64,000 nt of DNA, taken from the NCBI GenBank assembly GCA_026683435.1, contig GCA_026683435.1_4866.1; one strand, 5' to 3'. Source of the DNA: a phage. The position numbers and the translations under genes were made by a program. Positions 1 through 64,000 of this stretch are shown in pieces; the first letter of the stretch is position 1; every line of letters starts with the position of its first letter. The notes beneath the pieces were generated by a model. That model saw nothing but the letters and a program-made list of their open reading frames with translations, was not told the DNA's origin and did not search any database.

Positions 1-393
1 ATCGGCATCGATATCATCGTATAGTTTACCCTGACGGTTTAATACGTTCAGAATACGTTGCAGGGACTTGATACAGTTACCGCGTCCTGCGTTGATGCCG
101 AAGTCAAACATCCGGTCAGCTAGCAGGACATTCATTTTCATAATCTGGTCTAAGCGCATCCGCTGCCACCAGAGCTTGTTGTAAATGTCTAACGCGATTT
201 CTAAGCTCAGGTCACGCATATCCCCTTTATAGCCATATTCTCGCGCAGTGAGTTCAGTGACACCGCGGTTCGTTGCTTTGCCCAAATCTTTCGGGTTATT
301 AACGTAACCGGCTTCGATGTTTACTTTGGCACGAATAATGCCCTCTTTACTCCAACGATCGACCACGATAACCTCCTGAGTTGATAGGGTCAT
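1..393 (-). CDS. endolysin, GH108-type lysozyme catalytic domain (partial; 3' end lies beyond window start)
   Basis: ATG at 393-391, open to window edge (131 codons). Translation ...SKEGIIRAKVNIEAGYVNNPKDLGKATNRGVTELTAREYGY... fits the GH108 signature E-G-G-Y-V-x-D-P-x-D-P-G-G-x-T-x-x-G-I-T. Confidence 0.7.
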   Translation of the reverse strand, partial: MTLSTQEVIVVDRWSKEGIIRAKVNIEAGYVNNPKDLGKATNRGVTELTAREYGYKGDMRDLSLEIALDIYNKLWWQRMRLDQIMKMNVLLADRMFDFGINAGRGNCIKSLQRILNVLNRQGKLYDDIDAD

Positions 394-428
394 AAAAAGA
401 AAGCCTCTTCCCCGTGGGGAAGAGGGCA
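394..428 (-). terminator. rho-independent terminator after gene 472..2649
   Basis: Stem cctcttcccc / ggggaagagg with GTG loop; T-run on minus strand (plus-strand aaaaagaaag precedes the stem). Confidence 0.65.
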
Positions 429-471
429 TGGATTATCTTTAGGCTTTAAACCCGTCAAGTTCCTCGTTAAA

Positions 472-2649
472 TTACGATAACGGTATCGTTGGCCGCACCC
501 ACGGTTTAGGGGCAGATTTGGTATACGGATTACATTCCATCATTTTACCGAGATACGCATCGTAATACACGAAGCGATCGACGTAGAACTTCTCCACCGG
601 TGCACTACTGGTAGCCGATTTCACCCGGTTGCGTTCCACAGCGAGGCTAATCGCCCCGGTAGGTGCGGGTTTTAGCGTGAACATCACCGCGCGGTTGTAA
701 CGCCAAGTGTCGTGCACAATATCAAACTCCGATACACAGTGTGCCATGATACCAAACAATGTGGTGGCTGGTAAGTTGGCTACAGCATCGCCGTATGGTG
801 TTCCCACCAAACCGCCGGGTATGTTTTGCTTTTGGAACAGCGTACCTGAAATAATCGTACCTAAGAACTCCACAACTACAGGCTTGGTTGGGTCGGTGAC
901 TTTATCTATCCCATCCGCACTGGCCAATCGGTTGGCATCTAAATCTGCGAGGTAGTCGAGGAACTCTTGGTACTCGTTGGTGACATTCGGTTTCACCGTT
1001 CCGACGGATACCCAGTTGACGATACTTTTATTCCCACCGACGGCTTCGCCTGCCATCCCAGGGCGAGTCCATGACATCCCGTCTTCACGACCGTAGACAT
1101 AGATCGGCGAGCCGGTAGCCGGGGTGTTCCATTGCTCGAACGCTGTATATCGTCCCGGCTGGCCCCAATCCCCACCCGGACCGCCATAGTAGCGACTCTG
1201 GTAGCCGGTAAATTGTGCGACGACTAACTGAGTAGCACCGCCTTTGTCACGGGACCCAGCTAAGCCGTTACGGTTATTGGTGCCGCTGGGCACCACCGCG
1301 CCTGTCCCGAGTGGCGCACCACCAGCTCCACCGATCTTGGTGGTGCTAAACGCATAGTAGTCGCCCCCACCCCCACCTCCGGCGATGGTGCCGTAGTTTT
1401 CGATGGTGACTTTGCCACGGAAGGCATCGGTAATGTGGATTGCGTCAGCTCCGTCTGCTGATGTGTTCGCAGGCAGAGAATAGACCATACCCGAACCACC
1501 ACGACCAAGAATGGTTCCCCGGTTAACGAAGTTCCAAACCACCTCGCCAATTTGCGGCAATTCGTCGATAACGAACGTCGGTTTCAGGTTGCTGTCGCGA
1601 TAAACGAAAGCCCCCGCATCTACGGTCACGTTAACAAACAAACGCCCGCACGCCGCATGGTTGGTCAACGTCGTGGCCCAGTAGCTGTCCGAAACTTGCG
1701 ACGTAGTTGTGTAGTTCAGGTTAAGGGTTTGCTCGTTATCTTGATAGCGTGCCACATTCAACGTGGCACTGCCCATGACTTTGTACGAACCCTCCACGGG
1801 TGCCAATTGCACTTGTCTTGGCCACTCGCCTGTCAAGTTCTCTACAGGAGCAATTTCGTTTACATCAAAAACACTCCGAATGCCGAGTGTCTCGATGGCC
1901 AGAGCATCGTGCAGGCTACCGGTGAAATCATCCGGGACGTATGTGGTTTTGCCTGCATATGTCTCGAGTTTGTTACGTGAAAAGAACACATACTTCGTTC
2001 CAAACATCCCGCTCCCCGGTCTAGCGGTCAAAGCTACGACGCTGTTATACGCAGAGGTTTGGCCTATATCCTCCGGGGACATAGGGGAGCTGACATCGAC
2101 TTTATCAAGATCCACGATCCGTTTGGTTGCATTAGAGTAGAAGTTAATCCACTGCTGTTTATTCGCAGCCTTTAGCGTGAGAATGATGTTGGTAACAGTG
2201 TAGACGGTGTTGATATCCACGTCACCGTTTATCACATCTAGCGTTTGGCTGCCGTACCAGATAAGACTTGTCTGTTTCGTCTGGAACGTGATGCGCGCAG
2301 CATTGTTTGTCCAAGTGATAGGCAGGTCTTCAAAGTCGTCAGTTAAAAAGGTAATCCCTAGTAGAGTGTCTAAATGCGGCAACAGTTCGTGGATGGACGC
2401 ACAAGTGGGAATGGCATCCAACTTAACCTTGGCGAAATAATCAGCAATATTTTGCTTCGTGACTTGGGCCGTAATTTGACCGTAATTTGAATACCCCGGA
2501 CCCCCTGTCAGTGTGACGTCTAGGGTTTTTTCGTCACGATGCGCCACGGACACCAGGCGTACGTTAGCGGGGTCTACTGCTTTGGCGACCGCGTTTTTAC
2601 GGTTGAGCGACCGAATCACGGTCGCCACTAAATCAGGAGTGTAGGACAT
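472..2649 (-). CDS. N-module paralog family, 725 aa, glycine-rich; putative tail-fibre/virion protein
   Basis: ORF track 725 aa. N-terminal blocks (TLTGGPGYSNYGQIT...NIADYF; LLGITFLTDDF) shared with array paralogs; Gly tracts; C-terminal ...SAPKPWVRP resembles the end of the 2664..3983 product. Confidence 0.6.
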   Translation of the reverse strand: MSYTPDLVATVIRSLNRKNAVAKAVDPANVRLVSVAHRDEKTLDVTLTGGPGYSNYGQITAQVTKQNIADYFAKVKLDAIPTCASIHELLPHLDTLLGITFLTDDFEDLPITWTNNAARITFQTKQTSLIWYGSQTLDVINGDVDINTVYTVTNIILTLKAANKQQWINFYSNATKRIVDLDKVDVSSPMSPEDIGQTSAYNSVVALTARPGSGMFGTKYVFFSRNKLETYAGKTTYVPDDFTGSLHDALAIETLGIRSVFDVNEIAPVENLTGEWPRQVQLAPVEGSYKVMGSATLNVARYQDNEQTLNLNYTTTSQVSDSYWATTLTNHAACGRLFVNVTVDAGAFVYRDSNLKPTFVIDELPQIGEVVWNFVNRGTILGRGGSGMVYSLPANTSADGADAIHITDAFRGKVTIENYGTIAGGGGGGDYYAFSTTKIGGAGGAPLGTGAVVPSGTNNRNGLAGSRDKGGATQLVVAQFTGYQSRYYGGPGGDWGQPGRYTAFEQWNTPATGSPIYVYGREDGMSWTRPGMAGEAVGGNKSIVNWVSVGTVKPNVTNEYQEFLDYLADLDANRLASADGIDKVTDPTKPVVVEFLGTIISGTLFQKQNIPGGLVGTPYGDAVANLPATTLFGIMAHCVSEFDIVHDTWRYNRAVMFTLKPAPTGAISLAVERNRVKSATSSAPVEKFYVDRFVYYDAYLGKMMECNPYTKSAPKPWVRPTIPLS

Positions 2650-2663
2650 GGTGACACCTTAGT

Positions 2664-3983
2664 CTATAGCGGTGGATACCAAGGGACCGGGGCGGTTTTG
2701 CTATATGGACTGTAGACCATATAGCCGCCTTTGCTTGGGTCGTAATAGATGAAATAGTTACAGTAATTCGAGTAGAGGCTCGTCATTTGTTTGGATTGGT
2801 ATCCGTTACGGTATAGTCCCTGGTAAGTAGTAGCTGATGTCGTGGTGGTGTAAGCAGTGTGGTACAGTACCCGACGCCGGTTAGCAATACTTTCTTGGAA
2901 CATCTCTTCGGTCGGAAACGCGTGTTGCATCAGCCGTCGAATACTCCCGGTACAGTATCGAGTGCCATACGGGGAACCCGTTAAATCATCCGCCGTTTCA
3001 GGCGATTCTGCCCGAGTCAACACGTACTCGTTTTGATACAACGTGACGCTCATCGAATTTGGGCTGGTTTCCCGGAAACTCATGTAACGCGCATAACGTT
3101 CGACGTCCTCTTCCTGCGCCAAATAGGCCACGTTATTTTTCGGACCAAAGTGCAAGAAGAACGGACGACGGAGATTACCCATATCCTCAGGTGGCGTCAA
3201 CTTCACGCAGTAATTGTACTCCCCACGCATATCAGGGTCTAAGCCTGGGTTGTTATTGCGTGTAGCGACATACCCATAGAGGTCATACGGGTTATCAGTA
3301 GCAGCATTACCGATAGTGAACGGGATGCCCGACCATGCCGACAGCGCCGCGATGAACTGGGTCATGTACGAGTTACTGTTTAGTCGCAGCGGGGTACCCA
3401 TTGGAATATTGATTATCTGTTGGGTGTACATGCTCCAGTCGAGTCGATAGACCGTGCTGTAAACATCCATGGGTTCCCAAGCCCCGGTTTCGGTGGTGTG
3501 GTACAAGTCGGCAAAGCTGGGCTCTTCACGAATAAAGCTAATAGGAATGTGACCCGTGAATGCGGGGTTATCCGATTTAATCGCCACCGTCCGATCGCCC
3601 GTTGCCACAGTGATCATTGCAAACTGGCTGTCGGGATACGTTAAATCGTCAGCAGTAAGCACCAACCCACAAGCTGCGGAAATCCGGTCGATGATGTCGC
3701 GGTAGGACGTCGCCCGATAAGGTACTTTAACCGGTACGCTGACGCCTTTAAAATACTGCGAAAGGTTTAAGCGGTCGTAGTAGATGTCCATCTTACCGCT
3801 GTAACCACCACCCTGTAATCCGTTTACCACTATACGGCTGTTGCGGCCATCGCGCAAGGCATTGGTTAAAGGACCTTGTAATAACGCCACGTTTGTTGCG
3901 TTGAGTGGTTTCTTGAGCTGCGGGTTATCACGATTAATCTGATCCCAAACCAGCTGCATGACAGGTTTGTTATAGTTGATCAT
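2664..3983 (-). CDS. N-module paralog family (A-type), 439 aa; putative tail-fibre/receptor-binding-like protein
   Basis: N-terminus MINYNKPVMQLVWDQINRDNP...GRNSRIVVNGLQGGGYSGKMDIYYDRLNLSQYF...CGLVLTADDL matches the family module; ATG at 3983. Confidence 0.6.
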   Translation of the reverse strand: MINYNKPVMQLVWDQINRDNPQLKKPLNATNVALLQGPLTNALRDGRNSRIVVNGLQGGGYSGKMDIYYDRLNLSQYFKGVSVPVKVPYRATSYRDIIDRISAACGLVLTADDLTYPDSQFAMITVATGDRTVAIKSDNPAFTGHIPISFIREEPSFADLYHTTETGAWEPMDVYSTVYRLDWSMYTQQIINIPMGTPLRLNSNSYMTQFIAALSAWSGIPFTIGNAATDNPYDLYGYVATRNNNPGLDPDMRGEYNYCVKLTPPEDMGNLRRPFFLHFGPKNNVAYLAQEEDVERYARYMSFRETSPNSMSVTLYQNEYVLTRAESPETADDLTGSPYGTRYCTGSIRRLMQHAFPTEEMFQESIANRRRVLYHTAYTTTTSATTYQGLYRNGYQSKQMTSLYSNYCNYFIYYDPSKGGYMVYSPYSKTAPVPWYPPL

Positions 3984-3993
3984 TGCAACGTCC

Positions 3994-4030
3994 TAAAAAA
4001 AGAAAATAGGCCCTTCGGGGCCTATTTTTA
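3994..4030. terminator. hairpin terminator (TTCG loop) upstream of gene 2664..3983, A/T runs on both sides
   Basis: aataggccc-ttcg-gggcctatt flanked by aaaaaaagaaa and ttttt. Confidence 0.6.
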
Positions 4031-4034
4031 GCTG

Positions 4035-4637
4035 TTATGGTGAAGTACGCTATCCCTTTAACTCCAGCTGATTCGACCTGCGTGTTGGGGATTATCCCGC
4101 TGAATGAGCCGACACAACAGCTCAAGTGCAGTGGATGAGTAAAACCCCATATTAGCTCCTGTTAGCTAAGAACCAATTCGATAACGTGGACTACCGACGC
4201 GCTACTGTTCGAAGAGATGTACGATGGTGAGTCTGGATAAGTGGCGCGATAATACCACGTGTTGGCGTTGCCAGCGATTTGATAGGCGCGTCTACCGACT
4301 GTACACTGCTATCAGATAACCAAACACCGTATAAATCACGTAGAGCTGGGAGAAGATCCCGCACGGTCTTGGCCGTTTGTGGTACGTAGACGCGCGGAGC
4401 TATTTAAAATAGATCTGATAATGTTAAACGGTCGTAATAAACCGTGCACTCCCCAGAGAAACCTTTACCGGGTTTACCTACCAACGTAATTACCGTGTTA
4501 CGACCATTCTTAGTGGTCTCGGCAGGAATACCCCTCACCCCAATCGAATCAGCGCTGATTCTTCCTGCGAGTTCAGGGTTATCCCTTACAACCTGTTGGC
4601 AGAGCAGTTCCAGTTCGGGTGCGCTATACAATCCCAT
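4035..4637 (-). pseudogene. decayed array copy: intact 77-codon N-module fragment (4404..4637) followed by non-coding remnant
   Basis: Fragment MGLYSAPELELLCQQVVRDNP...VYYDRLTLSDLF is about 74% identical by eye (57/77) to the N-terminus of the 6550..7968 product; no ORF in 3984..4403; 4130..4400 keeps residual nucleotide similarity to the 3' end of gene 4649..5548. Confidence 0.55.
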
Positions 4638-4648
4638 GAAGTCTCCTG

Positions 4649-5548
4649 TTAAGGCAGAACGAGTTCAAGTACCGCAATAGAACGTATTGTATCGGTTTCG
4701 TATCTACCGTTCGACGGCGACTCTGGGTAAGGTGGACGGCTGTACCACTGATTGTAAATGTCAGACATAGTCGCAAAGAGTGCAGATTGCGGGGCAGTAG
4801 TCGAATCGGTTGGACCGACCGGAAGGTCGTCAAAGCGCGGCAACTGCCCACTGTAGTTGTACAGGCGCGCGAAAGTGTTAAACCACTCACCGTCGAGATA
4901 CAGCTCGGTCTTACCGCTTCTAACGTTAGTCGTCCAGAATCTGTAGTCGAACAAATACGGCAAACGCACCACGTATTCGTAACCGTTCTTCGCCACCGTG
5001 CGGCGTTGGTTACGTGCAGTGGCCCAGCTCGGTACAAATCCATTGCCATCCTGGCCGTACATCAGCCCCTGGTTATAAATGAACTGCGGGCTAGCGTATA
5101 TTATCGCGTTATCGGACATAAACAGAATACGGTTTTTGTAAATGAACTTATGCCAGGCACCAACGGCGGAACTGAACATATTCACCACGAGGCTGTTCAG
5201 TTCCGTGTTAGTGAATAACTCTGTTGGCGTTACTGTTCCAAAGTATCCAGCGTGCCAGTCGCCGTATAACAGCTTCTGGGGGCCAGGCCCGGTGTCTAAA
5301 AAGAACCCTTGGGCGGTAGGGGTGTTGAAGACACGCTCACCGTCTTTAACCGCAGCTATCCAATAACGGTAAGTGGTGTTGTTTTCCACAGCGTTGTCTT
5401 CGTACGATGTAGCGTCACCCGGAAGGGTTGCCAGAGGCGTTCCCGGTGCATTAACATCAATGGTGGCGTTGCCCGGCGTCTTGCGATAGATTTCGATGCT
5501 ATCGAGCGCCTGTGGCTTCCGTTGTGCAAAGTTTAATGTAATAGGCAT
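4649..5548 (-). CDS. array paralog B'-type (beta-sandwich-like N-terminus + shared core domain)
   Basis: Track ORF 4649..5584 starts at TTG; first ATG at 5548 (MPITLNF...) 2 nt after the upstream stop. Motifs IEIYRK...TYRYWIAAVKD, GPGPQKLL...GYFGTV, C-terminal ELVLP shared with 7982..8905. Confidence 0.6.
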   Translation of the reverse strand: MPITLNFAQRKPQALDSIEIYRKTPGNATIDVNAPGTPLATLPGDATSYEDNAVENNTTYRYWIAAVKDGERVFNTPTAQGFFLDTGPGPQKLLYGDWHAGYFGTVTPTELFTNTELNSLVVNMFSSAVGAWHKFIYKNRILFMSDNAIIYASPQFIYNQGLMYGQDGNGFVPSWATARNQRRTVAKNGYEYVVRLPYLFDYRFWTTNVRSGKTELYLDGEWFNTFARLYNYSGQLPRFDDLPVGPTDSTTAPQSALFATMSDIYNQWYSRPPYPESPSNGRYETDTIRSIAVLELVLP

Positions 5549-5550
5549 GA

Positions 5551-6537
5551 TTAATCCTCGATAAGCTCGATTACTGGAATCCAAACACCGCCCGCGGTCG
5601 CACCAGCGACATGTTGTATACGCTGGAGGTTATCCACGGTATCAGTGGAACCCGCCGCCGTTCCGCGCGTCAGCCCCAACTTACGGTCTGGGTCAAACTC
5701 CTGACAATGCGCCCCGCGGCCACTCACCGCCGATCCACTTCCGAATATGCTGGTGTTCGACCACTTTATCAGGGACATCACTTTTTTCTTTTCTGGGAAC
5801 CAGCTACTTATCCCATAGATGAGTCGGTTGTATTCGCTATCGGCAGTATACGGTGACGCGTCATGGAGTTTACCGTCCCACTGTGCATCGAGTGTCATGA
5901 CCGGGCTTTCACTGTCGAGTGTTAAACCGCGCAGCAGGCGCATCCGATAGCGGTCACCCAACCACGTAAACTCCCCAGCCTGGTCAACGTCAGGTAAATC
6001 ACCATGACCGCCTTCCGGACCAGGTCCCGCCACACCGTACAGCAAACCCGCGTTATAAATCGCATCACGGCTATACAGCGTGTTGCCGTTCACACGAAGA
6101 CCACTAAACAGATACAGAATTTTACCGTCTAGCTGGAACTTCATCAAGCCCGGCTTAACAGTTGGGTCGTATCCAGAAAGGGCCACAAACCCTGGCGGAT
6201 AATCAGCCGCGCTAGGCAATTCACCGTACGCCACATACCCGTAATACGCAAAGCGGTCATCACCGTACTGTGGAGCCACGATGCCGATACCGCGACGGTT
6301 CTGAATTAGAATTGATTTCTGCGGACTGAACAGTGTCCGACTTCCCACTGTCACGGTGGTCATGTAGTAATACGTTGTCCCCAGTATCGCTGTTCGGTCA
6401 GTATACTCAGTTTCCCCGTTAGTGAACGTTGCCAGGGGTTCAGGTAATGCCGTACGCACCAGAGGTTTGGTGTCGCGGTACAGCTTCACGGTCGAAGCCC
6501 CAGGGTTATTGTTCGTCCAACGAATTGTAAAAGCCAT
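5551..6537 (-). CDS. array paralog B-type
   Basis: 328 aa; MAFTIRWTNNNPG...VKLYRD...TYYYMTTVT; core motifs AIYNAGLLYGVAGPGPEGGHG, RMRLLRG; paralog of 8915..9913. Confidence 0.6.
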   Translation of the reverse strand: MAFTIRWTNNNPGASTVKLYRDTKPLVRTALPEPLATFTNGETEYTDRTAILGTTYYYMTTVTVGSRTLFSPQKSILIQNRRGIGIVAPQYGDDRFAYYGYVAYGELPSAADYPPGFVALSGYDPTVKPGLMKFQLDGKILYLFSGLRVNGNTLYSRDAIYNAGLLYGVAGPGPEGGHGDLPDVDQAGEFTWLGDRYRMRLLRGLTLDSESPVMTLDAQWDGKLHDASPYTADSEYNRLIYGISSWFPEKKKVMSLIKWSNTSIFGSGSAVSGRGAHCQEFDPDRKLGLTRGTAAGSTDTVDNLQRIQHVAGATAGGVWIPVIELIED

Positions 6538-6549
6538 TGTCGTTACCTC

Positions 6550-7968
6550 TTATTGGAATCCATCCAACTCACCGTTAGTATCGCCCAGAGTAATTTTTGA
6601 AGGTTGGGCGATTTGGTCAGTCGTGAGAATAATCGGTCTAATCTTAACGCTAGCCATGCCTGTTACCGCGACGGAATATGCACGTTCATCATTGTCCGTC
6701 GTGGCAAGCAGAGGACGTGGATTCGCTGCAGCGGAGGTTTCCGTAATAGGCACCACACGAAGCGATTCGTTTTGGTCGATGTCTGTCAGAGTAACCACGG
6801 ACGGTGCCCATGTCAGTTCTGCACCTTCGTCAATCAACGGCACAGGTTCATTGGCAACATCAAACATCTCCAGGATTGGCCAAAAGCCAGAAGAGGTGTG
6901 GATGTATGTGTATGAACGATAGCTCCCACTGATAGACTGGTAATACGCTTGGTCGGCACCGAACTGGTGTCGTAACCACACGTAATCCAGGAAGTTAGCA
7001 TCAGTCGTGCTAAGAGTTCCCCATTCCCCATATACGTTCACCGACCCCAATTTGCTGGTCAGTGACAGGATAGAGGTGATTGACGGCGGTTTACTCCAAT
7101 CAGGCGCGGCGGCGTTCTCGGTGTAATACGGGATAGACATTCTGAAATAATGCGTTCCTTCATCATCCCGTTTTACCATGTATTTCAACTGTTCAACATC
7201 GACAGGTGTGTAAGTCGACTTCGGGCGAGGTCCTGCGTCTCCGGAATCAAATATTGCACCCTTGTTGTACAGGTCTGCCCAGGTAACGTTGCAAATCGCA
7301 CGGGTCGGAACAAACACTACCGCCCCATTCAGAAAGAATTTGAGCCACTTGATAGCGTAGCGGTTAGGCCAGTTGGTGCCGTTATAGAGGGCATACACCA
7401 TTTCATCAGATGTGAATAACTCTTCCGCGCTTACCAACCCAAAGAATCCGTATAACTCATTACCGGCCATTAATCCTTTTGGCCCAGGACCCGATTTCGG
7501 ATACATCGCAATCGGTTCGTAAACATAGGTCATCTTGCATGACCCGGTATAACACAAGGAGTTAGCGTGCGCCGTCAGAGTTACAGTTTCCGGCGTAGCG
7601 TATTTCATTAATGCAACGTTTGGACTGGTGATGTCACTCGCGGTTAAGTTCAACCCGTTCAATTCATTGAACGCCGGTAACGCTTCCGCATGGGTTTGTG
7701 CGCTACGTGGAATACTCACCATATTCGGGCCAGACTTGAACAGACTGGCCAGATTCAACCGGTCGTAATATACCGTTATTTCCCCAGCAAATCCTTTACC
7801 GGGTTTTCCTACCAACGTAATCTGTGTGTTTCGTCCGTTAACGTTTTTCGCAACAGGAACACCCCTGACCCCAATGGAGTCAGCGGTGATTTTTCCTGCT
7901 AAACCGGGATTGTCACGCACAATTTGTTGGCAGAGCAGTTCCATTGAAGGTTCTGTATACAACCCCAT
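6550..7968 (-). CDS. array paralog A-type (N-module + core domain), 472 aa
   Basis: N-module MGLYTEPSMELLCQQIVRDNP...GRNTQITLVGKPGKGFAGEITVYYDRLNLASLF; core GPGPKGLMAGNELYGFFG; C-terminal NGELDGFQ shared with 9925..11337. Confidence 0.6.
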   Translation of the reverse strand: MGLYTEPSMELLCQQIVRDNPGLAGKITADSIGVRGVPVAKNVNGRNTQITLVGKPGKGFAGEITVYYDRLNLASLFKSGPNMVSIPRSAQTHAEALPAFNELNGLNLTASDITSPNVALMKYATPETVTLTAHANSLCYTGSCKMTYVYEPIAMYPKSGPGPKGLMAGNELYGFFGLVSAEELFTSDEMVYALYNGTNWPNRYAIKWLKFFLNGAVVFVPTRAICNVTWADLYNKGAIFDSGDAGPRPKSTYTPVDVEQLKYMVKRDDEGTHYFRMSIPYYTENAAAPDWSKPPSITSILSLTSKLGSVNVYGEWGTLSTTDANFLDYVWLRHQFGADQAYYQSISGSYRSYTYIHTSSGFWPILEMFDVANEPVPLIDEGAELTWAPSVVTLTDIDQNESLRVVPITETSAAANPRPLLATTDNDERAYSVAVTGMASVKIRPIILTTDQIAQPSKITLGDTNGELDGFQ

Positions 7969-7981
7969 GGTATTTACTCCA

Positions 7982-8905
7982 TTACGGTAAGACTAATTCA
8001 AAAGCAAAGAACATCGTGGCCGAGTTCCCGACACCTGAGGTGTTACTAATCCCCATAGGCGCATAACCGTACGCATAAGCGAAAATGTTGTTGCTCCATA
8101 AAGGAGCTAATGCAGCAGCACCTGTTTCGTTAGGCTGGTAAGTTGAACCTTGCGCCGGTATTGAATCGATGGCACCAAGACCAATAGGCGGGAACTGTGA
8201 ACCGACAGGATACAAACGGCCCATTGTGTTTCGCCATTCACCGTTGTTGTAATCCTGTCCTGAGAGTGCCGCGTCGTACGGGACTGCGTAAGGTAACCGG
8301 ATACGGTACGTACGACCATCCTTCGTGACCTTACAATCTTGTTTGGTCGCCGTGGCCCCCAGCGGAACAATACTTCCGTCATCATCGGTCCCGTACATCA
8401 TGCCGTACTGATACGCCATTTGTACCGAGTTGCTTTTCGAATGCATCGTCGCTGGGAAGAAGACAATTCGCCCACGGAAAATAAACTTGTGCCATTCCTG
8501 AGGGTCGTAAGTAAACATGTTTCCCTGCTGCGCGGTTAACATGAGTTTTAACTCGGCAGTATTAAAGAACTCGGTATTAGATACCGTACCGAAATAGCCT
8601 GACGCCCAATCGCCACGCAAAATAGTTTGTGGCCCCGGTCCAGTGTCCGGATAGAACCCTTGCGTAATCGGATTGCCGATAAGTCGTTCATTATCTTTCA
8701 CAGCAGCTACCCAGTAACGATAAGTTGTATTCTTCGTCAGGGTATCGATATTATCTACGAACTCTACCGCGCTACCGGATAAGGTGGCGTGGGGTGTACC
8801 TGGGTTGTAAACGTCGATTGTTGCGTTCCATCCTTCCTTGCGGTAGATTTCAATCGCGGTAAGACCTTTGCTGGCTTGGGACGGCCAGCTTAACCGTATA
8901 GTCAT
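7982..8905 (-). CDS. array paralog B'-type
   Basis: 307 aa; IEIYRKEGWNATIDVYNPGTP...TYRYWVAAVKD...GPGPQTILRGDWASGYFGTV; C-terminal FELVLP. Confidence 0.6.
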   Translation of the reverse strand: MTIRLSWPSQASKGLTAIEIYRKEGWNATIDVYNPGTPHATLSGSAVEFVDNIDTLTKNTTYRYWVAAVKDNERLIGNPITQGFYPDTGPGPQTILRGDWASGYFGTVSNTEFFNTAELKLMLTAQQGNMFTYDPQEWHKFIFRGRIVFFPATMHSKSNSVQMAYQYGMMYGTDDDGSIVPLGATATKQDCKVTKDGRTYRIRLPYAVPYDAALSGQDYNNGEWRNTMGRLYPVGSQFPPIGLGAIDSIPAQGSTYQPNETGAAALAPLWSNNIFAYAYGYAPMGISNTSGVGNSATMFFAFELVLP

Positions 8906-8914
8906 GACTGCCCC

Positions 8915-9913
8915 TTACTCGACCAGTTCAAAGATAGGGTAGTAGCGCCCTTTCGTGGTGGGTGATAAATAGTTTATACGCTGAATCGTGGATACGGGTG
9001 TTCCACCGGCATTGTTAAAAATACCACGATGGAGCACACGGTCTTCCGCGGTATCGTGTTCCATACAGAGAACACCACCGCCGAAATACTGTGCCAAGGT
9101 TCCCAAAGTACCCTGTCCCAGATAAGTATAACCGATTGTTGCCCAGTTAGCCCAACGCTGTTTCTTCGGCACCTCGTTAACCATCGTGTAAAGTAAATCG
9201 TTATACTCACACGGGTTGGTTAGAGAAGCGATTTCATCATGGGTTTTCCCATTATAGTCAGCTACGAAAGGATACGCAGGAGGCTCGCTAGACGTCGTCA
9301 GGCCGCGAGGAAGACGCATAATGTACGTATCCCCTTTGTGGACTATCTTAGCGTCTTGTGGAGTGGCCGGTAGCGTTCCATGGCCGTTCTCTGGGCCAGC
9401 ATCGCCCGTACCATAGACTAAACCAGCTTGATAGAGGGAAGCCCAGTCCACAGGCGTATTCGGGAACTGCGACGTGTTAGATAGCATGTAATAGATCTTC
9501 CCGTTTCGGGTAAATTTATACAACGCCACACGATCGGTTAGTAGGTTAGGGAACATCGCCAAAAATGCAGGTGGCATTTGCGACGGAAGCCACTGTTCGT
9601 CGTAAGGAACCGCACCCATAAACCCTAAACGGTCGTCACCGTTTAGAATAGTCATTGGGCCTATCCCGCGTTTTACCTCAACAGTATATTTCTGGCTAGA
9701 CGATGCCACTGTTTTACCGTTGGCGGTTACCGTCAGAAGGTAATAATAGGTTGCGCCTGGTGTGGCGGTGGTATCACGCCATTCTGTCTCGCCATTTGAG
9801 AGCGTTGCAATCGGTTCAGGCAAAGCGCCTGGTGTGATATCTTTAACATCACGGTAGATTTTTACTACCGTAGGGATTACGTTTGGATTTTTCCAACGCA
9901 AAGTAAAAGACAT
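8915..9913 (-). CDS. array paralog B-type
   Basis: 332 aa; MSFTLRWKNPN...VKIYRD...TYYYLLTVT; LYQAGLVYGTGDAGPENGHG; C-terminal PIFELVE. Confidence 0.6.
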   Translation of the reverse strand: MSFTLRWKNPNVIPTVVKIYRDVKDITPGALPEPIATLSNGETEWRDTTATPGATYYYLLTVTANGKTVASSSQKYTVEVKRGIGPMTILNGDDRLGFMGAVPYDEQWLPSQMPPAFLAMFPNLLTDRVALYKFTRNGKIYYMLSNTSQFPNTPVDWASLYQAGLVYGTGDAGPENGHGTLPATPQDAKIVHKGDTYIMRLPRGLTTSSEPPAYPFVADYNGKTHDEIASLTNPCEYNDLLYTMVNEVPKKQRWANWATIGYTYLGQGTLGTLAQYFGGGVLCMEHDTAEDRVLHRGIFNNAGGTPVSTIQRINYLSPTTKGRYYPIFELVE

Positions 9914-9924
9914 GGATGATACCT

Positions 9925-11337
9925 CTACTTAAAGCCGTCCAGTTCACCGTTAAGAGACGTTAACGTTGTCTTGTCGGGGGGAGTATACATTTCAGCGGTA
10001 GCCGCAATAGGTTGGAAGTCGACTGTCTTCGGCAGCATTAATGCAGGCGGATGCAGTGCGAAACTGTTTTCTGAAGTAACAACTACCGGTTCGAAATCGG
10101 TAGTATCTGGATTACCGAGCACCAACGGCTTGAGACTAAACGTGTTTTCTGCGGACACGCTGCACGGTTGGAGGCTGTAATCTACCGCGCCGTGGATATC
10201 TTCTAAGCCCAAGGTAACCGTGGACTTATCCACCAACTCTAGCACCGGGAACCAGTAGTAGTTGCCTGCGCTCGATGATTTTTCTAAGTTTGTCCAACTG
10301 GCTCCAGACAACGTCGCCATGCGATGATAGGCGACGTTGGTCTTCAGTGTATCTTTCAATAAACAGAACAGCGTCCAGTAACTGTTAATCGGTTTGTCCC
10401 ACGTTCCATTATACAGAAAGTTGAACATCTCAAACTCACTACCTGCTAACTCAGCGGCAGTTGGGGTGCCGCTGACGTATGGGTCTTTCCCGGCACTAGG
10501 TAGACGAACACGGAAGTAAAACCTTTTGTTGTCTGCGCCTGTAAAGCTAATGATGCGTCCCTGGTTAACGGGCGTCGCCGCAGGGTATTTACCATTATCA
10601 TCTGTTCCGTAAACGAGTCCGTTTGTATATAATGTATTCCAGGAGATGGAGCTAGCGACAGGACTGATCGGGAGGTAAATAACCCTACCCTGGTAAAAGA
10701 ACTTGTACCAACCTTCGGCACCAGAATGTACCGGTGGTAACGCACCGGCCGATATAGTGGCATTAAGAAGTTGAGAGTGTGTAAACAACTCTGCAATTGT
10801 GGTTGTTCCGAAATAACCCGCAATAGTGTTACCTTGCAGCAACGTTTTAGGGCCAGGTCCAGAATCGGGGTAAATTGCACCGCTCGGGACGGTATAACGT
10901 ATCGTTAAGCTGCCTGTAAACGCAGGGCAATTACCTGAGATATTTAATTTCAGCGTCTGCGGCGAAGCGCTCGGTTTAGGTAGACTTGCGTCAGGTAACT
11001 GCAAATCAGAAGCAACTAATGTAAGCCCCAATGCGTCGTTTATTGCAGGTAGCGCGTCTCGTACCGTTAAGACTGTATCTTTGATAGCCACAGTCGGCAC
11101 AAAATTAAATAAAGTGGCCAGGTTAATCCGGTCGTAGTACACGGTAACATTACCTTGTACACCTGTCCCTGGATACCCGGTGAAAACAGCTTTGGTGTTA
11201 CGTTGGTTTAACGTAACTGAAGTTGGGCCGCTGGTTAAAGCAGCGATAGCCGGCGTCAGCTTAACAACTAAATCAGGGTTATCCCGATTGACTTGGTCGT
11301 ATACAAGCAGTGCCGACTCCTTCGAGTAAAATAGCAT
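9925..11337 (-). CDS. array paralog A-type, 470 aa
   Basis: ATG at 11337; N-module ...NQRNTKAVFTGYPGTGVQGNVTVYYDRINLATLF; core DSGPGPKTLLQGNTIAGYFG, LYTNGLVYGTDDNG; C-terminal NGELDGFK. Confidence 0.6.
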   Translation of the reverse strand: MLFYSKESALLVYDQVNRDNPDLVVKLTPAIAALTSGPTSVTLNQRNTKAVFTGYPGTGVQGNVTVYYDRINLATLFNFVPTVAIKDTVLTVRDALPAINDALGLTLVASDLQLPDASLPKPSASPQTLKLNISGNCPAFTGSLTIRYTVPSGAIYPDSGPGPKTLLQGNTIAGYFGTTTIAELFTHSQLLNATISAGALPPVHSGAEGWYKFFYQGRVIYLPISPVASSISWNTLYTNGLVYGTDDNGKYPAATPVNQGRIISFTGADNKRFYFRVRLPSAGKDPYVSGTPTAAELAGSEFEMFNFLYNGTWDKPINSYWTLFCLLKDTLKTNVAYHRMATLSGASWTNLEKSSSAGNYYWFPVLELVDKSTVTLGLEDIHGAVDYSLQPCSVSAENTFSLKPLVLGNPDTTDFEPVVVTSENSFALHPPALMLPKTVDFQPIAATAEMYTPPDKTTLTSLNGELDGFK

Positions 11338-11352
11338 AGGGACTCCGCATCG

Positions 11353-11382
11353 CCAAAAGAGGGGGGGCTCCGAAGAGCCCCT
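11353..11382 (-). terminator. hairpin terminator after gene 11387..12214
   Basis: ggggctc-cgaa-gagcccc, G7 run in 5' arm; T-rich on minus strand. Confidence 0.55.
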
Positions 11383-11386
11383 ACAC

Positions 11387-12214
11387 TTAGCTGTTATAGT
11401 GGTAGTACGCCACGCCTTTCACGCCTTCCTCATCGATACCCGTTTGGACAACCACGCGGTCGTACGATTTGTTAGCGAACTGAGCGGTGGATGTCGGCAC
11501 ATCCTGAACGGTGTTACTGTTCAGTGGCCCCGCGTAGTTCGGAATACCCAGGTCATCCAACACCTTACGCAAACCAGCCCACTGCGGTAGGCCAGAAGCA
11601 TCTACTGTCAGTAGGTTTTTATACGCGGTAAAGTCAATACCGTACGTCAACAAATCAATACACTTCTTACCGAGAGACGGTGAAATAGGCTCTTGAATCG
11701 CATTCAAGACATCCGATTTCACCGAAGTGTCTAGTACCGGTAAACCACGGTTATAACGCAACGTCGCAGAACCGATATAAGCCGGAGATGTCGATAGCGC
11801 TACGATGTTCTGTGTATTGGTGTAATTTGGGGTATTGGGACCCGCCAGTGGGAGGTTATAGATATCGATTGCAGAGAAGTTTACTCCGTAAGTATCCAAG
11901 AGCACCGAAAAGGCTGAGTGGAGGTTGGGAGCGTCAAACGTGACGAACTGCGCCTGGACAGAAGGACCCCACGGCAATAACCGCGCTAAGTTCACACGGT
12001 CGTAGTAAACGGTGATTGCGTCTCGAAATCCAGAACCCTGAATACCGCGCAAGCGTGCCGACGTATTGCGGTTGTTGGAAGCTGCATTAACGGGAACCTG
12101 TGTCACTTTCTCCACGTAGCAGTTTGCCGGCGACGCTTTAATAGGTAGGTTTGGGTTATCCCGGTTAATGAGGTCAAAGACCAACTCGTTTGACGGCTTA
12201 GCATAGTTGATCAT
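11387..12214 (-). CDS. N-module paralog, 275 aa, C-terminal YYHYNS (C-type end motif)
   Basis: Track start 12217 is TTG; ATG at 12214, 4 nt after upstream stop. MINYAKPSNELVFDLINRDNP...NNRNTSARLRGIQGSGFRDAITVYYDRVNLARLL. Confidence 0.6.
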   Translation of the reverse strand: MINYAKPSNELVFDLINRDNPNLPIKASPANCYVEKVTQVPVNAASNNRNTSARLRGIQGSGFRDAITVYYDRVNLARLLPWGPSVQAQFVTFDAPNLHSAFSVLLDTYGVNFSAIDIYNLPLAGPNTPNYTNTQNIVALSTSPAYIGSATLRYNRGLPVLDTSVKSDVLNAIQEPISPSLGKKCIDLLTYGIDFTAYKNLLTVDASGLPQWAGLRKVLDDLGIPNYAGPLNSNTVQDVPTSTAQFANKSYDRVVVQTGIDEEGVKGVAYYHYNS

Positions 12215-12217
12215 CAA

Positions 12218-13105
12218 TTATACCTCGCTTGGATCGTCCAGATCGTTGAACTGGAGATACAACGTTCCGACGATGGTGGTACAGGTAACAGGCAGTTTCA
12301 ACACCAGCGCATACTTGTACTTCGCGTTTGTCGGCATTGCAACAGGGTCATTCAGACCAACGCTGATAACCTCCGCGCCCGCCAAACCGTAGGAAGCGGA
12401 AGTGGTCGCTACCCATGCAGTACCCGTGATATCTTTCAGCAGGTTAACCATATCCGTCAACGGCTGTCCAGACAGAATACCCGGCTTGTATGCCAGCAGA
12501 GCATCTCGGTACTTAGTGAAGTTGTACGGGTAGGAATAGACCTCTGCAATGACCGCAGTAACATTTTCGGAACCCATCTGACCGTTCGGGTATTTCAGAC
12601 CGGTCAGGACGTTAGTAGTGACCGCAGAGACTAACGACTCATCGCCTTTCACGACTTTAAATGTCGCCTGTCCAACCCAACCGATAGACTCTGGATGTGC
12701 AACAACACGCACAGTACCTTCGGTCTTATCACCGTTCCATTCGATATCTGCGTCCTGCAGGTCAGCTTCTTCCAGAACAAAACCGTAACGTTGGTTCAGT
12801 CCAGGAATGGCCGCATACAAGGTTTCGTTGGATGGGCCGATCGCCAACGTGTCACCAATCAACACTAACAAGTCTTCGACTTTCATGCGGTTGTAGAAGA
12901 CATTTTTCTTACCCGACCAGGTAGAGCCCGTTACCCCATCTGCCGTAATTTTAATTTGCGTGTTACGGTTAGTCAGCGTTTCCTTTTCCGTACCACGGAT
13001 GTCCTTTGGCGTGGACCAGATGATGTCAGTCATCTTAACAGCAAGCGAGTTCTGTGCGTTCACTGCTGCCAACAGGACGTCTTTAGAAGGTTGATAAATA
13101 GCCAT
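12218..13105 (-). CDS. N-module paralog C-type, 295 aa
   Basis: MAIYQPSKD...TNRNTQIKITADGVTGSTWSGKKNVFYNRMKVEDLL...RYGFVLEEADL; C-terminal LYLQFNDLDDPSEV. Confidence 0.6.
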   Translation of the reverse strand: MAIYQPSKDVLLAAVNAQNSLAVKMTDIIWSTPKDIRGTEKETLTNRNTQIKITADGVTGSTWSGKKNVFYNRMKVEDLLVLIGDTLAIGPSNETLYAAIPGLNQRYGFVLEEADLQDADIEWNGDKTEGTVRVVAHPESIGWVGQATFKVVKGDESLVSAVTTNVLTGLKYPNGQMGSENVTAVIAEVYSYPYNFTKYRDALLAYKPGILSGQPLTDMVNLLKDITGTAWVATTSASYGLAGAEVISVGLNDPVAMPTNAKYKYALVLKLPVTCTTIVGTLYLQFNDLDDPSEV

Positions 13106-13115
13106 TCGCTAATTC

Positions 13116-13955
13116 CTAGTTGTTGTAGTGCAACATACACTCGCCGATTACTTTCGGGTCGTTCTGAATGCCGGTAATCAGCAATACGTTATCGTACGCT
13201 TTATTGGCGGTCGCCAACTCACTCGTTTTGTAGCGGGTAATTGTGCAGTTCGTCGGATCAAACGACGGTACCCCACGTGCGACCAATGTGGCCATCAGAT
13301 TGGACGTGTAACCCAAATCAAAGTTACTTCCTACGTCCATTCGCCCGTTCTTAAACGAGGCCATAACCTGCACTTCATCGGTAAAGTCTTCCCCGTACGT
13401 CAAGAAGCCCATGTATTTCTTACCAGTGCTTGCTGCTGCAGGGTGGTTCAAAGCCAACAAGATGTCGTTTACCACGAGGTCTTCGAGGCTATTCTTACCC
13501 CGGATAGACATAAAGGTGATGCTGCCAGTGTATTGGATACAGCTAGCGTTAATACGCATCGTGTTGTTTACGTTCAGATAAACGTATTGTTCTGGGATAT
13601 CATCTGCAACCAGGTTTAATCCATAACGACCGTTCAGGTTCTGCGCAAACGCAGTACGTTTCGACTCCACGTTCAACCAACCGTAGGCATTCGGTGCAGT
13701 TACCTGAGGTGTCATGTTCTTAAATAAGTCGTTCAGCGACAAGCGCTTATAACGGAACGTTTGAGGACCGATATAACCACGACCTTGACGACCACGAATG
13801 ATAATCTCGGTGTTGGCACCGCTTGCTGTCGGTGTGATTGCTTTCGGCGTACCGATGATAGCATTGTCTAAACCCATCGGTAGAACAGCATCCGGGTTTT
13901 CGGCATTAATCGCATCGTACAGATATTGTCGCTGAGACAGACTATATAAAGCCAT
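13116..13955 (-). CDS. N-module paralog C-type, 279 aa
   Basis: Track start 13973 is TTG; ATG at 13955 with GAGGAGG 4 nt upstream (MALYSLSQRQ...). Module ...GRQGRGYIGPQTFRYKRLSLNDLF...RYGLNLVADDI; C-terminal MLHYNN. Confidence 0.65.
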   Translation of the reverse strand: MALYSLSQRQYLYDAINAENPDAVLPMGLDNAIIGTPKAITPTASGANTEIIIRGRQGRGYIGPQTFRYKRLSLNDLFKNMTPQVTAPNAYGWLNVESKRTAFAQNLNGRYGLNLVADDIPEQYVYLNVNNTMRINASCIQYTGSITFMSIRGKNSLEDLVVNDILLALNHPAAASTGKKYMGFLTYGEDFTDEVQVMASFKNGRMDVGSNFDLGYTSNLMATLVARGVPSFDPTNCTITRYKTSELATANKAYDNVLLITGIQNDPKVIGECMLHYNN

Positions 13956-13970
13956 AATAGCCTCCTCGGC

Positions 13971-14012
13971 CAAAAAAGAAAGGAGTAGCCAGGAGGAGGA
14001 TTTCCTCCTCCC
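13971..14012 (-). terminator. hairpin terminator after gene 14025..14936
   Basis: ggaggagg-attt-cctcctcc; minus-strand T-run (plus caaaaaagaaagg). Confidence 0.6.
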
Positions 14013-14024
14013 AGCGAGGCCTAA

Positions 14025-14936
14025 TTAGGCATTAAAGTGCAGGTACATGATACCCTGGAAGTTGGTGCACAGAGTGTCATCCAGCTGCAGCAGCAGAACC
14101 TGGTTGTAAGCAGTGTTTGCACCTTCAACCGGTTTCTTAGGTTCGTCGCCTGAAGCAGTGCCATCGTCAGTAGTAGAACCAACGTACAACACGTTAGCGC
14201 CTTTCAGGTTATAATCCGCAGGCTTATCAGATGCAACCCACAGTTCCGGCACAACTTTATTCAGCTCAACCGGGAATGCAGAGTCGCCAGCGATAACACC
14301 TTTCGCCTGTACTTTCAGGAATGCTGCGATTGCTGTGCAGTCTACACCGTAAGAGTAGATGTAACCCTGACCCTTCGCAGCGCTTGGACCATCTGGGTAA
14401 ACCAGGCCGTCGAGCTTGGTTTGTGTTACCACCAGACTCAGACGTTCACCAACCTGAGGCTTAGCACCGATTTTAACCGGGATGCTGCCCAGATAAGCGT
14501 AGCAGTCTTCTTTGAAAGTAATGACGTGGTCAACCGGTGCTGGGTCCGGATCGTTCGGGTTAGTCAGCGGCGGGTTGGTATTTTCCGGAATAGCCGCCGG
14601 AACGATATCGTCTTCGGTCAGCTTCAATCCGTATTGGGTGTTCAGGGTCGTCAGCAGGTCGGTGGTGGTTTTCGGCAGTTTAACGTCGAGGTATGCGGTT
14701 ACATTACGGAACAGCGCACTGCCTTCCAGGCGATTATAAGTCACGTCCTGAGTACCGATGTACCCGGAGTTCTTTTTCGCAGTCAGGGTCATGCTGGTAT
14801 TGCGATCGGCACCTTCATCGCTAATAGGGGTCGGTGTGCCGAGCGTTATTTTAGAAAGTTCCAGTTCTGCGTCTGGGTTTTTCTCATTAATAAAATCCAG
14901 AACCAGCTTATCGGACGTTTTGTTTAAAGGTTTCAT
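14025..14936 (-). CDS. N-module paralog C-type, 303 aa
   Basis: MKPLNKTSDKLVLDFINEKNP...ADRNTSMTLTAKKNSGYIGTQDVTYNRLEGSALF...QYGLKLTEDDIV; C-terminal MYLHFNA. Confidence 0.6.
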   Translation of the reverse strand: MKPLNKTSDKLVLDFINEKNPDAELELSKITLGTPTPISDEGADRNTSMTLTAKKNSGYIGTQDVTYNRLEGSALFRNVTAYLDVKLPKTTTDLLTTLNTQYGLKLTEDDIVPAAIPENTNPPLTNPNDPDPAPVDHVITFKEDCYAYLGSIPVKIGAKPQVGERLSLVVTQTKLDGLVYPDGPSAAKGQGYIYSYGVDCTAIAAFLKVQAKGVIAGDSAFPVELNKVVPELWVASDKPADYNLKGANVLYVGSTTDDGTASGDEPKKPVEGANTAYNQVLLLQLDDTLCTNFQGIMYLHFNA

Positions 14937-14957
14937 TCTTACTTCCTTTACTCAGGA

Positions 14958-15803
14958 TTAATCAGGGTCGTTGTAATGCAAATACAAACGCCCGCCAAAA
15001 TTCAGACAGTACAACGACAGCTCCACAATCAGCACGTTGTCGACTGCTGGGTTGGTTGGTAATTCCGCTTTGTTACGCCCGTTATAGACGACGACGGCTT
15101 CACGAAGGTTAAAGTCGATAGGGTTGCGGTACGTTGTCCAGTTATCACCGGTGACCGTTTTGAGAATCTGTGCCAGACGTTCTGTGGTTATCGCAGCACC
15201 TAGTCGTTGAAATTCCTCCGCGAAATTATCAAAGCGCCAGGGATACGAATAAACTGCACCTTGACCGACCTTGATGTTAAAATACGGATACTCGTAAGGC
15301 ATCACTGTTAACGGTTCGAAGTTTGCAGGAAGCAACGCATCGCCTGGTAACAGCTGTACCTGTTGTTGCCCTATCCAACCTAAAGAAGTGGGCGTGGCAA
15401 TCAGATCCACACGCCATGTCTTCCTGTCGATTTCGGTATTCACCACATCTGCAGGTTTAAGGCTGAGACCGTAATACTGGTTAATTAACCCGACCACGTC
15501 ATGCATCTGGTAAACAGCATCGAGACGTGCAGGAACACGTAGAGGTTGAATCCCGTCCGGATCGGTAAACATGTCTGCGAAGTCAACACGATCGTAGTAC
15601 ACGGTAGTGGCACCGATAGCATTAGCCGTGGCCAATGCCTGAATGCGCACCATCGCGTTGTGACCGTTAGCTTTTGCCAGGTCTTCGTCAGACGTCGGAA
15701 TCGCAGGGACACCAAAAACAACATCTTCGACTTTTAAATCGAGATTGTTTTCGACGTTAACTTCCGCGATAATAATCTTTTCAGCTGTGGCTAAAAGTGG
15801 CAT
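14958..15803 (-). CDS. N-module paralog C-type, 281 aa
   Basis: ...TTVYYDRVDFADMF...YYGLSLKPADVV; C-terminal LYLHYNDPD. Confidence 0.6.
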   Translation of the reverse strand: MPLLATAEKIIIAEVNVENNLDLKVEDVVFGVPAIPTSDEDLAKANGHNAMVRIQALATANAIGATTVYYDRVDFADMFTDPDGIQPLRVPARLDAVYQMHDVVGLINQYYGLSLKPADVVNTEIDRKTWRVDLIATPTSLGWIGQQQVQLLPGDALLPANFEPLTVMPYEYPYFNIKVGQGAVYSYPWRFDNFAEEFQRLGAAITTERLAQILKTVTGDNWTTYRNPIDFNLREAVVVYNGRNKAELPTNPAVDNVLIVELSLYCLNFGGRLYLHYNDPD

Positions 15804-15813
15804 GTCAAAATCC

Positions 15814-16656
15814 TTATATCGGGAGATAATGAAGGATGAGATTACCGGCGTAGTTGCTGTCCGCAGCTAGCTTGATAATCGCCACACGCTGATAATCGGG
15901 GTTGTAACTATCGTTCGGTGTGACTGAAGTTATCCCCATAAATCGTGCACCTTGGAGTGCAATTTGTTCAGGTTGCGCATTCGCCCCCGTCACATATGCA
16001 AACTTTAATGGCACCACTTCATTCAACAACTCAACATCCGCTGCAGTGATTGCACGGTTGTAAACCCAATCGGTGGTGAACTGTTTTTGCAGTTCAGTCC
16101 AATCGTAACCATACGCCACATACTCAGCCTGCGGTTTACTAGCAACCACGAACGGCGCGATAATTGCGCTGAGGTCAACATCCGTCACCACATCCGCCAA
16201 GTTCGGGAAGAACTTCGCAAAGCGTAAACGGAAACCACCTTGCCAGGCCAAGCAACCGGGCTTAATAGTCACATCGATTAACCAGCTTTCTCCCAAATCT
16301 TTTACTGACTGGTCAACGATATCGTCGGCAACTAAAGACAAGCCGTATTTCGCATTCAGAAACGGCAACAACTCAGAGAGTTTATTTACCGGGTCGGCAA
16401 CGACTACCGGTATTACGTTCCTGAACAGAATTTCCATTTCGATACGGTCGTATTCGAGCGTAACGTTGCCTTTGTAGCCCTTGCCGTTCAACCCGTATAA
16501 GAGCACACGCGTATTCCGGTCAGCGCCAGGCGTTTGGACAGACTCAGGGAAGCCAGTTGCAACCTGCTCCCATGTGAGTGGATTGGCCGTTAATCCGTTC
16601 TGTCGGTTAATAGCATCTAACAACATCTCTTTCGAGGGCTTATCGTAAATAGACAC
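15814..16656 (-). CDS. N-module paralog C-type, 280 aa
   Basis: MSIYDKPSKEMLLDAINRQNG...ADRNTRVLLYGLNGKGYKGNVTLEYDRIEMEILF...KYGLSLVADDIV; C-terminal LILHYLPI. Confidence 0.6.
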   Translation of the reverse strand: MSIYDKPSKEMLLDAINRQNGLTANPLTWEQVATGFPESVQTPGADRNTRVLLYGLNGKGYKGNVTLEYDRIEMEILFRNVIPVVVADPVNKLSELLPFLNAKYGLSLVADDIVDQSVKDLGESWLIDVTIKPGCLAWQGGFRLRFAKFFPNLADVVTDVDLSAIIAPFVVASKPQAEYVAYGYDWTELQKQFTTDWVYNRAITAADVELLNEVVPLKFAYVTGANAQPEQIALQGARFMGITSVTPNDSYNPDYQRVAIIKLAADSNYAGNLILHYLPI

Positions 16657-16666
16657 CTATACCCTC

Positions 16667-17464
16667 CTAGTTGTTAAAGTGTAGGTTGAGGCTGCCCTGG
16701 AAGTTCGTACATTTATCGGTCAGTTGCACTGACACGACTTTCGCGAACGCCGTATTTGCTCCCGGCAAGTCTGCAGGTACGCCGTCGAATACGACAGTGG
16801 CACCACGCAGGTTATACGGGGATGGGGTATCTTCAGCTACCCAAATCTCAGGAACACATTTGTTGAGTTCGATTGCCAACGCCGTGTCATCTACCTCGAT
16901 ACCGACCGCTAAGAGGCTCAGGAAACGAGAGATGTGGCTACAATCGATGTCACGCGAATAGATATACGCCTGACCCAACTGGATGTCCTGGTGATCCGGG
17001 TACAGAAGACCGCTCAACTCTGTATTGGTTACTACTTCTGCCAGAGGTGTAGCAGGTTTCAGCTCGATGACCGCTTGACTTCGCCACTCGTGGGAAGTTT
17101 CAACAGCAACGACTGTGTGCGTCTGTCCATCAATGGGGTTATCTTCGATATCCTCAGGTAAGATAGACAGATTAAAACGCTCGTTAATCGCCGCGAGTAA
17201 GTCGTGCGTGGTTTGCACGTCCTCGTCTCCAAAGGCAACATCGCCTGTAAGGTAGTCCTCTAATGGGCGACGATGGTAGTCCACAATCACTTGCGTACCT
17301 TCATCACCGCGCATCTTCGAGGTAAGGACTACCTCCGAATCACGACCGTCTACTGACACAACCTCCGGCAGTCCGATATCAACATCGTCAAAGGTAAGCG
17401 GTGGGCTTATCTTATTCTCTTCGTTGATGAGTTTTAGCAGATTCTGTTTTGAAGTAAAAGACAT
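16667..17464 (-). CDS. N-module paralog C-type (first gene of array), 265 aa
   Basis: MSFTSKQNLLKLINEENK...; C-terminal SLNLHFNN; divergent N-module. Confidence 0.55.
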   Translation of the reverse strand: MSFTSKQNLLKLINEENKISPPLTFDDVDIGLPEVVSVDGRDSEVVLTSKMRGDEGTQVIVDYHRRPLEDYLTGDVAFGDEDVQTTHDLLAAINERFNLSILPEDIEDNPIDGQTHTVVAVETSHEWRSQAVIELKPATPLAEVVTNTELSGLLYPDHQDIQLGQAYIYSRDIDCSHISRFLSLLAVGIEVDDTALAIELNKCVPEIWVAEDTPSPYNLRGATVVFDGVPADLPGANTAFAKVVSVQLTDKCTNFQGSLNLHFNN

Positions 17465-17565
17465 CGCGTTAACTCGAGTTAAGGGATTATTGAGGTCGTA
17501 AGATTTTTAGACCCCCTGCCAGCATATTAAAAGCGTAGTGCGTACCAGAATCCGAACAAGAGCAA

Positions 17566-17618
17566 ACAAAAAAAGAAAAGGAAACAAAAAAGAAGGGGAG
17601 CCGAAGCTCCCTTTTCTT
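17566..17618. terminator. hairpin terminator after gene 17643..17861; T-run also on plus side
   Basis: gggagc-cgaa-gctccc preceded by long A-rich tract and followed by ttttcttc. Confidence 0.6.
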
Positions 17619-17642
17619 CACGACTATATCCTCAATCGTCGA

Positions 17643-17861
17643 TTAACAGACCCACACAAGGCCGTTATTCTTTGGGCGGTCTTTAACACCGTAGGTTACT
17701 TCAACATTGTCAATCTTTTTTTCGTCGTCTTTCATTGTATTCATGAAAGCTTTGGCTTCTGCTGCAGACATTTTCAGCAGCAGGTCAATCATGTCGGGCT
17801 TACGTTTGGCTGCGGTTTCAACAACAGGTTTGATTTCAGATTTGGAGAACAGGTTGCGCAT
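17643..17861 (-). CDS. small hypothetical protein (72 aa)
   Basis: ORF with AAGGAA-type SD before ATG at 17861; lysine-rich. Confidence 0.45.
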   Translation of the reverse strand: MRNLFSKSEIKPVVETAAKRKPDMIDLLLKMSAAEAKAFMNTMKDDEKKIDNVEVTYGVKDRPKNNGLVWVC

Positions 17862-17922
17862 GGGATATTCCTTTTTTGTAGATTGCGGGTGAATTGGCGG
17901 GACTTTGCCCGCCGGGTTATTA

Positions 17923-18369
17923 TTAGTGTACTTCTTTTTCTAAACGCAGGCGATGCGTCGCTAAGGCAACCGCGCGGTTTTCGAATTCAAGACTGAATGG
18001 ACTGATTTGTGCCATGTATTTCTTTACAACATCGTCAGAGACAACTTGACGACGATAATCACGAATCATTTCAGCGAAGCTGCTAGTAGGAAGTTCGTCG
18101 TATTCGATTTCCATACCACGTCTATTGATGTAATACGAAGCAACCATGTCGTTAAACATTACGTCACCGGCTTCACCTAAAGGGAACTCGTCACGTGTGG
18201 GTTCCGTAGTCTGGAACGTGGCTTCTTTGGCGTTGGCGATAATCTCTTCGAAGTCCTCAGTAGTGAATTCGCTAGGGTCTTGTTTGTTGGCCGCCATCAC
18301 GATTAGGAAAGAAATCATAATCGGGTTTTTGCTAGCGTACTTAGTAAGTTCGTTATTCAGAATGTACAT
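17923..18369 (-). CDS. hypothetical protein (148 aa)
   Basis: ATG at 18369 preceded by AAGGAG; downstream of promoter-like element copy 1. Confidence 0.7.
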   Translation of the reverse strand: MYILNNELTKYASKNPIMISFLIVMAANKQDPSEFTTEDFEEIIANAKEATFQTTEPTRDEFPLGEAGDVMFNDMVASYYINRRGMEIEYDELPTSSFAEMIRDYRRQVVSDDVVKKYMAQISPFSLEFENRAVALATHRLRLEKEVH

Positions 18370-18370
18370 G

Positions 18371-18450
18371 TTAAAACTCCTTAAGATAATGGTCGATTAG
18401 ATAAGAGTTAATGGTTAACTCTCACCTAAGTAATATATATCTGAAAATAA
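18371..18450 (-). repeat. duplicated promoter-leader unit (copy 1 of 2; partner 37126..37205)
   Basis: About 80% identity by eye with small indels; both contain the core motif, a stem-loop (agagttaa...ttaactct) and an AAGGAG SD. Confidence 0.6.
18424..18448 (-). promoter_or_regulatory. conserved quasi-palindromic promoter/operator-like element, copy 1
   Basis: Plus-strand cacctaagtaatatatatctgaaaa; coding-strand core AGATATATATTACTTAGG contains a -10-like TATATT. Confidence 0.5.
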
Positions 18451-18465
18451 TTGTAATCGGACTAG

Positions 18466-18504
18466 ACAAAAAAAGAAGAAACCCTACTCCCGAAGGAGTA
18501 GGGT
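18466..18504 (-). terminator. hairpin terminator after gene 18541..18969
   Basis: ccctactcc-cgaa-ggagtaggg preceded (plus) by aaaaaaagaagaa. Confidence 0.7.
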
Positions 18505-18540
18505 ACTGCTTTATTCGCTACCCTTGGGATAAGCGTCATC

Positions 18541-18969
18541 CTAGTTGATGTGGAGTAGAGTGTCCTTCAACGCCTTCTGCTTTTCGTACGACTGACGACA
18601 CAAGGAAGTCAGCGTCGAATACGCCGTGCCGGTACGCACCGGTAATTCGCCACCCGCTTCGGTGGGTTCTGTACGAACAAAAGACCCTTCTTCAAACGGC
18701 GGCGCTGCGTGTGGGAAGTTCTTTTTCATGTATCGCTTATACCAGCCGGCTACAACACGGATAACTTTTGGCATCTGAGATCGTCGGTCACGTACTTTCT
18801 TCCCGTGCATCTGATTCATCTCGGAAGACATGCATAGCGAGGTGTACTGACTGAATCCGTCACTGACCCACTTACCGTCCTGGACCAGTAATTTCTTACC
18901 AACTGCTACAGCGATTCTCGGAGAGAAAATGACCGCACCATCTTTACGTTTCTTAGGCTTAAGCATCAT
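18541..18969 (-). CDS. hypothetical protein (142 aa), basic N-terminus
   Basis: MMLKPKKRKDG...; N-terminus resembles that of the next gene (MLKPRKQKR). Confidence 0.6.
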   Translation of the reverse strand: MMLKPKKRKDGAVIFSPRIAVAVGKKLLVQDGKWVSDGFSQYTSLCMSSEMNQMHGKKVRDRRSQMPKVIRVVAGWYKRYMKKNFPHAAPPFEEGSFVRTEPTEAGGELPVRTGTAYSTLTSLCRQSYEKQKALKDTLLHIN

Positions 18970-19762
18970 TATCGTCCTTGTATAGGGAGTCGTAAGGGCT
19001 GTTAGTGTTCATGTTAAATTCTTGTTCTACTTCAGGATGTTGTGAAAGGGAATCCAGAAAGATCGGTTGATATCCACCCTCTGTACGTTTCTTTATCATT
19101 TCAAGGAACGACTTTCCATCAGGAACATCAGGTGTTGATACTAACACCGTGTCAGAGACTGTCGGTAAACGCGTGCAGCCTTCAGTGTTCAGCTGTAGTA
19201 CCGCGTCTGGTGCGATGTGTCTGATGTTAGGAAACTTCAACGCGATCTCTTCCATCTTCGCTTTCAATGCATCACCGTTTAGCAGCGGTACAGTCGGCGT
19301 CATATAAGCGAACTCAACATCTCGATCGGCCACATAATCGCGTAAGTGTTTTCGGGCTGCTACTGTAGCAGAAACTTGCTCTTTATTAGCGTTTATGCCG
19401 ATGTCATTAAAGCGTTTTAGTTTGTCTAAGAAAACGCTAATGTTTTCCTTCGGCATAGGGCGTGGGAACTTACGCAGAAAATAAAGTTGTTCGCGGCCAG
19501 GCACCCAGCTGAGTACCCAGCACGCTTTTAGTGTACGGAAGATATCACGATAGGGTTTCTTCTCTTGAAAGAAATCCCCTTTTAACTGGCAACGGTCTTC
19601 AACCATTGCCTGGAGTTGGGTGGCTACGTTGGCCATTGCCGACCAGGTGATAAGACGACTACGGTGTTTACCCACGTAGAGACGTCCACCTGTAACACGA
19701 CGGGACTGTGGATGTACTATTTTGACAAACTGTAATCTTTTCTGTTTGCGTGGTTTTAACAT
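18959..19762 (-). CDS. hypothetical protein (267 aa)
   Basis: Track ORF extends to 19831; first ATG at 19762 (MLKPRKQKRLQ...) with AAGGAG SD. Confidence 0.6.
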   Translation of the reverse strand: MLKPRKQKRLQFVKIVHPQSRRVTGGRLYVGKHRSRLITWSAMANVATQLQAMVEDRCQLKGDFFQEKKPYRDIFRTLKACWVLSWVPGREQLYFLRKFPRPMPKENISVFLDKLKRFNDIGINANKEQVSATVAARKHLRDYVADRDVEFAYMTPTVPLLNGDALKAKMEEIALKFPNIRHIAPDAVLQLNTEGCTRLPTVSDTVLVSTPDVPDGKSFLEMIKKRTEGGYQPIFLDSLSQHPEVEQEFNMNTNSPYDSLYKDDNDA

Positions 19763-19839
19763 TTTAATACTCCTTATGGTCGTAACTAATTTGAAACTGT
19801 TGCTTTTAAGGATTAACGAACAGCCTGCCAACCTCTAAT

Positions 19840-20241
19840 TTACTCATCTTTTACCTCGAAACCGTGACTACGGAAATACTCGATGGCCGCAGAACGTTTA
19901 CCTACACAGGAGAGTTTTTCATAGAGCAACTCAAGGAGTGTTTTTGGTTCCCAACGTTGCTCTATGAAATAGATTAGGGCACCCAGGTTCCGTCCTAACA
20001 TCTTGTCACGCAGATCCGCATCTCGTCGGGCATCCCGTAGCTCATCTTCGAGTTTCCGGTTCTTAGACTGTTCCTCAGAAAGTAGTCGTGTAAGCTTACG
20101 GCGTTCTTCGAAAGATTCATCAAGATTTCTTTTCCACGCTTCTTTCGAAATTTCCAACTCAGTCTTTGATAGGCTGAGTTCCAATTCCAGTATTTCTAAT
20201 TGGCGACGCAACTGTTTTTTCTCCTGAAACAGGCCGAACAT
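19840..20241 (-). CDS. coiled-coil protein (133 aa)
   Basis: Track start 20256 is TTG; ATG at 20241 with AAGGAG SD; charged heptad-like sequence (LEILELELSLSKTELEISKEAWKRNLDESFEERRK). Confidence 0.6.
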   Translation of the reverse strand: MFGLFQEKKQLRRQLEILELELSLSKTELEISKEAWKRNLDESFEERRKLTRLLSEEQSKNRKLEDELRDARRDADLRDKMLGRNLGALIYFIEQRWEPKTLLELLYEKLSCVGKRSAAIEYFRSHGFEVKDE

Positions 20242-20306
20242 GTTTTCTCCTTGCAATAGCTCTATCGATTCTGTTACGAATTTCTGCTAACGTTAACGGT
20301 TCCCAC

Positions 20307-20627
20307 TTAAAATCCATTGCGACCTCCATGTGCGATGTATAACGCACATTTCGCATTGAGTGCTTCGATATTAGCGATAAGTATCATCACCCCGCCGAGT
20401 GTTCGTGGTACGCGAACTGCTTCGTACTCGCGACTTTGTGTACGGACACAATATTCATCGCCCAGGAACGCGATTTCGTAATACTCAGCACGTAACGGTA
20501 CAAATGACTGTAGCAACATATCTGCGGTTTGATAGTCGTCAGTCAGTTTCCCGCCCTCGAGTAAATATTTCTGAATCTCGTGAATAGTCAGTCCCCGTAA
20601 TGAAATAGACACCGGCTTCTCCTTCAT
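20307..20627 (-). CDS. hypothetical protein (106 aa)
   Basis: ORF track; start uncertain (overlaps upstream ORF). Confidence 0.5.
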   Translation of the reverse strand: MKEKPVSISLRGLTIHEIQKYLLEGGKLTDDYQTADMLLQSFVPLRAEYYEIAFLGDEYCVRTQSREYEAVRVPRTLGGVMILIANIEALNAKCALYIAHGGRNGF

Positions 20628-20970
20628 GGTCGATTAATAACAGTTCAGGTGGTACGTCGTAGTCGATGGGTGCGGACTCCTCCATCACGCTATACAATCG
20701 CTGATAGAACTCTCTGGAGGTTTCCAGGTGCCCTCTTGACACGTGTCTGACATGCGGTGTATTAGGATGATAAAACTCGCCGTAGGTTATCGCTAACTCG
20801 ACAAACCATAGACATAGTTCTCTTGGCCCGTATCGGTTATAAAACTTTATCACCCCAACATCAAACATCTTGTTGTAATGCGGTAAATCACGATAACGAA
20901 GTTTTAGTGTACCTACACCGATGCGTTGAAGCTCGATAGAGATAGCTACGTCTATGGTTAACATTATCAA
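20539..20970 (-). CDS. hypothetical protein (143 aa)
   Basis: ORF track; colinear with neighbours. Confidence 0.55.
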   Translation of the reverse strand: MIMLTIDVAISIELQRIGVGTLKLRYRDLPHYNKMFDVGVIKFYNRYGPRELCLWFVELAITYGEFYHPNTPHVRHVSRGHLETSREFYQRLYSVMEESAPIDYDVPPELLLIDHEGEAGVYFITGTDYSRDSEIFTRGRETD

Positions 20971-20987
20971 TTACCCTTATCTACCGA

Positions 20988-21371
20988 TCAGTTAAATCCG
21001 GTATATTCGTTGATGCTACCGTCCTTGATATACACGCCTGGCGTCAGTGCAACTTTACGTGGATCGTTATCAGCACGCTCGCCGTTACACTGAACGTTCC
21101 ACTCGTTGACTAAGCGCTCCATTTCGCGCGATGCATATAGGCGCACGTCTGTAACCAGCTCGCTGGCCTCACCCAGATGCGTTGCGTGAAGCACGCTATT
21201 CTCCAGGCCGTAGAGTTTAGCGAGCAGGATTTTGTTAAGTTCTAACGCTGCTTTTGCAACGAGCGCGTACCCTTGACGTTGTCCATCTATGTCTGCGTTC
21301 AGTAACGTCAGCTGATGATTTTTCATGTGCTCGATAGCCAGTGCTAAATCGGTGTTCGGTGGTGTTTCCAT
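20988..21371 (-). CDS. hypothetical protein (127 aa)
   Basis: ORF track; colinear with neighbours. Confidence 0.6.
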   Translation of the reverse strand: METPPNTDLALAIEHMKNHQLTLLNADIDGQRQGYALVAKAALELNKILLAKLYGLENSVLHATHLGEASELVTDVRLYASREMERLVNEWNVQCNGERADNDPRKVALTPGVYIKDGSINEYTGFN

Positions 21372-21691
21372 TAGTTTTTATCCTCACGTTTACTAAATTC
21401 TTCTAACATCTCGTCGTACGCACTCCTGGTATCTTTTAATCCCTGAACGGCCGCGTCATAGGCACGCCGCGCAGGGGACGTAAGATGGTAGTGCCCAATA
21501 CGTTCGATAATGTCGTGACAGCGACTTATGTGCGTGCAGAGCCTACTCGCATTAACGCCCAGTTCCGCGAGGTCGTGTCTTAACTGCAAGTTATCGGCCT
21601 GTACACGACGGTTAGCGGCAGCTAATTCTCGGTTTTCTTCGTACAGTTGTTTTTGTCGCTTGTTAATCAGCGCCAGTAACCAGTTCAACAT
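21371..21691 (-). CDS. hypothetical protein (106 aa), helical/coiled-coil
   Basis: ORF track; start/stop overlap with neighbours. Confidence 0.6.
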   Translation of the reverse strand: MLNWLLALINKRQKQLYEENRELAAANRRVQADNLQLRHDLAELGVNASRLCTHISRCHDIIERIGHYHLTSPARRAYDAAVQGLKDTRSAYDEMLEEFSKREDKN

Positions 21692-21701
21692 CCTGTCCCC
21701 C

Positions 21702-22220
21702 TTAACGCTTCAGATAGATAACGTTATGGTTTTCGTACTTCGCGTCTACCCAGGAAAATTCCCAGTAATGTCTCGGACGATCGGCGATTTTCATGTCCAG
21801 TTCCAGTATACCGTCTAAAGGTACCTGTCTGAGCACCTCTACGATGCTCTGCAGCTCGTTACGAGGCCGGTCGTGGATTAGCTCCAGATAACGCTCCAAA
21901 CGCGCAGGCGTCGCTACAGTGCGAATATGAGTACGTTTATCATCGTCGTGCAGGTAAAGGAAGTTTGGTGTGCGTGGAACGTACCAGTGCCAGGTACCGA
22001 TATACGGACCGGGCTGATAATCAGACAGTTGTTTGATTGCATTTAATACCGACGAACAACGGAAATACCAGATGTCCCATTCATCACGAGGGAACAGTTC
22101 CGCGACTTTCACTTTCAATGGGTCGATACTAATATCCCCCGCAGCCAATACTTCCGGGGCAACGCCCGATTCTAAAACGTTACGTTCCCGTTTGGTATAC
22201 AGGTTCATGATAATATTCAC
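21702..22220 (-). CDS. hypothetical protein (172 aa)
   Basis: ORF track. Confidence 0.6.
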   Translation of the reverse strand: MNIIMNLYTKRERNVLESGVAPEVLAAGDISIDPLKVKVAELFPRDEWDIWYFRCSSVLNAIKQLSDYQPGPYIGTWHWYVPRTPNFLYLHDDDKRTHIRTVATPARLERYLELIHDRPRNELQSIVEVLRQVPLDGILELDMKIADRPRHYWEFSWVDAKYENHNVIYLKR

Positions 22221-22247
22221 TTAATGCTCCTTAGGATTTAAAATAGC

Positions 22248-22583
22248 TTACTGTTTAGCCCAGTATTCGGCTAACGTTTGGTCACCTTTACCGATGCGAG
22301 CATGAATGCCCATTTTACGCAGCCGGTACAGTTCAAGGGACATGGTGTTTAGTTTGATAAGATTTACGTCCGTTGGGCTCTTAAGGCAATCGTCTAATAC
22401 ATTAACGAATTTATCCAGCGCCTCTTGCGGAACTTTGCCTTCTGGGTAGTCGTACAGTGTTATCACTTTAAAGGTGTAACCGTCGATATTCGACAACTGT
22501 TTTACAGCTTCACCGATATCACGATTTATCATTGGTGTCCTATTGAGACGCATTGGTCTGGCAACACGGATTACTCTACCCAT
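22248..22583 (-). CDS. hypothetical protein (111 aa)
   Basis: ORF track. Confidence 0.6.
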   Translation of the reverse strand: MGRVIRVARPMRLNRTPMINRDIGEAVKQLSNIDGYTFKVITLYDYPEGKVPQEALDKFVNVLDDCLKSPTDVNLIKLNTMSLELYRLRKMGIHARIGKGDQTLAEYWAKQ

Positions 22584-22908
22584 TGACCACCCCCAAATCG
22601 CTTACAGTGGATGCTGCGGGGACATCCAGGTTATTCATCCATAACGACAGCTTGTTCATCTTCGCCGCGGTTTCAGGACTAGGGTTATTGCGCAAGTCAC
22701 TTAAAGCCATCGCAAACTGGGTTGCCAGGATTTGACTGCCGTAGAAAGCACTGCGGCTTACTGGTAACGCTTCGAAGCGTGCATCGAAATTGTTTGCTTG
22801 GTTAAGTTCTTTAACAGTGCTCAGAATGGCTTCCTGCATTCGAAGTTCACCGTCGCCTTCAAGGTCAGTTGCCTGACGCAATACCGCAATGTGATAGACT
22901 TTAGACAT
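22576..22908 (-). CDS. hypothetical protein (110 aa)
   Basis: ATG at 22908 with AAGGAG SD; downstream of promoter-like element copy 2. Confidence 0.65.
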   Translation of the reverse strand: MSKVYHIAVLRQATDLEGDGELRMQEAILSTVKELNQANNFDARFEALPVSRSAFYGSQILATQFAMALSDLRNNPSPETAAKMNKLSLWMNNLDVPAASTVSDLGVVNG

Positions 22909-22967
22909 TTTAAGTGCTCCTTAATACATGACATAAGCTCTGATTGAAACGTAAATTTCAGAGGTTC

Positions 22968-22992
22968 ACTGAGATAATATCTATCTGAAATA
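22968..22992 (-). promoter_or_regulatory. promoter/operator-like element, copy 2
   Basis: Plus cactgagataatatctatctgaaat; leader stem ctctga...tcagag follows. Confidence 0.5.
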
Positions 22993-23031
22993 AAATAAAG
23001 GTTAGGTGGTACCTCGTAGAGGTACCACCTA
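22991..23031 (-). terminator. hairpin terminator after gene 23037..25196
   Basis: aggtggtacctc-gta-gaggtaccacct (12-bp stem) followed on minus strand by a T-rich run. Confidence 0.7.
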
Positions 23032-23036
23032 GACAC

Positions 23037-25196
23037 TTACTGATATATTTTGATTTGTGGGTAACTATAGCTATAGCTATCGCTATCAACATCCTGACCG
23101 ACAAACAAAATGCCTGTGTTAGAAAACGCCGCGCTGCAATACAATGTTAGCCCGGCGGGGTTAGAAATCGTATTACCGTAGTAGGCGCTGTAGCGCATGT
23201 ACTTACCGTCATTCTTCACAAACAGGCTGCCTAACGATCCAACCATTCCGAAGATCAAACAAGCACCATCGGGAGAAACACAGACATTGCCGTTCGGATA
23301 TCGAGTGGATGTTACACTATAATCAATTTCCGTGTAATCCAACTCACGTGTCGCCACCCAACCATCGGCGCGTTTTTCGAAGATGTTGTATTTGTGGGTT
23401 TCAAGGACGGATACCAGTATGACTGAAAAGTTCGAAGATGCTGCCACCTTCAACGTCGAGGCTTCTGCTAACCCTGGGATGTCTAGCTTAGCGGTTTCAA
23501 CATAGAGTCCTTCTGAACCTTTAGTTACGATATGAACAGATTTTCCATTGTGCTCTGAAAAAGCAACGCTGGTGCCATCGGCGGTCATCGCAATACTGTC
23601 GTACGAACCACACAGAGCACCAGAATCGTCGAAGTCAAACGTGAGCGTTTCGTAATTTGAAAACCCATCACTTTTTTGGTAAACAGCTATTTCGCGCGTA
23701 CCATTCCCAACGAACAGTGTCTCTCCGTCCGGGGTGAGTTTGACCAACTTACCGTTTACACCGGTGGCCGGGAGATTGGTAATTGCTGTTGGCGTCACTT
23801 TGCCCCACGGCATGTCGGCACTGTTGTCGTAAACCAGCACTGCGCCCTTCGTTGTTTCCCCAGTTATCGCGGAAGGAATCCCGACGACGAACAAATCGCC
23901 TGACTTGTTTATCGATACCGGACAACGCCCATCGGTTTCCGCATTTTCACCAGTATCAAAAGTTAGATCCATCAGAATGCTGGCATCGTGTCTATAGCCT
24001 GGGAAATCTTTTCTATATATAGAAATTGTAGTTGAACGCTTTGCAAGTGGAGTGGTAATCAGTACATTTGCATCGCTACTACAATCCAATTCTGCACCCA
24101 ACGAATAATTATTTTCCGAAGACACGTTCAACGACTGGAATTCATTCGATGGGTATACGTTTCGGCTTATCTTTATCCGATAAGGATCGGACCACTGTCC
24201 GACGGTGTCCTCACCACGATATCTGACGCGTAGCCAATAACTACTACCGTATTGAAGCACGTTATCCGGCAGAGTTATCGTTGTAAGGTTTCGCATATCG
24301 AACAATGAAGAGAATGGTAGGTTGCTACTAGGACTAAAATCTAACGTATCGCCATAGTTATAATAGAGTTTCCAATCTGTAGCAATATGCGTTTCCGTGC
24401 CTGAAGTTTCAAACGTCGATGTTTCTATCGTTAAACCTGACGGTCCGTTCACATCGGTTGGGGTTGGCGACACTATCGTCGGTTTTTGGATTGTGGTCTC
24501 TATTACCGAAAACATGGTTACTGACCAGTCACTATTAACCGTATCTGAGTGAAATTTAGCACGGGCGTAATACGTCTTGTTTCCTACCAGTGTGCCGGGT
24601 GGTAAAGTTAGAAATTTTTTAGCATCCTGAGATTCGAGCAATTGGTAAACCGTAGTGGAAAAATCTTCATTTTCAGACACTTCCCAACTCGTCGCTCTAT
24701 GAGGTGTTGTTTGAAACGGCCTTGCAGTGAAGCCATTGAGGATAAAATCCAGATCACTAGCTGAACTAGAACCGTAGTACGGGGAAATCCATGTAGGCGC
24801 GTCCACTACATTAGAGACCACCTCAATTTCATAGGTTTTGGTGATGCCGTTAGCAGAAACGGTCAGCGTAATAATTTGTCCTAACTGCCGAGGATCTTCG
24901 ATAAACAACGTATAGTTTAAACCTCCATAATGCCTGATTATTGCTTCAGGGCACGTTACCTGATAAACCGACGGTTCTTCATTACCGGCAATGTAAAAAA
25001 ACGTTTCCCTGCCTAGAATGCATTTTTTTTCATCTCCGTCGGAAAAGATTACAGTGAATGATGACTCTGCAGAAGCATCTGACAACGGTATCTTGTATTC
25101 GATTCCATCCTTACTAAATAAAACAACCCCACCCGTTTTATCCCCAGTAAATTCAGGCAGTTCGTGTAAACGTTTCTTTTTGACTACAGTTGCCAT
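23037..25196 (-). CDS. large structural-type protein (719 aa) with beta-sandwich-like and beta-propeller-like repeats; putative fibre/adhesin
   Basis: Repeated segments ending ...W(S/E)...Y (HRATSWEVSENEDFSTTVY, SSYWLRVRYRG...WSDPYRI); C-terminal repeats TADGTSVAF / SPDGACLIF; start overlaps the upstream N-module gene. Confidence 0.55.
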   Translation of the reverse strand: MATVVKKKRLHELPEFTGDKTGGVVLFSKDGIEYKIPLSDASAESSFTVIFSDGDEKKCILGRETFFYIAGNEEPSVYQVTCPEAIIRHYGGLNYTLFIEDPRQLGQIITLTVSANGITKTYEIEVVSNVVDAPTWISPYYGSSSASDLDFILNGFTARPFQTTPHRATSWEVSENEDFSTTVYQLLESQDAKKFLTLPPGTLVGNKTYYARAKFHSDTVNSDWSVTMFSVIETTIQKPTIVSPTPTDVNGPSGLTIETSTFETSGTETHIATDWKLYYNYGDTLDFSPSSNLPFSSLFDMRNLTTITLPDNVLQYGSSYWLRVRYRGEDTVGQWSDPYRIKISRNVYPSNEFQSLNVSSENNYSLGAELDCSSDANVLITTPLAKRSTTISIYRKDFPGYRHDASILMDLTFDTGENAETDGRCPVSINKSGDLFVVGIPSAITGETTKGAVLVYDNSADMPWGKVTPTAITNLPATGVNGKLVKLTPDGETLFVGNGTREIAVYQKSDGFSNYETLTFDFDDSGALCGSYDSIAMTADGTSVAFSEHNGKSVHIVTKGSEGLYVETAKLDIPGLAEASTLKVAASSNFSVILVSVLETHKYNIFEKRADGWVATRELDYTEIDYSVTSTRYPNGNVCVSPDGACLIFGMVGSLGSLFVKNDGKYMRYSAYYGNTISNPAGLTLYCSAAFSNTGILFVGQDVDSDSYSYSYPQIKIYQ

Positions 25197-25747
25197 TATA
25201 CATCGTCTCCGTAGGTTAACACTGCATCATCACCGATGCATAAAACAGTTTCTTCATCCAGACTTGCCACAGCTTCTTTTTCATTAAACGCCGTGAATGT
25301 AAAGGTAGCCGTCCAAGCCGGTGAATCGTCACTCATCGCTGCAATCAATGGCTCGTTTGTTGGTGTAATAACCCCTGTCGAGATGTCTTCACGTGACAAG
25401 TTTAAACCGCATAACTGGTTTACAACTGTCGCTAAATCAGCATAGGTGTCGCCGGGAGCTACAGTAACCAGTATCGGTCCTTGCGGGTCGATAATCTTAT
25501 TAGCGACTAGACGGTCGTAATAGACGGTAACCTTCTTGCCGTTAGGTTTACGTGCTTTCGCAATGTACGCTTGCGAGGTACGGGCACTTTCAACACCTAA
25601 GTCGATTGGCCCTACTCCGCTTATCACAATCTCGTCAGGCGATAATGACAAGCCGTTATCGTGATTAATCAACGCCACGACAAGCGCTTTCGACGAGAGT
25701 GTTAGGTCTGGCTGATAGCGGTCTGCCATTAACGCCTCCAGAAACAA
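25196..25747 (-). CDS. stand-alone N-module protein (183 aa)
   Basis: ...KVTVYYDRLVANKII...QLCGLNLSREDIS matches both N-module blocks; followed directly (overlapping start/stop) by the 719-aa gene. Confidence 0.6.
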   Translation of the reverse strand: MFLEALMADRYQPDLTLSSKALVVALINHDNGLSLSPDEIVISGVGPIDLGVESARTSQAYIAKARKPNGKKVTVYYDRLVANKIIDPQGPILVTVAPGDTYADLATVVNQLCGLNLSREDISTGVITPTNEPLIAAMSDDSPAWTATFTFTAFNEKEAVASLDEETVLCIGDDAVLTYGDDV

Positions 25748-25784
25748 AAAAATAAGCTACCACACATATGATCGTGTGGTAGCC
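25744..25784 (-). terminator. hairpin terminator after gene 25798..26193
   Basis: gctaccacac...gtgtggtagc with T-run on minus strand. Confidence 0.6.
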
Positions 25785-25797
25785 TACTCGTACGCTG

Positions 25798-26193
25798 TTA
25801 GTGCAGTGTAGCACTGTGCACAACAGTTAACCCGCGACGTTTGATCTCATCCGCGATGGATTGCAATAGCTTATCGTAACCCACCTTTACAAATTCAGGT
25901 AAGCCACGGTCAACCATCTCCATCTCGGTGATTTCTTCACGGAAAACTTGACAACAGCCTTCTAAATAACGTTTAGCTTCTGTCACGTCATCGACATACC
26001 GCGCATAACTCAGGGCGATCGCGTAACCTTCTGCAATAAACGCATACTTCATGAAGACTTCAGGGTCGAGTTCTTCAACTGCCACGTCTAGACGTGAAGC
26101 GGTCTGACGTACAGAGTTGCGTAATGATTCAGAAAACAGTGTAGTCGTAACCATATCCTGATTAGGAACGGTTTTAGGCATAATCAATTTCAC
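25798..26193 (-). CDS. hypothetical protein (131 aa)
   Basis: ORF track; last gene of the 27537..28022 operon. Confidence 0.6.
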   Translation of the reverse strand: MKLIMPKTVPNQDMVTTTLFSESLRNSVRQTASRLDVAVEELDPEVFMKYAFIAEGYAIALSYARYVDDVTEAKRYLEGCCQVFREEITEMEMVDRGLPEFVKVGYDKLLQSIADEIKRRGLTVVHSATLH

Positions 26194-26204
26194 GAGGACT
26201 CTCC

Positions 26205-26588
26205 TTACGATAACTCGCCCATGTAAATTACTTCATAACCGAACCACTCACCGATTTCAATAAGGTAAGAAACTAGCAAGTGGCGATGACAGAATTTCCC
26301 CGGTGGGCAATAGCACATTAGTACGACCTCGCCCTGGCGGAGAATCTCTATCAACTTATCAGTGTCTTCATCAAACAACCGACTAAGTTTCTGCAGGTAG
26401 CGTTTGGTATACGCAGCTTCTGCGTCGGGGCCTTTGTCAGACTTCTTGTAGTCCATCAGAAAGTCCCAGTCGGGTGCCAAATATTTCAGCCCCGACTTAA
26501 CCGTTATATCCAGCTTTGGCAAATTCCGTTTTTCAGCTATCCGCCACTTCGCCAGTTGGAGCGTCCACAGCTTTACTTGCTTTGGCAT
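26205..26588 (-). CDS. DUF488-family protein
   Basis: C-terminal LMCYCPPGKFCHRHLL and central KYLAPDWDFL...YTKRYLQKL fit the DUF488 pattern. Confidence 0.5.
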   Translation of the reverse strand: MPKQVKLWTLQLAKWRIAEKRNLPKLDITVKSGLKYLAPDWDFLMDYKKSDKGPDAEAAYTKRYLQKLSRLFDEDTDKLIEILRQGEVVLMCYCPPGKFCHRHLLVSYLIEIGEWFGYEVIYMGELS

Positions 26589-27540
26589 TTTTCGCTATCT
26601 CTTTTTCTTTCTCCTGAAGCGCTTTAAAATGTGGCGCATACGCGCACCACTCTTCCGCGGTAAACGATGTGATACATAACCGGTTAGTATCTTCACTTAC
26701 CGTAAAGGTCGTGTGGTTTCTTTCCGGGTCCTTAAAGTTAGCAAAAGCCGGTACGCCCAAACCCATAGCAGAAATAGCACTACCGAGAGCAGAACACCAT
26801 ACCCGTCTGTAAGCATCGTTGATTTTAATCTCCCATCCCACAGACGGTGTAATACCAAGACTACGATAATTCTGCGACTTTGCCGACGGATGGGCATAAA
26901 CGATGAGCACGTTATTCTCACGGTCTATCGCGAATTCGTAGTTGTTGTTGTTACTGACCTGTACCAACCTACGAATATCTTCCGGCAACTCCTGCCACAT
27001 TTCCAGTTTCTCTTTATCCCACGCAGGTGTTAGAAGCGGTGGAACGCGACCGGCATGATCTTGGAAATACATCAATTCGCTATAGAGGTTCTTTAAGCGA
27101 GCGTACTCGTCTAATGTCCAATCTCCCAGCTCTAGACTATTCTCCAACGCATCTAGCTTATTCCAACCAACAACTGCATAGGCGTGGTGCTGTTTGCGCG
27201 TAATACCACACATCAGTTTAGCGAGACCGTTAACAACATTGCCCTGCTGAACCAGAGGCGACCAGCCGTTAGCATATCCAGCGGTAACGACAGGCTGGAA
27301 GTTCTCTTCCCCGAGCACCGCCCATGTAACATGTTCGGTTTGTGCATGGTGTCTATCCATCAACCGTTCAACAATGGCCACGCTACAAAGAATTTCCATG
27401 AAGTTCGCGTTACCTCCATTCCACATGGAGAAATATGCAGGACGGACATGTCGCGCTTCATTGGCCGGTGCTTTGCACAACAGCTGATACATTATCCAGG
27501 TGGAATCCAACCCTGCTGAAAACGAAACAAGCTTTGTCAT
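26533..27540 (-). CDS. PP-loop superfamily ATP pyrophosphatase-like protein
   Basis: Track start 27609 is TTG; ATG at 27540 forms an ATGA overlap with the upstream stop. N-terminus MTKLVSFSAGLDSTW resembles the SGGxDS PP-loop. Confidence 0.4.
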   Translation of the reverse strand: MTKLVSFSAGLDSTWIMYQLLCKAPANEARHVRPAYFSMWNGGNANFMEILCSVAIVERLMDRHHAQTEHVTWAVLGEENFQPVVTAGYANGWSPLVQQGNVVNGLAKLMCGITRKQHHAYAVVGWNKLDALENSLELGDWTLDEYARLKNLYSELMYFQDHAGRVPPLLTPAWDKEKLEMWQELPEDIRRLVQVSNNNNYEFAIDRENNVLIVYAHPSAKSQNYRSLGITPSVGWEIKINDAYRRVWCSALGSAISAMGLGVPAFANFKDPERNHTTFTVSEDTNRLCITSFTAEEWCAYAPHFKALQEKEKEIAKNAKASKAVDAPTGEVADS

Positions 27541-28022
27541 TGTTTCACCGTATGTAGAAATTGATAACGTGGGGTTTCTTCTGCCACAACATCGAAAGAT
27601 GGGATGCAAACAATCTTCCCATATCCATCGAGTTCTATACGTGGAGAAATCGTGATGGTGCCTGCACGCATCACTTCAATCGCTAACGCTTTGAGTGGGC
27701 CGTGTGGTGTGAATTCACCGCGGAGTTGAAAGTAACCATCGACAACGCCATAGCAGACGTTCGATACATAACCGCAAACGCGTACGAGTTCAATACAACG
27801 TATCCGATCAATGGCGGCCTTTACTTCCCCGAACGATTGACACGGTTTAATCACAGGCGCGTCGAATTCACAGAAAACGTGTCCGCGACGTAATGCTAAC
27901 GATATCGTTTCGTCGGGACGGGCCGAGTCTTTAAATTCGTCGCACGGTATAGACAGTATCAGTCCACTCGCGGATGCCACGGTTTGTGCGGGTATTTCCT
28001 TAACCTCGGTTTGTAGTTTCAT
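27537..28022 (-). CDS. Cys-rich hypothetical protein (161 aa)
   Basis: ORF track; translationally coupled to the PP-loop gene. Confidence 0.55.
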   Translation of the reverse strand: MKLQTEVKEIPAQTVASASGLILSIPCDEFKDSARPDETISLALRRGHVFCEFDAPVIKPCQSFGEVKAAIDRIRCIELVRVCGYVSNVCYGVVDGYFQLRGEFTPHGPLKALAIEVMRAGTITISPRIELDGYGKIVCIPSFDVVAEETPRYQFLHTVKQ

Positions 28023-28112
28023 TTATTCACTCGATAATTAATGGGGTTAAAATCAAATCCATGTAACCTAGGGTTAATAGCGCCACTATCTCAATCGGCG
28101 TGAGGTTTTCCA

Positions 28113-28322
28113 TTATTTTTCCTCTTTCAATATCTCAGCAACCGCTTTGCGACACGCGTTCACAGCGTCAGGATAAGTGCTATTGTTCGGGTCTACTCGA
28201 TCAATACACATTCTGAACGTGCTGGTTGCGGTCTCTCGACGTTCTGCAGTGCGGGTACTGGTACTGACGGCGATATAAATACAGAACAACACAGCAGCTG
28301 CGATCGGCCAACGTAGATTCAT
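28113..28322 (-). CDS. small membrane protein (69 aa, one N-terminal TM helix)
   Basis: WPIAAAVLFCIYIAVS hydrophobic segment followed by a charged tail. Confidence 0.45.
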   Translation of the reverse strand: MNLRWPIAAAVLFCIYIAVSTSTRTAERRETATSTFRMCIDRVDPNNSTYPDAVNACRKAVAEILKEEK

Positions 28323-29020
28323 CAGTAATCCCCTGTTGCCCCTATCGCAGTCGCTACTTTACCGACGACCTCGTCAACCGGAAGTACCACCTCGTCTTTC
28401 TTGCTCACAATCTCTGGTACTTCTTTGACATGTTCAACGGTCACGTCAAACTTCCGAGTATAACCAACAAGTAACTTTGCCATATCTGCACGACTAACGA
28501 ACTGTTGTTCTTCCGACAGATGTAACGACGTATCAAGTAGTCCAGAATGCATGAAGTTTTCAATGAGTTGGTCTTCTTCCTCTTTGAAGTCGTACCGCTC
28601 GTTCGGGGCGGCCACAAATGCATAACCGAAATACTTCCCCTCTTCCTGTTCAGGGCGTAACGATTTAACTAACTCCTCAGCGTGTTCACAGAAGTCCGCC
28701 AAAGTATAATCGTCAAGTGTGGCAACTGCGGTTTCTGTTACAATTTCACCGGTGTCGAGTTCAGTGAGGTGCATCACCCAAAGATGCCATGGTCGCGGTT
28801 GGTCGAACAGCCCACCGACTAACATATCTGTGGCGATAGCACGAATGCGAGGACTTGCCGTAAAGTGAAAACCACGGCCCGCGTACGGCCCGAGGCGACG
28901 AATCGAACTGCCGATAAACGTGATACGATTCAGAGCGTTTTCAGCGACGGTGTGTGCCGTACGTTCTGTGGCAACTTTCGGGTTATACTTTTTGTTACGG
29001 GGTTTCTTTTGCTTAGCCAT
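28322..29020 (-). CDS. hypothetical protein with basic N-terminus (232 aa)
   Basis: Track ORF extends to 29149; ATG at 29020 (MAKQKKPRNKKYNPK...) avoids overlap with the upstream gene. Confidence 0.55.
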   Translation of the reverse strand: MAKQKKPRNKKYNPKVATERTAHTVAENALNRITFIGSSIRRLGPYAGRGFHFTASPRIRAIATDMLVGGLFDQPRPWHLWVMHLTELDTGEIVTETAVATLDDYTLADFCEHAEELVKSLRPEQEEGKYFGYAFVAAPNERYDFKEEEDQLIENFMHSGLLDTSLHLSEEQQFVSRADMAKLLVGYTRKFDVTVEHVKEVPEIVSKKDEVVLPVDEVVGKVATAIGATGDY

Positions 29021-29063
29021 GTTCTGATTCTCTTTGTGGGTTACATTAAATGTGGCGGTGATG

Positions 29064-29621
29064 TTAAAAATAGTCTTTCTTATTTTCGCTACGCGGGAAC
29101 TCAGCGAAGGGGACGGTTCCGTTTTCATCGAGCTTTGCAACCAGCTCACTGAATTTCATGAACGGTACAAAACGGTTATTGCCGGGGAACACCGAACAGA
29201 TTTTCTCAATGCGCTCAATCGTCCAGTTCCCGTTTTCAGGATCAAGGTCAGGGTTTAATGCGAGGTGCTCAATAAAGGTCGACAGCAGCGACGATTCTCT
29301 ATCTTCGGGAATCACCACTACGCGATGATGACTGTGGGTTGAAACCAAACGATAGTTCGGCCCCGCTAACTTGACGTCTAAGATTTCACCCCCTGCTCGA
29401 ATCAACGTACCGGCGTAAGTGATTTCTTCATGACGCAGGTTATCCTTACCCGTGTTCAGTACGTCCGTTAACATCCGTACGTTTTCCGTTGGGAACCACC
29501 AACCGTGTATGGTGAAGTGTTCTTCTGGGTTACTGGGCATGGGTAGGTTTAAGCCAACGTGGTTCGTGTTGACGTAAATCTGGTCGTCGATAATAACGCC
29601 TGAGATATAAACGTTATTCAT
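29064..29621 (-). CDS. hypothetical protein (185 aa)
   Basis: ORF track; ATGA-type overlap with upstream gene. Confidence 0.6.
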   Translation of the reverse strand: MNNVYISGVIIDDQIYVNTNHVGLNLPMPSNPEEHFTIHGWWFPTENVRMLTDVLNTGKDNLRHEEITYAGTLIRAGGEILDVKLAGPNYRLVSTHSHHRVVVIPEDRESSLLSTFIEHLALNPDLDPENGNWTIERIEKICSVFPGNNRFVPFMKFSELVAKLDENGTVPFAEFPRSENKKDYF

Positions 29622-30142
29622 TTACGCAAATCCTCTCTGTAAACCACGTCGCATTTACGACTGGTCATGGGGTCAATGTACGATACCAACTGAACGATGT
29701 TCTTCGGCTCCATCCCGCAAGCCCAACCACAGATTGCTAAATCCCCTCCGCTACCAAACCCAATAGGTGCACGCAAGTCCAGCTCATCAACCATCAGTAT
29801 TTTGTTGGGTTCTGGCATGTTGGTGTTCGGGTCTTCCAACGACATCATGGAGTTATGCAATTTAAAGGATTTGGTGCGGGTCATTATCAGCAACGTATCG
29901 AATGCAATGAACTGGTTGATAAATGCTTCCGCTGCTTCGCGTGCTTTACGCTTGCCAAATACGAAAGCGTAGACCGCCTTGTCGAGTTTTACACGTTGTT
30001 CGGTAGTTGGGTGGCTGGAACCAAAGAAATACGCTATACGGCCTTTTAAGACCTGTATTTTCGTATCATCAACAACCATTCCATTCAGCAACACTGCGCG
30101 GTCACCAACGAGGTAGTCTTGAGTGAATAATACCGTGGTCAC
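29618..30142 (-). CDS. HslV/proteasome-beta-like Ntn-hydrolase (tentative)
   Basis: GTG start with AAGGAGG SD; N-terminus M-TTVLFTQDYLVGDRAV (compare HslV TTIVSVRRNGHVVIAGDG) and PIGFGSGGDLAI (compare HslV IAIGSGG). Confidence 0.4.
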   Translation of the reverse strand: MTTVLFTQDYLVGDRAVLLNGMVVDDTKIQVLKGRIAYFFGSSHPTTEQRVKLDKAVYAFVFGKRKAREAAEAFINQFIAFDTLLIMTRTKSFKLHNSMMSLEDPNTNMPEPNKILMVDELDLRAPIGFGSGGDLAICGWACGMEPKNIVQLVSYIDPMTSRKCDVVYREDLRK

Positions 30143-30152
30143 GCGACCTCCT

Positions 30153-30194
30153 TAAAAAAGAAAAAAGACGTCCTACTCCCGAAGGAGTAGGACA
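30153..30194 (-). terminator. hairpin terminator after gene 30200..30544
   Basis: gtcctactcc-cgaa-ggagtaggac preceded (plus) by aaaaaagaaaaaag. Confidence 0.7.
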
Positions 30195-30199
30195 CCGAA

Positions 30200-30544
30200 T
30201 TAGAAGTGCTTACGGAAGATAGACTCGTTGCAGGTCTCCCCACGCGTCTTACCACGAGACACGGTGGTTTTGTTTGCAGCAGTTTTACCATCACCCACAG
30301 CGGTCTTCGCCAGCGGCAGACGTTCGCTTGCACCACGGAATGCGTAGTAGCGAATGTTTTCTGGGGCAGCGACATCGCCTTCGAACTGGAAGGTGATACC
30401 TTTACGCAGTGACTTGTAGGTGTAGCCTTTCAAGTCCAGCGTCTGCGGCAGTGCATTTTCATCGGCACCATGTTGGTAGTGGATAACCGTACCTACACGT
30501 TTGATGACGATATACATCTGCGCTGCTTTTGGTGCTTTGGCCAT
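30200..30544 (-). CDS. small, apparently highly expressed protein (114 aa), N-terminus MAKAPK
   Basis: ATG at 30544 with AAGGAG SD; strongly biased codon choice (ctg, cgt, ggt, aaa); own promoter-like element and terminator. Confidence 0.65.
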   Translation of the reverse strand: MAKAPKAAQMYIVIKRVGTVIHYQHGADENALPQTLDLKGYTYKSLRKGITFQFEGDVAAPENIRYYAFRGASERLPLAKTAVGDGKTAANKTTVSRGKTRGETCNESIFRKHF

Positions 30545-30592
30545 TCTCGATACTCCTTATAGATTAAAATGTGAGGGAGAAAACAATCTTCT

Positions 30593-30618
30593 CCCCTAGA
30601 TAACATCTATCTGAAAAG
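30593..30618 (-). promoter_or_regulatory. promoter/operator-like element, copy 3
   Basis: Plus cccctagataacatctatctgaaaag; leader stem gggagaa...ttctccc. Confidence 0.5.
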
Positions 30619-30625
30619 TAATGCG

Positions 30626-30952
30626 TTAGAGGCGGATTTGCAGCTGGATAGGATCGCTGTTTTCTCTGTGGGTATCAGGCCAGCAGAAAATACGATGATG
30701 TACGCGACTTATCTCAACCACTAACCCGATAGCGGGTACAAACAGGAACACGTTCAGCGGCATGGTGAAGTCAATCTTACTTTCAAGATTGGTGAAGTGG
30801 ACTTCTTTGTTATCCACCCCAATCACCTGTGCGTACACCTGCCGTGCTTCCGGCGGACACCCTAACGACTTCTGAAACGCAGACTGCATCCGAATGAGTA
30901 GCTCACTCGGCGACAGTTCATCGCGGACATCAATGAGGGATGGGCTCGACAT
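30626..30952 (-). CDS. hypothetical protein (108 aa)
   Basis: ORF track. Confidence 0.55.
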   Translation of the reverse strand: MSSPSLIDVRDELSPSELLIRMQSAFQKSLGCPPEARQVYAQVIGVDNKEVHFTNLESKIDFTMPLNVFLFVPAIGLVVEISRVHHRIFCWPDTHRENSDPIQLQIRL

Positions 30953-31244
30953 GGTGGTTGGTATCCAGTACGAAGGAGTTCTCGCCGGTCTTTTTCGCCA
31001 GCGCCCACATCCACTTGTCGGTGGACTTGTCGTGCCACGATGCTAACCACACGCCATCGACAATGCCTGCGGTGTCAACTTCCGGGTGGAACAGCATGTA
31101 TTCGTTTTCTTCCGCATCGAGGACAACGAACTGCCCTTCCTCCATACGGTCGAAGTTAGCGACACCAACGGTAATCGGTTCCGCATCGACAGAAAGGGTC
31201 ACTTCACGTTTTGGCAGGTCACGATGAATAGCACTTAACCACAT
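30930..31244 (-). CDS. hypothetical protein (104 aa)
   Basis: ORF track. Confidence 0.55.
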   Translation of the reverse strand: MWLSAIHRDLPKREVTLSVDAEPITVGVANFDRMEEGQFVVLDAEENEYMLFHPEVDTAGIVDGVWLASWHDKSTDKWMWALAKKTGENSFVLDTNHHVEPIPH

Positions 31245-31340
31245 TCTCTTAATTCCTCTTTACGTGGGTTGTTTCACATAAGTTAGTGGACTGATGTAAA
31301 TAAAAAGGGACCCCCTCACCCGTGGGCAAGGAGGCAAACC

Positions 31341-31835
31341 TTACAGTTGGTTTTCTTCGCGGTCGTCTGTCAGGACGGCTGCGCAGATAAAGCGCGCGAG
31401 TTTCAATTTCGCAGCCGCTGTCTCCTCTGCAGACGGATTCGGGTCAACCGGCGCAGCCAAATCAACATCTGCCAGCTCTTCCGCGTATTTCTCAGCAGCT
31501 TCATCGAAGCCTGCACGGATACCTGCCAGAAGGTCTTGTACTTCATCGCTTGGCACAGGACCATCGATAAGAATCTTCTGAGCATCTGATGGCTCTACAT
31601 CGGCAAAGTTCATTTCGTTCAACATGCCAATGCGTTCTGCGTTAGAGGTGATGAGTTGTGCCAACAGTTTTTCAAAACGGTTGATATACTCATCGTCCAA
31701 CGGTTGACCGGTCAGTAGCTCGTAGTAGCGGGCCATTAGTGTGTTCGCGTCGGCCCCTTCCTCATGACGCACGCCTAAATCAAAATCGTGCTGAGGGAGC
31801 TGACCTAATTCGATCATATCCATAGTTAACCTCAA
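31341..31835 (-). CDS. acidic hypothetical protein (164 aa)
   Basis: ORF track; D/E-rich. Confidence 0.6.
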   Translation of the reverse strand: MRLTMDMIELGQLPQHDFDLGVRHEEGADANTLMARYYELLTGQPLDDEYINRFEKLLAQLITSNAERIGMLNEMNFADVEPSDAQKILIDGPVPSDEVQDLLAGIRAGFDEAAEKYAEELADVDLAAPVDPNPSAEETAAAKLKLARFICAAVLTDDREENQL

Positions 31836-31863
31836 CGGTGTTTAAGGGTCATACAATGGCGAA

Positions 31864-32154
31864 TTACGCCGTTACCGGAACAGGGGTGATTAACAGCTCC
31901 CCTTCCACCTCACGTAACTGATAACCGTACATAACGTTGTAGGATTTAATGCCGTCGCGCTGTTTGGCTTTCGCGACGAGCTTTTCCAACACGCGACTAT
32001 GTGCACGAGTCATCTCTTCTTTCGAATAAACAACTTGGAGTACGTGCTGTTCGTCAATAACGGCACGGAACTGCATTACGTCGCCATCCTCAACGTTGTA
32101 AACGACTTCTTTAGACTTCGACACTGTACGATTAATTTGCATTATTTTCTCCAT
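31864..32154 (-). CDS. hypothetical protein (96 aa)
   Basis: ORF track. Confidence 0.55.
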   Translation of the reverse strand: MEKIMQINRTVSKSKEVVYNVEDGDVMQFRAVIDEQHVLQVVYSKEEMTRAHSRVLEKLVAKAKQRDGIKSYNVMYGYQLREVEGELLITPVPVTA

Positions 32155-32944
32155 TAGTAGTTTTCAGGGCACGTCCGTACACATAACTTTCGGGTAGCCA
32201 ACCGTTTTCTAATAACCACATTGCGGCTGGTCCCCCAGTATATTGGTGGTAAGTGTAAACTAATTCATCCCCCACCGGTAATTCAGACTGGATACAATGC
32301 ATCAACAGTCCGAACTCCTCTCGAGTTAGAGTAACCACCCCTTCTGCGGTAAACCATCCACCAATAACCCAGCGTTGTCCACGATGTGAGAGCACTGTCA
32401 ACTTGTAGCTATCAGCGTTTCGCCACGACATCAGCCTCCCACCCATGACAAGCGTTGAGTAGATTGAGCTTGTACCGTAAAGCATCCTAACCCAATCCAA
32501 GAACGCTTTCTTACTATCGAACAACGAACTGACATCCCCACAGAAATCCTCATCGTGGCTAGGCACCGATGAATTAATTTTGCGGTAGTTTATCGTTTCG
32601 CAACAAAAGCCCATGCGAGCATATTCGTCCCCTTCAGAACGAGTAAAATGCATCGCGTAGTTACGCCCAGCTGCACGAAGTAAGGAATCCGCAAGCGAGG
32701 TTAACTGGGCGTCTAAAGCACGAACCATATTGATAACTTCTAACATGTATCCGTGGTCCAGACAGAGCACGATCGCATCAGGCGCAACTGTGTCCCGACT
32801 GAAAACTTCAAAGATTCGGTAGTAAAGACGACGTTCATCTTGTAACGTGGAAGGATCGATATCATTTAACAACGATAACGCTTTACGGTCTTCCAACCAC
32901 GTTCGGTCCAGAATCCTCTCCGTGCGTTCGATAACTCTCAGCAT
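32132..32944 (-). CDS. hypothetical protein (270 aa)
   Basis: ORF track. Confidence 0.6.
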   Translation of the reverse strand: MLRVIERTERILDRTWLEDRKALSLLNDIDPSTLQDERRLYYRIFEVFSRDTVAPDAIVLCLDHGYMLEVINMVRALDAQLTSLADSLLRAAGRNYAMHFTRSEGDEYARMGFCCETINYRKINSSVPSHDEDFCGDVSSLFDSKKAFLDWVRMLYGTSSIYSTLVMGGRLMSWRNADSYKLTVLSHRGQRWVIGGWFTAEGVVTLTREEFGLLMHCIQSELPVGDELVYTYHQYTGGPAAMWLLENGWLPESYVYGRALKTTNGENNAN

Positions 32945-32953
32945 ATTCTCTCC

Positions 32954-33757
32954 TTACGCAAGGGTGTAGTGATGCGTGATTACACGATACTCTAACCCAT
33001 CGATAGAAGGAAACTCGTGCTCTATCGCAACACCCATGTTGACCTTCTTACCTTTCTGTCCCGCCAAATGCAAAATGGCGTGGTAGTGTTTTAGAAACTC
33101 TACCGAGTAGGCAATCGGGTCAAAAGTTTGGCAGCAGAATTGCTCAGTAATGATGCTCTTCGGGAACTCCTTATAAAGCATTAATGAAAACGGTTTCTGA
33201 CCGTGCAACCCCACGAACGCAGAGACAAAACCATTTGCTAATTCACCCAACATCTCACGCGTTCCTGCGTCTTTTAGCGTAGGTCGCATTAGATAGCAAA
33301 CATCTTGGGTTTGTTCTAATGACAATGTCTCCAACGGGACAACCGATGGGTCTGACGTAAAACCGTATTTCGGACTGACAGTAATCTCCACACGCTTCGT
33401 TACAGCTTCGAACCCCAGACGTTGGTACAATGCCGCATGTTCGGTGTCATGCGGAAAACAGGTAATATCAAGCATCTGCACTTCCAGGAGTCGCGTTAAA
33501 CGCTTCCACTCGTGGAACAGGGGCTCGGAAAGCACGTGCAACTCGTAGATGTAGTAAACAATACCTGAACGACATCCACGAAAATACATTTGCGCACGAC
33601 CGCTATTGCTCAACACTAACCAATGATCGTCTTCTTGGTCTGCGACGGGTCGCAAATCTTGAATCCGTTCACGGAGTTGCCCCAAGGTGGTCAATCGACC
33701 ACTAAACTCTACGGTCAGGTCATTTTTGTCCATACCGTATAGATTAAATAGTTGCAT
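32954..33757 (-). CDS. hypothetical protein (267 aa), possible GNAT-like N-terminal half
   Basis: ...TEHAALYQRLGFEAV resembles a GNAT C-terminal motif; weak. Confidence 0.5.
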   Translation of the reverse strand: MQLFNLYGMDKNDLTVEFSGRLTTLGQLRERIQDLRPVADQEDDHWLVLSNSGRAQMYFRGCRSGIVYYIYELHVLSEPLFHEWKRLTRLLEVQMLDITCFPHDTEHAALYQRLGFEAVTKRVEITVSPKYGFTSDPSVVPLETLSLEQTQDVCYLMRPTLKDAGTREMLGELANGFVSAFVGLHGQKPFSLMLYKEFPKSIITEQFCCQTFDPIAYSVEFLKHYHAILHLAGQKGKKVNMGVAIEHEFPSIDGLEYRVITHHYTLA

Positions 33758-33766
33758 GTTGGTACC

Positions 33767-34585
33767 TTATAAGGTGCCGATTAGCTCTGTCACCGCTTTA
33801 CGTTTATTCGCATCCGCAGACATATATCGACCTACTTGAACTTCGCGCCAAGTAAAGCCGTAATAAATATCGCGTGTGAGTAACGTATCTGCGTTTGACA
33901 GAACGATCTTATTGCCATCGGCAGCTTGTTGTTTTAAAAGTTTCGCTAACTCGCGGTGGTCAGCTTGTGAAAATTCCTTGCTGTGATACTGCGCATGTTT
34001 AGCCGTATCCGAAAGTGGGATGTATGGCGGGTCAGCGTATATCACTGCGTTAGATGGGCACTTATTTAAGATGTCGCGGAAGTCGGCGCAGAGCAGCTCG
34101 ACGTTGGTTTCCGAACAACGTTTCGCCCACGCCAGAATTTCCTCTTCAGGGAAATAGACACCGTTCGGATGTTGACCATAAGGCACGTTAAACCCACCCG
34201 ACTGATTGTATCTGCACAAGCCGTTGTAACCATGACGTGTAAGATACAGGAACATCGCAGCGCGCTGGAGATTAGGTTTCCCCGTGGTTGTCTCGCTGTT
34301 AAATTCCTCGCGTCGTTTCATGTACAGACCGCGGTCCGTCCCATTTGCAAAGAGCGCCTTTGCTTCCAGTATCAACGCCTCCGGACGATCGCGCGCCATG
34401 GTCAATAACTCGATTAAGTCCGGGTTCGTGTCGCCGAGAATATAGTTCGGGTATTTAGTGTTTAAAAACACTGACCCTGCACCCACAAACGGTTCAACGA
34501 AATACTCAGCATCTGGAAGCACCTGTAGCAGCTCGGGAAGTACGCGACTCTTACCACCCATCCATTTTAAAATTGGTCTTATCAC
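33767..34585 (-). CDS. dam: DNA adenine methyltransferase (Dam-type, GATC-specific family)
   Basis: KWMGGKSRVLPEL...VEPFVGAGSVFLNT...YILGDTNPDLIEL and IYADPPYIPLS (DPPY motif) closely match E. coli Dam blocks. Confidence 0.9.
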   Translation of the reverse strand: MIRPILKWMGGKSRVLPELLQVLPDAEYFVEPFVGAGSVFLNTKYPNYILGDTNPDLIELLTMARDRPEALILEAKALFANGTDRGLYMKRREEFNSETTTGKPNLQRAAMFLYLTRHGYNGLCRYNQSGGFNVPYGQHPNGVYFPEEEILAWAKRCSETNVELLCADFRDILNKCPSNAVIYADPPYIPLSDTAKHAQYHSKEFSQADHRELAKLLKQQAADGNKIVLSNADTLLTRDIYYGFTWREVQVGRYMSADANKRKAVTELIGTL

Positions 34586-34591
34586 CCGTTA

Positions 34592-35620
34592 TCATCCTCT
34601 CATGCCAGATTGAAACATATCACTGATAGTCAGCCTGGTTGTAGTCTCCACCGGAATGCTAGGTTCTTCTTTCAGCACTCGATCGGCGCGGTTCCCATTC
34701 ACCCGTTTCCAGCTAATAAGTTCAGGATCGCGTTTCAACGTTAGTGTACGCAGTACCTGCTTGCAACGTAAGATGTTACCGTACAGGTGATTTGCTGGAT
34801 TATTATCAGCAGCTGTTTCAATATAGACTTGGTCGGAATGACGTTGTGCGAAATCGAACAGCGCGCCCATTAGCCGGCGACCAATGCCACGTTTACGATG
34901 CGTAGGTGCAACCGTCAAGCCAGAGAGTTCAACGACGCCTGGCGCGACCAAACGCATTTGGGCAATGCCGACGATATCACGACCGTCTCGCCAAATCGCG
35001 GTTTCCACATTAGCGTGCTGAATTCTTGCTATCACGGTTTCTGCCAAAGGACCAATGTGTGTATAATAGCCACGAATGTCATACCCCAGTTCCTCGCAAA
35101 TTGCACCACTGACCAGATTCAGGATAACGTCTTTGTCGTCCTTGGAAAGTTCTGCGTATGCGTCACCAGAAATAATCTTGATTTCCGATGCAGTTATTAC
35201 TTTATCAAACAGTTTAGAATGACATGCCCAGACGATATCTGAAAGAACAAACCCTTTTTCGACCAGTTTTTGTTCAACATCGCCAGTAGGTGCCGGGCAC
35301 GACATATATTCGAAGCCTGTGTGGTCGAGCACAAGGGCTAAACCAACTTTATCGAATGCCCCAGGTACAAACTCCTCAAAATAGTGACAGGTTAGTGTAG
35401 GGTCACCGTGTCGATAGGTGGCCACTAAATAACCCTCCCAGGTTTCTCTATTCCGTACCACGTAAACAGAATAAGTCTCGTCCTTTAGAAACTCTTTTAG
35501 GCGGCGTGCTCGTACAGTATCGCTACCGACGTTATTTTGGAACTCGGCAGAGCGAATGCTGCTGCGGAACAATTTAGCCACAGTTTTCATTGTAATGCCC
35601 TCAAAAGGTAATGCTGTCAC
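34592..35620 (-). CDS. two-domain protein with C-terminal GNAT acetyltransferase domain
   Basis: GNAT motif A LTVAPTHRKRGIGRRLMGALFDFAQ; start may be GTG at 35620 or ATG at 35590. Confidence 0.65.
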   Translation of the reverse strand: MTALPFEGITMKTVAKLFRSSIRSAEFQNNVGSDTVRARRLKEFLKDETYSVYVVRNRETWEGYLVATYRHGDPTLTCHYFEEFVPGAFDKVGLALVLDHTGFEYMSCPAPTGDVEQKLVEKGFVLSDIVWACHSKLFDKVITASEIKIISGDAYAELSKDDKDVILNLVSGAICEELGYDIRGYYTHIGPLAETVIARIQHANVETAIWRDGRDIVGIAQMRLVAPGVVELSGLTVAPTHRKRGIGRRLMGALFDFAQRHSDQVYIETAADNNPANHLYGNILRCKQVLRTLTLKRDPELISWKRVNGNRADRVLKEEPSIPVETTTRLTISDMFQSGMRG

Positions 35621-35640
35621 AACATGAGGATAATGCGTAA

Positions 35641-35677
35641 AAAGACAAAAAATTAAGGGGTCCGAAGACCCCTTAAT
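35641..35677 (-). terminator. hairpin terminator after gene 35680..36336
   Basis: ttaaggggtc-cgaa-gaccccttaa preceded (plus) by aaaaagacaaaaaa. Confidence 0.7.
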
Positions 35678-35679
35678 GA

Positions 35680-36336
35680 TTACAGTTCAGGTTTGGAGAC
35701 AAGCGCCGTCCAAGTTTCAGAATGTTTGATACTGACGTGCGCCAAGCGATTCACCATGAACGCAAATTTGTCCATATGCTTCTGCACTTCGTTATCAGTC
35801 AGATTACCAGCGATAACTTTACCGTCTTTGGTCAGCACGATATAACCGTGGTTGTTGTCTACAGTAGTAAACGCCACGTCAATCGTAACTGGGTACAGTT
35901 TCACCAGCGTCGGCAGAATATGACCAACACGATCCGCCATACCCGCAAGCTGACCACAAAGGTCGGCTTTATCCTGCATGAACAAACGCAACATCGCTAC
36001 TGCAAACACCGGATAGATGTTTTCGATTTGCGTGTCGTAACGAGACAGACCGATAACTTCATCACCACGGGTTAGCACCATGTTGTTCAGATGCGCGCCT
36101 TTATAGATGGTAAAGCGTACGTCGCTACCAAGGTTAACCGCAACGATTTCCTGACCAAGGTCAATCGGATATTCGCGCTCGATGTGAATTGTTTTCAGAC
36201 GTTCACTGATTGGTACAATTACATCCGGTTTAGGAATGGTAGGTGGGCGTGGAGATTCGGTAGTACGCGTTTTTGTGGCTTTAATCGCGTTGCTTGCCGT
36301 TGAATCTTTTGCTACAGTTTTAGGGGCCTTCGCCAT
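35680..36336 (-). CDS. hypothetical protein (218 aa), N-terminus MAKAPK
   Basis: Track ORF extends to 36414; ATG at 36336 with AAGGAG SD. Confidence 0.6.
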   Translation of the reverse strand: MAKAPKTVAKDSTASNAIKATKTRTTESPRPPTIPKPDVIVPISERLKTIHIEREYPIDLGQEIVAVNLGSDVRFTIYKGAHLNNMVLTRGDEVIGLSRYDTQIENIYPVFAVAMLRLFMQDKADLCGQLAGMADRVGHILPTLVKLYPVTIDVAFTTVDNNHGYIVLTKDGKVIAGNLTDNEVQKHMDKFAFMVNRLAHVSIKHSETWTALVSKPEL

Positions 36337-36358
36337 GATATACTCCTTAAGGGTTATA

Positions 36359-36748
36359 TTAGTTATCCCAGAAAGCTGCTTCTGGAAAGTCGTGTTCAAA
36401 TGCCCGACGGTCATTCTCTACACGGTTTAAATGTGTCGGTAAAGACACACAGTTATTACAGATACAAAGTTCTTTATCCCCTTGACTGGGGTCAAAGTCG
36501 TGCCATTTCCACTCAACAGTATCCCGTTTCGGGAAGGTACCTTTGCAATCGTCGCAGACCACTTCTTCAGCTGCAATTTCAGCCTGCAGTTTTTCCCAGC
36601 AGTCTTCGCACATGTAATACGTTTCGCGGCCCCATGGGTCGCACTCTGCCGTATAGCGCGGGGCTATAGAGCCCACTTTAAGATGTTTACATCGATCATC
36701 CTCTTCCGTCATCACGCGACGGGTGATACCATTTACAAACCAATTCAT
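36359..36748 (-). CDS. Cys-rich zinc-ribbon protein (129 aa)
   Basis: Multiple CxxC pairs (CEDCW, CDDCKG, CICNNC). Confidence 0.55.
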   Translation of the reverse strand: MNWFVNGITRRVMTEEDDRCKHLKVGSIAPRYTAECDPWGRETYYMCEDCWEKLQAEIAAEEVVCDDCKGTFPKRDTVEWKWHDFDPSQGDKELCICNNCVSLPTHLNRVENDRRAFEHDFPEAAFWDN

Positions 36749-36759
36749 ATGTTTGCTCC

Positions 36760-37125
36760 CTACATTACTGCAGAAGGTTTACGTGCCATGACTTTGAGTC
36801 CTGTTTCTCGTACCCGGATAGGACAGTTATTCATGTAGTCGGTGCAGGATTCAATTTTGAAGCTATGGCGGCATTTGCCGTTGATGGAACGGTAAACGAT
36901 TTCGTAATTCAGGCGCAGTGTATCGGCAACACGCATCAGAGTTTCGATAGTCACGGCTTTCTCGCGTTCATTTTTAATCGCAGAGATTTGTGACGGTGAG
37001 CAGCCTACCAACAATGCAATGTCTTTCTGCGTAACATCCTTCGCAGTGACACGAGTAATAATGTAAGAGAGACGAACCAGAAATGCTTTCTTTGCCAACA
37101 CAACGGTTTGATGTTTAAAACGCAT
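36760..37125 (-). CDS. XRE-type helix-turn-helix DNA-binding protein
   Basis: TQKDIALLVGCSPSQISAIKNEREKAVTIETLMRVADTL fits the Cro/C1 HTH pattern; ATG at 37125 with AAGGAG SD, directly downstream of element copy 4. Confidence 0.7.
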   Translation of the reverse strand: MRFKHQTVVLAKKAFLVRLSYIITRVTAKDVTQKDIALLVGCSPSQISAIKNEREKAVTIETLMRVADTLRLNYEIVYRSINGKCRHSFKIESCTDYMNNCPIRVRETGLKVMARKPSAVM

Positions 37126-37205
37126 TAGAATACTCCTTTAGATTAATAGTCGATTAGAGAGTTTAGTAGTAACTCTCACCTAAGTAATATATATCTGAAA
37201 TTTAG
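37126..37205 (-). repeat. duplicated promoter-leader unit (copy 2 of 2; partner 18371..18450)
   Basis: Shares core motif, stem-loop (gagagtt...aactctc) and SD with the 18.4-kb copy. Confidence 0.6.
37177..37201 (-). promoter_or_regulatory. promoter/operator-like element, copy 4
   Basis: Plus cacctaagtaatatatatctgaaa (identical core to copy 1). Confidence 0.5.
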
Positions 37206-37243
37206 TGGAGTGGAAGCAAAAAGCATAAGACTGTTCTGATCTG

Positions 37244-37283
37244 TAAAAAAAGACAATACCCTCTTACCCGAAGGTAAGAGGGG
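37244..37283 (-). terminator. hairpin terminator after gene 37289..37912
   Basis: ccctcttacc-cgaa-ggtaagaggg preceded (plus) by aaaaaaagacaa. Confidence 0.7.
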
Positions 37284-37288
37284 TACAA

Positions 37289-37912
37289 CTAACCTGCCAG
37301 AATACGTTCAACGATACGCGCGGCTTGTAACGCTATATCGTCGTCAGCCGTAACACGCATCAGCGGGAACTTATCGCCGCCATCTGTGGTGATGTGGAAA
37401 GCAAAACGGTAATGGTCGCGTAAGGCGTCCCAATCGGTCTGTGAGCGCAGATACTTCGCTGTCAGTACCTCATCATCCCAGTTCTTACCTTGTGCCTCTA
37501 CGCGCTTCTTAAAGCGTTCTGTGGCGGTTTCGTAAGATACATCGGTTGCCACGTAAAGCTTTGGTGCGTTAATGTGGTCTAATACCCGCGAACGGAAAAC
37601 TTCCCCTTTACCATCGACGCCCTGGTAGACAATAGTCGATTGACAAAAACGGTCAAAAATAACGACATCGTGCTCTGGTACAACGAGGTCCATCGTGTAT
37701 TGGAAATCCAGACACATCGCTTTAGCAATGCGTTCGTTAGAAGCGTGCTGGATAACCAGAGAACGTGCACTAATACCGGCTTCAGTGGTATTCGTCGGGT
37801 GATTGACGATGATGACATTAACGCCAGCGGAGCGCAACATCGCTTGAATCATTTTCGCGAGTGTTGATTTGCCAGAAAAATCTGGACCATCCAGCGCCAC
37901 TGAGTTTAACAT
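37289..37912 (-). CDS. tmk: thymidylate (dTMP) kinase-like P-loop kinase
   Basis: Walker A DGPDFSGKST; DRFCQSTIVYQG matches the Tmk DR...ST.AYQG block; track start 37954 is GTG, first ATG at 37912. Confidence 0.65.
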   Translation of the reverse strand: MLNSVALDGPDFSGKSTLAKMIQAMLRSAGVNVIIVNHPTNTTEAGISARSLVIQHASNERIAKAMCLDFQYTMDLVVPEHDVVIFDRFCQSTIVYQGVDGKGEVFRSRVLDHINAPKLYVATDVSYETATERFKKRVEAQGKNWDDEVLTAKYLRSQTDWDALRDHYRFAFHITTDGGDKFPLMRVTADDDIALQAARIVERILAG

Positions 37913-37973
37913 TTTATTCTTCCCCAAAAGTTTAATTAATTGTAGTGGTGTCACAATATAGCGAGCATACGTA

Positions 37974-38009
37974 AAGAAAAAAAATAATAGGCACTCCGAA
38001 GAGTGCCTA
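37974..38009 (-). terminator. hairpin terminator after gene 38016..38780
   Basis: aggcactc-cgaa-gagtgcct preceded (plus) by an A-run. Confidence 0.7.
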
Positions 38010-38015
38010 GCTTAC

Positions 38016-38780
38016 TTAGAAGTCAACTCGCGTTTTCGATTTTTCCTCAATGCCTTCTGGCCATGAATCAATCCACGCTTGCAGCACCGCAGCTACACGG
38101 GGCTCAGCTAAGAACCTCTTCAATAACGGCCATGACTGGAGAGGATATAAAAACTTCAACGAAACTTGACCTGGGTCAAACTCATTCCGAACAGTAAACG
38201 GTAAACGGAAATCATAAGTTACCTGAACAACTGGCTCACTGAAAGGCTGGCCAAAGAAACTCAGGTTCCGAGTTACCGAAAGGACATGCCCTGCAAACTC
38301 ACCCCGAATCAGTTCGCTGCTCTTAACGGAGACAAACGAATAACCGTCGGTGTTCGGCTTACGCAGTCGTTCGGTTTTCATCACGTTAGCGAAGAAGTTA
38401 TCAATCACTTCTTCGACCAATACGTAATTCAGACACTCCCCACGCAACGCCTCGAGATTGTGTTGAGACCATGCATCCCATAGCGCCGGTTTTCTGGCAA
38501 TCAGCTTAAAGAACAGACGTGCAGAAACCGCCCGGAGTTCGCCGAGCATTTTCTTGGTCAGTTCAGTTTGATCCCAACTGGGGGCACAAAAGATTGTCCT
38601 TCCGCCGGAACCTACTAAGGTGGCACCGGTCACGCTGTTAATCAGTTTGTGACTTAACATGTGCGGAATACCTTTTGCCGTCAGGTCATTTTCGTCATAC
38701 GTGAATACGTAGCGATACTGACCATCTGCGGTAGGTACGGAAAGCCATTCTTTGGTTGCTGCTTTATTGAGTTTTGACAT
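38016..38780 (-). CDS. hypothetical protein (254 aa)
   Basis: ORF track; own promoter-like element (copy 5) and terminator. Confidence 0.6.
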   Translation of the reverse strand: MSKLNKAATKEWLSVPTADGQYRYVFTYDENDLTAKGIPHMLSHKLINSVTGATLVGSGGRTIFCAPSWDQTELTKKMLGELRAVSARLFFKLIARKPALWDAWSQHNLEALRGECLNYVLVEEVIDNFFANVMKTERLRKPNTDGYSFVSVKSSELIRGEFAGHVLSVTRNLSFFGQPFSEPVVQVTYDFRLPFTVRNEFDPGQVSLKFLYPLQSWPLLKRFLAEPRVAAVLQAWIDSWPEGIEEKSKTRVDF

Positions 38781-38876
38781 TTTGTTTACTCGCTTTTAAG
38801 TTTAAGTTGGTGAGTTTTAACCGACTCACAACGGCTTCTAGCATATGCTAAGGATGAAACGTAATTTTTGCACGTC

Positions 38877-38904
38877 TCCCTAAGATAACATCTATCCAAA
38901 AAAG
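38877..38904 (-). promoter_or_regulatory. promoter/operator-like element, copy 5
   Basis: Plus tccctaagataacatctatccaaaaaag. Confidence 0.45.
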
Positions 38905-38936
38905 AATAGAGTCGACCCACTCCCGAAGGAGTGGGT
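38898..38936 (-). terminator. hairpin terminator after gene 38942..39541
   Basis: cccactcc-cgaa-ggagtggg preceded (plus) by aaaaaagaatag. Confidence 0.7.
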
Positions 38937-38941
38937 ATAAC

Positions 38942-39541
38942 TCACTGATGATCAACTGTCGGTTCAGACCACTCTGGGACTGGCGGAAGCTTAATATCAG
39001 CTGCATACTCTGAAGGTACTGCAAGTGTGGTAAAGCCTCGACATGCTAAATAGTGCTGCATTCGTGCTGCCTGGTTTGGTGTATCAGTAATCACCAAATG
39101 GGTCTTACGCATAAGTGCGAGTACCGCCTGTCCTTCTTGCGGTGTAGGTGTACGTGGATGCTTACTGATAATGCTCATTAACCAGTCACGTGCAATACCG
39201 CCTACATTACAACTGGCCTCACGCAAATCAACCACACCTTCTCCCTCACCGACCACCTGTTTCGTGGAGTTAGGATAAAAGCGATACGGTGCACGACGAC
39301 GCTTACGACGTACTTCTGAAATAGCACGCCCGAGTATCATCTGTGCATGTTTAACGCTACAGCCTTCCACCGGTCTACGCATGTTCGTTACTAAACAGGC
39401 AATCTCTAGTACCTTACCGATTTGATAACGACGCTTAAAGCCATGACGACTTATGTCTACGTATTCTGGAAGATTGCCGTTTTTATTGATGTTTGCAACC
39501 GTAATCAAAAACAGCGAATCGAGAATCATCTCAGACATCAC
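38942..39541 (-). CDS. hypothetical protein (199 aa)
   Basis: ORF track. Confidence 0.6.
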   Translation of the reverse strand: MMSEMILDSLFLITVANINKNGNLPEYVDISRHGFKRRYQIGKVLEIACLVTNMRRPVEGCSVKHAQMILGRAISEVRRKRRRAPYRFYPNSTKQVVGEGEGVVDLREASCNVGGIARDWLMSIISKHPRTPTPQEGQAVLALMRKTHLVITDTPNQAARMQHYLACRGFTTLAVPSEYAADIKLPPVPEWSEPTVDHQ

Positions 39542-39550
39542 AGTCTCCCC

Positions 39551-39922
39551 TTAAAACCCCGCAACGACTGCAGCCATAAAGTCATGGACGACTTTACGTT
39601 GTTCTGCAAGCGGGTAGCCAAATTTAGTAATGTCGTGCATCCACCGAACTCGGTGGGTCCGACCATCGTGACTGAATGTGGAGCGCAGTACCAGGAAATA
39701 ATCCGCACTGACTCGAAAATGTAACGAGCAGCTGCCATGTTTGGCTCGCACGGTCAACTGAATACGCTTTACACCGCCGCCTAAATACTTAGCGTCGATG
39801 TCGACCTGGTCAACCTCCGGCACAGCCCGTAAGGCTTGCGCGACGTCTTCCAGGTCCCCGTTCTTGCTCACATTAGCGCCATGGAGCGCTGCGGTACAGA
39901 GTTGAAGCTCTCGATAGAACAT
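39551..39922 (-). CDS. hypothetical protein (123 aa)
   Basis: ORF track; overlaps next ORF by about 55 nt, start uncertain. Confidence 0.5.
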   Translation of the reverse strand: MFYRELQLCTAALHGANVSKNGDLEDVAQALRAVPEVDQVDIDAKYLGGGVKRIQLTVRAKHGSCSLHFRVSADYFLVLRSTFSHDGRTHRVRWMHDITKFGYPLAEQRKVVHDFMAAVVAGF

Positions 39923-40476
39923 CCTTCTAGTCTCCTGTCCCTCCCATAGTTCAAGGGATTTTTATAATACCAATCTTCATGCACAGGAGTCACGCGGATA
40001 TACCGGCTGTAAAACAACAAGTATTTGTAAAAGGTATCAATACTGACGTCTTTGTCCACTGATAAAAAGTAGTTTAAAGACGGGTCGTCTGGGAACGACA
40101 CAAAGATACCGGTGAAGTGCGCATCGGAATAGGGGCCATTAAACGGCGTCACTTCACACTTCAGGCAAGGTAAGCCAACCTGAAACGCGTTCTGTCCTGT
40201 CCAGTAGATTCCACGTGTGGTTGCATCGCGTGTTTTCCCATCGGGACGACAAACGATCCCTGCCATAAAACTGGAGCGTTGACTTGGGTCAGCCGCATTT
40301 AAGAACCGGATTATTCTGTCTACTGAAAAATATTTTAACGTGCCGGGCGGTAATTGCCAGAACTGTCCCATCGCACGTACCACCTTCCAACCAGGGCGAT
40401 TTCTTGCCCCGAAACGCTTTACACAAAAAGTATATCGCGAGCCAGTCTGATGTGGCACGCTGCGGACAGCCACCAT
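39868..40476 (-). CDS. hypothetical protein (202 aa)
   Basis: ORF track. Confidence 0.55.
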   Translation of the reverse strand: MVAVRSVPHQTGSRYTFCVKRFGARNRPGWKVVRAMGQFWQLPPGTLKYFSVDRIIRFLNAADPSQRSSFMAGIVCRPDGKTRDATTRGIYWTGQNAFQVGLPCLKCEVTPFNGPYSDAHFTGIFVSFPDDPSLNYFLSVDKDVSIDTFYKYLLFYSRYIRVTPVHEDWYYKNPLNYGRDRRLEGCSIESFNSVPQRSMALM

Positions 40477-40477
40477 G

Positions 40478-40954
40478 TTAAAGCTCCTTTACCATATCCT
40501 GGTATTCAGTTCGAAAACCGAAACGTTCATAAAACGCAATAGCACGGTCATTATTACCGAGCACGTTAAGCTGCATCCATGCGCAGCCTTTTGATTTGCC
40601 GTAATTTTCTACGGCTTCAATTAACTCATGACCGACGCCTTGAGAGCGAACTGATTCATCTACAAAAAAGTTATATACCCAGAGGAAACGTTGTCCCTTT
40701 TTGGTGTAGCCGAAGGTGATGAAACCAACAGCCACACCACGGTCATCAACGGCGCAAGCGCACAGCGTACCTTCACCCCAAACCTCCTCCAGTTTTGAGA
40801 TTTGATTAAACCCTTCACGACCGTTTAAGTCGGCGAGTTTTATTTTCTGATCGTCGTATAACTTGTTGTGTAGTCCTAACAAGTCGGCGTAGTATTTCTT
40901 TCCATACGGGGAGTTGGGCTTGGTGACAAAAACGATTTTCATCACACCCTCCAA
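40478..40954 (-). CDS. GNAT-family N-acetyltransferase (tandem paralog 1)
   Basis: Motif A RSQGVGHELIEAVENYGKSKGCAWMQLNVLGNNDRAIAFYERFGF; N-terminus MKIVFVTKPNSPYGKKY parallels the neighbouring paralog. Confidence 0.75.
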   Translation of the reverse strand: MEGVMKIVFVTKPNSPYGKKYYADLLGLHNKLYDDQKIKLADLNGREGFNQISKLEEVWGEGTLCACAVDDRGVAVGFITFGYTKKGQRFLWVYNFFVDESVRSQGVGHELIEAVENYGKSKGCAWMQLNVLGNNDRAIAFYERFGFRTEYQDMVKEL

Positions 40955-41436
40955 TACATCTGGTAAGCACCTACCTTAAAGCCAGCTTTGTCGTAGAGCG
41001 ACTTCGCGGCAGCGTTACCGGCGTTCACGGACAGGTGAACAACTGTACACCCTTTTTCCGTTGCGGATTTCTTTACCGCATCCATCAACGCGGTGCCGTA
41101 ACCTTTACCACGTGCGCTGCTGCTAACGACCAGTGAGGATACCGACATCATCGTCACACCCTCTTCAGTCATCGTGCGGTATTGCGCAAAGCCATACAAG
41201 ACACCGTCGTCCACGACCGCCAGTAAACGACCCCGGAAGCGCTCGGCTAACGATTTAGCCGGCGTAAAACGGACATTAATACCCGTCTCTTTTCGATAGC
41301 TTTCTATTTCGCTTTTGTCCAGCTCGTTATAAAGCGCGAGGATATCTGTGGAATATTTCCTGCCGTTAGCCGTGTCTGGCCCCACTATGGTAATAATCTT
41401 CATCAGTTCACCTCGGCCAGCGATTGCTTCGTCCAC
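40942..41436 (-). CDS. GNAT-family N-acetyltransferase (tandem paralog 2)
   Basis: SARGKGYGTALMDAVKKSATEKGCTVVHLSVNAGNAAAKSLYDKAGF; N-terminus MKIITIVGPDTANGRKY. Confidence 0.75.
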   Translation of the reverse strand: MDEAIAGRGELMKIITIVGPDTANGRKYSTDILALYNELDKSEIESYRKETGINVRFTPAKSLAERFRGRLLAVVDDGVLYGFAQYRTMTEEGVTMMSVSSLVVSSSARGKGYGTALMDAVKKSATEKGCTVVHLSVNAGNAAAKSLYDKAGFKVGAYQMYWRV

Positions 41437-42536
41437 TCCATTAGACCCTCCGCCACGCGTACCAGTGCCGTGGTGAATGCGTCTTCCATTGCCATTGCAT
41501 TGCGATAGCGCAGAGTAGCTTCCTTCAGCTCAGCCCCTTCCAGGTTCTTAAGCTCGGACTTCATCGCTTCCACTTCTTCGTAAATGCCGGTGTAACCCAC
41601 AACACGGTTCTTTGTTCCACGTGCAGCAATAGATTTGATAAGTGCTTCCACAGCCTCTATTGCTTTCCCACACTGATGCATATCCAGCGACTTAATGGTT
41701 TCACCATACTCACCGTCACGCGCAATTGCCCAACTGACCTTACCACTATGGTGCTCAACCACAACGATATTTCCAGGGACAGGAAAAGCTTCCACCTTTT
41801 TAAAGGGATCGATGATGCCAAGCAACCCAGCAGCACGCTTAACTGCCCAGTTCGTGGACTTGCTGATTTGTTTTAAGCCCGGCCCTTCGAATGCTTTGCT
41901 TTTCTTCAGAGCAGTGCGTGTGTAAACCGTGTACTTTTGCACGACGCCTTCGTACGCATTTGTTTGTTTAGAAAACTTAACACACGCTTCAAAATCGGGT
42001 CGATCTTCAAAGCAAATTTTAGACGTCCAGCTACTCGTGTGAACGTCGACCGCAGCGAGTGTTTTGTGGTCATCTAACAGCGACATTCGCGTTTTAAGCT
42101 TATTGAGCTTACGTTCCATGAAAGCAGCTTTCGAAGTTATTTCTTTCAAACGGTCGGCTTGTTCTTTCGCTAGCGCTTCCGCGAAATCGTAAAAGCGTAA
42201 TGCGAGCTTTTTCGAGAGTTTACCCGCGCCCTTTGCGGTTGCACCTAGTCCGGCACCCACTAACTTTCCAGTACCTTTAACAGCTTTCGCAGTAATGCGC
42301 CCTGCTGCGCGATGGATGCCAGCCCGCGGGTCAGTATCAGTCATAAACTGAGCACGCTCCATCGCTTCGCGCGATTCACGAGCAACCAACATATCTTCAC
42401 CGTCGTCGGTTAAGCACCAACGCTGACGAATCGCGCAAACCGCAGGGAAGTCGGGCTTAACTCCCAGACCTTCGAGTGCGACCAGGCGATCGTAGTCGTC
42501 AGTCAGGACTTCTAAATCTAAATCGAGCGTCGACAT
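41403..42536 (-). CDS. hypothetical protein (377 aa)
   Basis: ORF track. Confidence 0.6.
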   Translation of the reverse strand: MSTLDLDLEVLTDDYDRLVALEGLGVKPDFPAVCAIRQRWCLTDDGEDMLVARESREAMERAQFMTDTDPRAGIHRAAGRITAKAVKGTGKLVGAGLGATAKGAGKLSKKLALRFYDFAEALAKEQADRLKEITSKAAFMERKLNKLKTRMSLLDDHKTLAAVDVHTSSWTSKICFEDRPDFEACVKFSKQTNAYEGVVQKYTVYTRTALKKSKAFEGPGLKQISKSTNWAVKRAAGLLGIIDPFKKVEAFPVPGNIVVVEHHSGKVSWAIARDGEYGETIKSLDMHQCGKAIEAVEALIKSIAARGTKNRVVGYTGIYEEVEAMKSELKNLEGAELKEATLRYRNAMAMEDAFTTALVRVAEGLMEWTKQSLAEVN

Positions 42537-42546
42537 CCCCTGCTCC

Positions 42547-42819
42547 TTACATCTGCGTCAAAGTATAGTAGTAGTTGCGATGTGGCCATCGAACACACAA
42601 GGCAAATATCTCTCCCGTATCCGGCGTGGTGTAAACTGTCTGAATTGGGTCATTTTCTTGTGGTGCGACTTTCGAATCAAAACCGTGGCGTTCCAGGTAA
42701 TCGAAGAACTCATCCTCGGAGCCTGGGAACAAGCGAAGGCTAGTCACCTTCTTAATCGGTTTTGACGGCGTAGGGAAGAATGCTTCCCACAAACGACGAG
42801 CTAAACTGGTAGTTTGCAT
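42547..42819 (-). CDS. hypothetical protein (90 aa)
   Basis: ORF track. Confidence 0.5.
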   Translation of the reverse strand: MQTTSLARRLWEAFFPTPSKPIKKVTSLRLFPGSEDEFFDYLERHGFDSKVAPQENDPIQTVYTTPDTGEIFALCVRWPHRNYYYTLTQM

Positions 42820-42849
42820 AATAGCGACCTCTGATTAAAGGCAACGTGG

Positions 42850-43449
42850 TCATAATAAGCACAAGCTCTCAAGCCACAGATGTCCTTCAAGCGCATGGTG
42901 GTAACAAGGAATACCACACTGCTTAGCGTATTTCACGCCCATGGCAGTACCGCCGGTCGGATTACCTTGTTTATCTAAAGGCGCAGAGTAATAAACTGCG
43001 TCTACAGGCGTTGCTAAATCATCGCCCATAATTATATTCAGATTACGGCCATGAAGCGCCCAGGCGAACTCCTGGAGCTTTTCTGGCGCGGGATGAAGCT
43101 TACCTACTATCTCACGATAGCGGTCATCCTGAGGGATTACACGGAACTCTACGTTGGGATTCTGTTTCTTGAGCCAGAGCTTTTTCTCATCGGGTAGGTA
43201 ACAAATGAACTCATCATCCCACGCCACTTTCTTGCCGGTATCTTGGTCTATTGTATTCGCCCACTGTCGGGCAAATCGGAATTGCAATTGGTCTGGACCA
43301 CACCAGCAGCCGCCAGAAGAAAAATGAATCGTGTAATCTTTGGCGTGCAGCGCATTAAACCCACGTAACAATCGCATGTACATTTCAGACATGGTATCTT
43401 CATCAGTCTTCCGAGAACCGATTACCGCAATTTTATAAATCTTTTTCAT
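42850..43449 (-). CDS. DprA/SLOG-like Rossmann-fold protein (tentative)
   Basis: IAVIGSRKT...FSSGGCWCGPDQ resembles the DprA/SLOG GSR...SGG.G.D pattern. Confidence 0.35.
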   Translation of the reverse strand: MKKIYKIAVIGSRKTDEDTMSEMYMRLLRGFNALHAKDYTIHFSSGGCWCGPDQLQFRFARQWANTIDQDTGKKVAWDDEFICYLPDEKKLWLKKQNPNVEFRVIPQDDRYREIVGKLHPAPEKLQEFAWALHGRNLNIIMGDDLATPVDAVYYSAPLDKQGNPTGGTAMGVKYAKQCGIPCYHHALEGHLWLESLCLL

Positions 43450-43484
43450 GGACTTACCTCCTATACGGAGTGGACGATTCGTAA

Positions 43485-43527
43485 GAAAAAAATAAATACC
43501 TACCCTCGCTAAACGGGCGAGGGTAGT
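43485..43527 (-). terminator. hairpin terminator after gene 43531..44148
   Basis: taccctcgc...gcgagggta preceded (plus) by aaaaaaataaat. Confidence 0.6.
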
Positions 43528-43530
43528 GTC

Positions 43531-44148
43531 TTAAACAAACTCACGATAACGAAAACCGTTAAGCTTCGTGATAGTCACTTCTTCTAACAGCTTACGCCCC
43601 CAGAAACCAGCCAAGTCGTATTCCAGACCAGGCAGCGTTGTCTTGGTTAAGTCTTGGCCGATATGGTACGGTAGCGTAATGCGTGTGCGCGATTCGTAAA
43701 CAAATGATTCACATTCATAGACGAGGACGTATCGATCAGTCGGGATGTCGTACTCTACGTGGCATTGCGCGGGGTTTTCCCACGCCTTACTTACAACGAT
43801 GCCGCGTTCTGCACACGCCGATTCAAAACTGACCATTGCAGGTTCAGACCATACGCGCAAATCGGCCGGTTTACCTTTCGACAAATCAAACCATGTGAGA
43901 TGTTCAGGCTTCAACGTGATTATATCATTTAAGCTCAATTTGCGGTAACGCACAACCACATAGTCATCTGGCTTACTCTTATTAGTCAGCAAAGCACTTA
44001 CACGACCGTCCGGTTCCGGTGGACCATAACTCTCCACTCGGATACGTTCTGTGGTCAGGGGCGTATAAACGGTTTCAGCATTAAAAGCATTGACTAAATC
44101 GAGCAAGGTTTGACTATGATGGTGGTTAAAGTCAATAACAAAAGACAT
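43531..44148 (-). CDS. stand-alone N-module-like protein (205 aa; weaker match)
   Basis: ...DYVVVRYRKLSLNDIITL resembles module block 1; own terminator. Confidence 0.5.
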   Translation of the reverse strand: MSFVIDFNHHHSQTLLDLVNAFNAETVYTPLTTERIRVESYGPPEPDGRVSALLTNKSKPDDYVVVRYRKLSLNDIITLKPEHLTWFDLSKGKPADLRVWSEPAMVSFESACAERGIVVSKAWENPAQCHVEYDIPTDRYVLVYECESFVYESRTRITLPYHIGQDLTKTTLPGLEYDLAGFWGRKLLEEVTITKLNGFRYREFV

Positions 44149-44195
44149 GCCTCGCTCCTGGTATTTGATTAAGGGGGGTCATAATACTTCACAGG

Positions 44196-44231
44196 AAAAT
44201 AATAAACAGTATAGGGGCCGAAGCCCCTATA
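44196..44231 (-). terminator. hairpin terminator after gene 44240..44629
   Basis: ataggggc-cgaa-gcccctat preceded (plus) by aataataaacag. Confidence 0.65.
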
Positions 44232-44239
44232 CGCTGTGT

Positions 44240-44629
44240 TTAATAATCGTACAAAGGATACCGTGCGGAAATTTCTTTACCTACCCAAAAAGTTAACTGG
44301 TGGGTATTAACGCTGCGGTGTGTTCGTACTGACGGGACAATTGTCGCTTTAACTTTCGGCGAACACGTACCGGCATCTATTGGCTGGTACGTCTTGCGCT
44401 TTGTGTTAACGAGATAAAAGCCACCGCCCGGACACAGTTCAGAACGCCCGTAGTTGACCACGGCAAACTCACCCTTCTCCACTGTCACGACTGGTTCATC
44501 TTTGTCGCTAAATTTTACAGGTGCGTCAGTTTCCCACATCGGTTTATACTGCGGGAAGTCCTGAATGGTAAAGGCGTTTACTGGCGCAGTAACGCAGACT
44601 ATAAACACAGCTAATACAGCACGCATCAT
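44240..44629 (-). CDS. secreted/periplasmic protein with cleavable signal peptide (129 aa)
   Basis: MMRAVLAVFIVCVTAPVNA|FT: basic n-region, hydrophobic core, A-x-A-like cleavage site. Confidence 0.6.
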   Translation of the reverse strand: MMRAVLAVFIVCVTAPVNAFTIQDFPQYKPMWETDAPVKFSDKDEPVVTVEKGEFAVVNYGRSELCPGGGFYLVNTKRKTYQPIDAGTCSPKVKATIVPSVRTHRSVNTHQLTFWVGKEISARYPLYDY

Positions 44630-44631
44630 AT

Positions 44632-45108
44632 CTAGTCCTCTTCCAGATAGGGTAGAAGCCAGTCCATTTTCTCCAAACGGTGAATCATGTTGCGAGTGTT
44701 TGGCGATACCTGTAGGGCATCATGGAACTGTTTTTTGAAGTGATGCCAGTGATAAGAGAAAGGTTTTGTTGGATAGCCCGCTTCCTTGAGAACTTCTTCC
44801 CACTCCAACCTCTGGATAAGGTGCTCGTCGACCAAAACCTCAACTAAAGCCTTCCAGGCACTCCGACGAAAATGCCGGGACAACCGACGTTTTAAATCGG
44901 CATAACTTTTTCTTTTACTGGACCGTATTGCTGGTGATGTCTTACTGTGATGAAAAGAACGTCTCGTAAGATTCAGAATCTTAACAGGAGTGCCCCTAAG
45001 CGAACTGTCTGCAATATTCAGTTCATGCTGAGGAACAAGCTCCACACGGCGGATGACGTTTATACGGGTTCCATCCGTATCTCGTGTTTCGTAAGCAACA
45101 CGTATCAT
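44632..45108 (-). CDS. basic hypothetical protein (158 aa)
   Basis: ORF track; R/K-rich. Confidence 0.55.
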   Translation of the reverse strand: MIRVAYETRDTDGTRINVIRRVELVPQHELNIADSSLRGTPVKILNLTRRSFHHSKTSPAIRSSKRKSYADLKRRLSRHFRRSAWKALVEVLVDEHLIQRLEWEEVLKEAGYPTKPFSYHWHHFKKQFHDALQVSPNTRNMIHRLEKMDWLLPYLEED

Positions 45109-45125
45109 TATACACTCTCGCTCGT

Positions 45126-45611
45126 TTAGACGAAATGACCTTCTGCCATCGAAAGAAAAATGGGAACGCTTTCAGCGTAATGAGTTAAAAACTTTTCCTC
45201 CGGTGGCGTGTGTGACGAAATAACATTGTAGTTCGTCATACGAAAATACCGTTGGCCGTCAGCAGCAATATACCATCGGTCAATCTGGAAGCCTTGTTGG
45301 TGAAAGAATCCTAGCGCGGGAATGTTGGTCGGGTGAACACGACAGCTGATGTGTTTACGATCGGAGTTCTGCTGAAGATACTTAAGCATAAATCTGCCGA
45401 CACCGCCCCGCCGCGATTCTTCGGGCACTACCATATAGACCAAATGGCCAGGTTCCCATGCCATGATTCCCCGCACGATATCATCCTCAACAAACATCGT
45501 GAGTTTAATAGGCTCCTCGCGGATACTGTTTAAGTCGCGCACCCATTCAACCAGTTCAGGATAAACATTCGCGGGAATCTTATCCTCGACCACATTAATA
45601 ACAAGCATCAC
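45126..45611 (-). CDS. GNAT-family N-acetyltransferase
   Basis: Motif A VVPEESRRGGVGRFMLKYLQQ and ...ALGFFHQQGF. Confidence 0.65.
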   Translation of the reverse strand: MMLVINVVEDKIPANVYPELVEWVRDLNSIREEPIKLTMFVEDDIVRGIMAWEPGHLVYMVVPEESRRGGVGRFMLKYLQQNSDRKHISCRVHPTNIPALGFFHQQGFQIDRWYIAADGQRYFRMTNYNVISSHTPPEEKFLTHYAESVPIFLSMAEGHFV

Positions 45612-46246
45612 TTCTCTCCACTAAGCAGGTATCTGGCTTCTGCCAATGACAGGGACGGTTTTAACAGCATGTGTAGCGGCAGGATTGTTGAACGGTGAAA
45701 CTGTGCCGGTGTTTTTGCCAGGTGTTCCAGATAGCGATTGACCGACATTTCTTGCCAATCGATAGTAGGACGAACCCAACTTATCTGTAACCATTTCCCC
45801 AATGAGACGTCACGCTTACCGCGTGGCATAATTATACTTAACTTGTACCCGTGGTCAAACTGACGCGGCGGATGGCCTGGCTCCCAAGGAACTTCGGGAC
45901 CTAACGCATCTGCAAGAAACCCTTCTTTAATTAACACATTTCTGACGGCAGCGAATATCCGTCCACGTTGCGCGGTGATCTCTTTGACGTGTGCCATGGC
46001 ATTTAGTTTACGTTTGGTAATTGCAGCGGAAAGCGCGCTGACAAACTGCCCTTCAACATACGGGGCGTTTAAGCAGCTACGAAACGGCACTACGTAAAAC
46101 GCCTCCCACAATACTTCTTCGACTGCCGCCAATAACAACGCTTCTTTCTCAGCTGCAGTAAAATCCACAGACAGCATTTTGGTAAACGAACCTAATATAG
46201 CGCTAAACGGTAGTAGTACAGACCGTTGACGAAATTGTAATTGCAT
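45608..46246 (-). CDS. hypothetical protein (212 aa)
   Basis: ORF track; ATGA-type overlap with downstream GNAT gene. Confidence 0.6.
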   Translation of the reverse strand: MQLQFRQRSVLLPFSAILGSFTKMLSVDFTAAEKEALLLAAVEEVLWEAFYVVPFRSCLNAPYVEGQFVSALSAAITKRKLNAMAHVKEITAQRGRIFAAVRNVLIKEGFLADALGPEVPWEPGHPPRQFDHGYKLSIIMPRGKRDVSLGKWLQISWVRPTIDWQEMSVNRYLEHLAKTPAQFHRSTILPLHMLLKPSLSLAEARYLLSGEK

Positions 46247-46295
46247 TTTTATATTCCTTTTGGGCCGTGCTTACACAGTAATTTACGTAGACGTA

Positions 46296-46339
46296 ATAAA
46301 AAAATAAGAAGCCTCTTCTCCAGGAGGAGAAGAGGGCTT
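46296..46339 (-). terminator. hairpin terminator after gene 46342..46914
   Basis: agcctcttctcc-agga-ggagaagagggct (12-bp stem) preceded (plus) by aaaaaaataagaa. Confidence 0.7.
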
Positions 46340-46341
46340 AA

Positions 46342-46914
46342 TTACACTTTAGGTGCGGTAGTCTGTTGCTTCGCGTTGCTCTTATTCAGCTTGTATTCAA
46401 CAACCTTGGCACCAATGGCCATCGAATTGTAAGCAAGTGTCTTAATCGGCCATGTAAAGAACACGGCCTGAGCAAACAAAGGTAAGAGCGCCACAATCAG
46501 CACATCCGTTAACTCCTGTGGATAATGTAGGTGCGTGTCCCAGGCCATCGCGCCAGTAATCACCACAGTGGTCAGCACCAACAAAACGATAAGGACTTTC
46601 TGCGGACCTTTCAAATTTGGCCACAGGGTCAATAACGTTTCTTTGGCGAGCTTTTCATCCATGCTTTCTACGGCGGCTTTTGCTTGCGATTCAAACGTTT
46701 TCGCCATGTTCCCTACCTGCTCAAGGATGAGGGGGCGTAAAGAAGTAAGAATCACGTTAGCAGGTTTAGTGACATCAATTTCAACATCACTTCCCAAAGC
46801 GGTCTGGGCGGCTGTTTTTAGTCGGTTACTCTCTTCCAGGCTTAATTTATTGGTGCCCGCCTGGATAAGAACATCCAACACATCCGTCGAGGCTTCTTGC
46901 AAAGACTGCGACAT
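46342..46914 (-). CDS. membrane protein with two C-terminal TM helices (190 aa)
   Basis: Hydrophobic segments VLIVLLVLTTVVITGAMAW and VLIVALLPLFAQAVFFTWPI. Confidence 0.55.
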   Translation of the reverse strand: MSQSLQEASTDVLDVLIQAGTNKLSLEESNRLKTAAQTALGSDVEIDVTKPANVILTSLRPLILEQVGNMAKTFESQAKAAVESMDEKLAKETLLTLWPNLKGPQKVLIVLLVLTTVVITGAMAWDTHLHYPQELTDVLIVALLPLFAQAVFFTWPIKTLAYNSMAIGAKVVEYKLNKSNAKQQTTAPKV

Positions 46915-46916
46915 CG

Positions 46917-47567
46917 CTATTTCCTCCGGCGTCTTCCTTTCCGCTTACCGGCCTTAGCTTTAGGAACTTTAACCTTGGGCGGAAGAAGACTATTTAGGTT
47001 TAATAAGTTGACCCTGACGAAGATATTGCCCACCGCCACGGCATCGATACTGTGTTCATCCAATACCGATAAGTCGCACCGGGTATGGTTCGCGTAGAGT
47101 TTGGTCACCGCTTGTTGCATATGCGATTTATCTGTACCCTTTGCTTCCACACCAACGTACGACTTCACAATAATAGGATTAAACCCATGGAGATATTTTT
47201 CGGGAAACACGTCCCAAAGCGTTCGCCGCAACATCAGTTGCAACTCCACCCCAGATTCGTACGCTGAGAGCTTAGCTCTTCGCATGAACGGTGTTTCGGT
47301 AGCGACAAAAGTCGGCCTTGCCAGTTTTAAAAACTCACGAAAGCGTTCTTCTAATTCTACCAAACGCGCATCGCGTTTCCCTACGCACTCACCAAAAGAG
47401 CCATTGTGCGTAGGGTCCGCAACATGAGCCGTGCCCGCCCAGACAACTTCACCTTGAGGTTGGCCAAATTCCCAGTCGATAACCGCCATCCCAAGATGGG
47501 CAGTACCGGGGTCAACAGCCGCAATCCTCACCATACTGTCGGGTAACCTCGGCTCAGGAATCAGCAT
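46917..47567 (-). CDS. RuvC-like Holliday-junction resolvase with polybasic C-terminal tail
   Basis: IAAVDPGTAHLGMAVID (compare RuvC IGIDPGSRVTGYGV); ...ATETPF...; C-terminal DEHSIDAVAVG; tail KAKAGKRKGRRRRK. Confidence 0.55.
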   Translation of the reverse strand: MLIPEPRLPDSMVRIAAVDPGTAHLGMAVIDWEFGQPQGEVVWAGTAHVADPTHNGSFGECVGKRDARLVELEERFREFLKLARPTFVATETPFMRRAKLSAYESGVELQLMLRRTLWDVFPEKYLHGFNPIIVKSYVGVEAKGTDKSHMQQAVTKLYANHTRCDLSVLDEHSIDAVAVGNIFVRVNLLNLNSLLPPKVKVPKAKAGKRKGRRRRK

Positions 47568-48454
47568 CAGTTAGCTGTCCCTAAGAACCACGGTGCCGGC
47601 TGGCCGATACGGATGGTCAGTGACAGACGATCGTTGGTCTGTGCCAGGTTAGTGAACAGGGAGATGTAGTACAACGCCTGCACACCGATAGCTTCGTCGT
47701 AGCTGAACTGTGAACCGGTAGCCGACTCACCCGTTTCAGGGGTATCAACGCCAGAGCACAGCGCAATTTCAGAGATAATCGAACTGCGTGGCGTACCACG
47801 TAGAATCGCCGTCACGTTCATGTATTCCTGAACATCAAACTCAGTCCATGGAATCACCAGGTCTGCGCCCGATTCAACATAACGACCGTCGGGGATCTCT
47901 ACAGTGCCGTCATCGTCGTAATCGTAGTCTGGGAGTTCTTTCGGTACCGGGTTCAGTTCCGCATCGGTATAGACGAAATCTTTGACGGTTTCAACACCGT
48001 TTTCGCGAGTGATATCCAGGTCAGTGGTCTTCACTGCGCGCATGTCGATACGTTTCAGATAATACGCCCAGTAATCCCGCGCGCCGATAGTTTCACGAGT
48101 ACGGAAAGCGTACTGTTTACGTTGCTCATCAGACAAGTCATTATCCAACGTACGCAGTACCAATGGAACGCGCGAGAACATCCCTGACGCAATCGGGGAT
48201 TTCGCGACGGGAACAACGTCTGCCACAACATCAGACTGATCAACGATGTGACCACGGTTACCCACGCACATGTATCCTAAATGCGGACGTGTAGCGCCAT
48301 CGGGAACTTTCGAGGTCATGAGTTTATAAAACTCGTTCATCGTGGATTTCTGTGGGTACTGCACGTCAGCACCTGTCAATAACGCGGTCGTAAGTCGCAT
48401 CGCGTTAAGAGTCACTGTTGACAGTTTACCATCGTAAACTTTGGTGTTAGCCAT
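47567..48454 (-). CDS. structural-type hypothetical protein (295 aa), biased codon usage
   Basis: ORF track; preceded by a stand-alone N-module gene. Confidence 0.6.
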   Translation of the reverse strand: MANTKVYDGKLSTVTLNAMRLTTALLTGADVQYPQKSTMNEFYKLMTSKVPDGATRPHLGYMCVGNRGHIVDQSDVVADVVPVAKSPIASGMFSRVPLVLRTLDNDLSDEQRKQYAFRTRETIGARDYWAYYLKRIDMRAVKTTDLDITRENGVETVKDFVYTDAELNPVPKELPDYDYDDDGTVEIPDGRYVESGADLVIPWTEFDVQEYMNVTAILRGTPRSSIISEIALCSGVDTPETGESATGSQFSYDEAIGVQALYYISLFTNLAQTNDRLSLTIRIGQPAPWFLGTAN

Positions 48455-48974
48455 TTAAAAATTCTCCTGGGCGAAACCCGTCGAGTGCCCGTTTAGTTAC
48501 CAGCTGCGCCAGCTTACGGGGAGTTGGGTCAACAAAAGTAATCGCAATCGTGCCTTTGAAAGATAGATGGTGCGGGATTAAGCGCGCCTCATACGATTCC
48601 ATTTCTGGGGTAATCGGTTCAACCATGATATCGTAGGTGTCAAGCTGGAGACCCAGCTCATCGACAATATACGGAACTAATTCATGGCTCCACTCCGTTG
48701 CACCCTTCGGGACTTCAACCGTTACGCCTCTAAGTAACTTGTTTAAATCCGCGCGAGTCAGGTAAAACTCTTGGGTGCCGTGTACCCCGTTTACAAAGCG
48801 CGCTGCAACTTTAGACTCCACGCCTTTAGCGCGTCGCTCTGCTCGTGTCAGTGGCCACACCCCACGTGGGTTAAACTCGTAGTTATTTTCACTATACGAT
48901 AACTTAAAAACGTAATTGATTCTCTCAACCAGAATCTGTTTCGGGGTTTTTGATAAATCTATACGGTATCCCAT
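48447..48974 (-). CDS. stand-alone N-module protein (175 aa)
   Basis: ...TQEFYLTRADLNKLL...VDELGLQLDTYDI matches both module blocks. Confidence 0.55.
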   Translation of the reverse strand: MGYRIDLSKTPKQILVERINYVFKLSYSENNYEFNPRGVWPLTRAERRAKGVESKVAARFVNGVHGTQEFYLTRADLNKLLRGVTVEVPKGATEWSHELVPYIVDELGLQLDTYDIMVEPITPEMESYEARLIPHHLSFKGTIAITFVDPTPRKLAQLVTKRALDGFRPGEFLNG

Positions 48975-48981
48975 AAGTCTC

Positions 48982-51165
48982 TCACTTTGGTAATTGGTCT
49001 AGCCGGAAGCCATCCATGTCACGGTCGGCCACGCGCTCGGCAAGCGTCCACTCCTCAAATGACGTCCGCACACGGATAATATCAATAGGCGGCTGTACCA
49101 TATCGACCACAACATCCTGCTCGACCTTCACGCGGATACCAGGGTAGACATTCATCCGCAACTTAATACGTTGCGGGATTGCCATTTCCTTTATCACGGG
49201 AGCGACAGGGATGGGCTTATCCGTCGTCATGAATGAACTACGGCTCACACGCTGCACGTCTGTCAGAGGGTAAATGATATTTGTTGTATCGGCAGCCTCT
49301 GCGAGAATATCATCCAGAATCGGGATGACTGGGTCGGTGACATCGTAGGTGTCAGAACCCATACGTGCGGCAAAATGGACAGTATACGACGAGAGTTTCG
49401 TCATTAACCGCACCATCGCGCGTTGTATTTCAGCTTGTGAGACAGACGCACGTGTTTCCAGATTAGTGGCCACGTTTAAAGCGTCGGTGGCGATGTCCTG
49501 CCAGGTTTCCGCAGAGACTAACTCGTAATCAAAACCAAACGTTTTGAAGAACTCGTCGTAATCGCGGTAAGGTAGGTCAAGATCGCACTTATAGTCACGG
49601 TAGTGGTAGGTAAACAACATTGTGCCGGCAGCACGGTCGGCTAGCTTGTGTCGATTATACGAGTAACGGTAACGACGACGCTTCTGCACCATGATTTCGC
49701 TGATTTCATCGTACAACTCATCTGCAGACGTCAAATTACCGATAACTTCATGATGTGTGTCCGTGTAGTAGTTAATCAACGCATTAAAACGGCCGGGCCA
49801 TGAGCTTGGCAGATGCTGCTCCATCTCATCAAAACCAACCCAGCGTTTGATTAGCACACCAAACACGTTCCACACCGGGATCTTATCCAGTGCTACACCC
49901 GAATAACCTTTGAAGCTCGCATACAAGAACAGTGCCAGCAGCTCTTTTGAAGTGAGCTTTAGCGTATCCCCGTTCGTTGGGTTAAGAATTTCGTGGTAAA
50001 TCTTGTACTGTCCACGTGCCACGATATGCATCCACTCGTTGAACAAGCCATGCATAAATTCCCAACGTTCGATGGCCTCTGGGTCAATCGCCGTTACCTC
50101 AACTAACTTCGTTGGCAGGTTCGGATACTGCGTCAAGCTCAAACGCCGATCGAGGTCTTCCTGATAGTCAGGTTCGTGCACTGGGTTATTGTACGCCAGA
50201 TTGATTTCTTTCTGGATGATGTCAGTTGTGCTAACAATGTCCAGGTCACGGCCCGAGTCACGTTCAGTATAGTTAAGCGATGACTGGTAGCCGATCGGGA
50301 GTGGTGTCAGGTCATCATCACTGCCCGTCGTCGGGTCGTGAATCTGCTGGGCGACCTTATATCCAACAGCAGGCATACCCCAACCCGTCAGCAGGGTGTC
50401 AATCATCCAGGTAAAGATTTCTTCCTTACCAGAGTTACGTTCCCAGTAACGGATATTGCGATACAGTGTGAATTTCTGCTTGAGGGTCAGGTACGGCATG
50501 AACTCGTGCAGTTCTTGGTGTGAAGCCAAGAACTCGGTCACGTAGTAGGAGTGCGTTTCGGTCGTAAACTGTAACCGTTTGCGGATGTACATGATAAGCC
50601 CCGGCCACACCGGGTACTGTTGCATGTAAAAGGCCAGTACGAAACAGTCGTTGTGAACTTTCCAGCCATCGGCCATGAAACGCACATGTGCTGCACGAAT
50701 AAAGTTCTCAATATGTGTAATTAACGACGTCTCCTGCGGTTCAACTAAAGCAGGATCGTAATACAAAATTGAGCAGTCATCGACACGTATCGCATATGCA
50801 ATATCAATCGGATTGAAAGTACCGCGAATATATACTGCGTAGTCCGGATACTCGGCGATTAAGTCGTCGATATACTCCGGGTTAGAACGATATACGTTTG
50901 AGGTCTTTTTATGACGGGAGAGGTTCTGCGTCGTTAACTCTATCTGCTCTTGCGTGTCGAGTGACGTAATGTATATCGGCTTGTCGATTGCATGTCGTTT
51001 ACCTGCTAAGTGTAGGTAATACCGCCACGTCTCACGGTTCTCGGAAACGAAACCGCCGTTTTTGGTTATTGCCAGGTTCATCTGTTGTGCGATGCTCTCT
51101 GATTTGACAATCAGGGATTTCGCTAACTGGATAGCCTGGTCACGAAAAATGTTAAATCTCTGCAT
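48982..51165 (-). CDS. large hypothetical protein (about 728 aa)
   Basis: Track start 51177 is TTG; ATG at 51165 (MQRFNIF...); no nucleotide-binding motif seen. Confidence 0.7.
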   Translation of the reverse strand: MQRFNIFRDQAIQLAKSLIVKSESIAQQMNLAITKNGGFVSENRETWRYYLHLAGKRHAIDKPIYITSLDTQEQIELTTQNLSRHKKTSNVYRSNPEYIDDLIAEYPDYAVYIRGTFNPIDIAYAIRVDDCSILYYDPALVEPQETSLITHIENFIRAAHVRFMADGWKVHNDCFVLAFYMQQYPVWPGLIMYIRKRLQFTTETHSYYVTEFLASHQELHEFMPYLTLKQKFTLYRNIRYWERNSGKEEIFTWMIDTLLTGWGMPAVGYKVAQQIHDPTTGSDDDLTPLPIGYQSSLNYTERDSGRDLDIVSTTDIIQKEINLAYNNPVHEPDYQEDLDRRLSLTQYPNLPTKLVEVTAIDPEAIERWEFMHGLFNEWMHIVARGQYKIYHEILNPTNGDTLKLTSKELLALFLYASFKGYSGVALDKIPVWNVFGVLIKRWVGFDEMEQHLPSSWPGRFNALINYYTDTHHEVIGNLTSADELYDEISEIMVQKRRRYRYSYNRHKLADRAAGTMLFTYHYRDYKCDLDLPYRDYDEFFKTFGFDYELVSAETWQDIATDALNVATNLETRASVSQAEIQRAMVRLMTKLSSYTVHFAARMGSDTYDVTDPVIPILDDILAEAADTTNIIYPLTDVQRVSRSSFMTTDKPIPVAPVIKEMAIPQRIKLRMNVYPGIRVKVEQDVVVDMVQPPIDIIRVRTSFEEWTLAERVADRDMDGFRLDQLPK

Positions 51166-51176
51166 CGGAGACCCCA

Positions 51177-53921
51177 ATGGAAGATATTAGTAAATTAACG
51201 GGCGACCCCGCGGTAGCTGCCATACTGCGTAAGTCCACGAGCCCGTCGGCTCAGCAGCAACGCGGTAAGCGTGAAGATGGCGGTGTTACACCAACCCGTA
51301 CAGAACTCACGGGCATTGCGAGTAGCCGCATTCGCACCGTTAAAAATGCCGAACGTATCTTTGATGCGCTCCCTGAGTTAGAGGTCATTGTTACCATCGC
51401 GACCTCCTCGCTCCTGTCCACAAAAGATTTGATTAACACCACGCTGATTTACGACAACGTGGCTGATATCCCGATCGACCTGCGTCAGCAGTTATTGGAA
51501 CCTGTGCGTGAATTCCATGACCACACGCGTCAGTTACCCAACAAACTGTATCAGTGGATTTACGATGCACTGAAATCCAAAGGCGCGAGCCCGGTGTTGC
51601 TGATTTCAGATACCGGATTCGATGAACTCTTCGGCTTAAAGCCGTCTGTTGCAACCGAATCGTTGCGCCGTAGCCAATCCGACTTCTTTGAACGTCAGTT
51701 GGGTATCCTGGGCAAGATTGGCGGTGAAAACAAACCGAAGGTTGGTGTAGAAAGTATTCTGGGTCGTGCACGTGGAGCTGACAAGCCCACCAAGCCACAA
51801 ACCATTAAACTTAACTTTGCAGCAGCCCCTAACAGTCCGTTTAAAGCAGACGGTATGTTAGCTTCCCTGGATATCGTTATCACCGACAACCCGCGTATTA
51901 CCCTGCTACCAGAGGCTTATCGCCGTGTGGCACAGGAGAATGCTCGCACCGGCCTGTTCGGTCAGTTAGAGCAGTACGCATATGAACAACCTTCTACGCC
52001 GACAGGTGCGTCAGCGTATAACGCTGACCAGTTCACAGACAGCGAACAAGAGAAGGCAAAACTCGGTTTAATCAACATCGGCGACCTCAACGAAGCGTAC
52101 CAGAAAACGCCTGAGCAAAAGCTTTACGGCGAAGTACCGAAGATGAGTTTCTCCGATGCCAACAAAATCGAATACACGGAACGATTACTGCCAGCAGAGT
52201 CCACACTCCCACTCGTTATCGGTGACGATGTTCGTAACCCCATAGGTTATCTGGCCATCGTTGACGAAATGGGTAACTTCATTAACTCGCGTTCCACACT
52301 TTACGGTGATGCGAACTTCATGAACTACCTGAACAACGACGGTATGGTGGATTCAACAATCAACCGTGCAAATCTGGGGATGGGCAACACAACCCGAATC
52401 ACACCAGACATTGCTAACCGCTTAACAGCGCGTTATGGTGAGATTGCTGAAGACCAGCTAACCAAAGCTCTGGGTGAGGCGTTGGGTGGTGCTGAGATTA
52501 GCATGACAGTAACCGAAACGTTCAGCCGTATCATGTTAGCACGCCATCTGGCAAAACGCCACACGCAGGTTATCTATATTCCTGCGGAAAACCTTTGCTA
52601 CTTCGCCACAGACTTTGATGAAGACGGCATCGGTGTGTCTATTACCGAACGTTCGTTCGTTATCTCTACTGTCCGTATGGCGCTGCTGTTCGCTACCATG
52701 AACTCTGCGGTGTTAAACTCTGCCCGTCACATGCAGTACGACATTGAGTTGGCACCAGACGACATGAACGGTCAGAAAACAATTGACCAGCTGAAAACAG
52801 ACATCATGAACTCCTATAACCGTCGTCAACCGATGTGGGGGGACATGAACGACACCTGGGCAATGACGACAAACGCAGGTATTGCGTTTAACGTTATTGG
52901 TAACGACTACTACGGTAGTACCAAAGTGTCTGTGTCGGATACTACGCCGGATTATAAATACCCGGATAAGGATTTCGACGAAGGTCTGTTACGTCGCACT
53001 TGTCACATCGCTGGCGTTGACCCCGACCTGGTAATGACCCCCGAGAACATCGAATTCGCTTCACAGATTTTCTCTAAATCGTTACTGGTCACCCAGCAGG
53101 TTGTTAAGAAGCAAGAGATTCTCTCTAAGCCGCTGACACGTTACGTAGTTAATGGGATGTTGGCCTCTCCGTCGTTGCAATCAGCGATGATTAAAATCAT
53201 TGCAGAGTACATCAACGCTAACGGTAATGGGATGACTACTGACCAGATTACGAAAAAGGTCTCTGAGTACCTGGCTGCGTTTATCAACGGTATGAAAGTA
53301 ACCTTACCACCGCCAGACACCTCTGCAGCAGCTTCGCAGATGGAGCTGTTCGATAAACGTACGGAGTTCTTTGAGAAGCTGGCTGATCTGGTTGTAACGG
53401 ATGACATTGCTGCGCAACTCCAGCAAGAAGGCATCACGATGGACCCGAACGATCTGAAGACGATGATCAAGTCCTTCTATACGCGCAACTGGCTGCGTAA
53501 ACAAGGCATTGAAACCGACTTCTTCGATCTGGTTTACGACGATGATTCTCGTCAGGACAACATCACCATGATGACTGATGAAGCGATGGCTGCTTCGAAA
53601 ACGCTGATTCAATTGGCGAAACGTTTTACAGGTCGTCTGGAAACGTTGGCGAAAAATGCTGACCTTGACCCTAACGAATCTGCTGGCGGATTCAGCGGTG
53701 GTTTTGATGCGGGCGGTGACACCGGTGGCGGCGAGGGAGATCTCGGTGGTGGAGGTGACGATGATTTAGACCTCGATTTCGATACGGATAACGGAACCGA
53801 CGGGGATAGTACAGGGGAAACGACTGAGTCGACCGAAACCACGGAAACAACTACCGAGGGAACGGAAGGCACAGAAGGTGGTGAAGGAACTACCGACGAC
53901 AACCCAGACAACGTCCTCTAA
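51177..53921 (+). CDS. 914-aa protein with acidic low-complexity C-terminal tail; candidate portal protein (speculative)
   Basis: ATG at 51177 with GGAG SD; C-terminus DLDLDFDTDNGTDGDSTGETTESTETTETTTEGTEGTEGGEGTTDDNPDNVL; one of only two plus-strand genes. Confidence 0.65.
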   Translation: MEDISKLTGDPAVAAILRKSTSPSAQQQRGKREDGGVTPTRTELTGIASSRIRTVKNAERIFDALPELEVIVTIATSSLLSTKDLINTTLIYDNVADIPIDLRQQLLEPVREFHDHTRQLPNKLYQWIYDALKSKGASPVLLISDTGFDELFGLKPSVATESLRRSQSDFFERQLGILGKIGGENKPKVGVESILGRARGADKPTKPQTIKLNFAAAPNSPFKADGMLASLDIVITDNPRITLLPEAYRRVAQENARTGLFGQLEQYAYEQPSTPTGASAYNADQFTDSEQEKAKLGLINIGDLNEAYQKTPEQKLYGEVPKMSFSDANKIEYTERLLPAESTLPLVIGDDVRNPIGYLAIVDEMGNFINSRSTLYGDANFMNYLNNDGMVDSTINRANLGMGNTTRITPDIANRLTARYGEIAEDQLTKALGEALGGAEISMTVTETFSRIMLARHLAKRHTQVIYIPAENLCYFATDFDEDGIGVSITERSFVISTVRMALLFATMNSAVLNSARHMQYDIELAPDDMNGQKTIDQLKTDIMNSYNRRQPMWGDMNDTWAMTTNAGIAFNVIGNDYYGSTKVSVSDTTPDYKYPDKDFDEGLLRRTCHIAGVDPDLVMTPENIEFASQIFSKSLLVTQQVVKKQEILSKPLTRYVVNGMLASPSLQSAMIKIIAEYINANGNGMTTDQITKKVSEYLAAFINGMKVTLPPPDTSAAASQMELFDKRTEFFEKLADLVVTDDIAAQLQQEGITMDPNDLKTMIKSFYTRNWLRKQGIETDFFDLVYDDDSRQDNITMMTDEAMAASKTLIQLAKRFTGRLETLAKNADLDPNESAGGFSGGFDAGGDTGGGEGDLGGGGDDDLDLDFDTDNGTDGDSTGETTESTETTETTTEGTEGTEGGEGTTDDNPDNVL

Positions 53922-53922
53922 A

Positions 53923-53986
53923 CAAAAAAAAGAAAAAGAAATAAGGTTTACCTCTCCCTTCGGGGAGAGGTACCTTTTCTTTTTTA
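53923..53986. terminator. bidirectional hairpin terminator between convergent genes
   Basis: acctctccc-ttcg-gggagaggt flanked by an A-run upstream and ttttcttttttaat downstream. Confidence 0.75.
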
Positions 53987-54286
53987 ATCTTCTGTAGCAG
54001 CTTTGGGTTTATTAACCAGTTCGTCGAGCATGATACCAATCGCCAGAGGGTCGTTCTGGAAAGGTTCTAGCTTTTCCAATACCTTTGTATCCTTTGCTGC
54101 TTTTAACGCCTTCAGGAGGCCTTTACGGGCGTTATAGAAGATTTGCCAGCGACGTCCATGACTGATCGCTGTTTTGGCTTTGTGGAAGTCGGCTAAGAAA
54201 GCTTCAGTCGCTTTGTTTTCAGGTAACTCAAAGCGAAAACGCACACTACGCTCAAAATCCATATTGACAACAATGAACTTTACCAT
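53984..54286 (-). CDS. hypothetical protein (100 aa)
   Basis: ORF track. Confidence 0.6.
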   Translation of the reverse strand: MVKFIVVNMDFERSVRFRFELPENKATEAFLADFHKAKTAISHGRRWQIFYNARKGLLKALKAAKDTKVLEKLEPFQNDPLAIGIMLDELVNKPKAATED

Positions 54287-54320
54287 GCTCGAACCTCATT
54301 ATAGAGCTACTCTATAATAA

Positions 54321-54605
54321 TTACGCCAGCGTAATGTGGTACTTATCAATGTCAGGGAATCGCTCTTTGATCATCCCGCAGAACATATCCAACACCGGAT
54401 CAGTTTTTGCGGCCTTCTCCATCTCAGGAAAAACACTACGCAGTGGCACGCCAGGGTTCTGCCCTGCCGTTTTCTTAAGCTCTTCTTTATACTTTGCCAA
54501 CAGAGATTTAACCCCTGTTGTCTTCGGGAAGCCACACCCTGCGACCCCATCGTTTTCAAAATAGATTACTGCTTCAACACTAGACATTTTAATACTCCTT
54601 TTCAT
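54321..54605 (-). CDS. hypothetical protein (94 aa)
   Basis: ORF track. Confidence 0.6.
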   Translation of the reverse strand: MKRSIKMSSVEAVIYFENDGVAGCGFPKTTGVKSLLAKYKEELKKTAGQNPGVPLRSVFPEMEKAAKTDPVLDMFCGMIKERFPDIDKYHITLA

Positions 54606-54610
54606 GATAG

Positions 54611-54646
54611 AATAAAAAATAATAATAGGAGACCCGAAGGTCTCCG
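54611..54646 (-). terminator. hairpin terminator after gene 54653..56323
   Basis: ggagacc-cgaa-ggtctcc preceded (plus) by aaaaaataataatag. Confidence 0.65.
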
Positions 54647-54652
54647 TATTAC

Positions 54653-56323
54653 TTAGTACAACACTGGTGCAGTTTTCTCACCATTGCTCAGAAGCAGGTA
54701 GGTGCGCTGCGGCAGCTGCATTAACACAATTGCATGTGGCACGTTTTCCTGTACTGCTTCGTAGATAGACACAACCGGGTCTGCGGTATTGCCCAGAGAC
54801 GCTACCGTAACTACGTCGTGTTTATCAACAGAATGGTACATGCCTGGAATCACGATGGTGAACTGGCTCTGAATCAGGTTAACCACCTTGCCAGAATCGC
54901 TCAGCTTGATAGTCAGTTTGCGCAGAGAGTTCGCTACCATCAGGAACAGGTCACGGAACCAGTCTTCATATTCACTTACGCCGTTGTCGCCAGCGGTTGC
55001 AGTGAACAGATCTTTTACGAAGAAATCAATATCGCTGATCTTCCGTTCGAAATCGATAGCTTTGAACTTCGGCACATCTTTACCGCGCTTAGTGCCCAGC
55101 GACAGCGCGTTGTGTACCAGGAAAGTGATATTCGCCAGGTACGCATTAGCAAAGCGAGAAATCTCACTGATAACCACTTCTGCTTCACTGCTGTTCGCAA
55201 TCGCATATTCGTGCAGTTCTTTCGTGTTCTTACGCAGTTCATCGATCGTACGCTTCACCTTAGCCATGATAGTTTCAACATCTTCTACCAACGCCAAGTT
55301 GTCGAGATCGGATTTCAGTGCGTCGTGCTTAGCAACAAATTGTTTCATACGCTCGCACATATCAGTGTTAACACCGACCAGATACGCGCGATAACTATCC
55401 CGTGCACGCACAATCAGGTCAGCCCCGTCGTAGAAAACAACCTCTTCATTACCGTTAAAGATATCTTGCAACGGTGTAGCCCAATCACGCGTTTCCGCGT
55501 AAACAGATTGCTTAATGCGACTGTTAGCTTCCTTCGCTGGAATCGACATTTTAAGCTCGGGGGTTTTCAGCTCGTGAAGTGCGTAGTCTTCCATCAAATC
55601 AATCTCCTGCAGAATGTTGTTAATTGGGCCATTGATAGTGTCCTTCTCGGTTTCTTCTGTTGCGCCGAGTGGGGAAAGCACTGGGTTATTAACTGTAGCA
55701 TTAGACACCGGCATTGGTTGTACAGGCACCGGTGCTGGTTCAGGCCGGGGCTGTTGTGCTGGGGCTACTTGCGCCGGTTGCGGGTTCAGAATAGGATCAT
55801 TGACCAGGTTAAGACCTTCACCGCCAGCAATCACGGTTAGTGCCGCATCTGTGTTACCAATCTTAACACCACCAGATGGCGCAGAAGACATGGTCAGGCC
55901 ATCAGTAACACGAACACCGCCAGAACTGTTACCGCCCAGTAACCCACCTGCGTTGCTACCACCACCTAAACCACCACTGCCACCCAAACCGCCAGACTGC
56001 TGAGAACGAATTTCGGCAAGAATCTTACCGACTTGTTCCCAAGCATTAACCAGTTTGGTGTGACGATCGTCGTTGTACGCGTCGCCTGCGTTATGCACCT
56101 GCTGATAGGCAGCTGCTTTATACGCATCGACCGCATATGCGATAACCTGTGCTTCACTACCCCCTTTGGATGCTGCCCATGCCGCAACATACGTCGCAAT
56201 CTTTAACGCCTGATCTGGCGGAATGCTACGGCTGCGCATCACATTATTCAGCTGCGACAGTACCGCGTCCTGATCGAGGTGTTTAACGATGACGTTTTTG
56301 ATTTGTTCAACAGTAATGCTCAT
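54653..56323 (-). CDS. structural-type protein (556 aa) with Gly-rich linker
   Basis: QQSGGLGGSGGLGGGSNAGGLLGGNSSGG linker, then Pro/Ala/Gln-rich stretch. Confidence 0.7.
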   Translation of the reverse strand: MSITVEQIKNVIVKHLDQDAVLSQLNNVMRSRSIPPDQALKIATYVAAWAASKGGSEAQVIAYAVDAYKAAAYQQVHNAGDAYNDDRHTKLVNAWEQVGKILAEIRSQQSGGLGGSGGLGGGSNAGGLLGGNSSGGVRVTDGLTMSSAPSGGVKIGNTDAALTVIAGGEGLNLVNDPILNPQPAQVAPAQQPRPEPAPVPVQPMPVSNATVNNPVLSPLGATEETEKDTINGPINNILQEIDLMEDYALHELKTPELKMSIPAKEANSRIKQSVYAETRDWATPLQDIFNGNEEVVFYDGADLIVRARDSYRAYLVGVNTDMCERMKQFVAKHDALKSDLDNLALVEDVETIMAKVKRTIDELRKNTKELHEYAIANSSEAEVVISEISRFANAYLANITFLVHNALSLGTKRGKDVPKFKAIDFERKISDIDFFVKDLFTATAGDNGVSEYEDWFRDLFLMVANSLRKLTIKLSDSGKVVNLIQSQFTIVIPGMYHSVDKHDVVTVASLGNTADPVVSIYEAVQENVPHAIVLMQLPQRTYLLLSNGEKTAPVLY

Positions 56324-56354
56324 TGTAAATAATACTCCTTAAGAGATGTAATAA

Positions 56355-58133
56355 TTAGCGGCCGATTTTAGCAATGTCTTCTTCGGTCGGTCTGATGTAC
56401 GGGTCCAGTTTAGGATTCCGCATCATTACCAAACTTGGGTTGGTCTTCATGTACGGGTTGAGGATGTTTGCCTTAAACGGTGCCGACTTAGGAATATAGT
56501 AGACGTTACCGCATTCCAGATGCGACGCAGATGCGTGCTTAGTACGGTCGTTCAAGTTAACGGTCTTGCCTCCTTTCTTCGAACGCTTAGCATCGGTTTC
56601 GGTTTGACCGATGGCGTGCGTAGACACTGCCAATACCATTGATTCTGTAGAGGCATTGAAGAAACTGATACCGCCGTTGCTCGTAATGGTGCGCATCACC
56701 AGATTGAGCACGATCTGTTTGTTCAGTGCGTCTCGAATAGACTTCGCCGCTGTCTCTGGAGTCCGATGTTCCAGCTGCCCCAGTTTCCAACGTATTTTCG
56801 AGATCGTTGTGGTAAAGCCGCGTTGACCCAACAGTAAATAATCGGTTACCGTGAGACGTTTTCCGTACATAGACGGAATATCATCTTGTTTGGTAAGACG
56901 AGTACGCACCATCAGCTGCGTGGTGTACCAGAGGAAATCAAACATATCCAAATCATCAGGGATGGACGGATCGTTTGCCATCAGCTCACCACGGAAGGTG
57001 CTGTTGACATAGCGTTCGCATTCCTGGAAGTGGCTGTCCATACTGCGACTCAGTTCGATATCCGAGGGCTTCAGTCCGCGAATACTACGACCCAACACTT
57101 CGCGCCAGGAGGCTGCAGAGTTGAGGTTCGCAATATCTTCGTCCATTGCCATTTCGTTAATCTGTGTAAACAGCCCCGGCAGTGTTGGTGCACGACCGTT
57201 CTTACTGTTCTGTTTACCTGCGTAGTAGTGCGCTGCTTTGAAGAACGCAGCAGTCGCTACCAGCAACAGATGTTCATTCTGATCCCAACGCCCTGCATCG
57301 GTGTTAGGCATATCTTCACGTTTAACCAACAGTACGTACTGGATGGTCTTCGCGAGTTGTGGCTCACCGGACTGAATCACCACATACTTCGTTAAGTCCA
57401 CATCACGTACTTTAATCGCTGGCCAAATCGCCACATCAACACCCGCATAACGCTTCACAGCTTGTTTAAAGCCGTAGCGCCCGAAGAGCCAATACATCAA
57501 CGGCTTCTCATCGGTGTCGTGTCCAATCTGTCCGGTTGAGACAAACAGATTCGATGTACCTGGCAAGAACAGCTGCTCAGGGCGACCATTCACCAGAATC
57601 TTCGTTGGTTTCTTACAGAACTTGATAGACACCTTGCGGGTGAAGTCAAAGTTAATAAAGATACCACCGTGCTCACGACAAATACCAGGTTGGTGGATTA
57701 CAGGTGCTACGTGGTACGTTGTACCGTAGTAGTTCATTAAGCCGCCACGACGAATAAACGGCAGGCTCATTGGTCGTTGCACCGGGCGAGGATCGCCTGG
57801 AACTCGGAACGAGGCCATTACCATATACGTGTCAGTGGATGAGATGTTAATAATTGACCGGCCACGATTGTTTCGTGAATTGTTATCCGACTTCGATAAC
57901 TTAAAGATAAAAGCTTCAAACGGGGACATCTGACGGCAGCCTAACACCGTTAACCCTTCTGGTAATTTCGGGTTATCGATTTCATCATACGTCAACTCAC
58001 GACGTAGAATGGTTGCCACACGATCATGTATCCCGTCTTTAGCTTGTGTGTACCCAACTCCTTCTGCAATTGCACGATTAAAAGGCACTATTTCGCCTGC
58101 CTCTTTAATCTTCCTAATCGCATCTTTAAACAC
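56355..58133 (-). CDS. large hypothetical protein (592 aa)
   Basis: ORF track; no recognisable motif. Confidence 0.7.
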   Translation of the reverse strand: MFKDAIRKIKEAGEIVPFNRAIAEGVGYTQAKDGIHDRVATILRRELTYDEIDNPKLPEGLTVLGCRQMSPFEAFIFKLSKSDNNSRNNRGRSIINISSTDTYMVMASFRVPGDPRPVQRPMSLPFIRRGGLMNYYGTTYHVAPVIHQPGICREHGGIFINFDFTRKVSIKFCKKPTKILVNGRPEQLFLPGTSNLFVSTGQIGHDTDEKPLMYWLFGRYGFKQAVKRYAGVDVAIWPAIKVRDVDLTKYVVIQSGEPQLAKTIQYVLLVKREDMPNTDAGRWDQNEHLLLVATAAFFKAAHYYAGKQNSKNGRAPTLPGLFTQINEMAMDEDIANLNSAASWREVLGRSIRGLKPSDIELSRSMDSHFQECERYVNSTFRGELMANDPSIPDDLDMFDFLWYTTQLMVRTRLTKQDDIPSMYGKRLTVTDYLLLGQRGFTTTISKIRWKLGQLEHRTPETAAKSIRDALNKQIVLNLVMRTITSNGGISFFNASTESMVLAVSTHAIGQTETDAKRSKKGGKTVNLNDRTKHASASHLECGNVYYIPKSAPFKANILNPYMKTNPSLVMMRNPKLDPYIRPTEEDIAKIGR

Positions 58134-58144
58134 ACCGGCCTCCC

Positions 58145-59149
58145 TCAGAGAATCATCCCAACGAGTGCTACCCCTGCAGCCAAATACGCGGGAATGGATT
58201 TCAAGAACTCCGAGCTATCTTTTCGCTGATAAGCTCGGGACTCGTATTGGTCTTTACGAACATCGGAACGCAACTTAAGCTCATTCGTCTGGATTGTGTT
58301 AAGGGTGTTAATCCTCTCCTTCTCTAGCGCCAGATTATTAAGTTGTGTACGATAATCGAGGTCTTGCCGATTCTTTTTCTCATCGAGATCTTGCAACTTG
58401 GCCTGATACGTGGCTTCCAGCTTCGCACGAACATCTCGCAACTCTGGAATGTTATCGAGCCACCGATAACGCCTCGCTTCATCTTCAGATGCAAACGCCC
58501 GGAACGGGGACATCGGGTCATCGAAAGAGTACATTATCATCTTACCCCCTTCGACGCACTCCGCACCACCGATTACCATGTAAATACCCTCGTCGTAATA
58601 CTTCGATCGAATCGGTTCGACTTCCAACATCGTTGTATAGAACCTCAGCCACTTTAAAGGTGCTGGGTCTTCGTACTTCTGTACAACTACCACGCCCAAG
58701 GCAAATTCTTTACGATCCCCTCCTGGCTTACCAATGACCTCAGAATCGAGTTTTACTGGTTGGGTAGAGAAAGCCATTCCTAGCTTCTTCAACACCACCA
58801 AGTCGCCTCGCATTAACGCACCGATATCATCAACTACATACATCAGCGTTGTTTCGCCGTTCGTAGTTAATTCCTTACATATCTGCGCATACTGCTTTGG
58901 CGAATGTGCGTCGCGCAAACCAGATAGGTTAGCACCGTTCGCAAACACCGTATAGGTCACGTAAATAACAATCCCAAATTCCGCCGCTGTGGTGGACGAC
59001 GGGGCTAAAACAAAATGCCCGCCACTGAGTTCAGTGACGTATATGGGAAACCCGGTATTATTTTCGTACGTGATAGTCTTCGACACGGCACCACGGTGCA
59101 TGGGCCGCTGGGTTAGCGTTGGCTGAACGTCTAAATCATAACGGTTCAT
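58145..59149 (-). CDS. coiled-coil protein with C-terminal transmembrane anchor (334 aa)
   Basis: Track start 59173 is TTG; ATG at 59149 (MNRYDL...); C-terminal IPAYLAAGVALVGMIL. Confidence 0.65.
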   Translation of the reverse strand: MNRYDLDVQPTLTQRPMHRGAVSKTITYENNTGFPIYVTELSGGHFVLAPSSTTAAEFGIVIYVTYTVFANGANLSGLRDAHSPKQYAQICKELTTNGETTLMYVVDDIGALMRGDLVVLKKLGMAFSTQPVKLDSEVIGKPGGDRKEFALGVVVVQKYEDPAPLKWLRFYTTMLEVEPIRSKYYDEGIYMVIGGAECVEGGKMIMYSFDDPMSPFRAFASEDEARRYRWLDNIPELRDVRAKLEATYQAKLQDLDEKKNRQDLDYRTQLNNLALEKERINTLNTIQTNELKLRSDVRKDQYESRAYQRKDSSEFLKSIPAYLAAGVALVGMIL

Positions 59150-59183
59150 TGAACATCCCAGTAATAATACCAAAAGAATTATT

Positions 59184-59209
59184 CACGTAGATAATATCTA
59201 TCTCAGATT
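59184..59209 (-). promoter_or_regulatory. promoter/operator-like element, copy 6
   Basis: Plus cacgtagataatatctatctcagatt, about 40 nt upstream of ATG 59149. Confidence 0.5.
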
Positions 59210-59262
59210 ACTTTGGGCACGGGTTCATACCCAGTGCCCTTAACGTAAAAAACTTTAGGGTA

Positions 59263-59346
59263 TCAAACGTGGTGACCGTTCGCCATAGAACCGCGCCCAT
59301 CAAACATCGGTGCAACTAGTCTTGATCTCTCTAAATTGACTTCCAT
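59263..59346 (-). CDS. possible 27-codon small ORF between two promoter-like elements
   Basis: ATG at 59346 with AAGGAG SD; MEVNLERSRLVAPMFDGRGSMANGHHV. Confidence 0.3.
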   Translation of the reverse strand: MEVNLERSRLVAPMFDGRGSMANGHHV

Positions 59347-59380
59347 TACTGTCTCCTTAAGTTAAAACCGAATGACTCTC

Positions 59381-59406
59381 TCCCTAAGATAATATCTATC
59401 TATAAA
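59381..59406 (-). promoter_or_regulatory. promoter/operator-like element, copy 7
   Basis: Plus tccctaagataatatctatctataaa, just downstream (minus sense) of the terminator. Confidence 0.5.
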
Positions 59407-59410
59407 TTTT

Positions 59411-59451
59411 TAGAAAAAAAGAAAAAGCTTACTCCCCGAAGGGAGTAAGCT
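59411..59451 (-). terminator. hairpin terminator after gene 59482..61782
   Basis: gcttactccc-cgaa-gggagtaagc preceded (plus) by aaaaaaagaaaaa. Confidence 0.75.
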
Positions 59452-59481
59452 AATCTTAGGCAACGTAATCCTTACGGATTA

Positions 59482-61782
59482 TTAGCCGCCAGCGCCTTCA
59501 CCGCCAGTACCTGGCTGGGTAGCGCCGCCGCCAACATCACCCGCATTACCGCCATTAGTACCGCCAGTACCGTTGGAAGTAGTAGTGACGTTGAACGCCA
59601 GTTTCTCTTCCACGAACTTGGTGATACCTTTAATCCAGATCAGACCAGTGATCGGGCAGTGGCAGATGTGTGCGTTACGAGGCTGTACTGCCAGCTCTTT
59701 GCTGGTAGCGCCGTTACGCTGGATGTTGATGTTGGTTACCATGATCGGAGACCAGAAGTGGTTACCCCAGTTCAGAACACAGTAAGAACCATCATCAGCG
59801 GTTGGAACTTTCAGAACCCACTGCAGGCGGCGAGTCCAGCTGCCGTCAGCTTCGTTCTTCACACGCCAGCGGTCATCGTTGGTGGTGATAACTTCGTACT
59901 CGTAGCGATCGCCCAGCAGACGCTGGTCACCCTGAACCAGCAGCAGCATTGCAGCAGTCGGTTCGTCAGTTGCGATAACAACTTTCGGCAGTGCGTTCGG
60001 ATCCGCGGTCAGCAGGCGCAGAGCCGGCATGAAACGAGAATCCTGGATAGCACGAGTTACCTGGTCGCCGATACGCTGTACCAGACCCTGACGGGCGTTG
60101 ATGAGCGCATCTTTGGTATCCAGAGACTGGATCACTTTGTCCACTTCGTAGTCGCTTTCGCTGTACCACGGAGCAACCCAGTGACGGCCCAGGCCGCGGA
60201 TAGCAGGTTTGTCCCACGGAGTGATCATGGACGCAGCTGCGTTCTTAACCGCTTCGGTGTAAGACAGAGTCTGAGTGATAGCCAGCATTTCGTTACGGAT
60301 GTTAACCGCAGAAACGAGGTCGTCCAGACGTTCGGTGTCGTCGTATTCAACGCCAACCGGAGATTTGGTCATGATCGGAGAACCGTACTGCAGTTTGTAG
60401 TTCTCTTGTTCCCAAATCGGGTCGAGCAGAAGACCCTGGGTTCTCCGGTTCTCGTTGGTACGAGTACCGTCGAAGCGCCAGCCCAGCAGCTCCAGTTTCA
60501 GGTTGTCGATGATCACTTTACCGGTGCCGCTTTCGATATCAACAGCAGTACCAGTTGCGTCGTACAGACCTTCGATTTCCAGAGACGGTGCAGTCACGTC
60601 AACACGACCAGAGAACTGACCGTTGGTGAACAGAGACATGCTGATGTTCATGGAATAACGAATGGTGTAATCGTTCTGTGCCAGAGCGGCCAGTGCCGGG
60701 ATTTCAGCACCTTTCCAGTCCAGAGACTTGGCGTTCAGGGAGAACACAGTGCGACGGAACTGCAGGACCAGCTCACGGCCATCACCTTCAGGAGGACGCT
60801 GGAAGGTAGCGAACTGCATGTCGCGTACGTTCAGTTTGATCAGCGCACCATCTTTCGCTTCTTCAGTCGGCTTACGCACAGACAGCAGCAGGCTACCCAG
60901 CGCTGCACCCGGTGCGATTTCGTCGGTTTCATCGTAACCTTCCTGCACGATACCTGGATGGGCAGACAGCTGGAACAGATTCAGACGACGTTCAGAGAAG
61001 CTCAGGTAGTTGGTCGGATACGCCGGCACACGACCCAGCTGAACGTTTTCGTTTTCGATGATGTCTTCGGATACGAAGAACTTCGCGTTCTCACCGGTTT
61101 CCATCACGTAAGGTACGATACGGATAGCATCGTCCTGCAGGACTTTGTGGTTAGACAGCGCGTTATGCAGCGGCTGACGGTTGTCTTCAACCACGTCTTT
61201 GGTCAGCAGGGCGTTCAGGATACCACGAGTTACAGTAGTAACTTTGGTACGAACGGTGATGCCGACGTCGTTGGTGTCCACAGTGATGGTCGGGAACAGG
61301 GTTTCTGCAAACTTGGATTGAGTTTCCAGAGCACGCACGTTCAGCGTCCAGGTCAGACCCAGGTTTTTGTCCAGGTCTTTGTTGGTGTAGTATTCGGTTG
61401 CGACCAGCGGAGTTTTACCGTAGTCAGCAGCCAGAGATGCTGCACCAGAAATAGCGATCGGCATGTAGCTGGCATATTCCGGCTTCGCGCTCTCAGCAGC
61501 AACACGGGTCATGAAGTCGTCTTCGTGACCGGCAGCAGCCAGAATCATCGCAGAAGCAACCTGAGCAGCGTGGCTCATGGTTTTGCCAGGGTTTACAGCT
61601 TCGTAGTGCTGCTGAGCAGTGTCACGCAGGTTGGTGAAGCCGGCAGCATTTTTACGTACAGATTCGCCAACGGCTACGGTTTGCCATACGTCATTAGCGG
61701 AAGAGCCTGCCTTGGCAGCAGCGACCAGAGCATTGCCCTGCTGAACCAGCTGGTCCAGACTAGCGATACGGGTATCTTTCAT
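59482..61782 (-). CDS. abundant structural protein, 766 aa; candidate major capsid protein of a large phage (speculative)
   Basis: Strongly optimised codon usage (ctg, cgt, ggt, acc, gaa); Gly-rich C-terminal tail; strong terminator; a capsid protein of this size would suggest a jumbo phage. Confidence 0.7.
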   Translation of the reverse strand: MKDTRIASLDQLVQQGNALVAAAKAGSSANDVWQTVAVGESVRKNAAGFTNLRDTAQQHYEAVNPGKTMSHAAQVASAMILAAAGHEDDFMTRVAAESAKPEYASYMPIAISGAASLAADYGKTPLVATEYYTNKDLDKNLGLTWTLNVRALETQSKFAETLFPTITVDTNDVGITVRTKVTTVTRGILNALLTKDVVEDNRQPLHNALSNHKVLQDDAIRIVPYVMETGENAKFFVSEDIIENENVQLGRVPAYPTNYLSFSERRLNLFQLSAHPGIVQEGYDETDEIAPGAALGSLLLSVRKPTEEAKDGALIKLNVRDMQFATFQRPPEGDGRELVLQFRRTVFSLNAKSLDWKGAEIPALAALAQNDYTIRYSMNISMSLFTNGQFSGRVDVTAPSLEIEGLYDATGTAVDIESGTGKVIIDNLKLELLGWRFDGTRTNENRRTQGLLLDPIWEQENYKLQYGSPIMTKSPVGVEYDDTERLDDLVSAVNIRNEMLAITQTLSYTEAVKNAAASMITPWDKPAIRGLGRHWVAPWYSESDYEVDKVIQSLDTKDALINARQGLVQRIGDQVTRAIQDSRFMPALRLLTADPNALPKVVIATDEPTAAMLLLVQGDQRLLGDRYEYEVITTNDDRWRVKNEADGSWTRRLQWVLKVPTADDGSYCVLNWGNHFWSPIMVTNINIQRNGATSKELAVQPRNAHICHCPITGLIWIKGITKFVEEKLAFNVTTTSNGTGGTNGGNAGDVGGGATQPGTGGEGAGG

Positions 61783-61794
61783 TTCAAGTTTACC

Positions 61795-62319
61795 TTATTT
61801 AGATAAATGACATGCGTACAACTGCGTCAGCACTTCGTGCGCAGCAAACTGCGTCGACGTACTGAACGTATCATCCACGACACGAGTCTTGGGACGCATA
61901 TATTTAAAAAGTTCTGCGCAGAACATCTTTTTCGCAGCGTGGTCTTCACTTAAAGAAAAACCCGGTCCGGATTTAGCTTCTGCAAAAGACGCCACAACAA
62001 CATCGCCACGTTGTGAGAACACCCAACGTAAACGACCGTCGAATGATTCCCCATATAAATCAGCAAGGGTTTCATTCGTACCTTTCTCAACCAGGTTTAA
62101 GACCTGGTCATAATAAAGAGTCGGAAGTGCAGGTGGTGCCATAATCGATTTATAAATCGAAATAGGGTCACTCACTGGCAGTATGATGGAACTAAAGCCC
62201 GACGAGCAGTCATATAACCAGTTAAAGAAGCTTGCTTGGAGTTCCTCCAACTTTTTAACGCCAGCCCCTTTATCTATGTTAGATTGAACTTCCCACGGTG
62301 GACTAAAACGAATTTGCAT
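61795..62319 (-). CDS. hypothetical protein (about 174 aa)
   Basis: Track ORF extends to 62373; first ATG at 62319 (MQIRFSPPWEV...). Confidence 0.55.
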   Translation of the reverse strand: MQIRFSPPWEVQSNIDKGAGVKKLEELQASFFNWLYDCSSGFSSIILPVSDPISIYKSIMAPPALPTLYYDQVLNLVEKGTNETLADLYGESFDGRLRWVFSQRGDVVVASFAEAKSGPGFSLSEDHAAKKMFCAELFKYMRPKTRVVDDTFSTSTQFAAHEVLTQLYACHLSK

Positions 62320-62333
62320 TTTAAGGATGCTCC

Positions 62334-63896
62334 ATGAATAGTAAAATGATGTTGATAACCGCCTTAGCCGCACTGTATACAGAATCTATGCTGACGGACC
62401 CTAGCAAGGATCATGATGTCATAAGAAAAGTTCTGATGCAGATCAAGCTTCCGGAATATGCGGAAGATGGCGAAGAGCGCTTTGCACTCATCGAGATCAA
62501 GGACATTATCACATCTATCATAGACGGCGGCATGGAATACGACCACGCGAGCGTTATGAAGCGCTTGAAGCTGGCCACCACTCAAGTACGTCCTCTATAC
62601 GATACGATTACCAAATTCCTCGAAGACGATTTGCCCGAGGAAGAAGACAAACGTACCGAGCATCTTAATCGACAACTGTCTCAATATTATTTCCAATTAC
62701 GTCAATGTTTACAGAGCGTCGAACTCAAAACAAAAATGGGTCGCGCGTTTGGAGCATTGAATGGAACTGAGACACGTGTTGATCTGAACACCGCAGTGCT
62801 CGAACTCAAAGAGGCGCTATCTACGTTCGGTGAACGCTCTCATAATAAGATTCCATCATTGGTCGGTGAGCTGGTTACAGATAATCGGGCTCCGTTTGTT
62901 AAAGTGTTCGACTCGATTAACAAGAAAGCTGCAGGTAATGGTTTGCAGACGGGCTGGAAAGCCATTAACCAAATGCTCGGTTGTAACAAAGGGATTACCG
63001 AAGAACTGTGGCTAATGCCAGCGTTACCTTTTAACTGTAAGTCTTTGTTCAGTCTCTTGCTGAGCCTATCGATTCCTATCTTCAACACGCCTGAGAAAGT
63101 AATGGCGGATGTGAAGGGCACACTGCAACCAATTATTCTTGACTTGAGTTTAGAAAACGAACTCGACGTTAACTTAGCTTACGGCTATCAAGCACTGTAC
63201 GGTCATTTTGAAGGACAAGTTCCACAGATGACCATTTCACAGGATGCAACCGCTGAAGAGAAGTTAGCACACACAACAGCAATGTCTGATTACCTCTGTG
63301 GTAAGATTCGCGCAAACGGTTGGGACTACGTTTTCCAAAAGCACACCAACTCCGATTTTAAAGTGCACTACATCAACGACCTTATTCTCGACTTACGTCG
63401 TCGTGGTTATCATGTTGTTGGCATTCGCGCAGACTACTTAGGCACAATCAGCAAAGCAGGACACGGCAACGGTATTGCCGGGAGTGATATCAAAGAAATT
63501 TATCGTATTGCTCGTAACATTCAAGTGGTACGCAACCGTGGGTTCTTAATTGCCCCACACCAGATTTCCCCAGAAGGTAAGCGCTTAAAAGCGTTAGACC
63601 CGGTAGGCTTCTGTAAGAACTTACCTGGTCGTGGTCTTTACGATAGTTGTTCGAGCCTTGATAACGAGGCCGATGGTGAAATGTATTTTAACAAGCGTGT
63701 GGTCAACGGCCATAGCTTCTTAGAAGTTCAACGCGGTAAACACCGCACCATTATCGATACTAAAGAATCTTATCACTACACAGTGATACCTTTCCAGGAT
63801 GTTGGCATCCTGCCATGGGATTGTGATAAAGAAGAAACCGTAACAGCGTCGTCTATCAACTTCTTCACCGGTGGAATGGGTGATGATTTGTTCTAA
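62334..63896 (+). CDS. hypothetical protein (520 aa), plus strand
   Basis: ATG at 62334 with AAGGA SD; head-to-head with 61795..62319. Confidence 0.7.
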   Translation: MNSKMMLITALAALYTESMLTDPSKDHDVIRKVLMQIKLPEYAEDGEERFALIEIKDIITSIIDGGMEYDHASVMKRLKLATTQVRPLYDTITKFLEDDLPEEEDKRTEHLNRQLSQYYFQLRQCLQSVELKTKMGRAFGALNGTETRVDLNTAVLELKEALSTFGERSHNKIPSLVGELVTDNRAPFVKVFDSINKKAAGNGLQTGWKAINQMLGCNKGITEELWLMPALPFNCKSLFSLLLSLSIPIFNTPEKVMADVKGTLQPIILDLSLENELDVNLAYGYQALYGHFEGQVPQMTISQDATAEEKLAHTTAMSDYLCGKIRANGWDYVFQKHTNSDFKVHYINDLILDLRRRGYHVVGIRADYLGTISKAGHGNGIAGSDIKEIYRIARNIQVVRNRGFLIAPHQISPEGKRLKALDPVGFCKNLPGRGLYDSCSSLDNEADGEMYFNKRVVNGHSFLEVQRGKHRTIIDTKESYHYTVIPFQDVGILPWDCDKEETVTASSINFFTGGMGDDLF

Positions 63897-63902
63897 CGAA
63901 CA

Positions 63903-63925
63903 CTGGGGAGCTTAGGCTCCCCTAC
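63903..63925 (+). terminator. possible stem-loop/terminator after plus-strand gene
   Basis: ggggagc-ttag-gctcccc; weak T-run, low confidence. Confidence 0.4.
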
Positions 63926-64000
63926 GGGCAGTTTATGCGTCCTGCCAAGATCAAAAAAAAATACGACGAACTATTTATATGCATGGAATTACCCGAGTGT

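Follow-up and report, generated by a model that had tools for sequence, protein, structure and literature searches.

Four GNAT acetyltransferase genes of three families in the genome of a Seoulvirus jumbo phage

The window, a 64,000-nucleotide stretch of contig GCA_026683435.1_4866.1, derives from a Seoulvirus (SPN3US-like) jumbo phage, with 97.5% identity to Escherichia phage Lh1B, consistent with its description as phage DNA. GNAT acetyltransferases are matched by 4 of its 77 open reading frames, all on the minus strand: an orthologue of SPN3US gp104 (34592..35590, 332 aa), the tandem paralogues A (40478..40942, 154 aa, the orthologue of SPN3US gp95) and B (40942..41403, 153 aa), and an orthologue of SPN3US gp88 (45126..45608, 160 aa). 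Homologues begin at the ATG codons at 35590, 40942, 41403 and 45608 respectively, relative to which the earlier ORF starts at 35620, 40954, 41436 and 45611 are slightly too long. Each gene scores above the curated cut-off of Pfam PF00583 (Acetyltransf_1; 20.7 bits), with 52.5 bits for gp104, 65.0 for A, 63.7 for B and 26.2 for gp88. The acetyl-CoA pyrophosphate loop that follows strand beta4, [QR]xxGx[GA], is also intact in all four, as RKRGIG (34880-34897), RSQGVG (40631-40648), RGKGYG (41095-41112) and RRGGVG (45396-45413). An earlier note on this DNA had described these as four clear GNAT genes and named profile searches as the means to refute them; the four assignments stand. Matches to named NCBIfam enzymes, including PaiA and RimI, all lie far under their cut-offs. 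RimI is the top such match for B and gp104 and the second for A and gp88, with scores of 23-47 bits where 86 are required.

In gp104 the GNAT domain is C-terminal (Acetyltransf_1, E=7e-14, residues 206-280 of the 342-aa ORF 34592..35620, with the Pfam core at about 34781-35005), and it is the sole GNAT domain that profiles detect there. The first ~135 residues of gp104 make up a conserved N-terminal domain that carries an invariant LDHTG motif; aligned by hhalign with a GNAT profile, this domain gave a non-significant E-value of 0.13, compared with 1.3e-9 for the control. Structural matches of gp104 favour tandem GNATs, and identity to MshD (1OZP) and VipF (6WQB/6WQC), tandem GNATs with a non-catalytic N-terminal GNAT, is only 9-16%. 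Since the N-terminal half of the gp104 model is of low confidence (pLDDT <50) and its profile alignment is not significant, the analogy with MshD and VipF is weakly founded; the LDHTG motif, moreover, is the phage domain's own.

On the same strand, gp104 is followed by Dam, a D12-class N6-adenine DNA methyltransferase (33767..34585; SPN3US gp105; Pfam MethyltransfD12 E=1e-53), and by a gp106-family protein (32954..33757, 267 aa; phrog_9941) which is always found directly downstream of the methylase. Intergenic gaps are 6 and 9 nt. The gp106-family gene had been proposed as a possible fifth GNAT, which the searches do not support. Profile searches with it found no Pfam or NCBIfam match, none of the 12 members of its family matches a GNAT at E<=10, the family profile has no match among PDB sequences, and the [QR]xxGx[GA] motif is absent from the product. 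Its AlphaFold model has a pLDDT of 42 and is unusable, which leaves the Foldseek matches meaningless, and hhalign to the GNAT profile gives weak in-register alignments at 6-33% probability, against 96% for the positive control.

Hairpin-based prediction places the four GNATs in three transcription units bounded by terminator-like hairpins. Such sites number 27, against 17.3 +/- 3.8 expected, and every one of the strongest lies between genes and on the coding strand; promoters of the host sigma-70 type show no enrichment (17 versus 20.2 expected). An intergenic hairpin on the minus strand (35652..35677) divides a gp101-103 unit from the predicted unit of gp104, Dam and gp106, and similar sites lie at 46312-46335, 44209-44232, 43500-43526, 37988-38009, 37259-37282 and 31310-31335. 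Upstream of B on the minus strand is the gene for the internal head protein, SPN3US gp94 (41403..42536; phrog_2497, E=6e-88); its stop codon and the B start codon overlap as TGATG, and B runs into A in the same manner. The gp94 protein was detected in SPN3US virions by mass spectrometry and is a possible substrate of the gp245 protease (PMC10052503).

GNAT A (Pfam E=1e-17; phrog_3810, E=2.5e-59) is 100% identical to SPN3US gp95 (YP_009153389), 72% identical to YP_007237670 of Erwinia phage phiEaH2 and 53% identical to YP_009292176 of Erwinia phage Caitlin. It is the positional orthologue of the two Erwinia proteins, encoded just after the internal head protein, and both of these make N-acetylspermidine in an E. 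coli delta-speG strain (Li et al. 2023, PMC9992855). By sequence and synteny, A is orthologous to enzymes with demonstrated spermidine acetyltransferase activity. The earlier suggestion of small-molecule inactivation is borne out to the extent that these gp95 orthologues acetylate a polyamine. However, SPN3US YP_009153389, the very protein encoded by A, gave N-acetylspermidine not above background in one assay in E. coli BL21 delta-speG (PMC9992855), and therefore a polyamine role for A in this phage is only putative. The Seoulvirus proteins of the A clade differ from both active Erwinia enzymes by H->Y in WVHNF, by D->G in VLDNN and by a T->N change. Against the PaiA model NF053587, whose cut-off is 250 bits, A scores 23.6 bits; B is absent from the matches listed.

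GNAT B (Pfam E=2e-17; phrog_3810, E=9e-25) shares 29% identity with A and falls in the PHROG of the Erwinia spermidine acetyltransferases, of which it is a paralogue at 30-32% identity. In the tree, the B sequences form the sister group of all A-clade sequences together; B is an old paralogue. It is missing from SPN3US and from most Seoulvirus genomes, is confined to SPN3US-like phages, and only 4 phage records contain it at >=99% identity. The gene is a mosaic when near-identical phages are compared; relative to phage contig L012, the 3′ two-thirds of B (about 40943-41235) form a divergent recombinant segment. Its dN/dS is 0.12, and its best matches, all sub-threshold, include phosphinothricin, methionine-sulfoximine and tabtoxin acetyltransferases. 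Phages that are otherwise 95-100% identical differ at B, which some lack through an exact deletion and others carry with the catalytic two-thirds replaced by those of a divergent allele.

The gp88 orthologue (Pfam E=1e-5; phrog_7861, E=4e-78) matches PDB 7DQG at E=4e-108 and 98% identity, with 3 of 160 residues different; SPN3US gp88 agrees with the 7DQG sequence at all three substituted positions. The window gene is an allele of the SPN3US gene, sharing with it the genomic position, the GNAT core, the RRGGVG loop and a C-terminal extension beyond the core. The title of the 7DQG paper, as given in reference 43 of PMC12328618, describes a complex with acetyl-CoA (Ki et al. 2022, J Microbiol 60:746, PMID 35781628).

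Within the closest complete genome, none of the 175 ORFs elsewhere matches a GNAT among the matches listed (25 of 27 families shown), and on the same matches the four window genes are the sole GNATs of a genome of ~240 kb. The unusual density that had been remarked upon holds locally, with four GNATs falling within 18 of 252 genes (p~0.001, or p~0.011 with the tandem pair counted as one locus), but not for the genome as a whole. At 1.6% of genes, the GNAT share does not significantly exceed the frequency assumed for an E. coli-like genome (Poisson p~0.07). The genes fall into three PHROG families, 8663, 3810 (twice) and 7861. The gp88, gp95 and gp104 lineages keep their order across genera, including in Erwinia jumbo phages, so the idea of an accessory region does not hold for what is no strain-specific island. 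The four-GNAT order itself is retained in contig L011 at about 70-76% amino-acid identity. Phage records with gp88-like genes number 69 and those with gp104-like genes 58, Erwinia and Cronobacter jumbo phages included. All four GNATs are under purifying selection, with dN/dS of 0.04-0.13 over saturated synonymous divergence.

We consider it probable that the locus encodes four separate, functional acetyl-CoA-dependent N-acetyltransferases of three families, conserved in the SPN3US/Erwinia group of nucleus-forming jumbo phages, and neither a single system nor a recent pile-up. Different substrates are the natural reading of three families in three predicted transcription units, and the earlier proposal of multiple targets is in this respect plausible and partly evidenced. 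A and B would bind acetyl-CoA in the beta4-alpha3 loop and acetylate a small polycation at a primary amine, which would neutralise it and leave the infected cell with less active polyamine. Seoulvirus A may have altered or lost its spermidine activity through the H->Y and D->G changes, and B most likely has a different small-amine substrate. Ki et al. reportedly found very narrow specificity for gp88, which would act as a domain-swapped dimeric GNAT that binds acetyl-CoA and accepts a narrow range of substrate. In gp104, an active C-terminal GNAT would be coupled to a conserved non-catalytic N-terminal domain that presumably picks the substrate, as in MshD or VipF, and the gene is probably co-transcribed with Dam and gp106.

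Other explanations can be weighed against this one. It is unlikely, in our estimate, that the GNATs are instead protein acetyltransferases which seize or disarm host machinery in a Rac-like (RNA polymerase), RimI-like (ribosomal proteins) or AcrVA5-like (defence nuclease) manner. The anti-CRISPR AcrVA5, which acetylates Cas12a, and Rac belong to the superfamily of the window genes and follow a general principle, a host component acetylated by a phage enzyme, that the four GNATs may follow too. Rac of phiKMV-like phages acetylates the RNA polymerase alpha subunit, and a jumbo-phage comparison has predicted roles of this kind for the GNATs of these phages (PMC7824862). RimI is among the best NCBIfam matches of all four, and a citing paper credits the gp88 structure work with a proposed role for N-terminal acetylation in phage proliferation. 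Against these points, the RimI scores remain far below the cut-off, no solved AcrVA5 or toxin-type (TacT/AtaT) GNAT appears among the PDB sequence matches listed (E<=0.001 to 0.1), no specific sequence relationship to AcrVA5 was detected, and a PADLOC search returned no meaningful match. The anti-defence acetylation and protein targets envisaged by the earlier note thus drew no evidence from these searches. The sole experimental data on these families indicate a small molecule, and Chimalliviridae bring their own RNA polymerases, which makes takeover of the host enzyme less needed (PMC13282480).

Rather improbable is the proposal that the A/B locus is a diversifying ‘substrate-specificity cassette’ and that the three to four GNATs of the clade jointly form a small-molecule counter-defence toolkit. 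On that proposal, the substrate of B may be a small amine made by the host and distinct from spermidine, such as an antimetabolite or a polyamine that serves as a danger signal.

That some copies (A above all, perhaps also B) are redundant or in decay and play no part in infection would accord with the inactivity of the A protein on spermidine and with the dispensability of B, given its absence from SPN3US and most of its relatives. This is very unlikely, however, as reading frames and acetyl-CoA loops are intact in all four, dN/dS is low over saturated synonymous divergence and the genes are conserved across genera. A DNA-modification module, in which the gp104 GNAT would acylate bases in a Mom-like manner or regulate the methylase, is highly improbable: the trio is tightly packed in one terminator-bounded unit and is kept even in remote contigs whose gp106 shares no more than 23-31% identity, and other jumbo phages have Mom-family GNATs (PMC7824862), but the order of the whole region is conserved, with thymidylate kinase and HTH genes also syntenic, so that the linkage may be passive; phiEaH2 has Dam and gp106 without the gp104 GNAT; the models that gp104 matches are those of ordinary GNATs acting on small molecules or proteins, with no Mom-like family among the Pfam and NCBIfam matches; and Mom enzymes, usually as nuclease fusions, are reported from group 2 jumbo phages (Iyer et al., PMC7824862).

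Four separate enzymes being the preferred reading, the GNAT finding is real but largely ordinary, since the genes are already annotated across dozens of GenBank/RefSeq records and conserved in the phage group, with one structure solved and one family assayed. What it brings out is that three GNAT lineages have stayed in place throughout a clade of nucleus-forming jumbo phages. New here is the view of B as an old paralogue, absent from SPN3US, mosaic and under purifying selection. Polyamines restrict phage replication in Pseudomonas (PMC9992862), which would make a putative polyamine-acetylating pair of phage enzymes a testable counter-measure, and the authors of the spermidine acetyltransferase study suggest that spermidine depletion could blunt CRISPR and restriction (PMC9992855). 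Mutagenesis could be aimed directly at the H->Y and D->G changes that set inactive A apart from the active Erwinia enzymes, and B, carried by this phage but not by the SPN3US model strain, is the obvious next candidate.

Megablast against the phage collection identified 23 phage records covering at least 80% of region 32954-45611. The best match is Escherichia phage vB_EcoM_Lh1B (97.5% identity, full coverage); SPN3US-like Salmonella phages come next with ~96% identity, and because of these matches the window is assigned to a Seoulvirus, a group of SPN3US-like, phiKZ-related jumbo phages of ~240 kb. In the same search, records LR535903-LR535917 (several SPFM phages) matched the region only as ~40 short pieces, with 20% coverage and 99% identity; these genomes also give odd chimeric 'proteins', which suggests that they were deposited as scrambled or low-quality assemblies. 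The minus strand carries all genes in the 30-48 kb part of the window, and gene numbers below are mapped to the original SPN3US numbering.

Identifying Pfam domains above curated cut-offs allowed us to uphold four of the five GNAT acetyltransferase calls in the earlier note. These are gp104 (34592-35590, E=7e-14), gp95 (40478-40942, E=1e-17; here A), its tandem paralogue B (40942-41403, E=2e-17) and gp88 (45126-45608, the weakest of the four at E=1e-5). The acetyl-CoA pyrophosphate loop [QR]xxGx[GA] is present in 4/4, and PHROGs places the genes in three families, 8663, 3810 (both A and B) and 7861. In the earlier note they start at upstream GTG or TTG codons, whereas homologues start at the ATGs at 35590, 40942, 41403 and 45608. 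The unusual density that it claimed holds in part. GNAT models occur in exactly 4 of the 77 non-overlapping ORFs in the window and, among the matches listed (25 of 27 families in one batch), in 0 of 175 ORFs in the remaining 176 kb of Lh1B, the closest complete genome; on the matches listed, the genome's GNATs therefore all fall in a run of 18 genes that spans 11 kb. This clustering is significant by simulation (p~0.001, or p~0.011 with the tandem pair counted once). GNATs make up 1.6% of the genome's genes, no significant excess over an E. coli-like frequency (p~0.07).

The clustering is real but old. In Erwinia phage Caitlin, gp88-, gp95- and gp104-like genes lie at 86.7, 90.6 and 97.8 kb, with order and spacing as in the window, and a metagenomic relative (L011, ~70-76% amino-acid identity) has all four GNATs, including B, in unchanged order. 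More widely, 69 phage records have a gp88-like gene and 58 a gp104-like one, Erwinia and Cronobacter jumbo phages included, and an earlier comparative study noted "numerous GNATs" across jumbo phages (PMC7824862). Close relatives already carry acetyltransferase annotations for all four genes; one of the four has a PDB entry, and members of one family have been assayed. The earlier note is a correct sequence reading of a known, conserved feature of SPN3US/Erwinia jumbo phages. A check for virion or proteome data on the GNATs turned up no mention of gp88, gp95 or gp104 in the SPN3US papers and supplement consulted. New here are the confinement of the genome's GNATs, among the matches listed, to this 11-kb stretch, the paralogue B as an old, mosaic and dispensable gene, candidate inactivating substitutions in A, and a negative result for gp106.

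A is 100% identical to SPN3US gp95 (YP_009153389), and 72% and 53% identical to phiEaH2 YP_007237670 and Caitlin YP_009292176 respectively; A and the Erwinia orthologues have a common position, with the gene for the internal head protein alongside. In E. coli delta-speG, the phiEaH2 and Caitlin proteins make N-acetylspermidine, and the SPN3US protein YP_009153389 showed no such production (Li et al. 2023, PMC9992855). The Seoulvirus A clade departs from the two active enzymes at a His (WVHNF to WVYNF), an Asp (VLDNN to VLGNN) and a Thr; to judge from the sequences, it is plausible that losing the acidic side chain alters how polyamines are bound. Sub-threshold matches of A include diamine acetyltransferase 2 and PaiA, none reaching its family cut-off.

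B shares 29% identity with A, has no SPN3US counterpart and is annotated in Lh1B; the difference from SPN3US is an insertion or deletion of exactly this one gene. Of the deposited phages, just four (Lh1B, EC001, JN03 and 1252) have B at 99% identity or more, and it also lies on a few phage-sized contigs. A search for a source outside phages found only close relatives on phage-sized contigs and no bacterial origin. Neighbour-joining places the B clade as sister group to all of the A clade, Erwinia enzymes included, and therefore either the duplication is old or B was acquired from a different jumbo phage. Comparison with the phage contig L012 revealed that the 5′ third of B is 100% identical in DNA, while the 3′ two-thirds (about 40943-41235; L012:6170-6462) are 58-78% identical between flanking genes at 95-100%; dS is 0.97 for B versus 0.06 for both A and gp88. 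Recombination has made B a mosaic, with a breakpoint inside the gene, and its dN/dS of 0.12 indicates that purifying selection still acts on it. Sub-threshold matches of B include phosphinothricin, methionine-sulfoximine, tabtoxin and arsinothricin acetyltransferases, none of which reaches its family cut-off; together with those of A, they hint that A and B may differ in substrate class. At L011:7529-8858, the gp93 and gp94 homologues are separated by two extra genes missing from the window; these encode 328 aa and 107 aa, the latter with a Pfam BubE (PF20137) match.

Most likely, the four proteins encoded here would be N-acetyltransferases that use acetyl-CoA, work independently and differ in substrate. 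By analogy with the orthologues in which this was shown, the A/B family of this phage may act on small polyamine-type amines, where acetylation would neutralise positive charge and take the polyamine out of the active pool. Li et al. (PMC9992855) propose that CRISPR adaptation and the fidelity of restriction could suffer when spermidine is depleted early. Additionally, in Pseudomonas the replication of phage genomes is inhibited when polyamines accumulate (De Mattos et al., PMC9992862); a phage would then have direct cause to acetylate them. For gp88 and gp104, protein targets such as RNA polymerase, ribosomal proteins or defence proteins are possible but less likely. A PADLOC scan returned nothing useful. 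The window's gp88 protein matches a solved chain, 7DQG, at 98% identity, and a citing paper gives the structure reference as Ki et al.; 7DQG differs from the window protein at three positions and has the SPN3US gp88 residue at 3/3. The gp88 protein is reported to bind acetyl-CoA as a dimer.

The 332-aa gp104 combines a conserved N-terminal domain of ~135 residues, probably used for substrate selection, with a C-terminal GNAT. Invariant N-domain motifs, LDHTG among them, are kept even in homologues at 30% identity. An AlphaFold2 model from 6 homologue sequences (mean pLDDT 45) can be trusted only for its GNAT portion, and its best structural neighbours are the tandem-GNAT proteins VipF, MshD and C. 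acetobutylicum glucosamine N-acetyltransferase, a lead from the model that gp104 may itself be a tandem-GNAT protein. The N-domain has no significant profile similarity to GNAT in hhalign, and comparing N-domain with C-domain found no internal duplication. In Seoulvirus and Erwinia SNUABM_29 homologues, the protein invariably ends in G-x-R-G after a variable linker (window 34592-34606), which could be a short docking motif; distant homologues lack it.

A DNA-modification role for gp104, the neighbouring Dam (gp105, 33767-34585) and gp106 (32954-33757) would accord with the persistence of this gene order (two-domain GNAT, then Dam, then a gp106-like gene) on very distant jumbo-phage contigs (L017:3081-5825, L018:2235-4910, L019:3180-5801), where gp106 is only 23-31% identical. 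We give this role low weight, since general collinearity is high in this phage group and phiEaH2 lacks the two-domain GNAT. The GNAT homologues on these three contigs have Arg in place of the first Gly of the acetyl-CoA loop.

The possible fifth GNAT, gp106, was not borne out. It has no Pfam or NCBIfam match and lacks the [QR]xxGx[GA] loop. An all-protein HMMER scan enlarged its family to 13 matches, with 12 full-length members down to 21% identity; 0/12 match a Pfam GNAT model even at E<=10, and the family profile found no GNAT among PDB sequences. Weak hhalign alignments in register with the GNAT core, taking in an "LGF" motif that is probably the one noticed earlier, reach probabilities of 6-33%, versus 96% (E=1.3e-9) for a control of the gp104 C-domain against the gp95 family. 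Comparisons of gp106 N-half with C-half, and of gp106 with gp104, found nothing. An AlphaFold2 model from 4 homologue sequences was unusable (mean pLDDT 42) and its Foldseek matches were noise. A double pseudo-GNAT is plausible by secondary-structure order, but we reject it as a finding given the weak hhalign and null Pfam and PDB profile results; if GNAT-like in fold, gp106 is a pseudo-enzyme.

A scan for hairpin-plus-T-run sites found 27 versus 17.3 +/- 3.8 expected, the strong ones all intergenic and on the coding (minus) strand. Seven (46312-46335, 44209-44232, 43500-43526, 37988-38009, 37259-37282, 35652-35677 and 31310-31335) have 9-11 bp followed by a T-rich run, with a TTCG loop in 5/7, and look like the phage's terminators. 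They split the region into about six predicted minus-strand units: gp87-gp88-gp89-gp90; gp91; gp92-gp93-gp94-B-A-gp96...gp99; the thymidylate kinase gene; gp101-103; and gp104-Dam-gp106 with downstream genes. The four GNATs are thus on three predicted transcripts. Stop and start overlap as TGATG both between the head protein gene gp94 (41403-42536) and B, and between B and A. Sigma-70 promoters showed no enrichment in a scan, as would be expected where the phage supplies its own RNA polymerases.

Elsewhere in the window, the Pfam scan identified a DUF488-N3a protein, and downstream of the cluster a 216-aa ORF (46917-47567) has a weak RuvC-like match (E=0.035). At ~472-17464, 13 of the 77 window ORFs match DUF7941, the first (472-2649) with an additional match to the GP38 tail-fibre adhesin family; together they resemble an extended array of tail-fibre-like paralogues.

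Follow-up and report, generated by a model that had tools for sequence, protein, structure and literature searches.

Why does a nucleus-forming jumbo phage maintain a Dam gene of its own while its DNA is purged of GATC, and which DNA would such an enzyme methylate? Dam is among the best understood methyltransferases, and a preliminary description had noted a Dam-type adenine methyltransferase gene in a 64,000-nucleotide stretch of phage DNA (GenBank assembly GCA_026683435.1), hereafter called the window. The region shows 95-97% DNA identity to SPN3US and to more than 30 other Seoulvirus genomes, which belong to Salmonella, E. coli and Proteus phages and measure about 240 kb. The window is Seoulvirus DNA, from an SPN3US-like, nucleus-forming jumbo phage. 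SPN3US is a phiKZ-related jumbo phage that has a diverged chimallin homologue, gp244, and for which a shell lattice was observed (PMC9365700); it is on the basis of this homologue and of this lattice that SPN3US is considered nucleus-forming.

In the Seoulvirus group, the gene and its annotation are already known, and so are the enzyme family and its chemistry. The orthologous product has carried the label of a DNA adenine methylase ever since the SPN3US genome; the gene call adds nothing, and nothing in the window sequence points to a new kind of enzyme. The value of the locus is modest and contextual: the SPN3US-like sub-group keeps its Dam under purifying selection while purging GATC, a Dam-less relative within the group purges GATC harder, and the unrelated E. 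coli chimallivirus Goslar does not purge it at all.

Identification and start codon of the Dam gene

The Dam gene corresponds to exactly one ORF of the minus strand in the ORF listing of the window, and it is preceded by a Shine-Dalgarno-like sequence.

33767..34585, minus strand: coding sequence of a Dam-family N6-adenine DNA methyltransferase; 272 aa, GTG start, TAA stop, stop inside the coordinates
34595..34601, minus strand: Shine-Dalgarno-like GAGAGGA, 9 nt 5' of the GTG start; identical in SPN3US

The GTG start is located at 34585, and the stop of the upstream gene lies 6 nt before it. All orthologues keep residues 2-8 (IRPILKW), which also recur at the N-terminus of E. coli Dam, and the orthologue of Erwinia phage Caitlin exhibits an ATG start at the homologous codon. 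Together with the spacing of the GAGAGGA sequence, these observations indicate that the GTG is the correct start. The RefSeq/GenBank CDS of SPN3US comprises 264 aa and starts at an internal ATG (M9), 8 codons late. As a start at M9 would remove K7 and W8, the SPN3US CDS annotation is N-terminally truncated.

Sequence, profile and structural comparisons

Sequence, profile and fold evidence together bear out the assignment of the product as a Dam-type adenine methyltransferase, and the similarity cannot be put down to chance. The protein matches the D12-class family PF02086 of Pfam (E=1.1e-53, 183 bits for a cut-off of 22, profile positions 1-249 of 253) and TIGR00571 'dam' of NCBIfam (258 bits for a cut-off of 115, profile positions 1-264 of 267), as well as PHROG 56 'DNA methyltransferase' (E=1e-91). 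Its top PADLOC model is 'orphan methyltransferase', with 285 bits. With regard to the enterobacterial Dam equivalog NF008152 of NCBIfam, the score of 247 bits is below the cut-off of 441. The window enzyme is a member of the Dam family and not an orthologue of the host-type housekeeping enzyme.

In a phmmer search of PDB sequences, E. coli Dam (2g1p) is the best match, with an E value of 1.5e-58 over residues 3-270, followed by DpnM and then by T4 Dam. The same order is observed for the structures. The AlphaFold2 model, built from 58 homologues, has a pLDDT of 89.3 and a pTM of 0.88, and its top 14 structural matches in the PDB are chains of E. coli Dam (TMq 0.84-0.85, TMt 0.89-0.94, rmsd 1.6-2.8 A), the best of which reach a TMt of 0.93-0.94 with an rmsd of 1.6-1.9 A.

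The window enzyme is 41% identical to E. coli Dam (2G1P, 4RTJ-4RTS) over the full length and shares motifs I and IV with it. It differs by a 4-residue insertion at about aa 99-104 and by the absence of the 10-residue C-terminal tail, and it is phage-borne, whereas E. coli Dam is a housekeeping copy. M.DpnII 1 (DpnM, 2DPM) shares both the subfamily and the fold of the window enzyme (E=3e-40, TM 0.80). The Dam of phages T4 and T2 (1YFJ, 1Q0S) is likewise a phage-encoded orphan GATC N6-adenine methyltransferase of the same Pfam family, but it forms a distant branch with about 22% identity. The 'T4-like' Dam clade is the commonest in jumbo phages (PMC7824862). A Dam of the T4 type was nevertheless rejected for the window, given an E value of 3e-10 and a TM of about 0.73 for T4 Dam versus 1.5e-58 and 0.84-0.94 for E. 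coli Dam; these values place the window enzyme on the E. coli Dam/DpnM branch.

The nearest relatives outside the jumbo phages are the Dam proteins encoded by P2-like temperate phages and by enterobacterial prophages, which are 44-50% identical over the whole methyltransferase domain. These 'Dam family' proteins, such as those of Salmonella phages SW3 and SI7, comprise 309-330 aa and are extended at the C-terminus by about 40-50 Cys-rich aa, a tail that the window enzyme does not have.

Catalytic motifs and GATC-reading residues

The preliminary description had based its assignment on the blocks KWMGGK, EPFVGAGSVFLNT and DPPY, and all three are present in the translation, along with a target-recognition region.

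34550..34567, minus strand: N-terminal KWMGGK loop, aa 7-12; K7 corresponds to K9 of E. coli Dam in the alignment with 2g1p
34457..34495, minus strand: motif I / AdoMet-binding block EPFVGAGSVFLNT, aa 31-43
34169..34228, minus strand: target-recognition hairpin region YNGLCRYNQSGGFNVPYGQH, aa 120-139
34022..34033, minus strand: catalytic motif IV DPPY, aa 185-188 (D185-P-P-Y188)

In the alignment of homologues, K, W, G, G and K of the KWMGGK loop are each conserved in at least 90% of the sequences. E31, P32, F33, V34, G35, F40 and N42 of the motif I block, which contains the FxGxG signature as F33-V-G35-A-G37, are invariant in the 58 homologues, and so is DPPY, which is encoded by GAC CCG CCA TAC, the reverse complement of gtatggcgggtc. 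The order of motif I (aa 33-37), recognition hairpin (aa 120-139) and DPPY (aa 185-188) is the arrangement of the alpha group. We have hardly any doubt that the window enzyme is an N6-adenine DNA methyltransferase of the Dam family, of D12 class and alpha group.

The residues by which E. coli Dam reads its target are well described. R124 makes contact with guanine in the fourth base pair, L122 and P134 with the third base pair, Y119 intercalates and N120 forms hydrogen bonds to bases, while the first base pair is read by K9 and Y138, a contact that varies across the Dam family (PMC4417163). Six of these seven GATC-reading residues are identical in the window enzyme, namely K7, Y120, N121, L123, R125 and P135, which are equivalent to K9, Y119, N120, L122, R124 and P134 of E. 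coli Dam, respectively, and most of them are invariant across the 58 homologues. As these residues are conserved, GATC specificity is a reasonable prediction, and the window enzyme is very probably specific for GATC.

The changes with respect to E. coli Dam are Y138 to H139, which affects the first-base-pair contact, and R137 to Q138. Together with the variability of that contact within the family (PMC4417163) and with the score below the enterobacterial equivalog cut-off, these changes could reflect an enzyme of the same fold with a different or relaxed target, e.g. GATN/NATC or additional non-canonical sites, which would provide a broader protection. Such a change of target appears improbable, as all six of the residues listed above are kept and as the word that is avoided in the genome is GATC itself.

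Gene neighbourhood

The Dam gene is the second gene of a unit on the minus strand, which comprises, in this order, a terminator, a GNAT-like gene, Dam and two genes of unknown function, with gaps of 6-10 nt.

35652..35677, minus strand: strong hairpin resembling an intrinsic terminator, with an 11-bp stem, a TTCG loop and a T-run
34592..35590, minus strand: GNAT-family acetyltransferase-like gene, upstream of Dam; PF00583, E=7e-14
32954..33757, minus strand: 267-aa gene of PHROG 9941, downstream of Dam, 9 nt after the Dam stop
32132..32944, minus strand: 270-aa gene of PHROG 13677, a PHROG without assigned function; next downstream

The hairpin closes the upstream unit, so the unit of the Dam gene begins just after it. 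The GNAT-like gene has a probable ATG at 35590 and encodes 332 aa, as in SPN3US. A scan for sigma-70 promoters gave 6 matches versus 10.5 in shuffled sequences, a result that says little about the unit, as transcription in these phages relies on phage-encoded RNA polymerases.

Neither of the two genes downstream of Dam matches a nuclease, restriction-enzyme or defence model of Pfam, PHROG or PADLOC. Among the five genes around Dam, there is no PADLOC match and the Pfam matches are to GNAT acetyltransferase domains only. As none of these five neighbours matches a nuclease, restriction or defence model, we call the Dam an orphan. This is in contrast with DpnM, which is the GATC N6-adenine methyltransferase of a restriction-modification system and is accompanied by a cognate endonuclease. 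A type II restriction-modification system of the DpnII/MboI type was rejected for the same reason, with no match to restriction-enzyme models in any of the five neighbours, although a nuclease of a novel kind would escape such models.

An all-against-all BLASTP among the neighbours of Dam, which would detect a GNAT-like array of paralogues, gave nothing significant. At the syntenic locus of Cronobacter phage CR5, two GNATs are annotated, and a weak match, of 25%, to the 342-aa protein is observed.

Conservation of the Dam gene in jumbo phages

Phages EC001, SEGD1 and SPFM have an annotated 'DNA adenine methylase' with which the window protein shares 98.9% identity; the value for SPN3US_0105 is 98.2%. 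In all, more than 60 records of related phages already bear this annotation for the gene. SPN3US gp105 (SPN3US_0105 / ACQ60_gp161) and the enzymes of EC001, SEGD1, SPFM, SPLA and JN03 are the same gene as that of the window; these Seoulvirus copies show 96-98.9% protein identity to it, with the same position and the same neighbours, and only the annotation differs. More broadly, orthologues are found at the syntenic position in 63 phage records from several jumbo-phage genera, with 53-99% identity: 85% for SPAsTU/STsAS, 80% for Erwinia phage pEa_SNUABM_29, 69-70% for Asesino/phiEaH2/Stratton, and 53-55% for Wellington, Kwan, ChrisDB, Caitlin, Huxley, Parshik and Machina. A rough neighbour-joining tree shows the jumbo-phage orthologues as monophyletic, inside the gammaproteobacterial Dam family. 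The Dam gene was shown to be vertically inherited within the SPN3US-like jumbo phages.

The comparison with SPN3US reveals 24 synonymous and 4 non-synonymous differences, with a dN/dS of 0.045, which indicates strong purifying selection on the gene. The idea of an inactive relic or of a mis-annotated ORF is extremely improbable in view of this ratio, of the conservation of the gene across genera (53-99% identity), of the intact catalytic and cofactor motifs and of the confident predicted fold. The gene at 33767..34585 is an intact and strongly conserved Dam copy, which is real, ordinary and already known. With regard to the orthologue group of the window protein, no functional or experimental work was found in the literature searched.

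Under-representation of GATC

The preliminary description had proposed to compare the number of GATC sites with expectation. This count was carried out and GATC is strongly under-represented in the window, with 122 sites versus 249 expected from base composition and 299 expected from a maximal-order Markov model (z=-14). Among the 16 palindromic tetramers, GATC is the most depleted in the window. When synonymous codons were permuted within each of 80 ORFs, which keeps both the protein sequence and the codon usage, 115 sites were observed versus 253 expected (O/E 0.45, z=-12). Codon usage and protein sequence were thereby rejected as the source of the depletion. As the depletion survives synonymous shuffling, selection acts on the GATC word in the DNA itself. 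The depletion is uneven, with a GATC O/E of 0.39 at 1-52 kb versus 0.73 in the block of capsid, helicase and polymerase genes at 52-64 kb. It fits past selection by something acting on GATC, and it does not, on its own, reveal the purpose of the enzyme.

The remaining sites, about one per 525 bp in the window, could in principle serve a regulatory or packaging function, in which the methylation of particular GATC sites would time a step of the phage cycle. Phage P1 provides a precedent, since Dam-methylated GATC in its pac is needed for packaging and its phage-borne methylase Dmt is required for pac methylation in dam-minus hosts (PMC12707154). Dmt is a detectable homologue of the window enzyme, its Dam-like part being 34% identical, and Dam-dependent promoters offer a second model. 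Moreover, strong avoidance leaves few GATC sites, which might make the leftovers informative. Nevertheless, no P1-pac-like cluster of GATC is found in the 64-kb window, which represents about a quarter of the genome: gaps of at most 40 nt number 13 versus 9.0 expected (P=0.1), and the densest 200 bp contain at most 4 sites (P=0.5). As the sites are not clustered, the timing of packaging or replication, which the preliminary description had named as a typical role of phage Dam homologues, is without support in the window. In addition, only 8 of the 122 sites lie outside ORFs, and the Derbicusvirus relatives do without the Dam gene. We consider a regulatory or packaging role improbable.

Comparison with other phages

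The synonymous-shuffle O/E for GATC was also determined for six genomes sampled beside the window.

SPN3US, 150-200 kb: Dam present; GATC O/E 0.48
Caitlin: Dam present, 54% identical; GATC O/E 0.32
Asesino: Dam present, 70% identical; GATC O/E 0.24
Cronobacter phage CR5 (Derbicusvirus), whole genome: Dam absent; GATC O/E 0.18, z=-28
EarlPhillipIV (genus of CR5), 50 kb: Dam absent from the syntenic locus; GATC O/E 0.20
E. coli chimallivirus Goslar, whole genome: no Dam; GATC O/E 0.95

In CR5, the syntenic locus reads tmk-GNAT-GNAT-hyp, and neither HMM nor tblastn searches identified an ORF of the Dam family. GATC avoidance, with an O/E of 0.18-0.48, is a trait of the whole SPN3US-like group that is independent of the Dam gene, and, as Goslar illustrates, it is not general among enterobacterial nucleus-forming phages. 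The phage Dam was rejected as the cause of the avoidance, as the Dam-less CR5 and EarlPhillipIV avoid GATC at least as strongly as the phages that carry it. The O/E values are 0.18 and 0.20 for the Dam-minus phages versus 0.24, 0.32 and 0.39-0.48 for the Dam-plus ones, and this weak trend, in five related lineages, hints at a relaxation of GATC avoidance by Dam.

This double contrast, between Seoulvirus and its relatives on the one hand and Goslar on the other, and between Dam-plus and Dam-minus phages, is a small new observation. It offers a cheap and testable handle on the question of whether the phage nuclei of different lineages shield DNA from GATC-directed host enzymes, and it also bears on whether host Dam gains access to phage DNA within the shell. 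As for AATT, it is depleted in every phage tested, Goslar included, and its depletion is therefore regarded as generic.

Possible roles of the phage Dam

GATC avoidance in enterobacteriophages has been recognised for a long time and was attributed to MutH, which acts on unmethylated GATC, an attribution that goes back to McClelland 1984 and to Deschavanne & Radman 1991, according to which phage DNA outruns a limiting host Dam (PMC5014478). Phage orphan methyltransferases are viewed as a protective 'Trojan horse' modification (PMC12707154). Modification genes are uncommon in nucleus-forming (Chimalliviridae) phages (PMC7824862, PMC13282480), and it was proposed that these rare genes may protect the DNA right after entry (Iyer et al., PMC7824862).

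On balance, we lean towards protective self-methylation of the remaining GATC sites as the main role of the window enzyme. By analogy with E. coli Dam, the enzyme would flip the adenine of 5'-GATC-3' into the DPPY pocket and, in an AdoMet-dependent reaction, produce N6-methyladenine at GATC. Its substrate would be the phage's own replicating DNA, at the leftover GATC sites, and the progeny genomes would be fully methylated whatever the supply of host Dam. Host Dam is limiting for fast-replicating phage DNA and is probably excluded from the chimallin 'phage nucleus' of SPN3US-type phages, inside which its supply may be nil. Full methylation would shield the DNA from cleavage at un- or hemimethylated GATC, namely by MutH of mismatch repair and by restriction enzymes of the MboI/DpnII type. 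The most economical view is that a single pressure on GATC has been met in two ways, by avoidance of the word and by a Dam of the phage's own.

Several observations sit uneasily with protection. Full shielding should relax avoidance, yet the Dam-carrying genomes avoid GATC (O/E 0.24-0.48). A protective methylase also seems redundant if host nucleases are kept out by the chimallin shell anyway, and the Dam-less chimallivirus Goslar shows no avoidance (0.95). With regard to the hosts, Salmonella, E. coli and Erwinia are Dam-positive, so GATC-cutting restriction enzymes that Dam methylation stops pose no obvious threat in these hosts.

The location of the enzyme with respect to the shell matters for a further role, which would be directed at the host. 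Over-methylation of the host chromosome or of competing DNA could, in the course of takeover, disable methyl-directed mismatch repair, control through SeqA/oriC or genes regulated by Dam; over-production of Dam gives a mutator phenotype in E. coli (PMC5014478), and, if the enzyme is cytoplasmic and the phage DNA is in the shell, host DNA would be its sole substrate. The host is already Dam-methylated, so any extra effect would be small, and this role leaves the selection on the phage's own GATC content unexplained. It therefore seems doubtful, to much the same degree as a change of target.

A more elaborate reading supposes that import brings the phage Dam into the chimallin compartment, as host Dam is excluded from it, and that the clade-wide avoidance marks a stage, not shared by Goslar, at which the DNA is exposed to a GATC-directed host activity, for example that of MutH, of SeqA or of a methyl-dependent nuclease like DpnI. 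We regard this combination as rather unlikely, if less so than the host-directed role. If it were true, Dam and GATC avoidance would together provide a read-out of the leakiness of the phage nucleus.

Returning to protective self-methylation by a GATC-specific enzyme, the DNA of SPN3US-type phages is predicted to be DpnI-sensitive and MboI/DpnII-resistant, even when it is prepared from dam-minus hosts. This predicted behaviour is relevant to cloning and to methylation-aware sequencing.

Tetranucleotide avoidance in the window and in related phages

The avoidance of GATC is not uniform along the window. Between 52000 and 64000, a block of core genes encoding the major capsid protein, a virion protein, a polymerase and a DnaB-like helicase, the observed/expected ratio (O/E) is 0.73, against 0.39 in the remaining window, so avoidance is much weaker in this block. 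The densest GATC spot lies at 12209-12245, with three sites in 37 nt (GATCATCAATTATACCTCGCTTGGATCGTCCAGATC), which is compatible with chance given the 122 sites in the window.

AATT was under-represented in all jumbo phages tested, namely the window and four other phages, when assessed by synonymous-codon shuffling. The O/E was 0.58 in both the window and SPN3US (L010), 0.45 in Caitlin (L003+L009), 0.60 in CR5 (L011) and 0.66 in Goslar (L004-L008). In contrast to GATC, AATT depletion does not tell the lineages apart. CTAG is likewise low, with an O/E of 0.24 based on base composition.

The Dam locus and its annotation in relatives

In Derbicusvirus, the syntenic locus comprises, in order, genes for thymidylate kinase, a first GNAT, a second GNAT and a hypothetical protein, and Dam is absent:

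CR5, L011 24110-26712, Dam-less syntenic locus
EarlPhillipIV, L018 4760-7377, Dam-less syntenic locus

Asesino carries Dam but lacks the GNAT gene upstream of it. Dam and the adjacent GNAT gene can thus occur one without the other.

In public annotations, the CDSs of two Dam orthologues are truncated at the N-terminus:

SPN3US, L001 6768-7562, ACQ60_gp161, annotated start at an internal ATG, 8 codons late
Asesino, L017 8342-9073, gp121, annotated from 98342 with homology beginning at 98255

The order of the 60-nt sequence lines appears to be reversed in the GenBank records of several SPFM phages, which are also Seoulvirus: LR535903 (SPFM5), LR535907 (SPFM9) and those of SPFM8, SPFM12, SPFM15 and SPFM20. 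Against these records, the megablast match of window 33000-36000 is fragmented, with 40 separate segments that are each some 60 nt long. As 60 is divisible by 3, the reading frame is kept, and two related-record proteins annotated as hypothetical (P0027 and P0049; 282 and 242 aa) consist of the Dam sequence in 20-aa blocks arranged in reverse order. These records, with their seemingly reversed lines, and the block-scrambled Dam proteins derived from them are a database artefact.

The minus-strand gene array

At three places, the minus-strand gene array of the window is punctuated by a strong terminator-like hairpin that has a TTCG tetraloop and then a T-run. These hairpins are listed here together with a 129-aa ORF:

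35652-35677, minus strand, terminator-like hairpin
36359-36748, minus strand, 129-aa ORF
37259-37282, minus strand, terminator-like hairpin
37988-38009, minus strand, terminator-like hairpin

The product of the 129-aa ORF gave no match in a Pfam search and matches PHROG 8344, a family of unknown function. It exhibits several CxxC pairs (CEDCWEKL, CDDCKG and CICNNC) and is probably a zinc-binding protein.

Follow-up and report, generated by a model that had tools for sequence, protein, structure and literature searches.

A three-gene unit of an SPN3US-type giant Salmonella phage and its repeated upstream element, probably an early promoter

The three-gene unit and its products

The window, by which we mean the whole 64,000-nucleotide stretch of phage DNA analysed here (contig GCA_026683435.1_4866.1), shares ~96-97% DNA identity with the Salmonella jumbo phage SPN3US, which is a phiKZ-like, nucleus-forming phage (chimallivirus). 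The open reading frames at 36760-37125 and 36359-36748 are both real and both lie on the minus strand, and the SPN3US annotation contains the same two genes together with a third, as gp101, gp102 and gp103. In the direction of transcription, the features around them are as follows.

37259..37282, minus strand: rho-independent terminator at the end of the upstream thymidylate kinase unit (10-bp perfect stem CCCTCTTACC/GGTAAGAGGG, loop of 4, then a T-run)
37157..37177, minus strand: 5'-proximal leader stem-loop GAGAGTT-ACTACTA-AACTCTC, predicted in the MFE fold
37144..37155, minus strand: leader box AATCGACTATTA, just upstream of the Shine-Dalgarno (SD) sequence, enriched in the window and in SPN3US
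37133..37138, minus strand: SD sequence AAGGAG of the HTH gene, read directly from the sequence
36760..37125, minus strand: gp101 homologue, XRE/Cro-C1-type HTH protein of 121 aa (Pfam HTH_3, SPN3US_0101)
36359..36748, minus strand: gp102 homologue, acidic Cys/His-rich protein of 129 aa (PHROG 8344, two predicted zinc sites)
35680..36336, minus strand: gp103 homologue, 218 aa (SPN3US annotation; PHROG 32024)
35652..35677, minus strand: rho-independent terminator closing the three-gene unit (11-bp stem ATTAAGGGGTC/GACCCCTTAAT, then TTTTTTGTCTT)

The genes are tightly packed, with gaps of 11 nt between gp101 and gp102 and 22 nt between gp102 and gp103, and SD sequences are present: the TAG stop of the HTH gene overlaps the GGAG of the gp102 gene, and the gp103 homologue starts with an ATG at 36336, 7 nt downstream of an AAGGAG. 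No terminator was found between the HTH and gp102 genes, and the GNAT and Dam genes further downstream lie beyond the closing terminator. The first-pass annotation had proposed that the HTH and Cys-rich genes are co-transcribed from the fourth copy of a repeated element. The succession of terminator, promoter, 5' hairpin, SD sequence, closely spaced genes and terminator fits such co-transcription, and gp103 belongs to the unit too. This third product has no annotated family and no structure match in Pfam, PHROGs, NCBIfam or structure searches.

The gp101 homologue (99% identical to SPN3US gp101; PHROG 7126) is a basic protein with a pI of 10.0, and its earlier assignment as an XRE-type HTH protein is borne out by Pfam, with scores of 31.4 bits for HTH_3 (PF01381; cut-off 23), 27.0 for HTH_26 (cut-off 22) and 27.0 for HTH_37 (cut-off 27). 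In the AF2 model, residues 4-70 are helical with a pLDDT of 80-90 (helices 5-28, 33-40, 44-51 and 60-69), and the top Foldseek matches in the PDB are all XRE regulators (probability ~1.0, E 0.02-0.05, residues 13-80), the best folds being HigA2, 2o38, C.Esp1396I and HipB. Profile searches gave 2o38 and C.Esp1396I at E 2e-4 to 1e-3, and solved XRE proteins overall at 2e-4 to 1e-2. At its N-terminus the protein carries an additional helix and at its C-terminus a conserved extension of ~45 aa, and this C-terminal domain had no match in fold or profile searches. It is a genuine XRE-family protein and probably a dimeric DNA binder, with which its basic pI is consistent. It shares the five-helix XRE fold with dimeric autoregulators such as C.Esp1396I, HigA2, HipB and 2o38/2a6c (of HTH_37 type), although, unlike the C.Esp1396I, HigA2 and HipB loci, the gp101 locus has no nearby restriction enzyme gene, toxin gene or C-box-like operator. 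The claim that this is the only recognisable DNA-binding regulator also stands at the level of annotation, SPN3US_0101 being the sole regulator annotated among the SPN3US coding sequences.

The gp102 homologue contains 9 Cys and 4 His in 129 aa and has a pI of 4.7. Among 46 homologues (28-61% identity), H22, C47, C65, C68, C97, C100 and H106 are invariant, and C20 and C50 are kept in at least 90%. The predicted zinc ligands form one CxxC-x14-CxxC set (C47-x2-C50, C65-x2-C68) and a second set of the form CxH...CxxC...H (C20, H22, C97-x2-C100, H106). The description of this protein as a zinc ribbon can be kept as far as two conserved CxxC knuckles are concerned, but no Pfam zinc-ribbon family reached threshold and no fold match was significant. 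There is no annotated family for it in Pfam, NCBIfam or PHROGs and no PDB annotation; a BFVD fold search returned only uncharacterised family members, and Pfam searches with ten longer, fused homologues gave nothing but a borderline GAAD match. A resemblance to the RNAP subunit RPB12 was set aside, since the PDB profile match (E 0.06) was sub-threshold like other CxxC matches.

The family comprises 212 clusters at 50% identity. A locus search with a narrower alignment recovered 5 viral loci only, and no family loci were found in bacterial or archaeal genomes. Uncharacterised jumbo-phage proteins such as Ralstonia phage RSL2 ORF161 and Vibrio phage pVa-21 gp188 belong to the family by sequence (tblastn E 1e-16 to 1e-22) and by predicted fold (BFVD E 1e-6), and they share the Cys/His ligands. 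Unlike gp102 here, most of these proteins have no HTH neighbour: the gene occurs without one in RSL2, pVa-21, AgentSmith and FishSpeaker, and the HTH gene occurs without a Cys-rich neighbour in Miami, PS1 and PhiEaH1. The adjacency of the two genes is a clade-level synteny and not a conserved two-gene module. Being acidic, gp102 is unlikely to bind nucleic acid, and it is more likely a protein-binding early factor; that it is a jumbo-phage host-takeover factor, widespread as the 212 clusters show, is conceivable but highly unlikely. The protein represents a widespread family of acidic, predicted zinc-binding and putatively early proteins whose role is testable.

The repeated element and the leader

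The repeated element occurs in seven copies in the window, all of them on the minus strand.

18418..18447, minus strand: copy 1, of the same sub-type as copy 4, with the whole ~95-nt leader cassette duplicated
22962..22991, minus strand: copy 2, with a perfect AGATAN5TATCT
30588..30617, minus strand: copy 3, with a perfect dyad
37172..37201, minus strand: copy 4 (core AGATATATATTACTT, 37182-37196; PWM score 38.0), a member of the 'TTACyT' sub-type, in which the right arm of the palindrome is missing
38873..38902, minus strand: copy 5, GGATAGATGTTATCT, with 1 arm mismatch
59179..59208, minus strand: copy 6, with a perfect dyad
59377..59406, minus strand: copy 7, with a perfect dyad

Copy 4 lies 56 nt upstream of the HTH gene start, and the description of its promoter as duplicated is a fair one, as copies 4 and 1 (18404-18476) share 73 nt at 74% identity. 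The motif lacks symmetry, spans 30 nt or more, has the consensus tTTCAGATAgATATTAyCTaGGTGAG and occurs in two sub-types. When a PWM built from the seven window copies was scanned against the SPN3US genome, 17 further sites appeared in the rest of the genome, which makes ~24 altogether. All 24 lie on the coding strand, pointing in the same direction as the gene that follows, and 23 are found 50-120 nt ahead of a gene start; the site at 25221 lies inside gp30, ~285 nt upstream of gp31, and one site is found upstream of the RNAP beta/beta' genes gp34-35.

Early promoters with an AT-rich motif of ~10 nt near -10, upstream of early operons, have been described in every RNAP-encoding jumbo phage (PMC7598289, PMC8244752), and phiKZ itself has 28-32 of them, with an AT-rich extended -10-like element (PMC8244752, PMC7598289). 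In these phages it is the injected virion RNAP that performs early transcription, inside the early infection vesicle and at a time when no phage protein has yet been made (PMC13282480). The SPN3US element resembles the early promoters of phiKZ-like phages in its conserved AT-rich core, its strand specificity, its intergenic location at the heads of operons, its position ahead of small non-structural and RNAP subunit genes, its number per genome (~24 vs 28-32) and its lack of a sigma-70 -35 element. It differs from the phiKZ promoters in its clade-specific consensus, TTTCAGATAGATATTATCT, and from their description in having two sub-types, a regular 5' stem-loop and a leader box in one sub-type. 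In the papers available to us, we came across no mapped transcript starts and no data on rifampicin or on the timing of expression for SPN3US-type phages, and the terms early and virion-RNAP-dependent are therefore applied to the element by analogy. The element is most likely the phage's own early (virion-RNAP) promoter and not an HTH binding site.

Downstream of each SPN3US element there is a 5' stem-loop and then a ribosome-binding site, and a stem with a different sequence takes the same leader position in the other copies and in orthologous phages. The fold energy of the leader is not better than that of shuffled sequences (z = 0.23), and the leader has no Rfam match at E up to 1. We found no description in the literature, for the SPN3US-type clade, of the element consensus, its sub-types or this leader architecture (5' stem-loop and conserved box).

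Related layouts are found in phages further afield. In Erwinia phage RAY, which has no gp101 orthologue, the promoter architecture is the same, with the related core CTACATTAC (CCTACATTAC) and no dyad. Miami has the related core GATCTATATTAyC, and its terminator, promoter and hairpin are laid out as in RAY and the window.

The palindrome, the HTH protein and the rival readings

The first-pass annotation had regarded the HTH protein as a candidate for binding the AGATA...TATCT palindromes, which would give an autoregulatory early circuit. In its strongest form, this would mean that a gp101 dimer binds AGATA-N5-TATCT in early promoters and either represses them or switches them off at the change from early to middle transcription, its own operon included. 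Several observations speak for such a model: AGATAN5TATCT is far more frequent than expected by chance, with 4 occurrences in the window against 0.04 expected and 7 in SPN3US against 0.27; the outer dyad has a 10-bp half-site spacing, as is usual in operators of dimeric HTH proteins and well suited to XRE dimers; C.Esp1396I, HipB and HigA2, the nearest relatives of known structure, are dimeric autoregulators that act on palindromes near their own promoters; and gp101 is basic and would be expressed from an early promoter. Nevertheless, a perfect dyad is found in only 4 of the 7 copies in the window and in 7 of the 24 SPN3US sites (10 have one mismatch and 7 have at least two), conservation around it extends asymmetrically, and the sites are all strand-specific. 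In the promoter of the HTH operon itself, with AGATATATATTACTT, 2 of 5 arm positions are mismatched, and in a comparison that took one promoter per phage, except for SPN3US, Miami and RAY, the dyad was imperfect (1-2 of 5 arm positions) in all eight HTH-operon promoters, namely those of the window, SPN3US, the Asesino-like phage, phiEaH2, Caitlin, ChrisDB, Machina and Aeromonas phage PS1. Furthermore, the Salmonella and Aeromonas phages and those between them keep the same promoter core, AGATAGATATTAT, whereas the recognition helix reads PSQISAIK, VSTLGAVK, PGVISNIK or PTTISELK in different orthologues; helix 3 varies at predicted base-contacting positions, and no co-variation of sites with helices was seen. 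RAY has the architecture without the HTH orthologue, phiKZ has been reported to have analogous AT-rich early promoters, with Pseudomonas phages absent from the tblastn matches, and an early protein located in the cytoplasm would have to get into the vesicle or nucleus in which the phage DNA is enclosed (PMC13282480). We consider the model unlikely and find neither the proposed binding nor the proposed autoregulation supported. The dyad is most likely a by-product of an AT-rich, -10-like promoter core and not an operator. Its over-representation and 10-bp half-site spacing imply, even so, that an operator may be embedded in a subset of the promoters. It is also extremely unlikely that the element is a host sigma-70 promoter for the Salmonella RNA polymerase. 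The core does hold TATTAT, a 5/6 match to TATAAT, but the copies share no conserved -35 at the right spacing, a sigma-70 scan was blank at 37170-37210, the conservation of the motif is unlike sigma-70 logic, and the development of phiKZ-like phages is insensitive to rifampicin (PMC13282480).

The leader box offers another place where regulation could act. Either gp101 could autoregulate through AATCGACTATTA or its surroundings, in its own leader and those of ~8 other early units, as a DNA roadblock, or the box could be an RNA translational operator for some other factor. The box is matched 5 times in the window (0.54 expected) and 9 times in SPN3US (1.05 expected), in the latter without exception on the coding strand, and the SD sequence invariably follows 3-10 nt further downstream; this fixed distance points to a role in RNA or translation and away from a DNA operator, and the dyad symmetry of the box (TAAT-N5-ATTA) is weak. 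The box is identical in the leader of the Asesino-like phage and has one mismatch (ATTCGACTATTA) in phiEaH2, and both phages share the gp101 recognition helix (the phiEaH2 protein was part of the helix alignment, and the Asesino-like helix was read from ORF output). It differs in Caitlin and ChrisDB (ATT(C)GATTATCA) and in Machina, phages that also have other recognition helices, but with 3 groups this apparent co-variation is confounded by phylogeny, and we regard the proposal as unlikely. The hairpin palindromes that follow the promoter were also considered as HTH operators and rejected: Caitlin and ChrisDB have the same recognition helix and different stems, and ChrisDB and Machina have the same stems and different helices. 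A different kind of proposal would make gp101 an antitoxin-like or anti-defence XRE protein (HigA/HipB-like) directed against a host toxin, or part of a toxin-antitoxin-like pair with gp102. The presence of HigA2 and HipB among the best folds and weak matches to NCBIfam Y4mF/HipB-type antitoxins would agree with this, and early expression would suit counter-defence. The Y4mF/HipB score, on the other hand, is far under the family cut-off (17.8 vs 71.65 bits), XRE folds are generic, no toxin or nuclease family is found in the neighbours gp102 and gp103, and the two genes occur apart in many phages, all of which makes this proposal very unlikely. A toxin-antitoxin pair or a restriction-modification controller at the locus was rejected for want of partner genes.

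With a probability of roughly 0.6, we favour the reading that the locus is a standard early operon of three genes in a giant Salmonella phage of the SPN3US type, in which the element is an early promoter and not an operator. The gain is a modest one: the palindromic element of the window is best read as an SPN3US-type early promoter, and the HTH-palindrome regulatory circuit, attractive but unsupported, is removed.

Proposed course of expression and possible targets of gp101

If the locus is such an early operon, its anatomy and the literature on related phages suggest that the injected virion RNAP would recognise the asymmetric element past the terminator of the thymidylate kinase unit. Transcription would start a few nucleotides downstream, probably within TAGGTGAG, so that the mRNA would begin with the stem-loop. 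From the order and spacing of the genes and from the terminators, the transcript would then run through gp101, gp102 and gp103 to the terminator at 35677-35652. The gp101 protein would be made early in the cytoplasm, and its operator would not be the promoter core; its most likely targets would be DNA accessible from the cytoplasm, that is, the host nucleoid or a lineage-specific site on phage DNA. In nucleus-forming phages, access to phage DNA is restricted, and the DNA target of a conserved and presumably early XRE protein in them is a concrete, testable matter.

There is a precedent for the host nucleoid in RAY gp94, an XRE-superfamily regulator found on host DNA and kept out of the phage nucleus (Prichard et al. 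2023, PMC10299810). Like gp101, it is a small XRE-type HTH protein of a chimallivirus encoded among non-structural genes, and its binding to host DNA may serve as an analogy. It is not taken as an orthologue, given that hhalign aligned only the HTH motif (27 columns, 58% probability) and that gp94 is a HigA-like protein of 96 aa, compared with the 121 aa of gp101 with its additional N-terminal helix and C-terminal extension. It is also conceivable, although we think it highly unlikely, that gp101 acts as the early-to-middle switch of SPN3US-type chimalliviruses through the dyad-bearing promoters (AGATAGATATTATCT, ~17 of 24) and spares the TTACyT class, to which its own operon belongs; if this were true, there would be early gene sets under different regulation, one for each promoter sub-type. 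Finally, phages of one host, Erwinia amylovora, carry four different HTH recognition helices, a diversity that is easier to reconcile with a co-evolving operator borne by the phage than with one specific target in the host.

A probable early operon of known gene kinds

Across the 2.4 kb around the locus, identity is 95-97% to Salmonella phage SPN3US and to about 30 closely related members of the genus Seoulvirus, which are phiKZ-like, nucleus-forming jumbo phages. The window has the opposite orientation to the SPN3US record, and the genes under study therefore lie on the minus strand. In several SPFM genomes (LR535901-LR535917), the match to the region was broken into 30-40 short pieces and the ORF calls were fragmented, for which sequence-quality problems in the records seem more likely than genuine gene disruption. 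The first-pass annotation held that an XRE-type HTH gene is co-transcribed with a zinc-ribbon gene, and we found that the unit also includes a third gene.

Transcription unit and flanking terminators
37282-37259 (-): strong intrinsic terminator, upstream of the unit
36760-37125 (-): HTH gene, homologue of SPN3US gp101
36359-36748 (-): zinc-protein gene, homologue of gp102
35680-36336 (-): gp103 homologue
35677-35652 (-): strong intrinsic terminator, downstream of the unit

Only 11 nt separate the first two genes, with the HTH stop codon and the GGAG ahead of the zinc-protein gene overlapping each other; the gp103 homologue begins 22 nt past the zinc-protein gene, at an ATG behind AAGGAG rather than at the longer ORF start at 36414. 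No intrinsic terminator was found inside the unit, between the two that flank it, so that spacing and terminators support co-transcription, albeit of a larger unit than was proposed. We regard the locus as a real but ordinary early operon, whose genes are already annotated in SPN3US and are of known kinds, with no new kind of system.

The HTH protein (121 aa, 99% identical to SPN3US gp101, SPN3US_0101, annotated "putative transcriptional regulator") scores 31.4 bits against Pfam HTH_3, whose gathering threshold is 23, and its best structural and profile matches are the dimeric XRE regulators HigA2, 2o38, 2a6c, C.Esp1396I, and HipB. It is basic (pI 10.0). AlphaFold models residues 4-70 with confidence (pLDDT 80-90) as a helical N-terminal domain and gives no resolved structure for the last 45 residues, which are conserved. 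The XRE assignment is upheld by these matches, and the protein is probably a bona fide DNA binder, made early. We rejected a TA antitoxin or R-M controller, since partner genes are absent and the scores are sub-threshold.

The zinc protein, counterpart of SPN3US gp102, has 129 aa with nine Cys and four His and is acidic (pI 4.7). A profile search over 1.8 billion cluster representatives returned 212 relatives, and in an alignment of 46 relatives (28-61% identity) H22, C47, C65, C68, C97, C100, and H106 are invariant and C20 and C50 are kept in at least 90% of members. These ligands give two predicted zinc sites, CxxC-x14-CxxC and CxH...CxxC(...H). Thus, a zinc-binding, ribbon-like protein is a reasonable prediction, although membership in a zinc-ribbon family was not supported, with no significant match to curated zinc-ribbon families or solved folds. 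The family is acidic throughout (median pI 4.7, 45 members), which counts against nucleic-acid binding and would argue for a protein-binding role.

Seoulvirus, Machinavirus, and phiEaH2-type phages share the syntenic block tmk (thymidylate kinase)/HTH/Zn/(gp103)/GNAT/Dam, the gp103 homologue being absent from phiEaH2 and Machina. An extra 126-aa ORF (L008 2124-2504) separates the HTH and zinc-protein genes in the Asesino-like phage, and in Caitlin and ChrisDB an additional small gene lies between promoter and HTH gene. In RSL2, pVa-21, AgentSmith, and FishSpeaker no HTH gene lies next to that of the zinc protein, and in Miami, PS1, and PhiEaH1 the HTH gene has no neighbour encoding a Cys-rich protein. 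Common ancestry is the best explanation of the adjacency, rather than a two-gene module with a joint function.

The repeated element as a probable early promoter

All seven copies of the element in the window lie on the minus strand and are arranged, in the direction of transcription, as an A/T-rich stretch, tTTCAGATAgATATTAyCTaGGTGAG, a nearby stem-loop, a Shine-Dalgarno sequence, and a start codon. The terminator of the preceding unit stands ahead of six of them, none being visible at copy 3 (about 30590). A weight matrix from these copies located 24 sites in the SPN3US genome, 17 of them beyond the window-equivalent region and all on the coding strand. In 23 of 24 cases an annotated gene start follows 50-120 nt downstream, one site preceding the RNAP beta/beta' genes gp34-35, and the remaining site (25221) falls within gp30, ~285 nt upstream of gp31. 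A sigma-70 scan gave no sigma-70-type match at the element.

These phages encode two multisubunit RNA polymerases that transcribe their genomes: a virion polymerase (vRNAP) entering with the injected DNA, and a second, non-virion polymerase produced later (PMC7598289; PMC13282480). In every RNAP-encoding jumbo phage, early operons are preceded by an AT-rich motif about 10 nt long with its centre near -10 (PMC7598289), and phiKZ carries 28-32 copies of its early-promoter motif (PMC8244752). The core found in the window also precedes the HTH orthologues of the Asesino-like phage, phiEaH2, Caitlin, ChrisDB, Machina, and Aeromonas phage PS1; Klebsiella phage Miami (GATCTATATTAyC) and Erwinia phage RAY (CCTACATTAC) differ in core but share the terminator/promoter/hairpin layout. 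By every sequence-level criterion tested, the element appears to be a member of the jumbo-phage early-promoter class.

Two sub-types occur in SPN3US, AGATAGATATTATCT at 17 of 24 sites and AGATATATATTACyTAGGTGAGAGT at seven (4422, 56289, 65408, 94234, 113981, 165682, 223272), and they might mark two regulatory classes. In the minor sub-type, a whole cassette of roughly 95 nt is repeated, comprising promoter, hairpin, box, and Shine-Dalgarno sequence, which bears out the earlier description of the HTH promoter as duplicated.

Cassette features
37123-37235 (-) and 18366-18480 (-): repeated cassette
37172-37201 (-) and 18418-18447 (-): element copies 4 and 1
37157-37177 (-): post-promoter stem-loop; also after copies at 18418, 22962, and 30588, and at other loci (L008, L009, L017, L021, L022, L024)
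37144-37155 (-) and 18387-18398 (-): leader box

A stem-loop follows within a few nucleotides of most early promoters examined, and its sequence varies between copies and phages with pairing kept (GAGAGTT..AACTCTC, GGGAGAA..TTCTCCC, CTTTAGA..TCTAAAG, GACATTA..TAATGTC), so that it looks like a 5'-terminal mRNA hairpin. Several early leaders also carry a 12-nt box, AATCGACyATTA, 3-10 nt upstream of the Shine-Dalgarno sequence. With up to one mismatch allowed, SPN3US (L003-L007) has nine matches where 1.05 would be expected; all nine are on the coding strand, and seven immediately precede an RBS. The Asesino-like HTH leader has the identical box, and that of phiEaH2 departs from it at a single position (ATTCGACTATTA). 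The box might act in translation or as an RNA element, or serve as an operator.

The dyad and the target of the HTH protein

The dyad within the element, AGATA-N5-TATCT, is real and non-random: it occurs four times in the window against 0.04 expected and seven times in SPN3US against 0.27, where the inner 11-bp palindrome AGATA-T-TATCT occurs nine times against 0.27. It had been proposed that the HTH protein binds this dyad, giving an autoregulatory early circuit, and the 10-bp half-site spacing of the outer dyad is of the kind that XRE dimers favour. Nevertheless, the proposal is not supported. The dyad is perfect in only seven of 24 sites, with one mismatch in ten and two or more in seven. 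In the window, SPN3US, the Asesino-like phage, and phiEaH2, the HTH operon itself has the minor sub-type, whose right arm is broken; the dyad is also imperfect ahead of the HTH operons of Caitlin, ChrisDB, Machina, and PS1. Autoregulation through the dyad therefore seems unlikely. Conservation is moreover asymmetric and extends well past the dyad (TTTC upstream, TAGGTGAG downstream), each site points the same way as its gene, and the core is unchanged from Salmonella to Aeromonas phages despite divergent recognition helices. RAY has the same promoter architecture and no orthologue of this HTH protein, and injected vRNAP begins early transcription ahead of any phage protein synthesis (PMC13282480).

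Predicted recognition helices (residues 44-51)
Window: PSQISAIK
Caitlin: VSTLGAVK
Machina: PGVISNIK
Miami: TSTISAIC
PhiEaH1: YYAICAIR
PS1: PTTISELK

Chimallivirus DNA is housed in a vesicle at first and then in a protein nucleus with selective import, and a cytoplasmic early protein would therefore meet mainly host DNA. RAY gp94, an XRE-superfamily regulator, is reported to sit on the host nucleoid, outside the phage nucleus (PMC10299810); since only its HTH motif is shared with the gp101 homologue, it serves as a precedent and is no orthologue. That phages of one host, Erwinia amylovora, have four different recognition helices speaks against a single specific host target. Such diversity is in keeping with a lineage-specific operator on phage DNA or with binding of low specificity. 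Post-promoter stem sequences did not co-vary consistently with the recognition helix among the phages compared, and the conserved leader box is a weak candidate operator.

Further repeats and leaders in the window

Terminator stems also form repeated families. CCTACTCCCGAAGGAGTAGG occurs three times in the window (family D3: 18483-18502, 30172-30191, 38916-38935), and SPN3US has five copies of CCTCTT-N10-AAGAGG, for which 0.01 would be expected. It thus seems that duplication involved entire terminator-promoter junctions. Diverged direct repeats at 4426-4638 and 7757-7969 (75% identity over 213 nt) and shorter families, including D4/D5, between 5200 and 15600 probably reflect a paralogous virion-protein gene array, the SPN3US gp145-153 region.

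The gp76 homologue is preceded by two promoter copies, 59179-59208 (-) and 59377-59406 (-), with a spacing of 198 nt, and the upstream one is followed by a strong Shine-Dalgarno sequence and an unannotated 27-codon ORF (MEVNLERSRLVAPMFDGRGSMANGHHV). Copy 5 has an unusually long leader of about 100 nt (38795-38872, -) with no nearby start codon, which might hold a structured leader or small RNA; the gene downstream is the gp99 homologue, starting at 38780.
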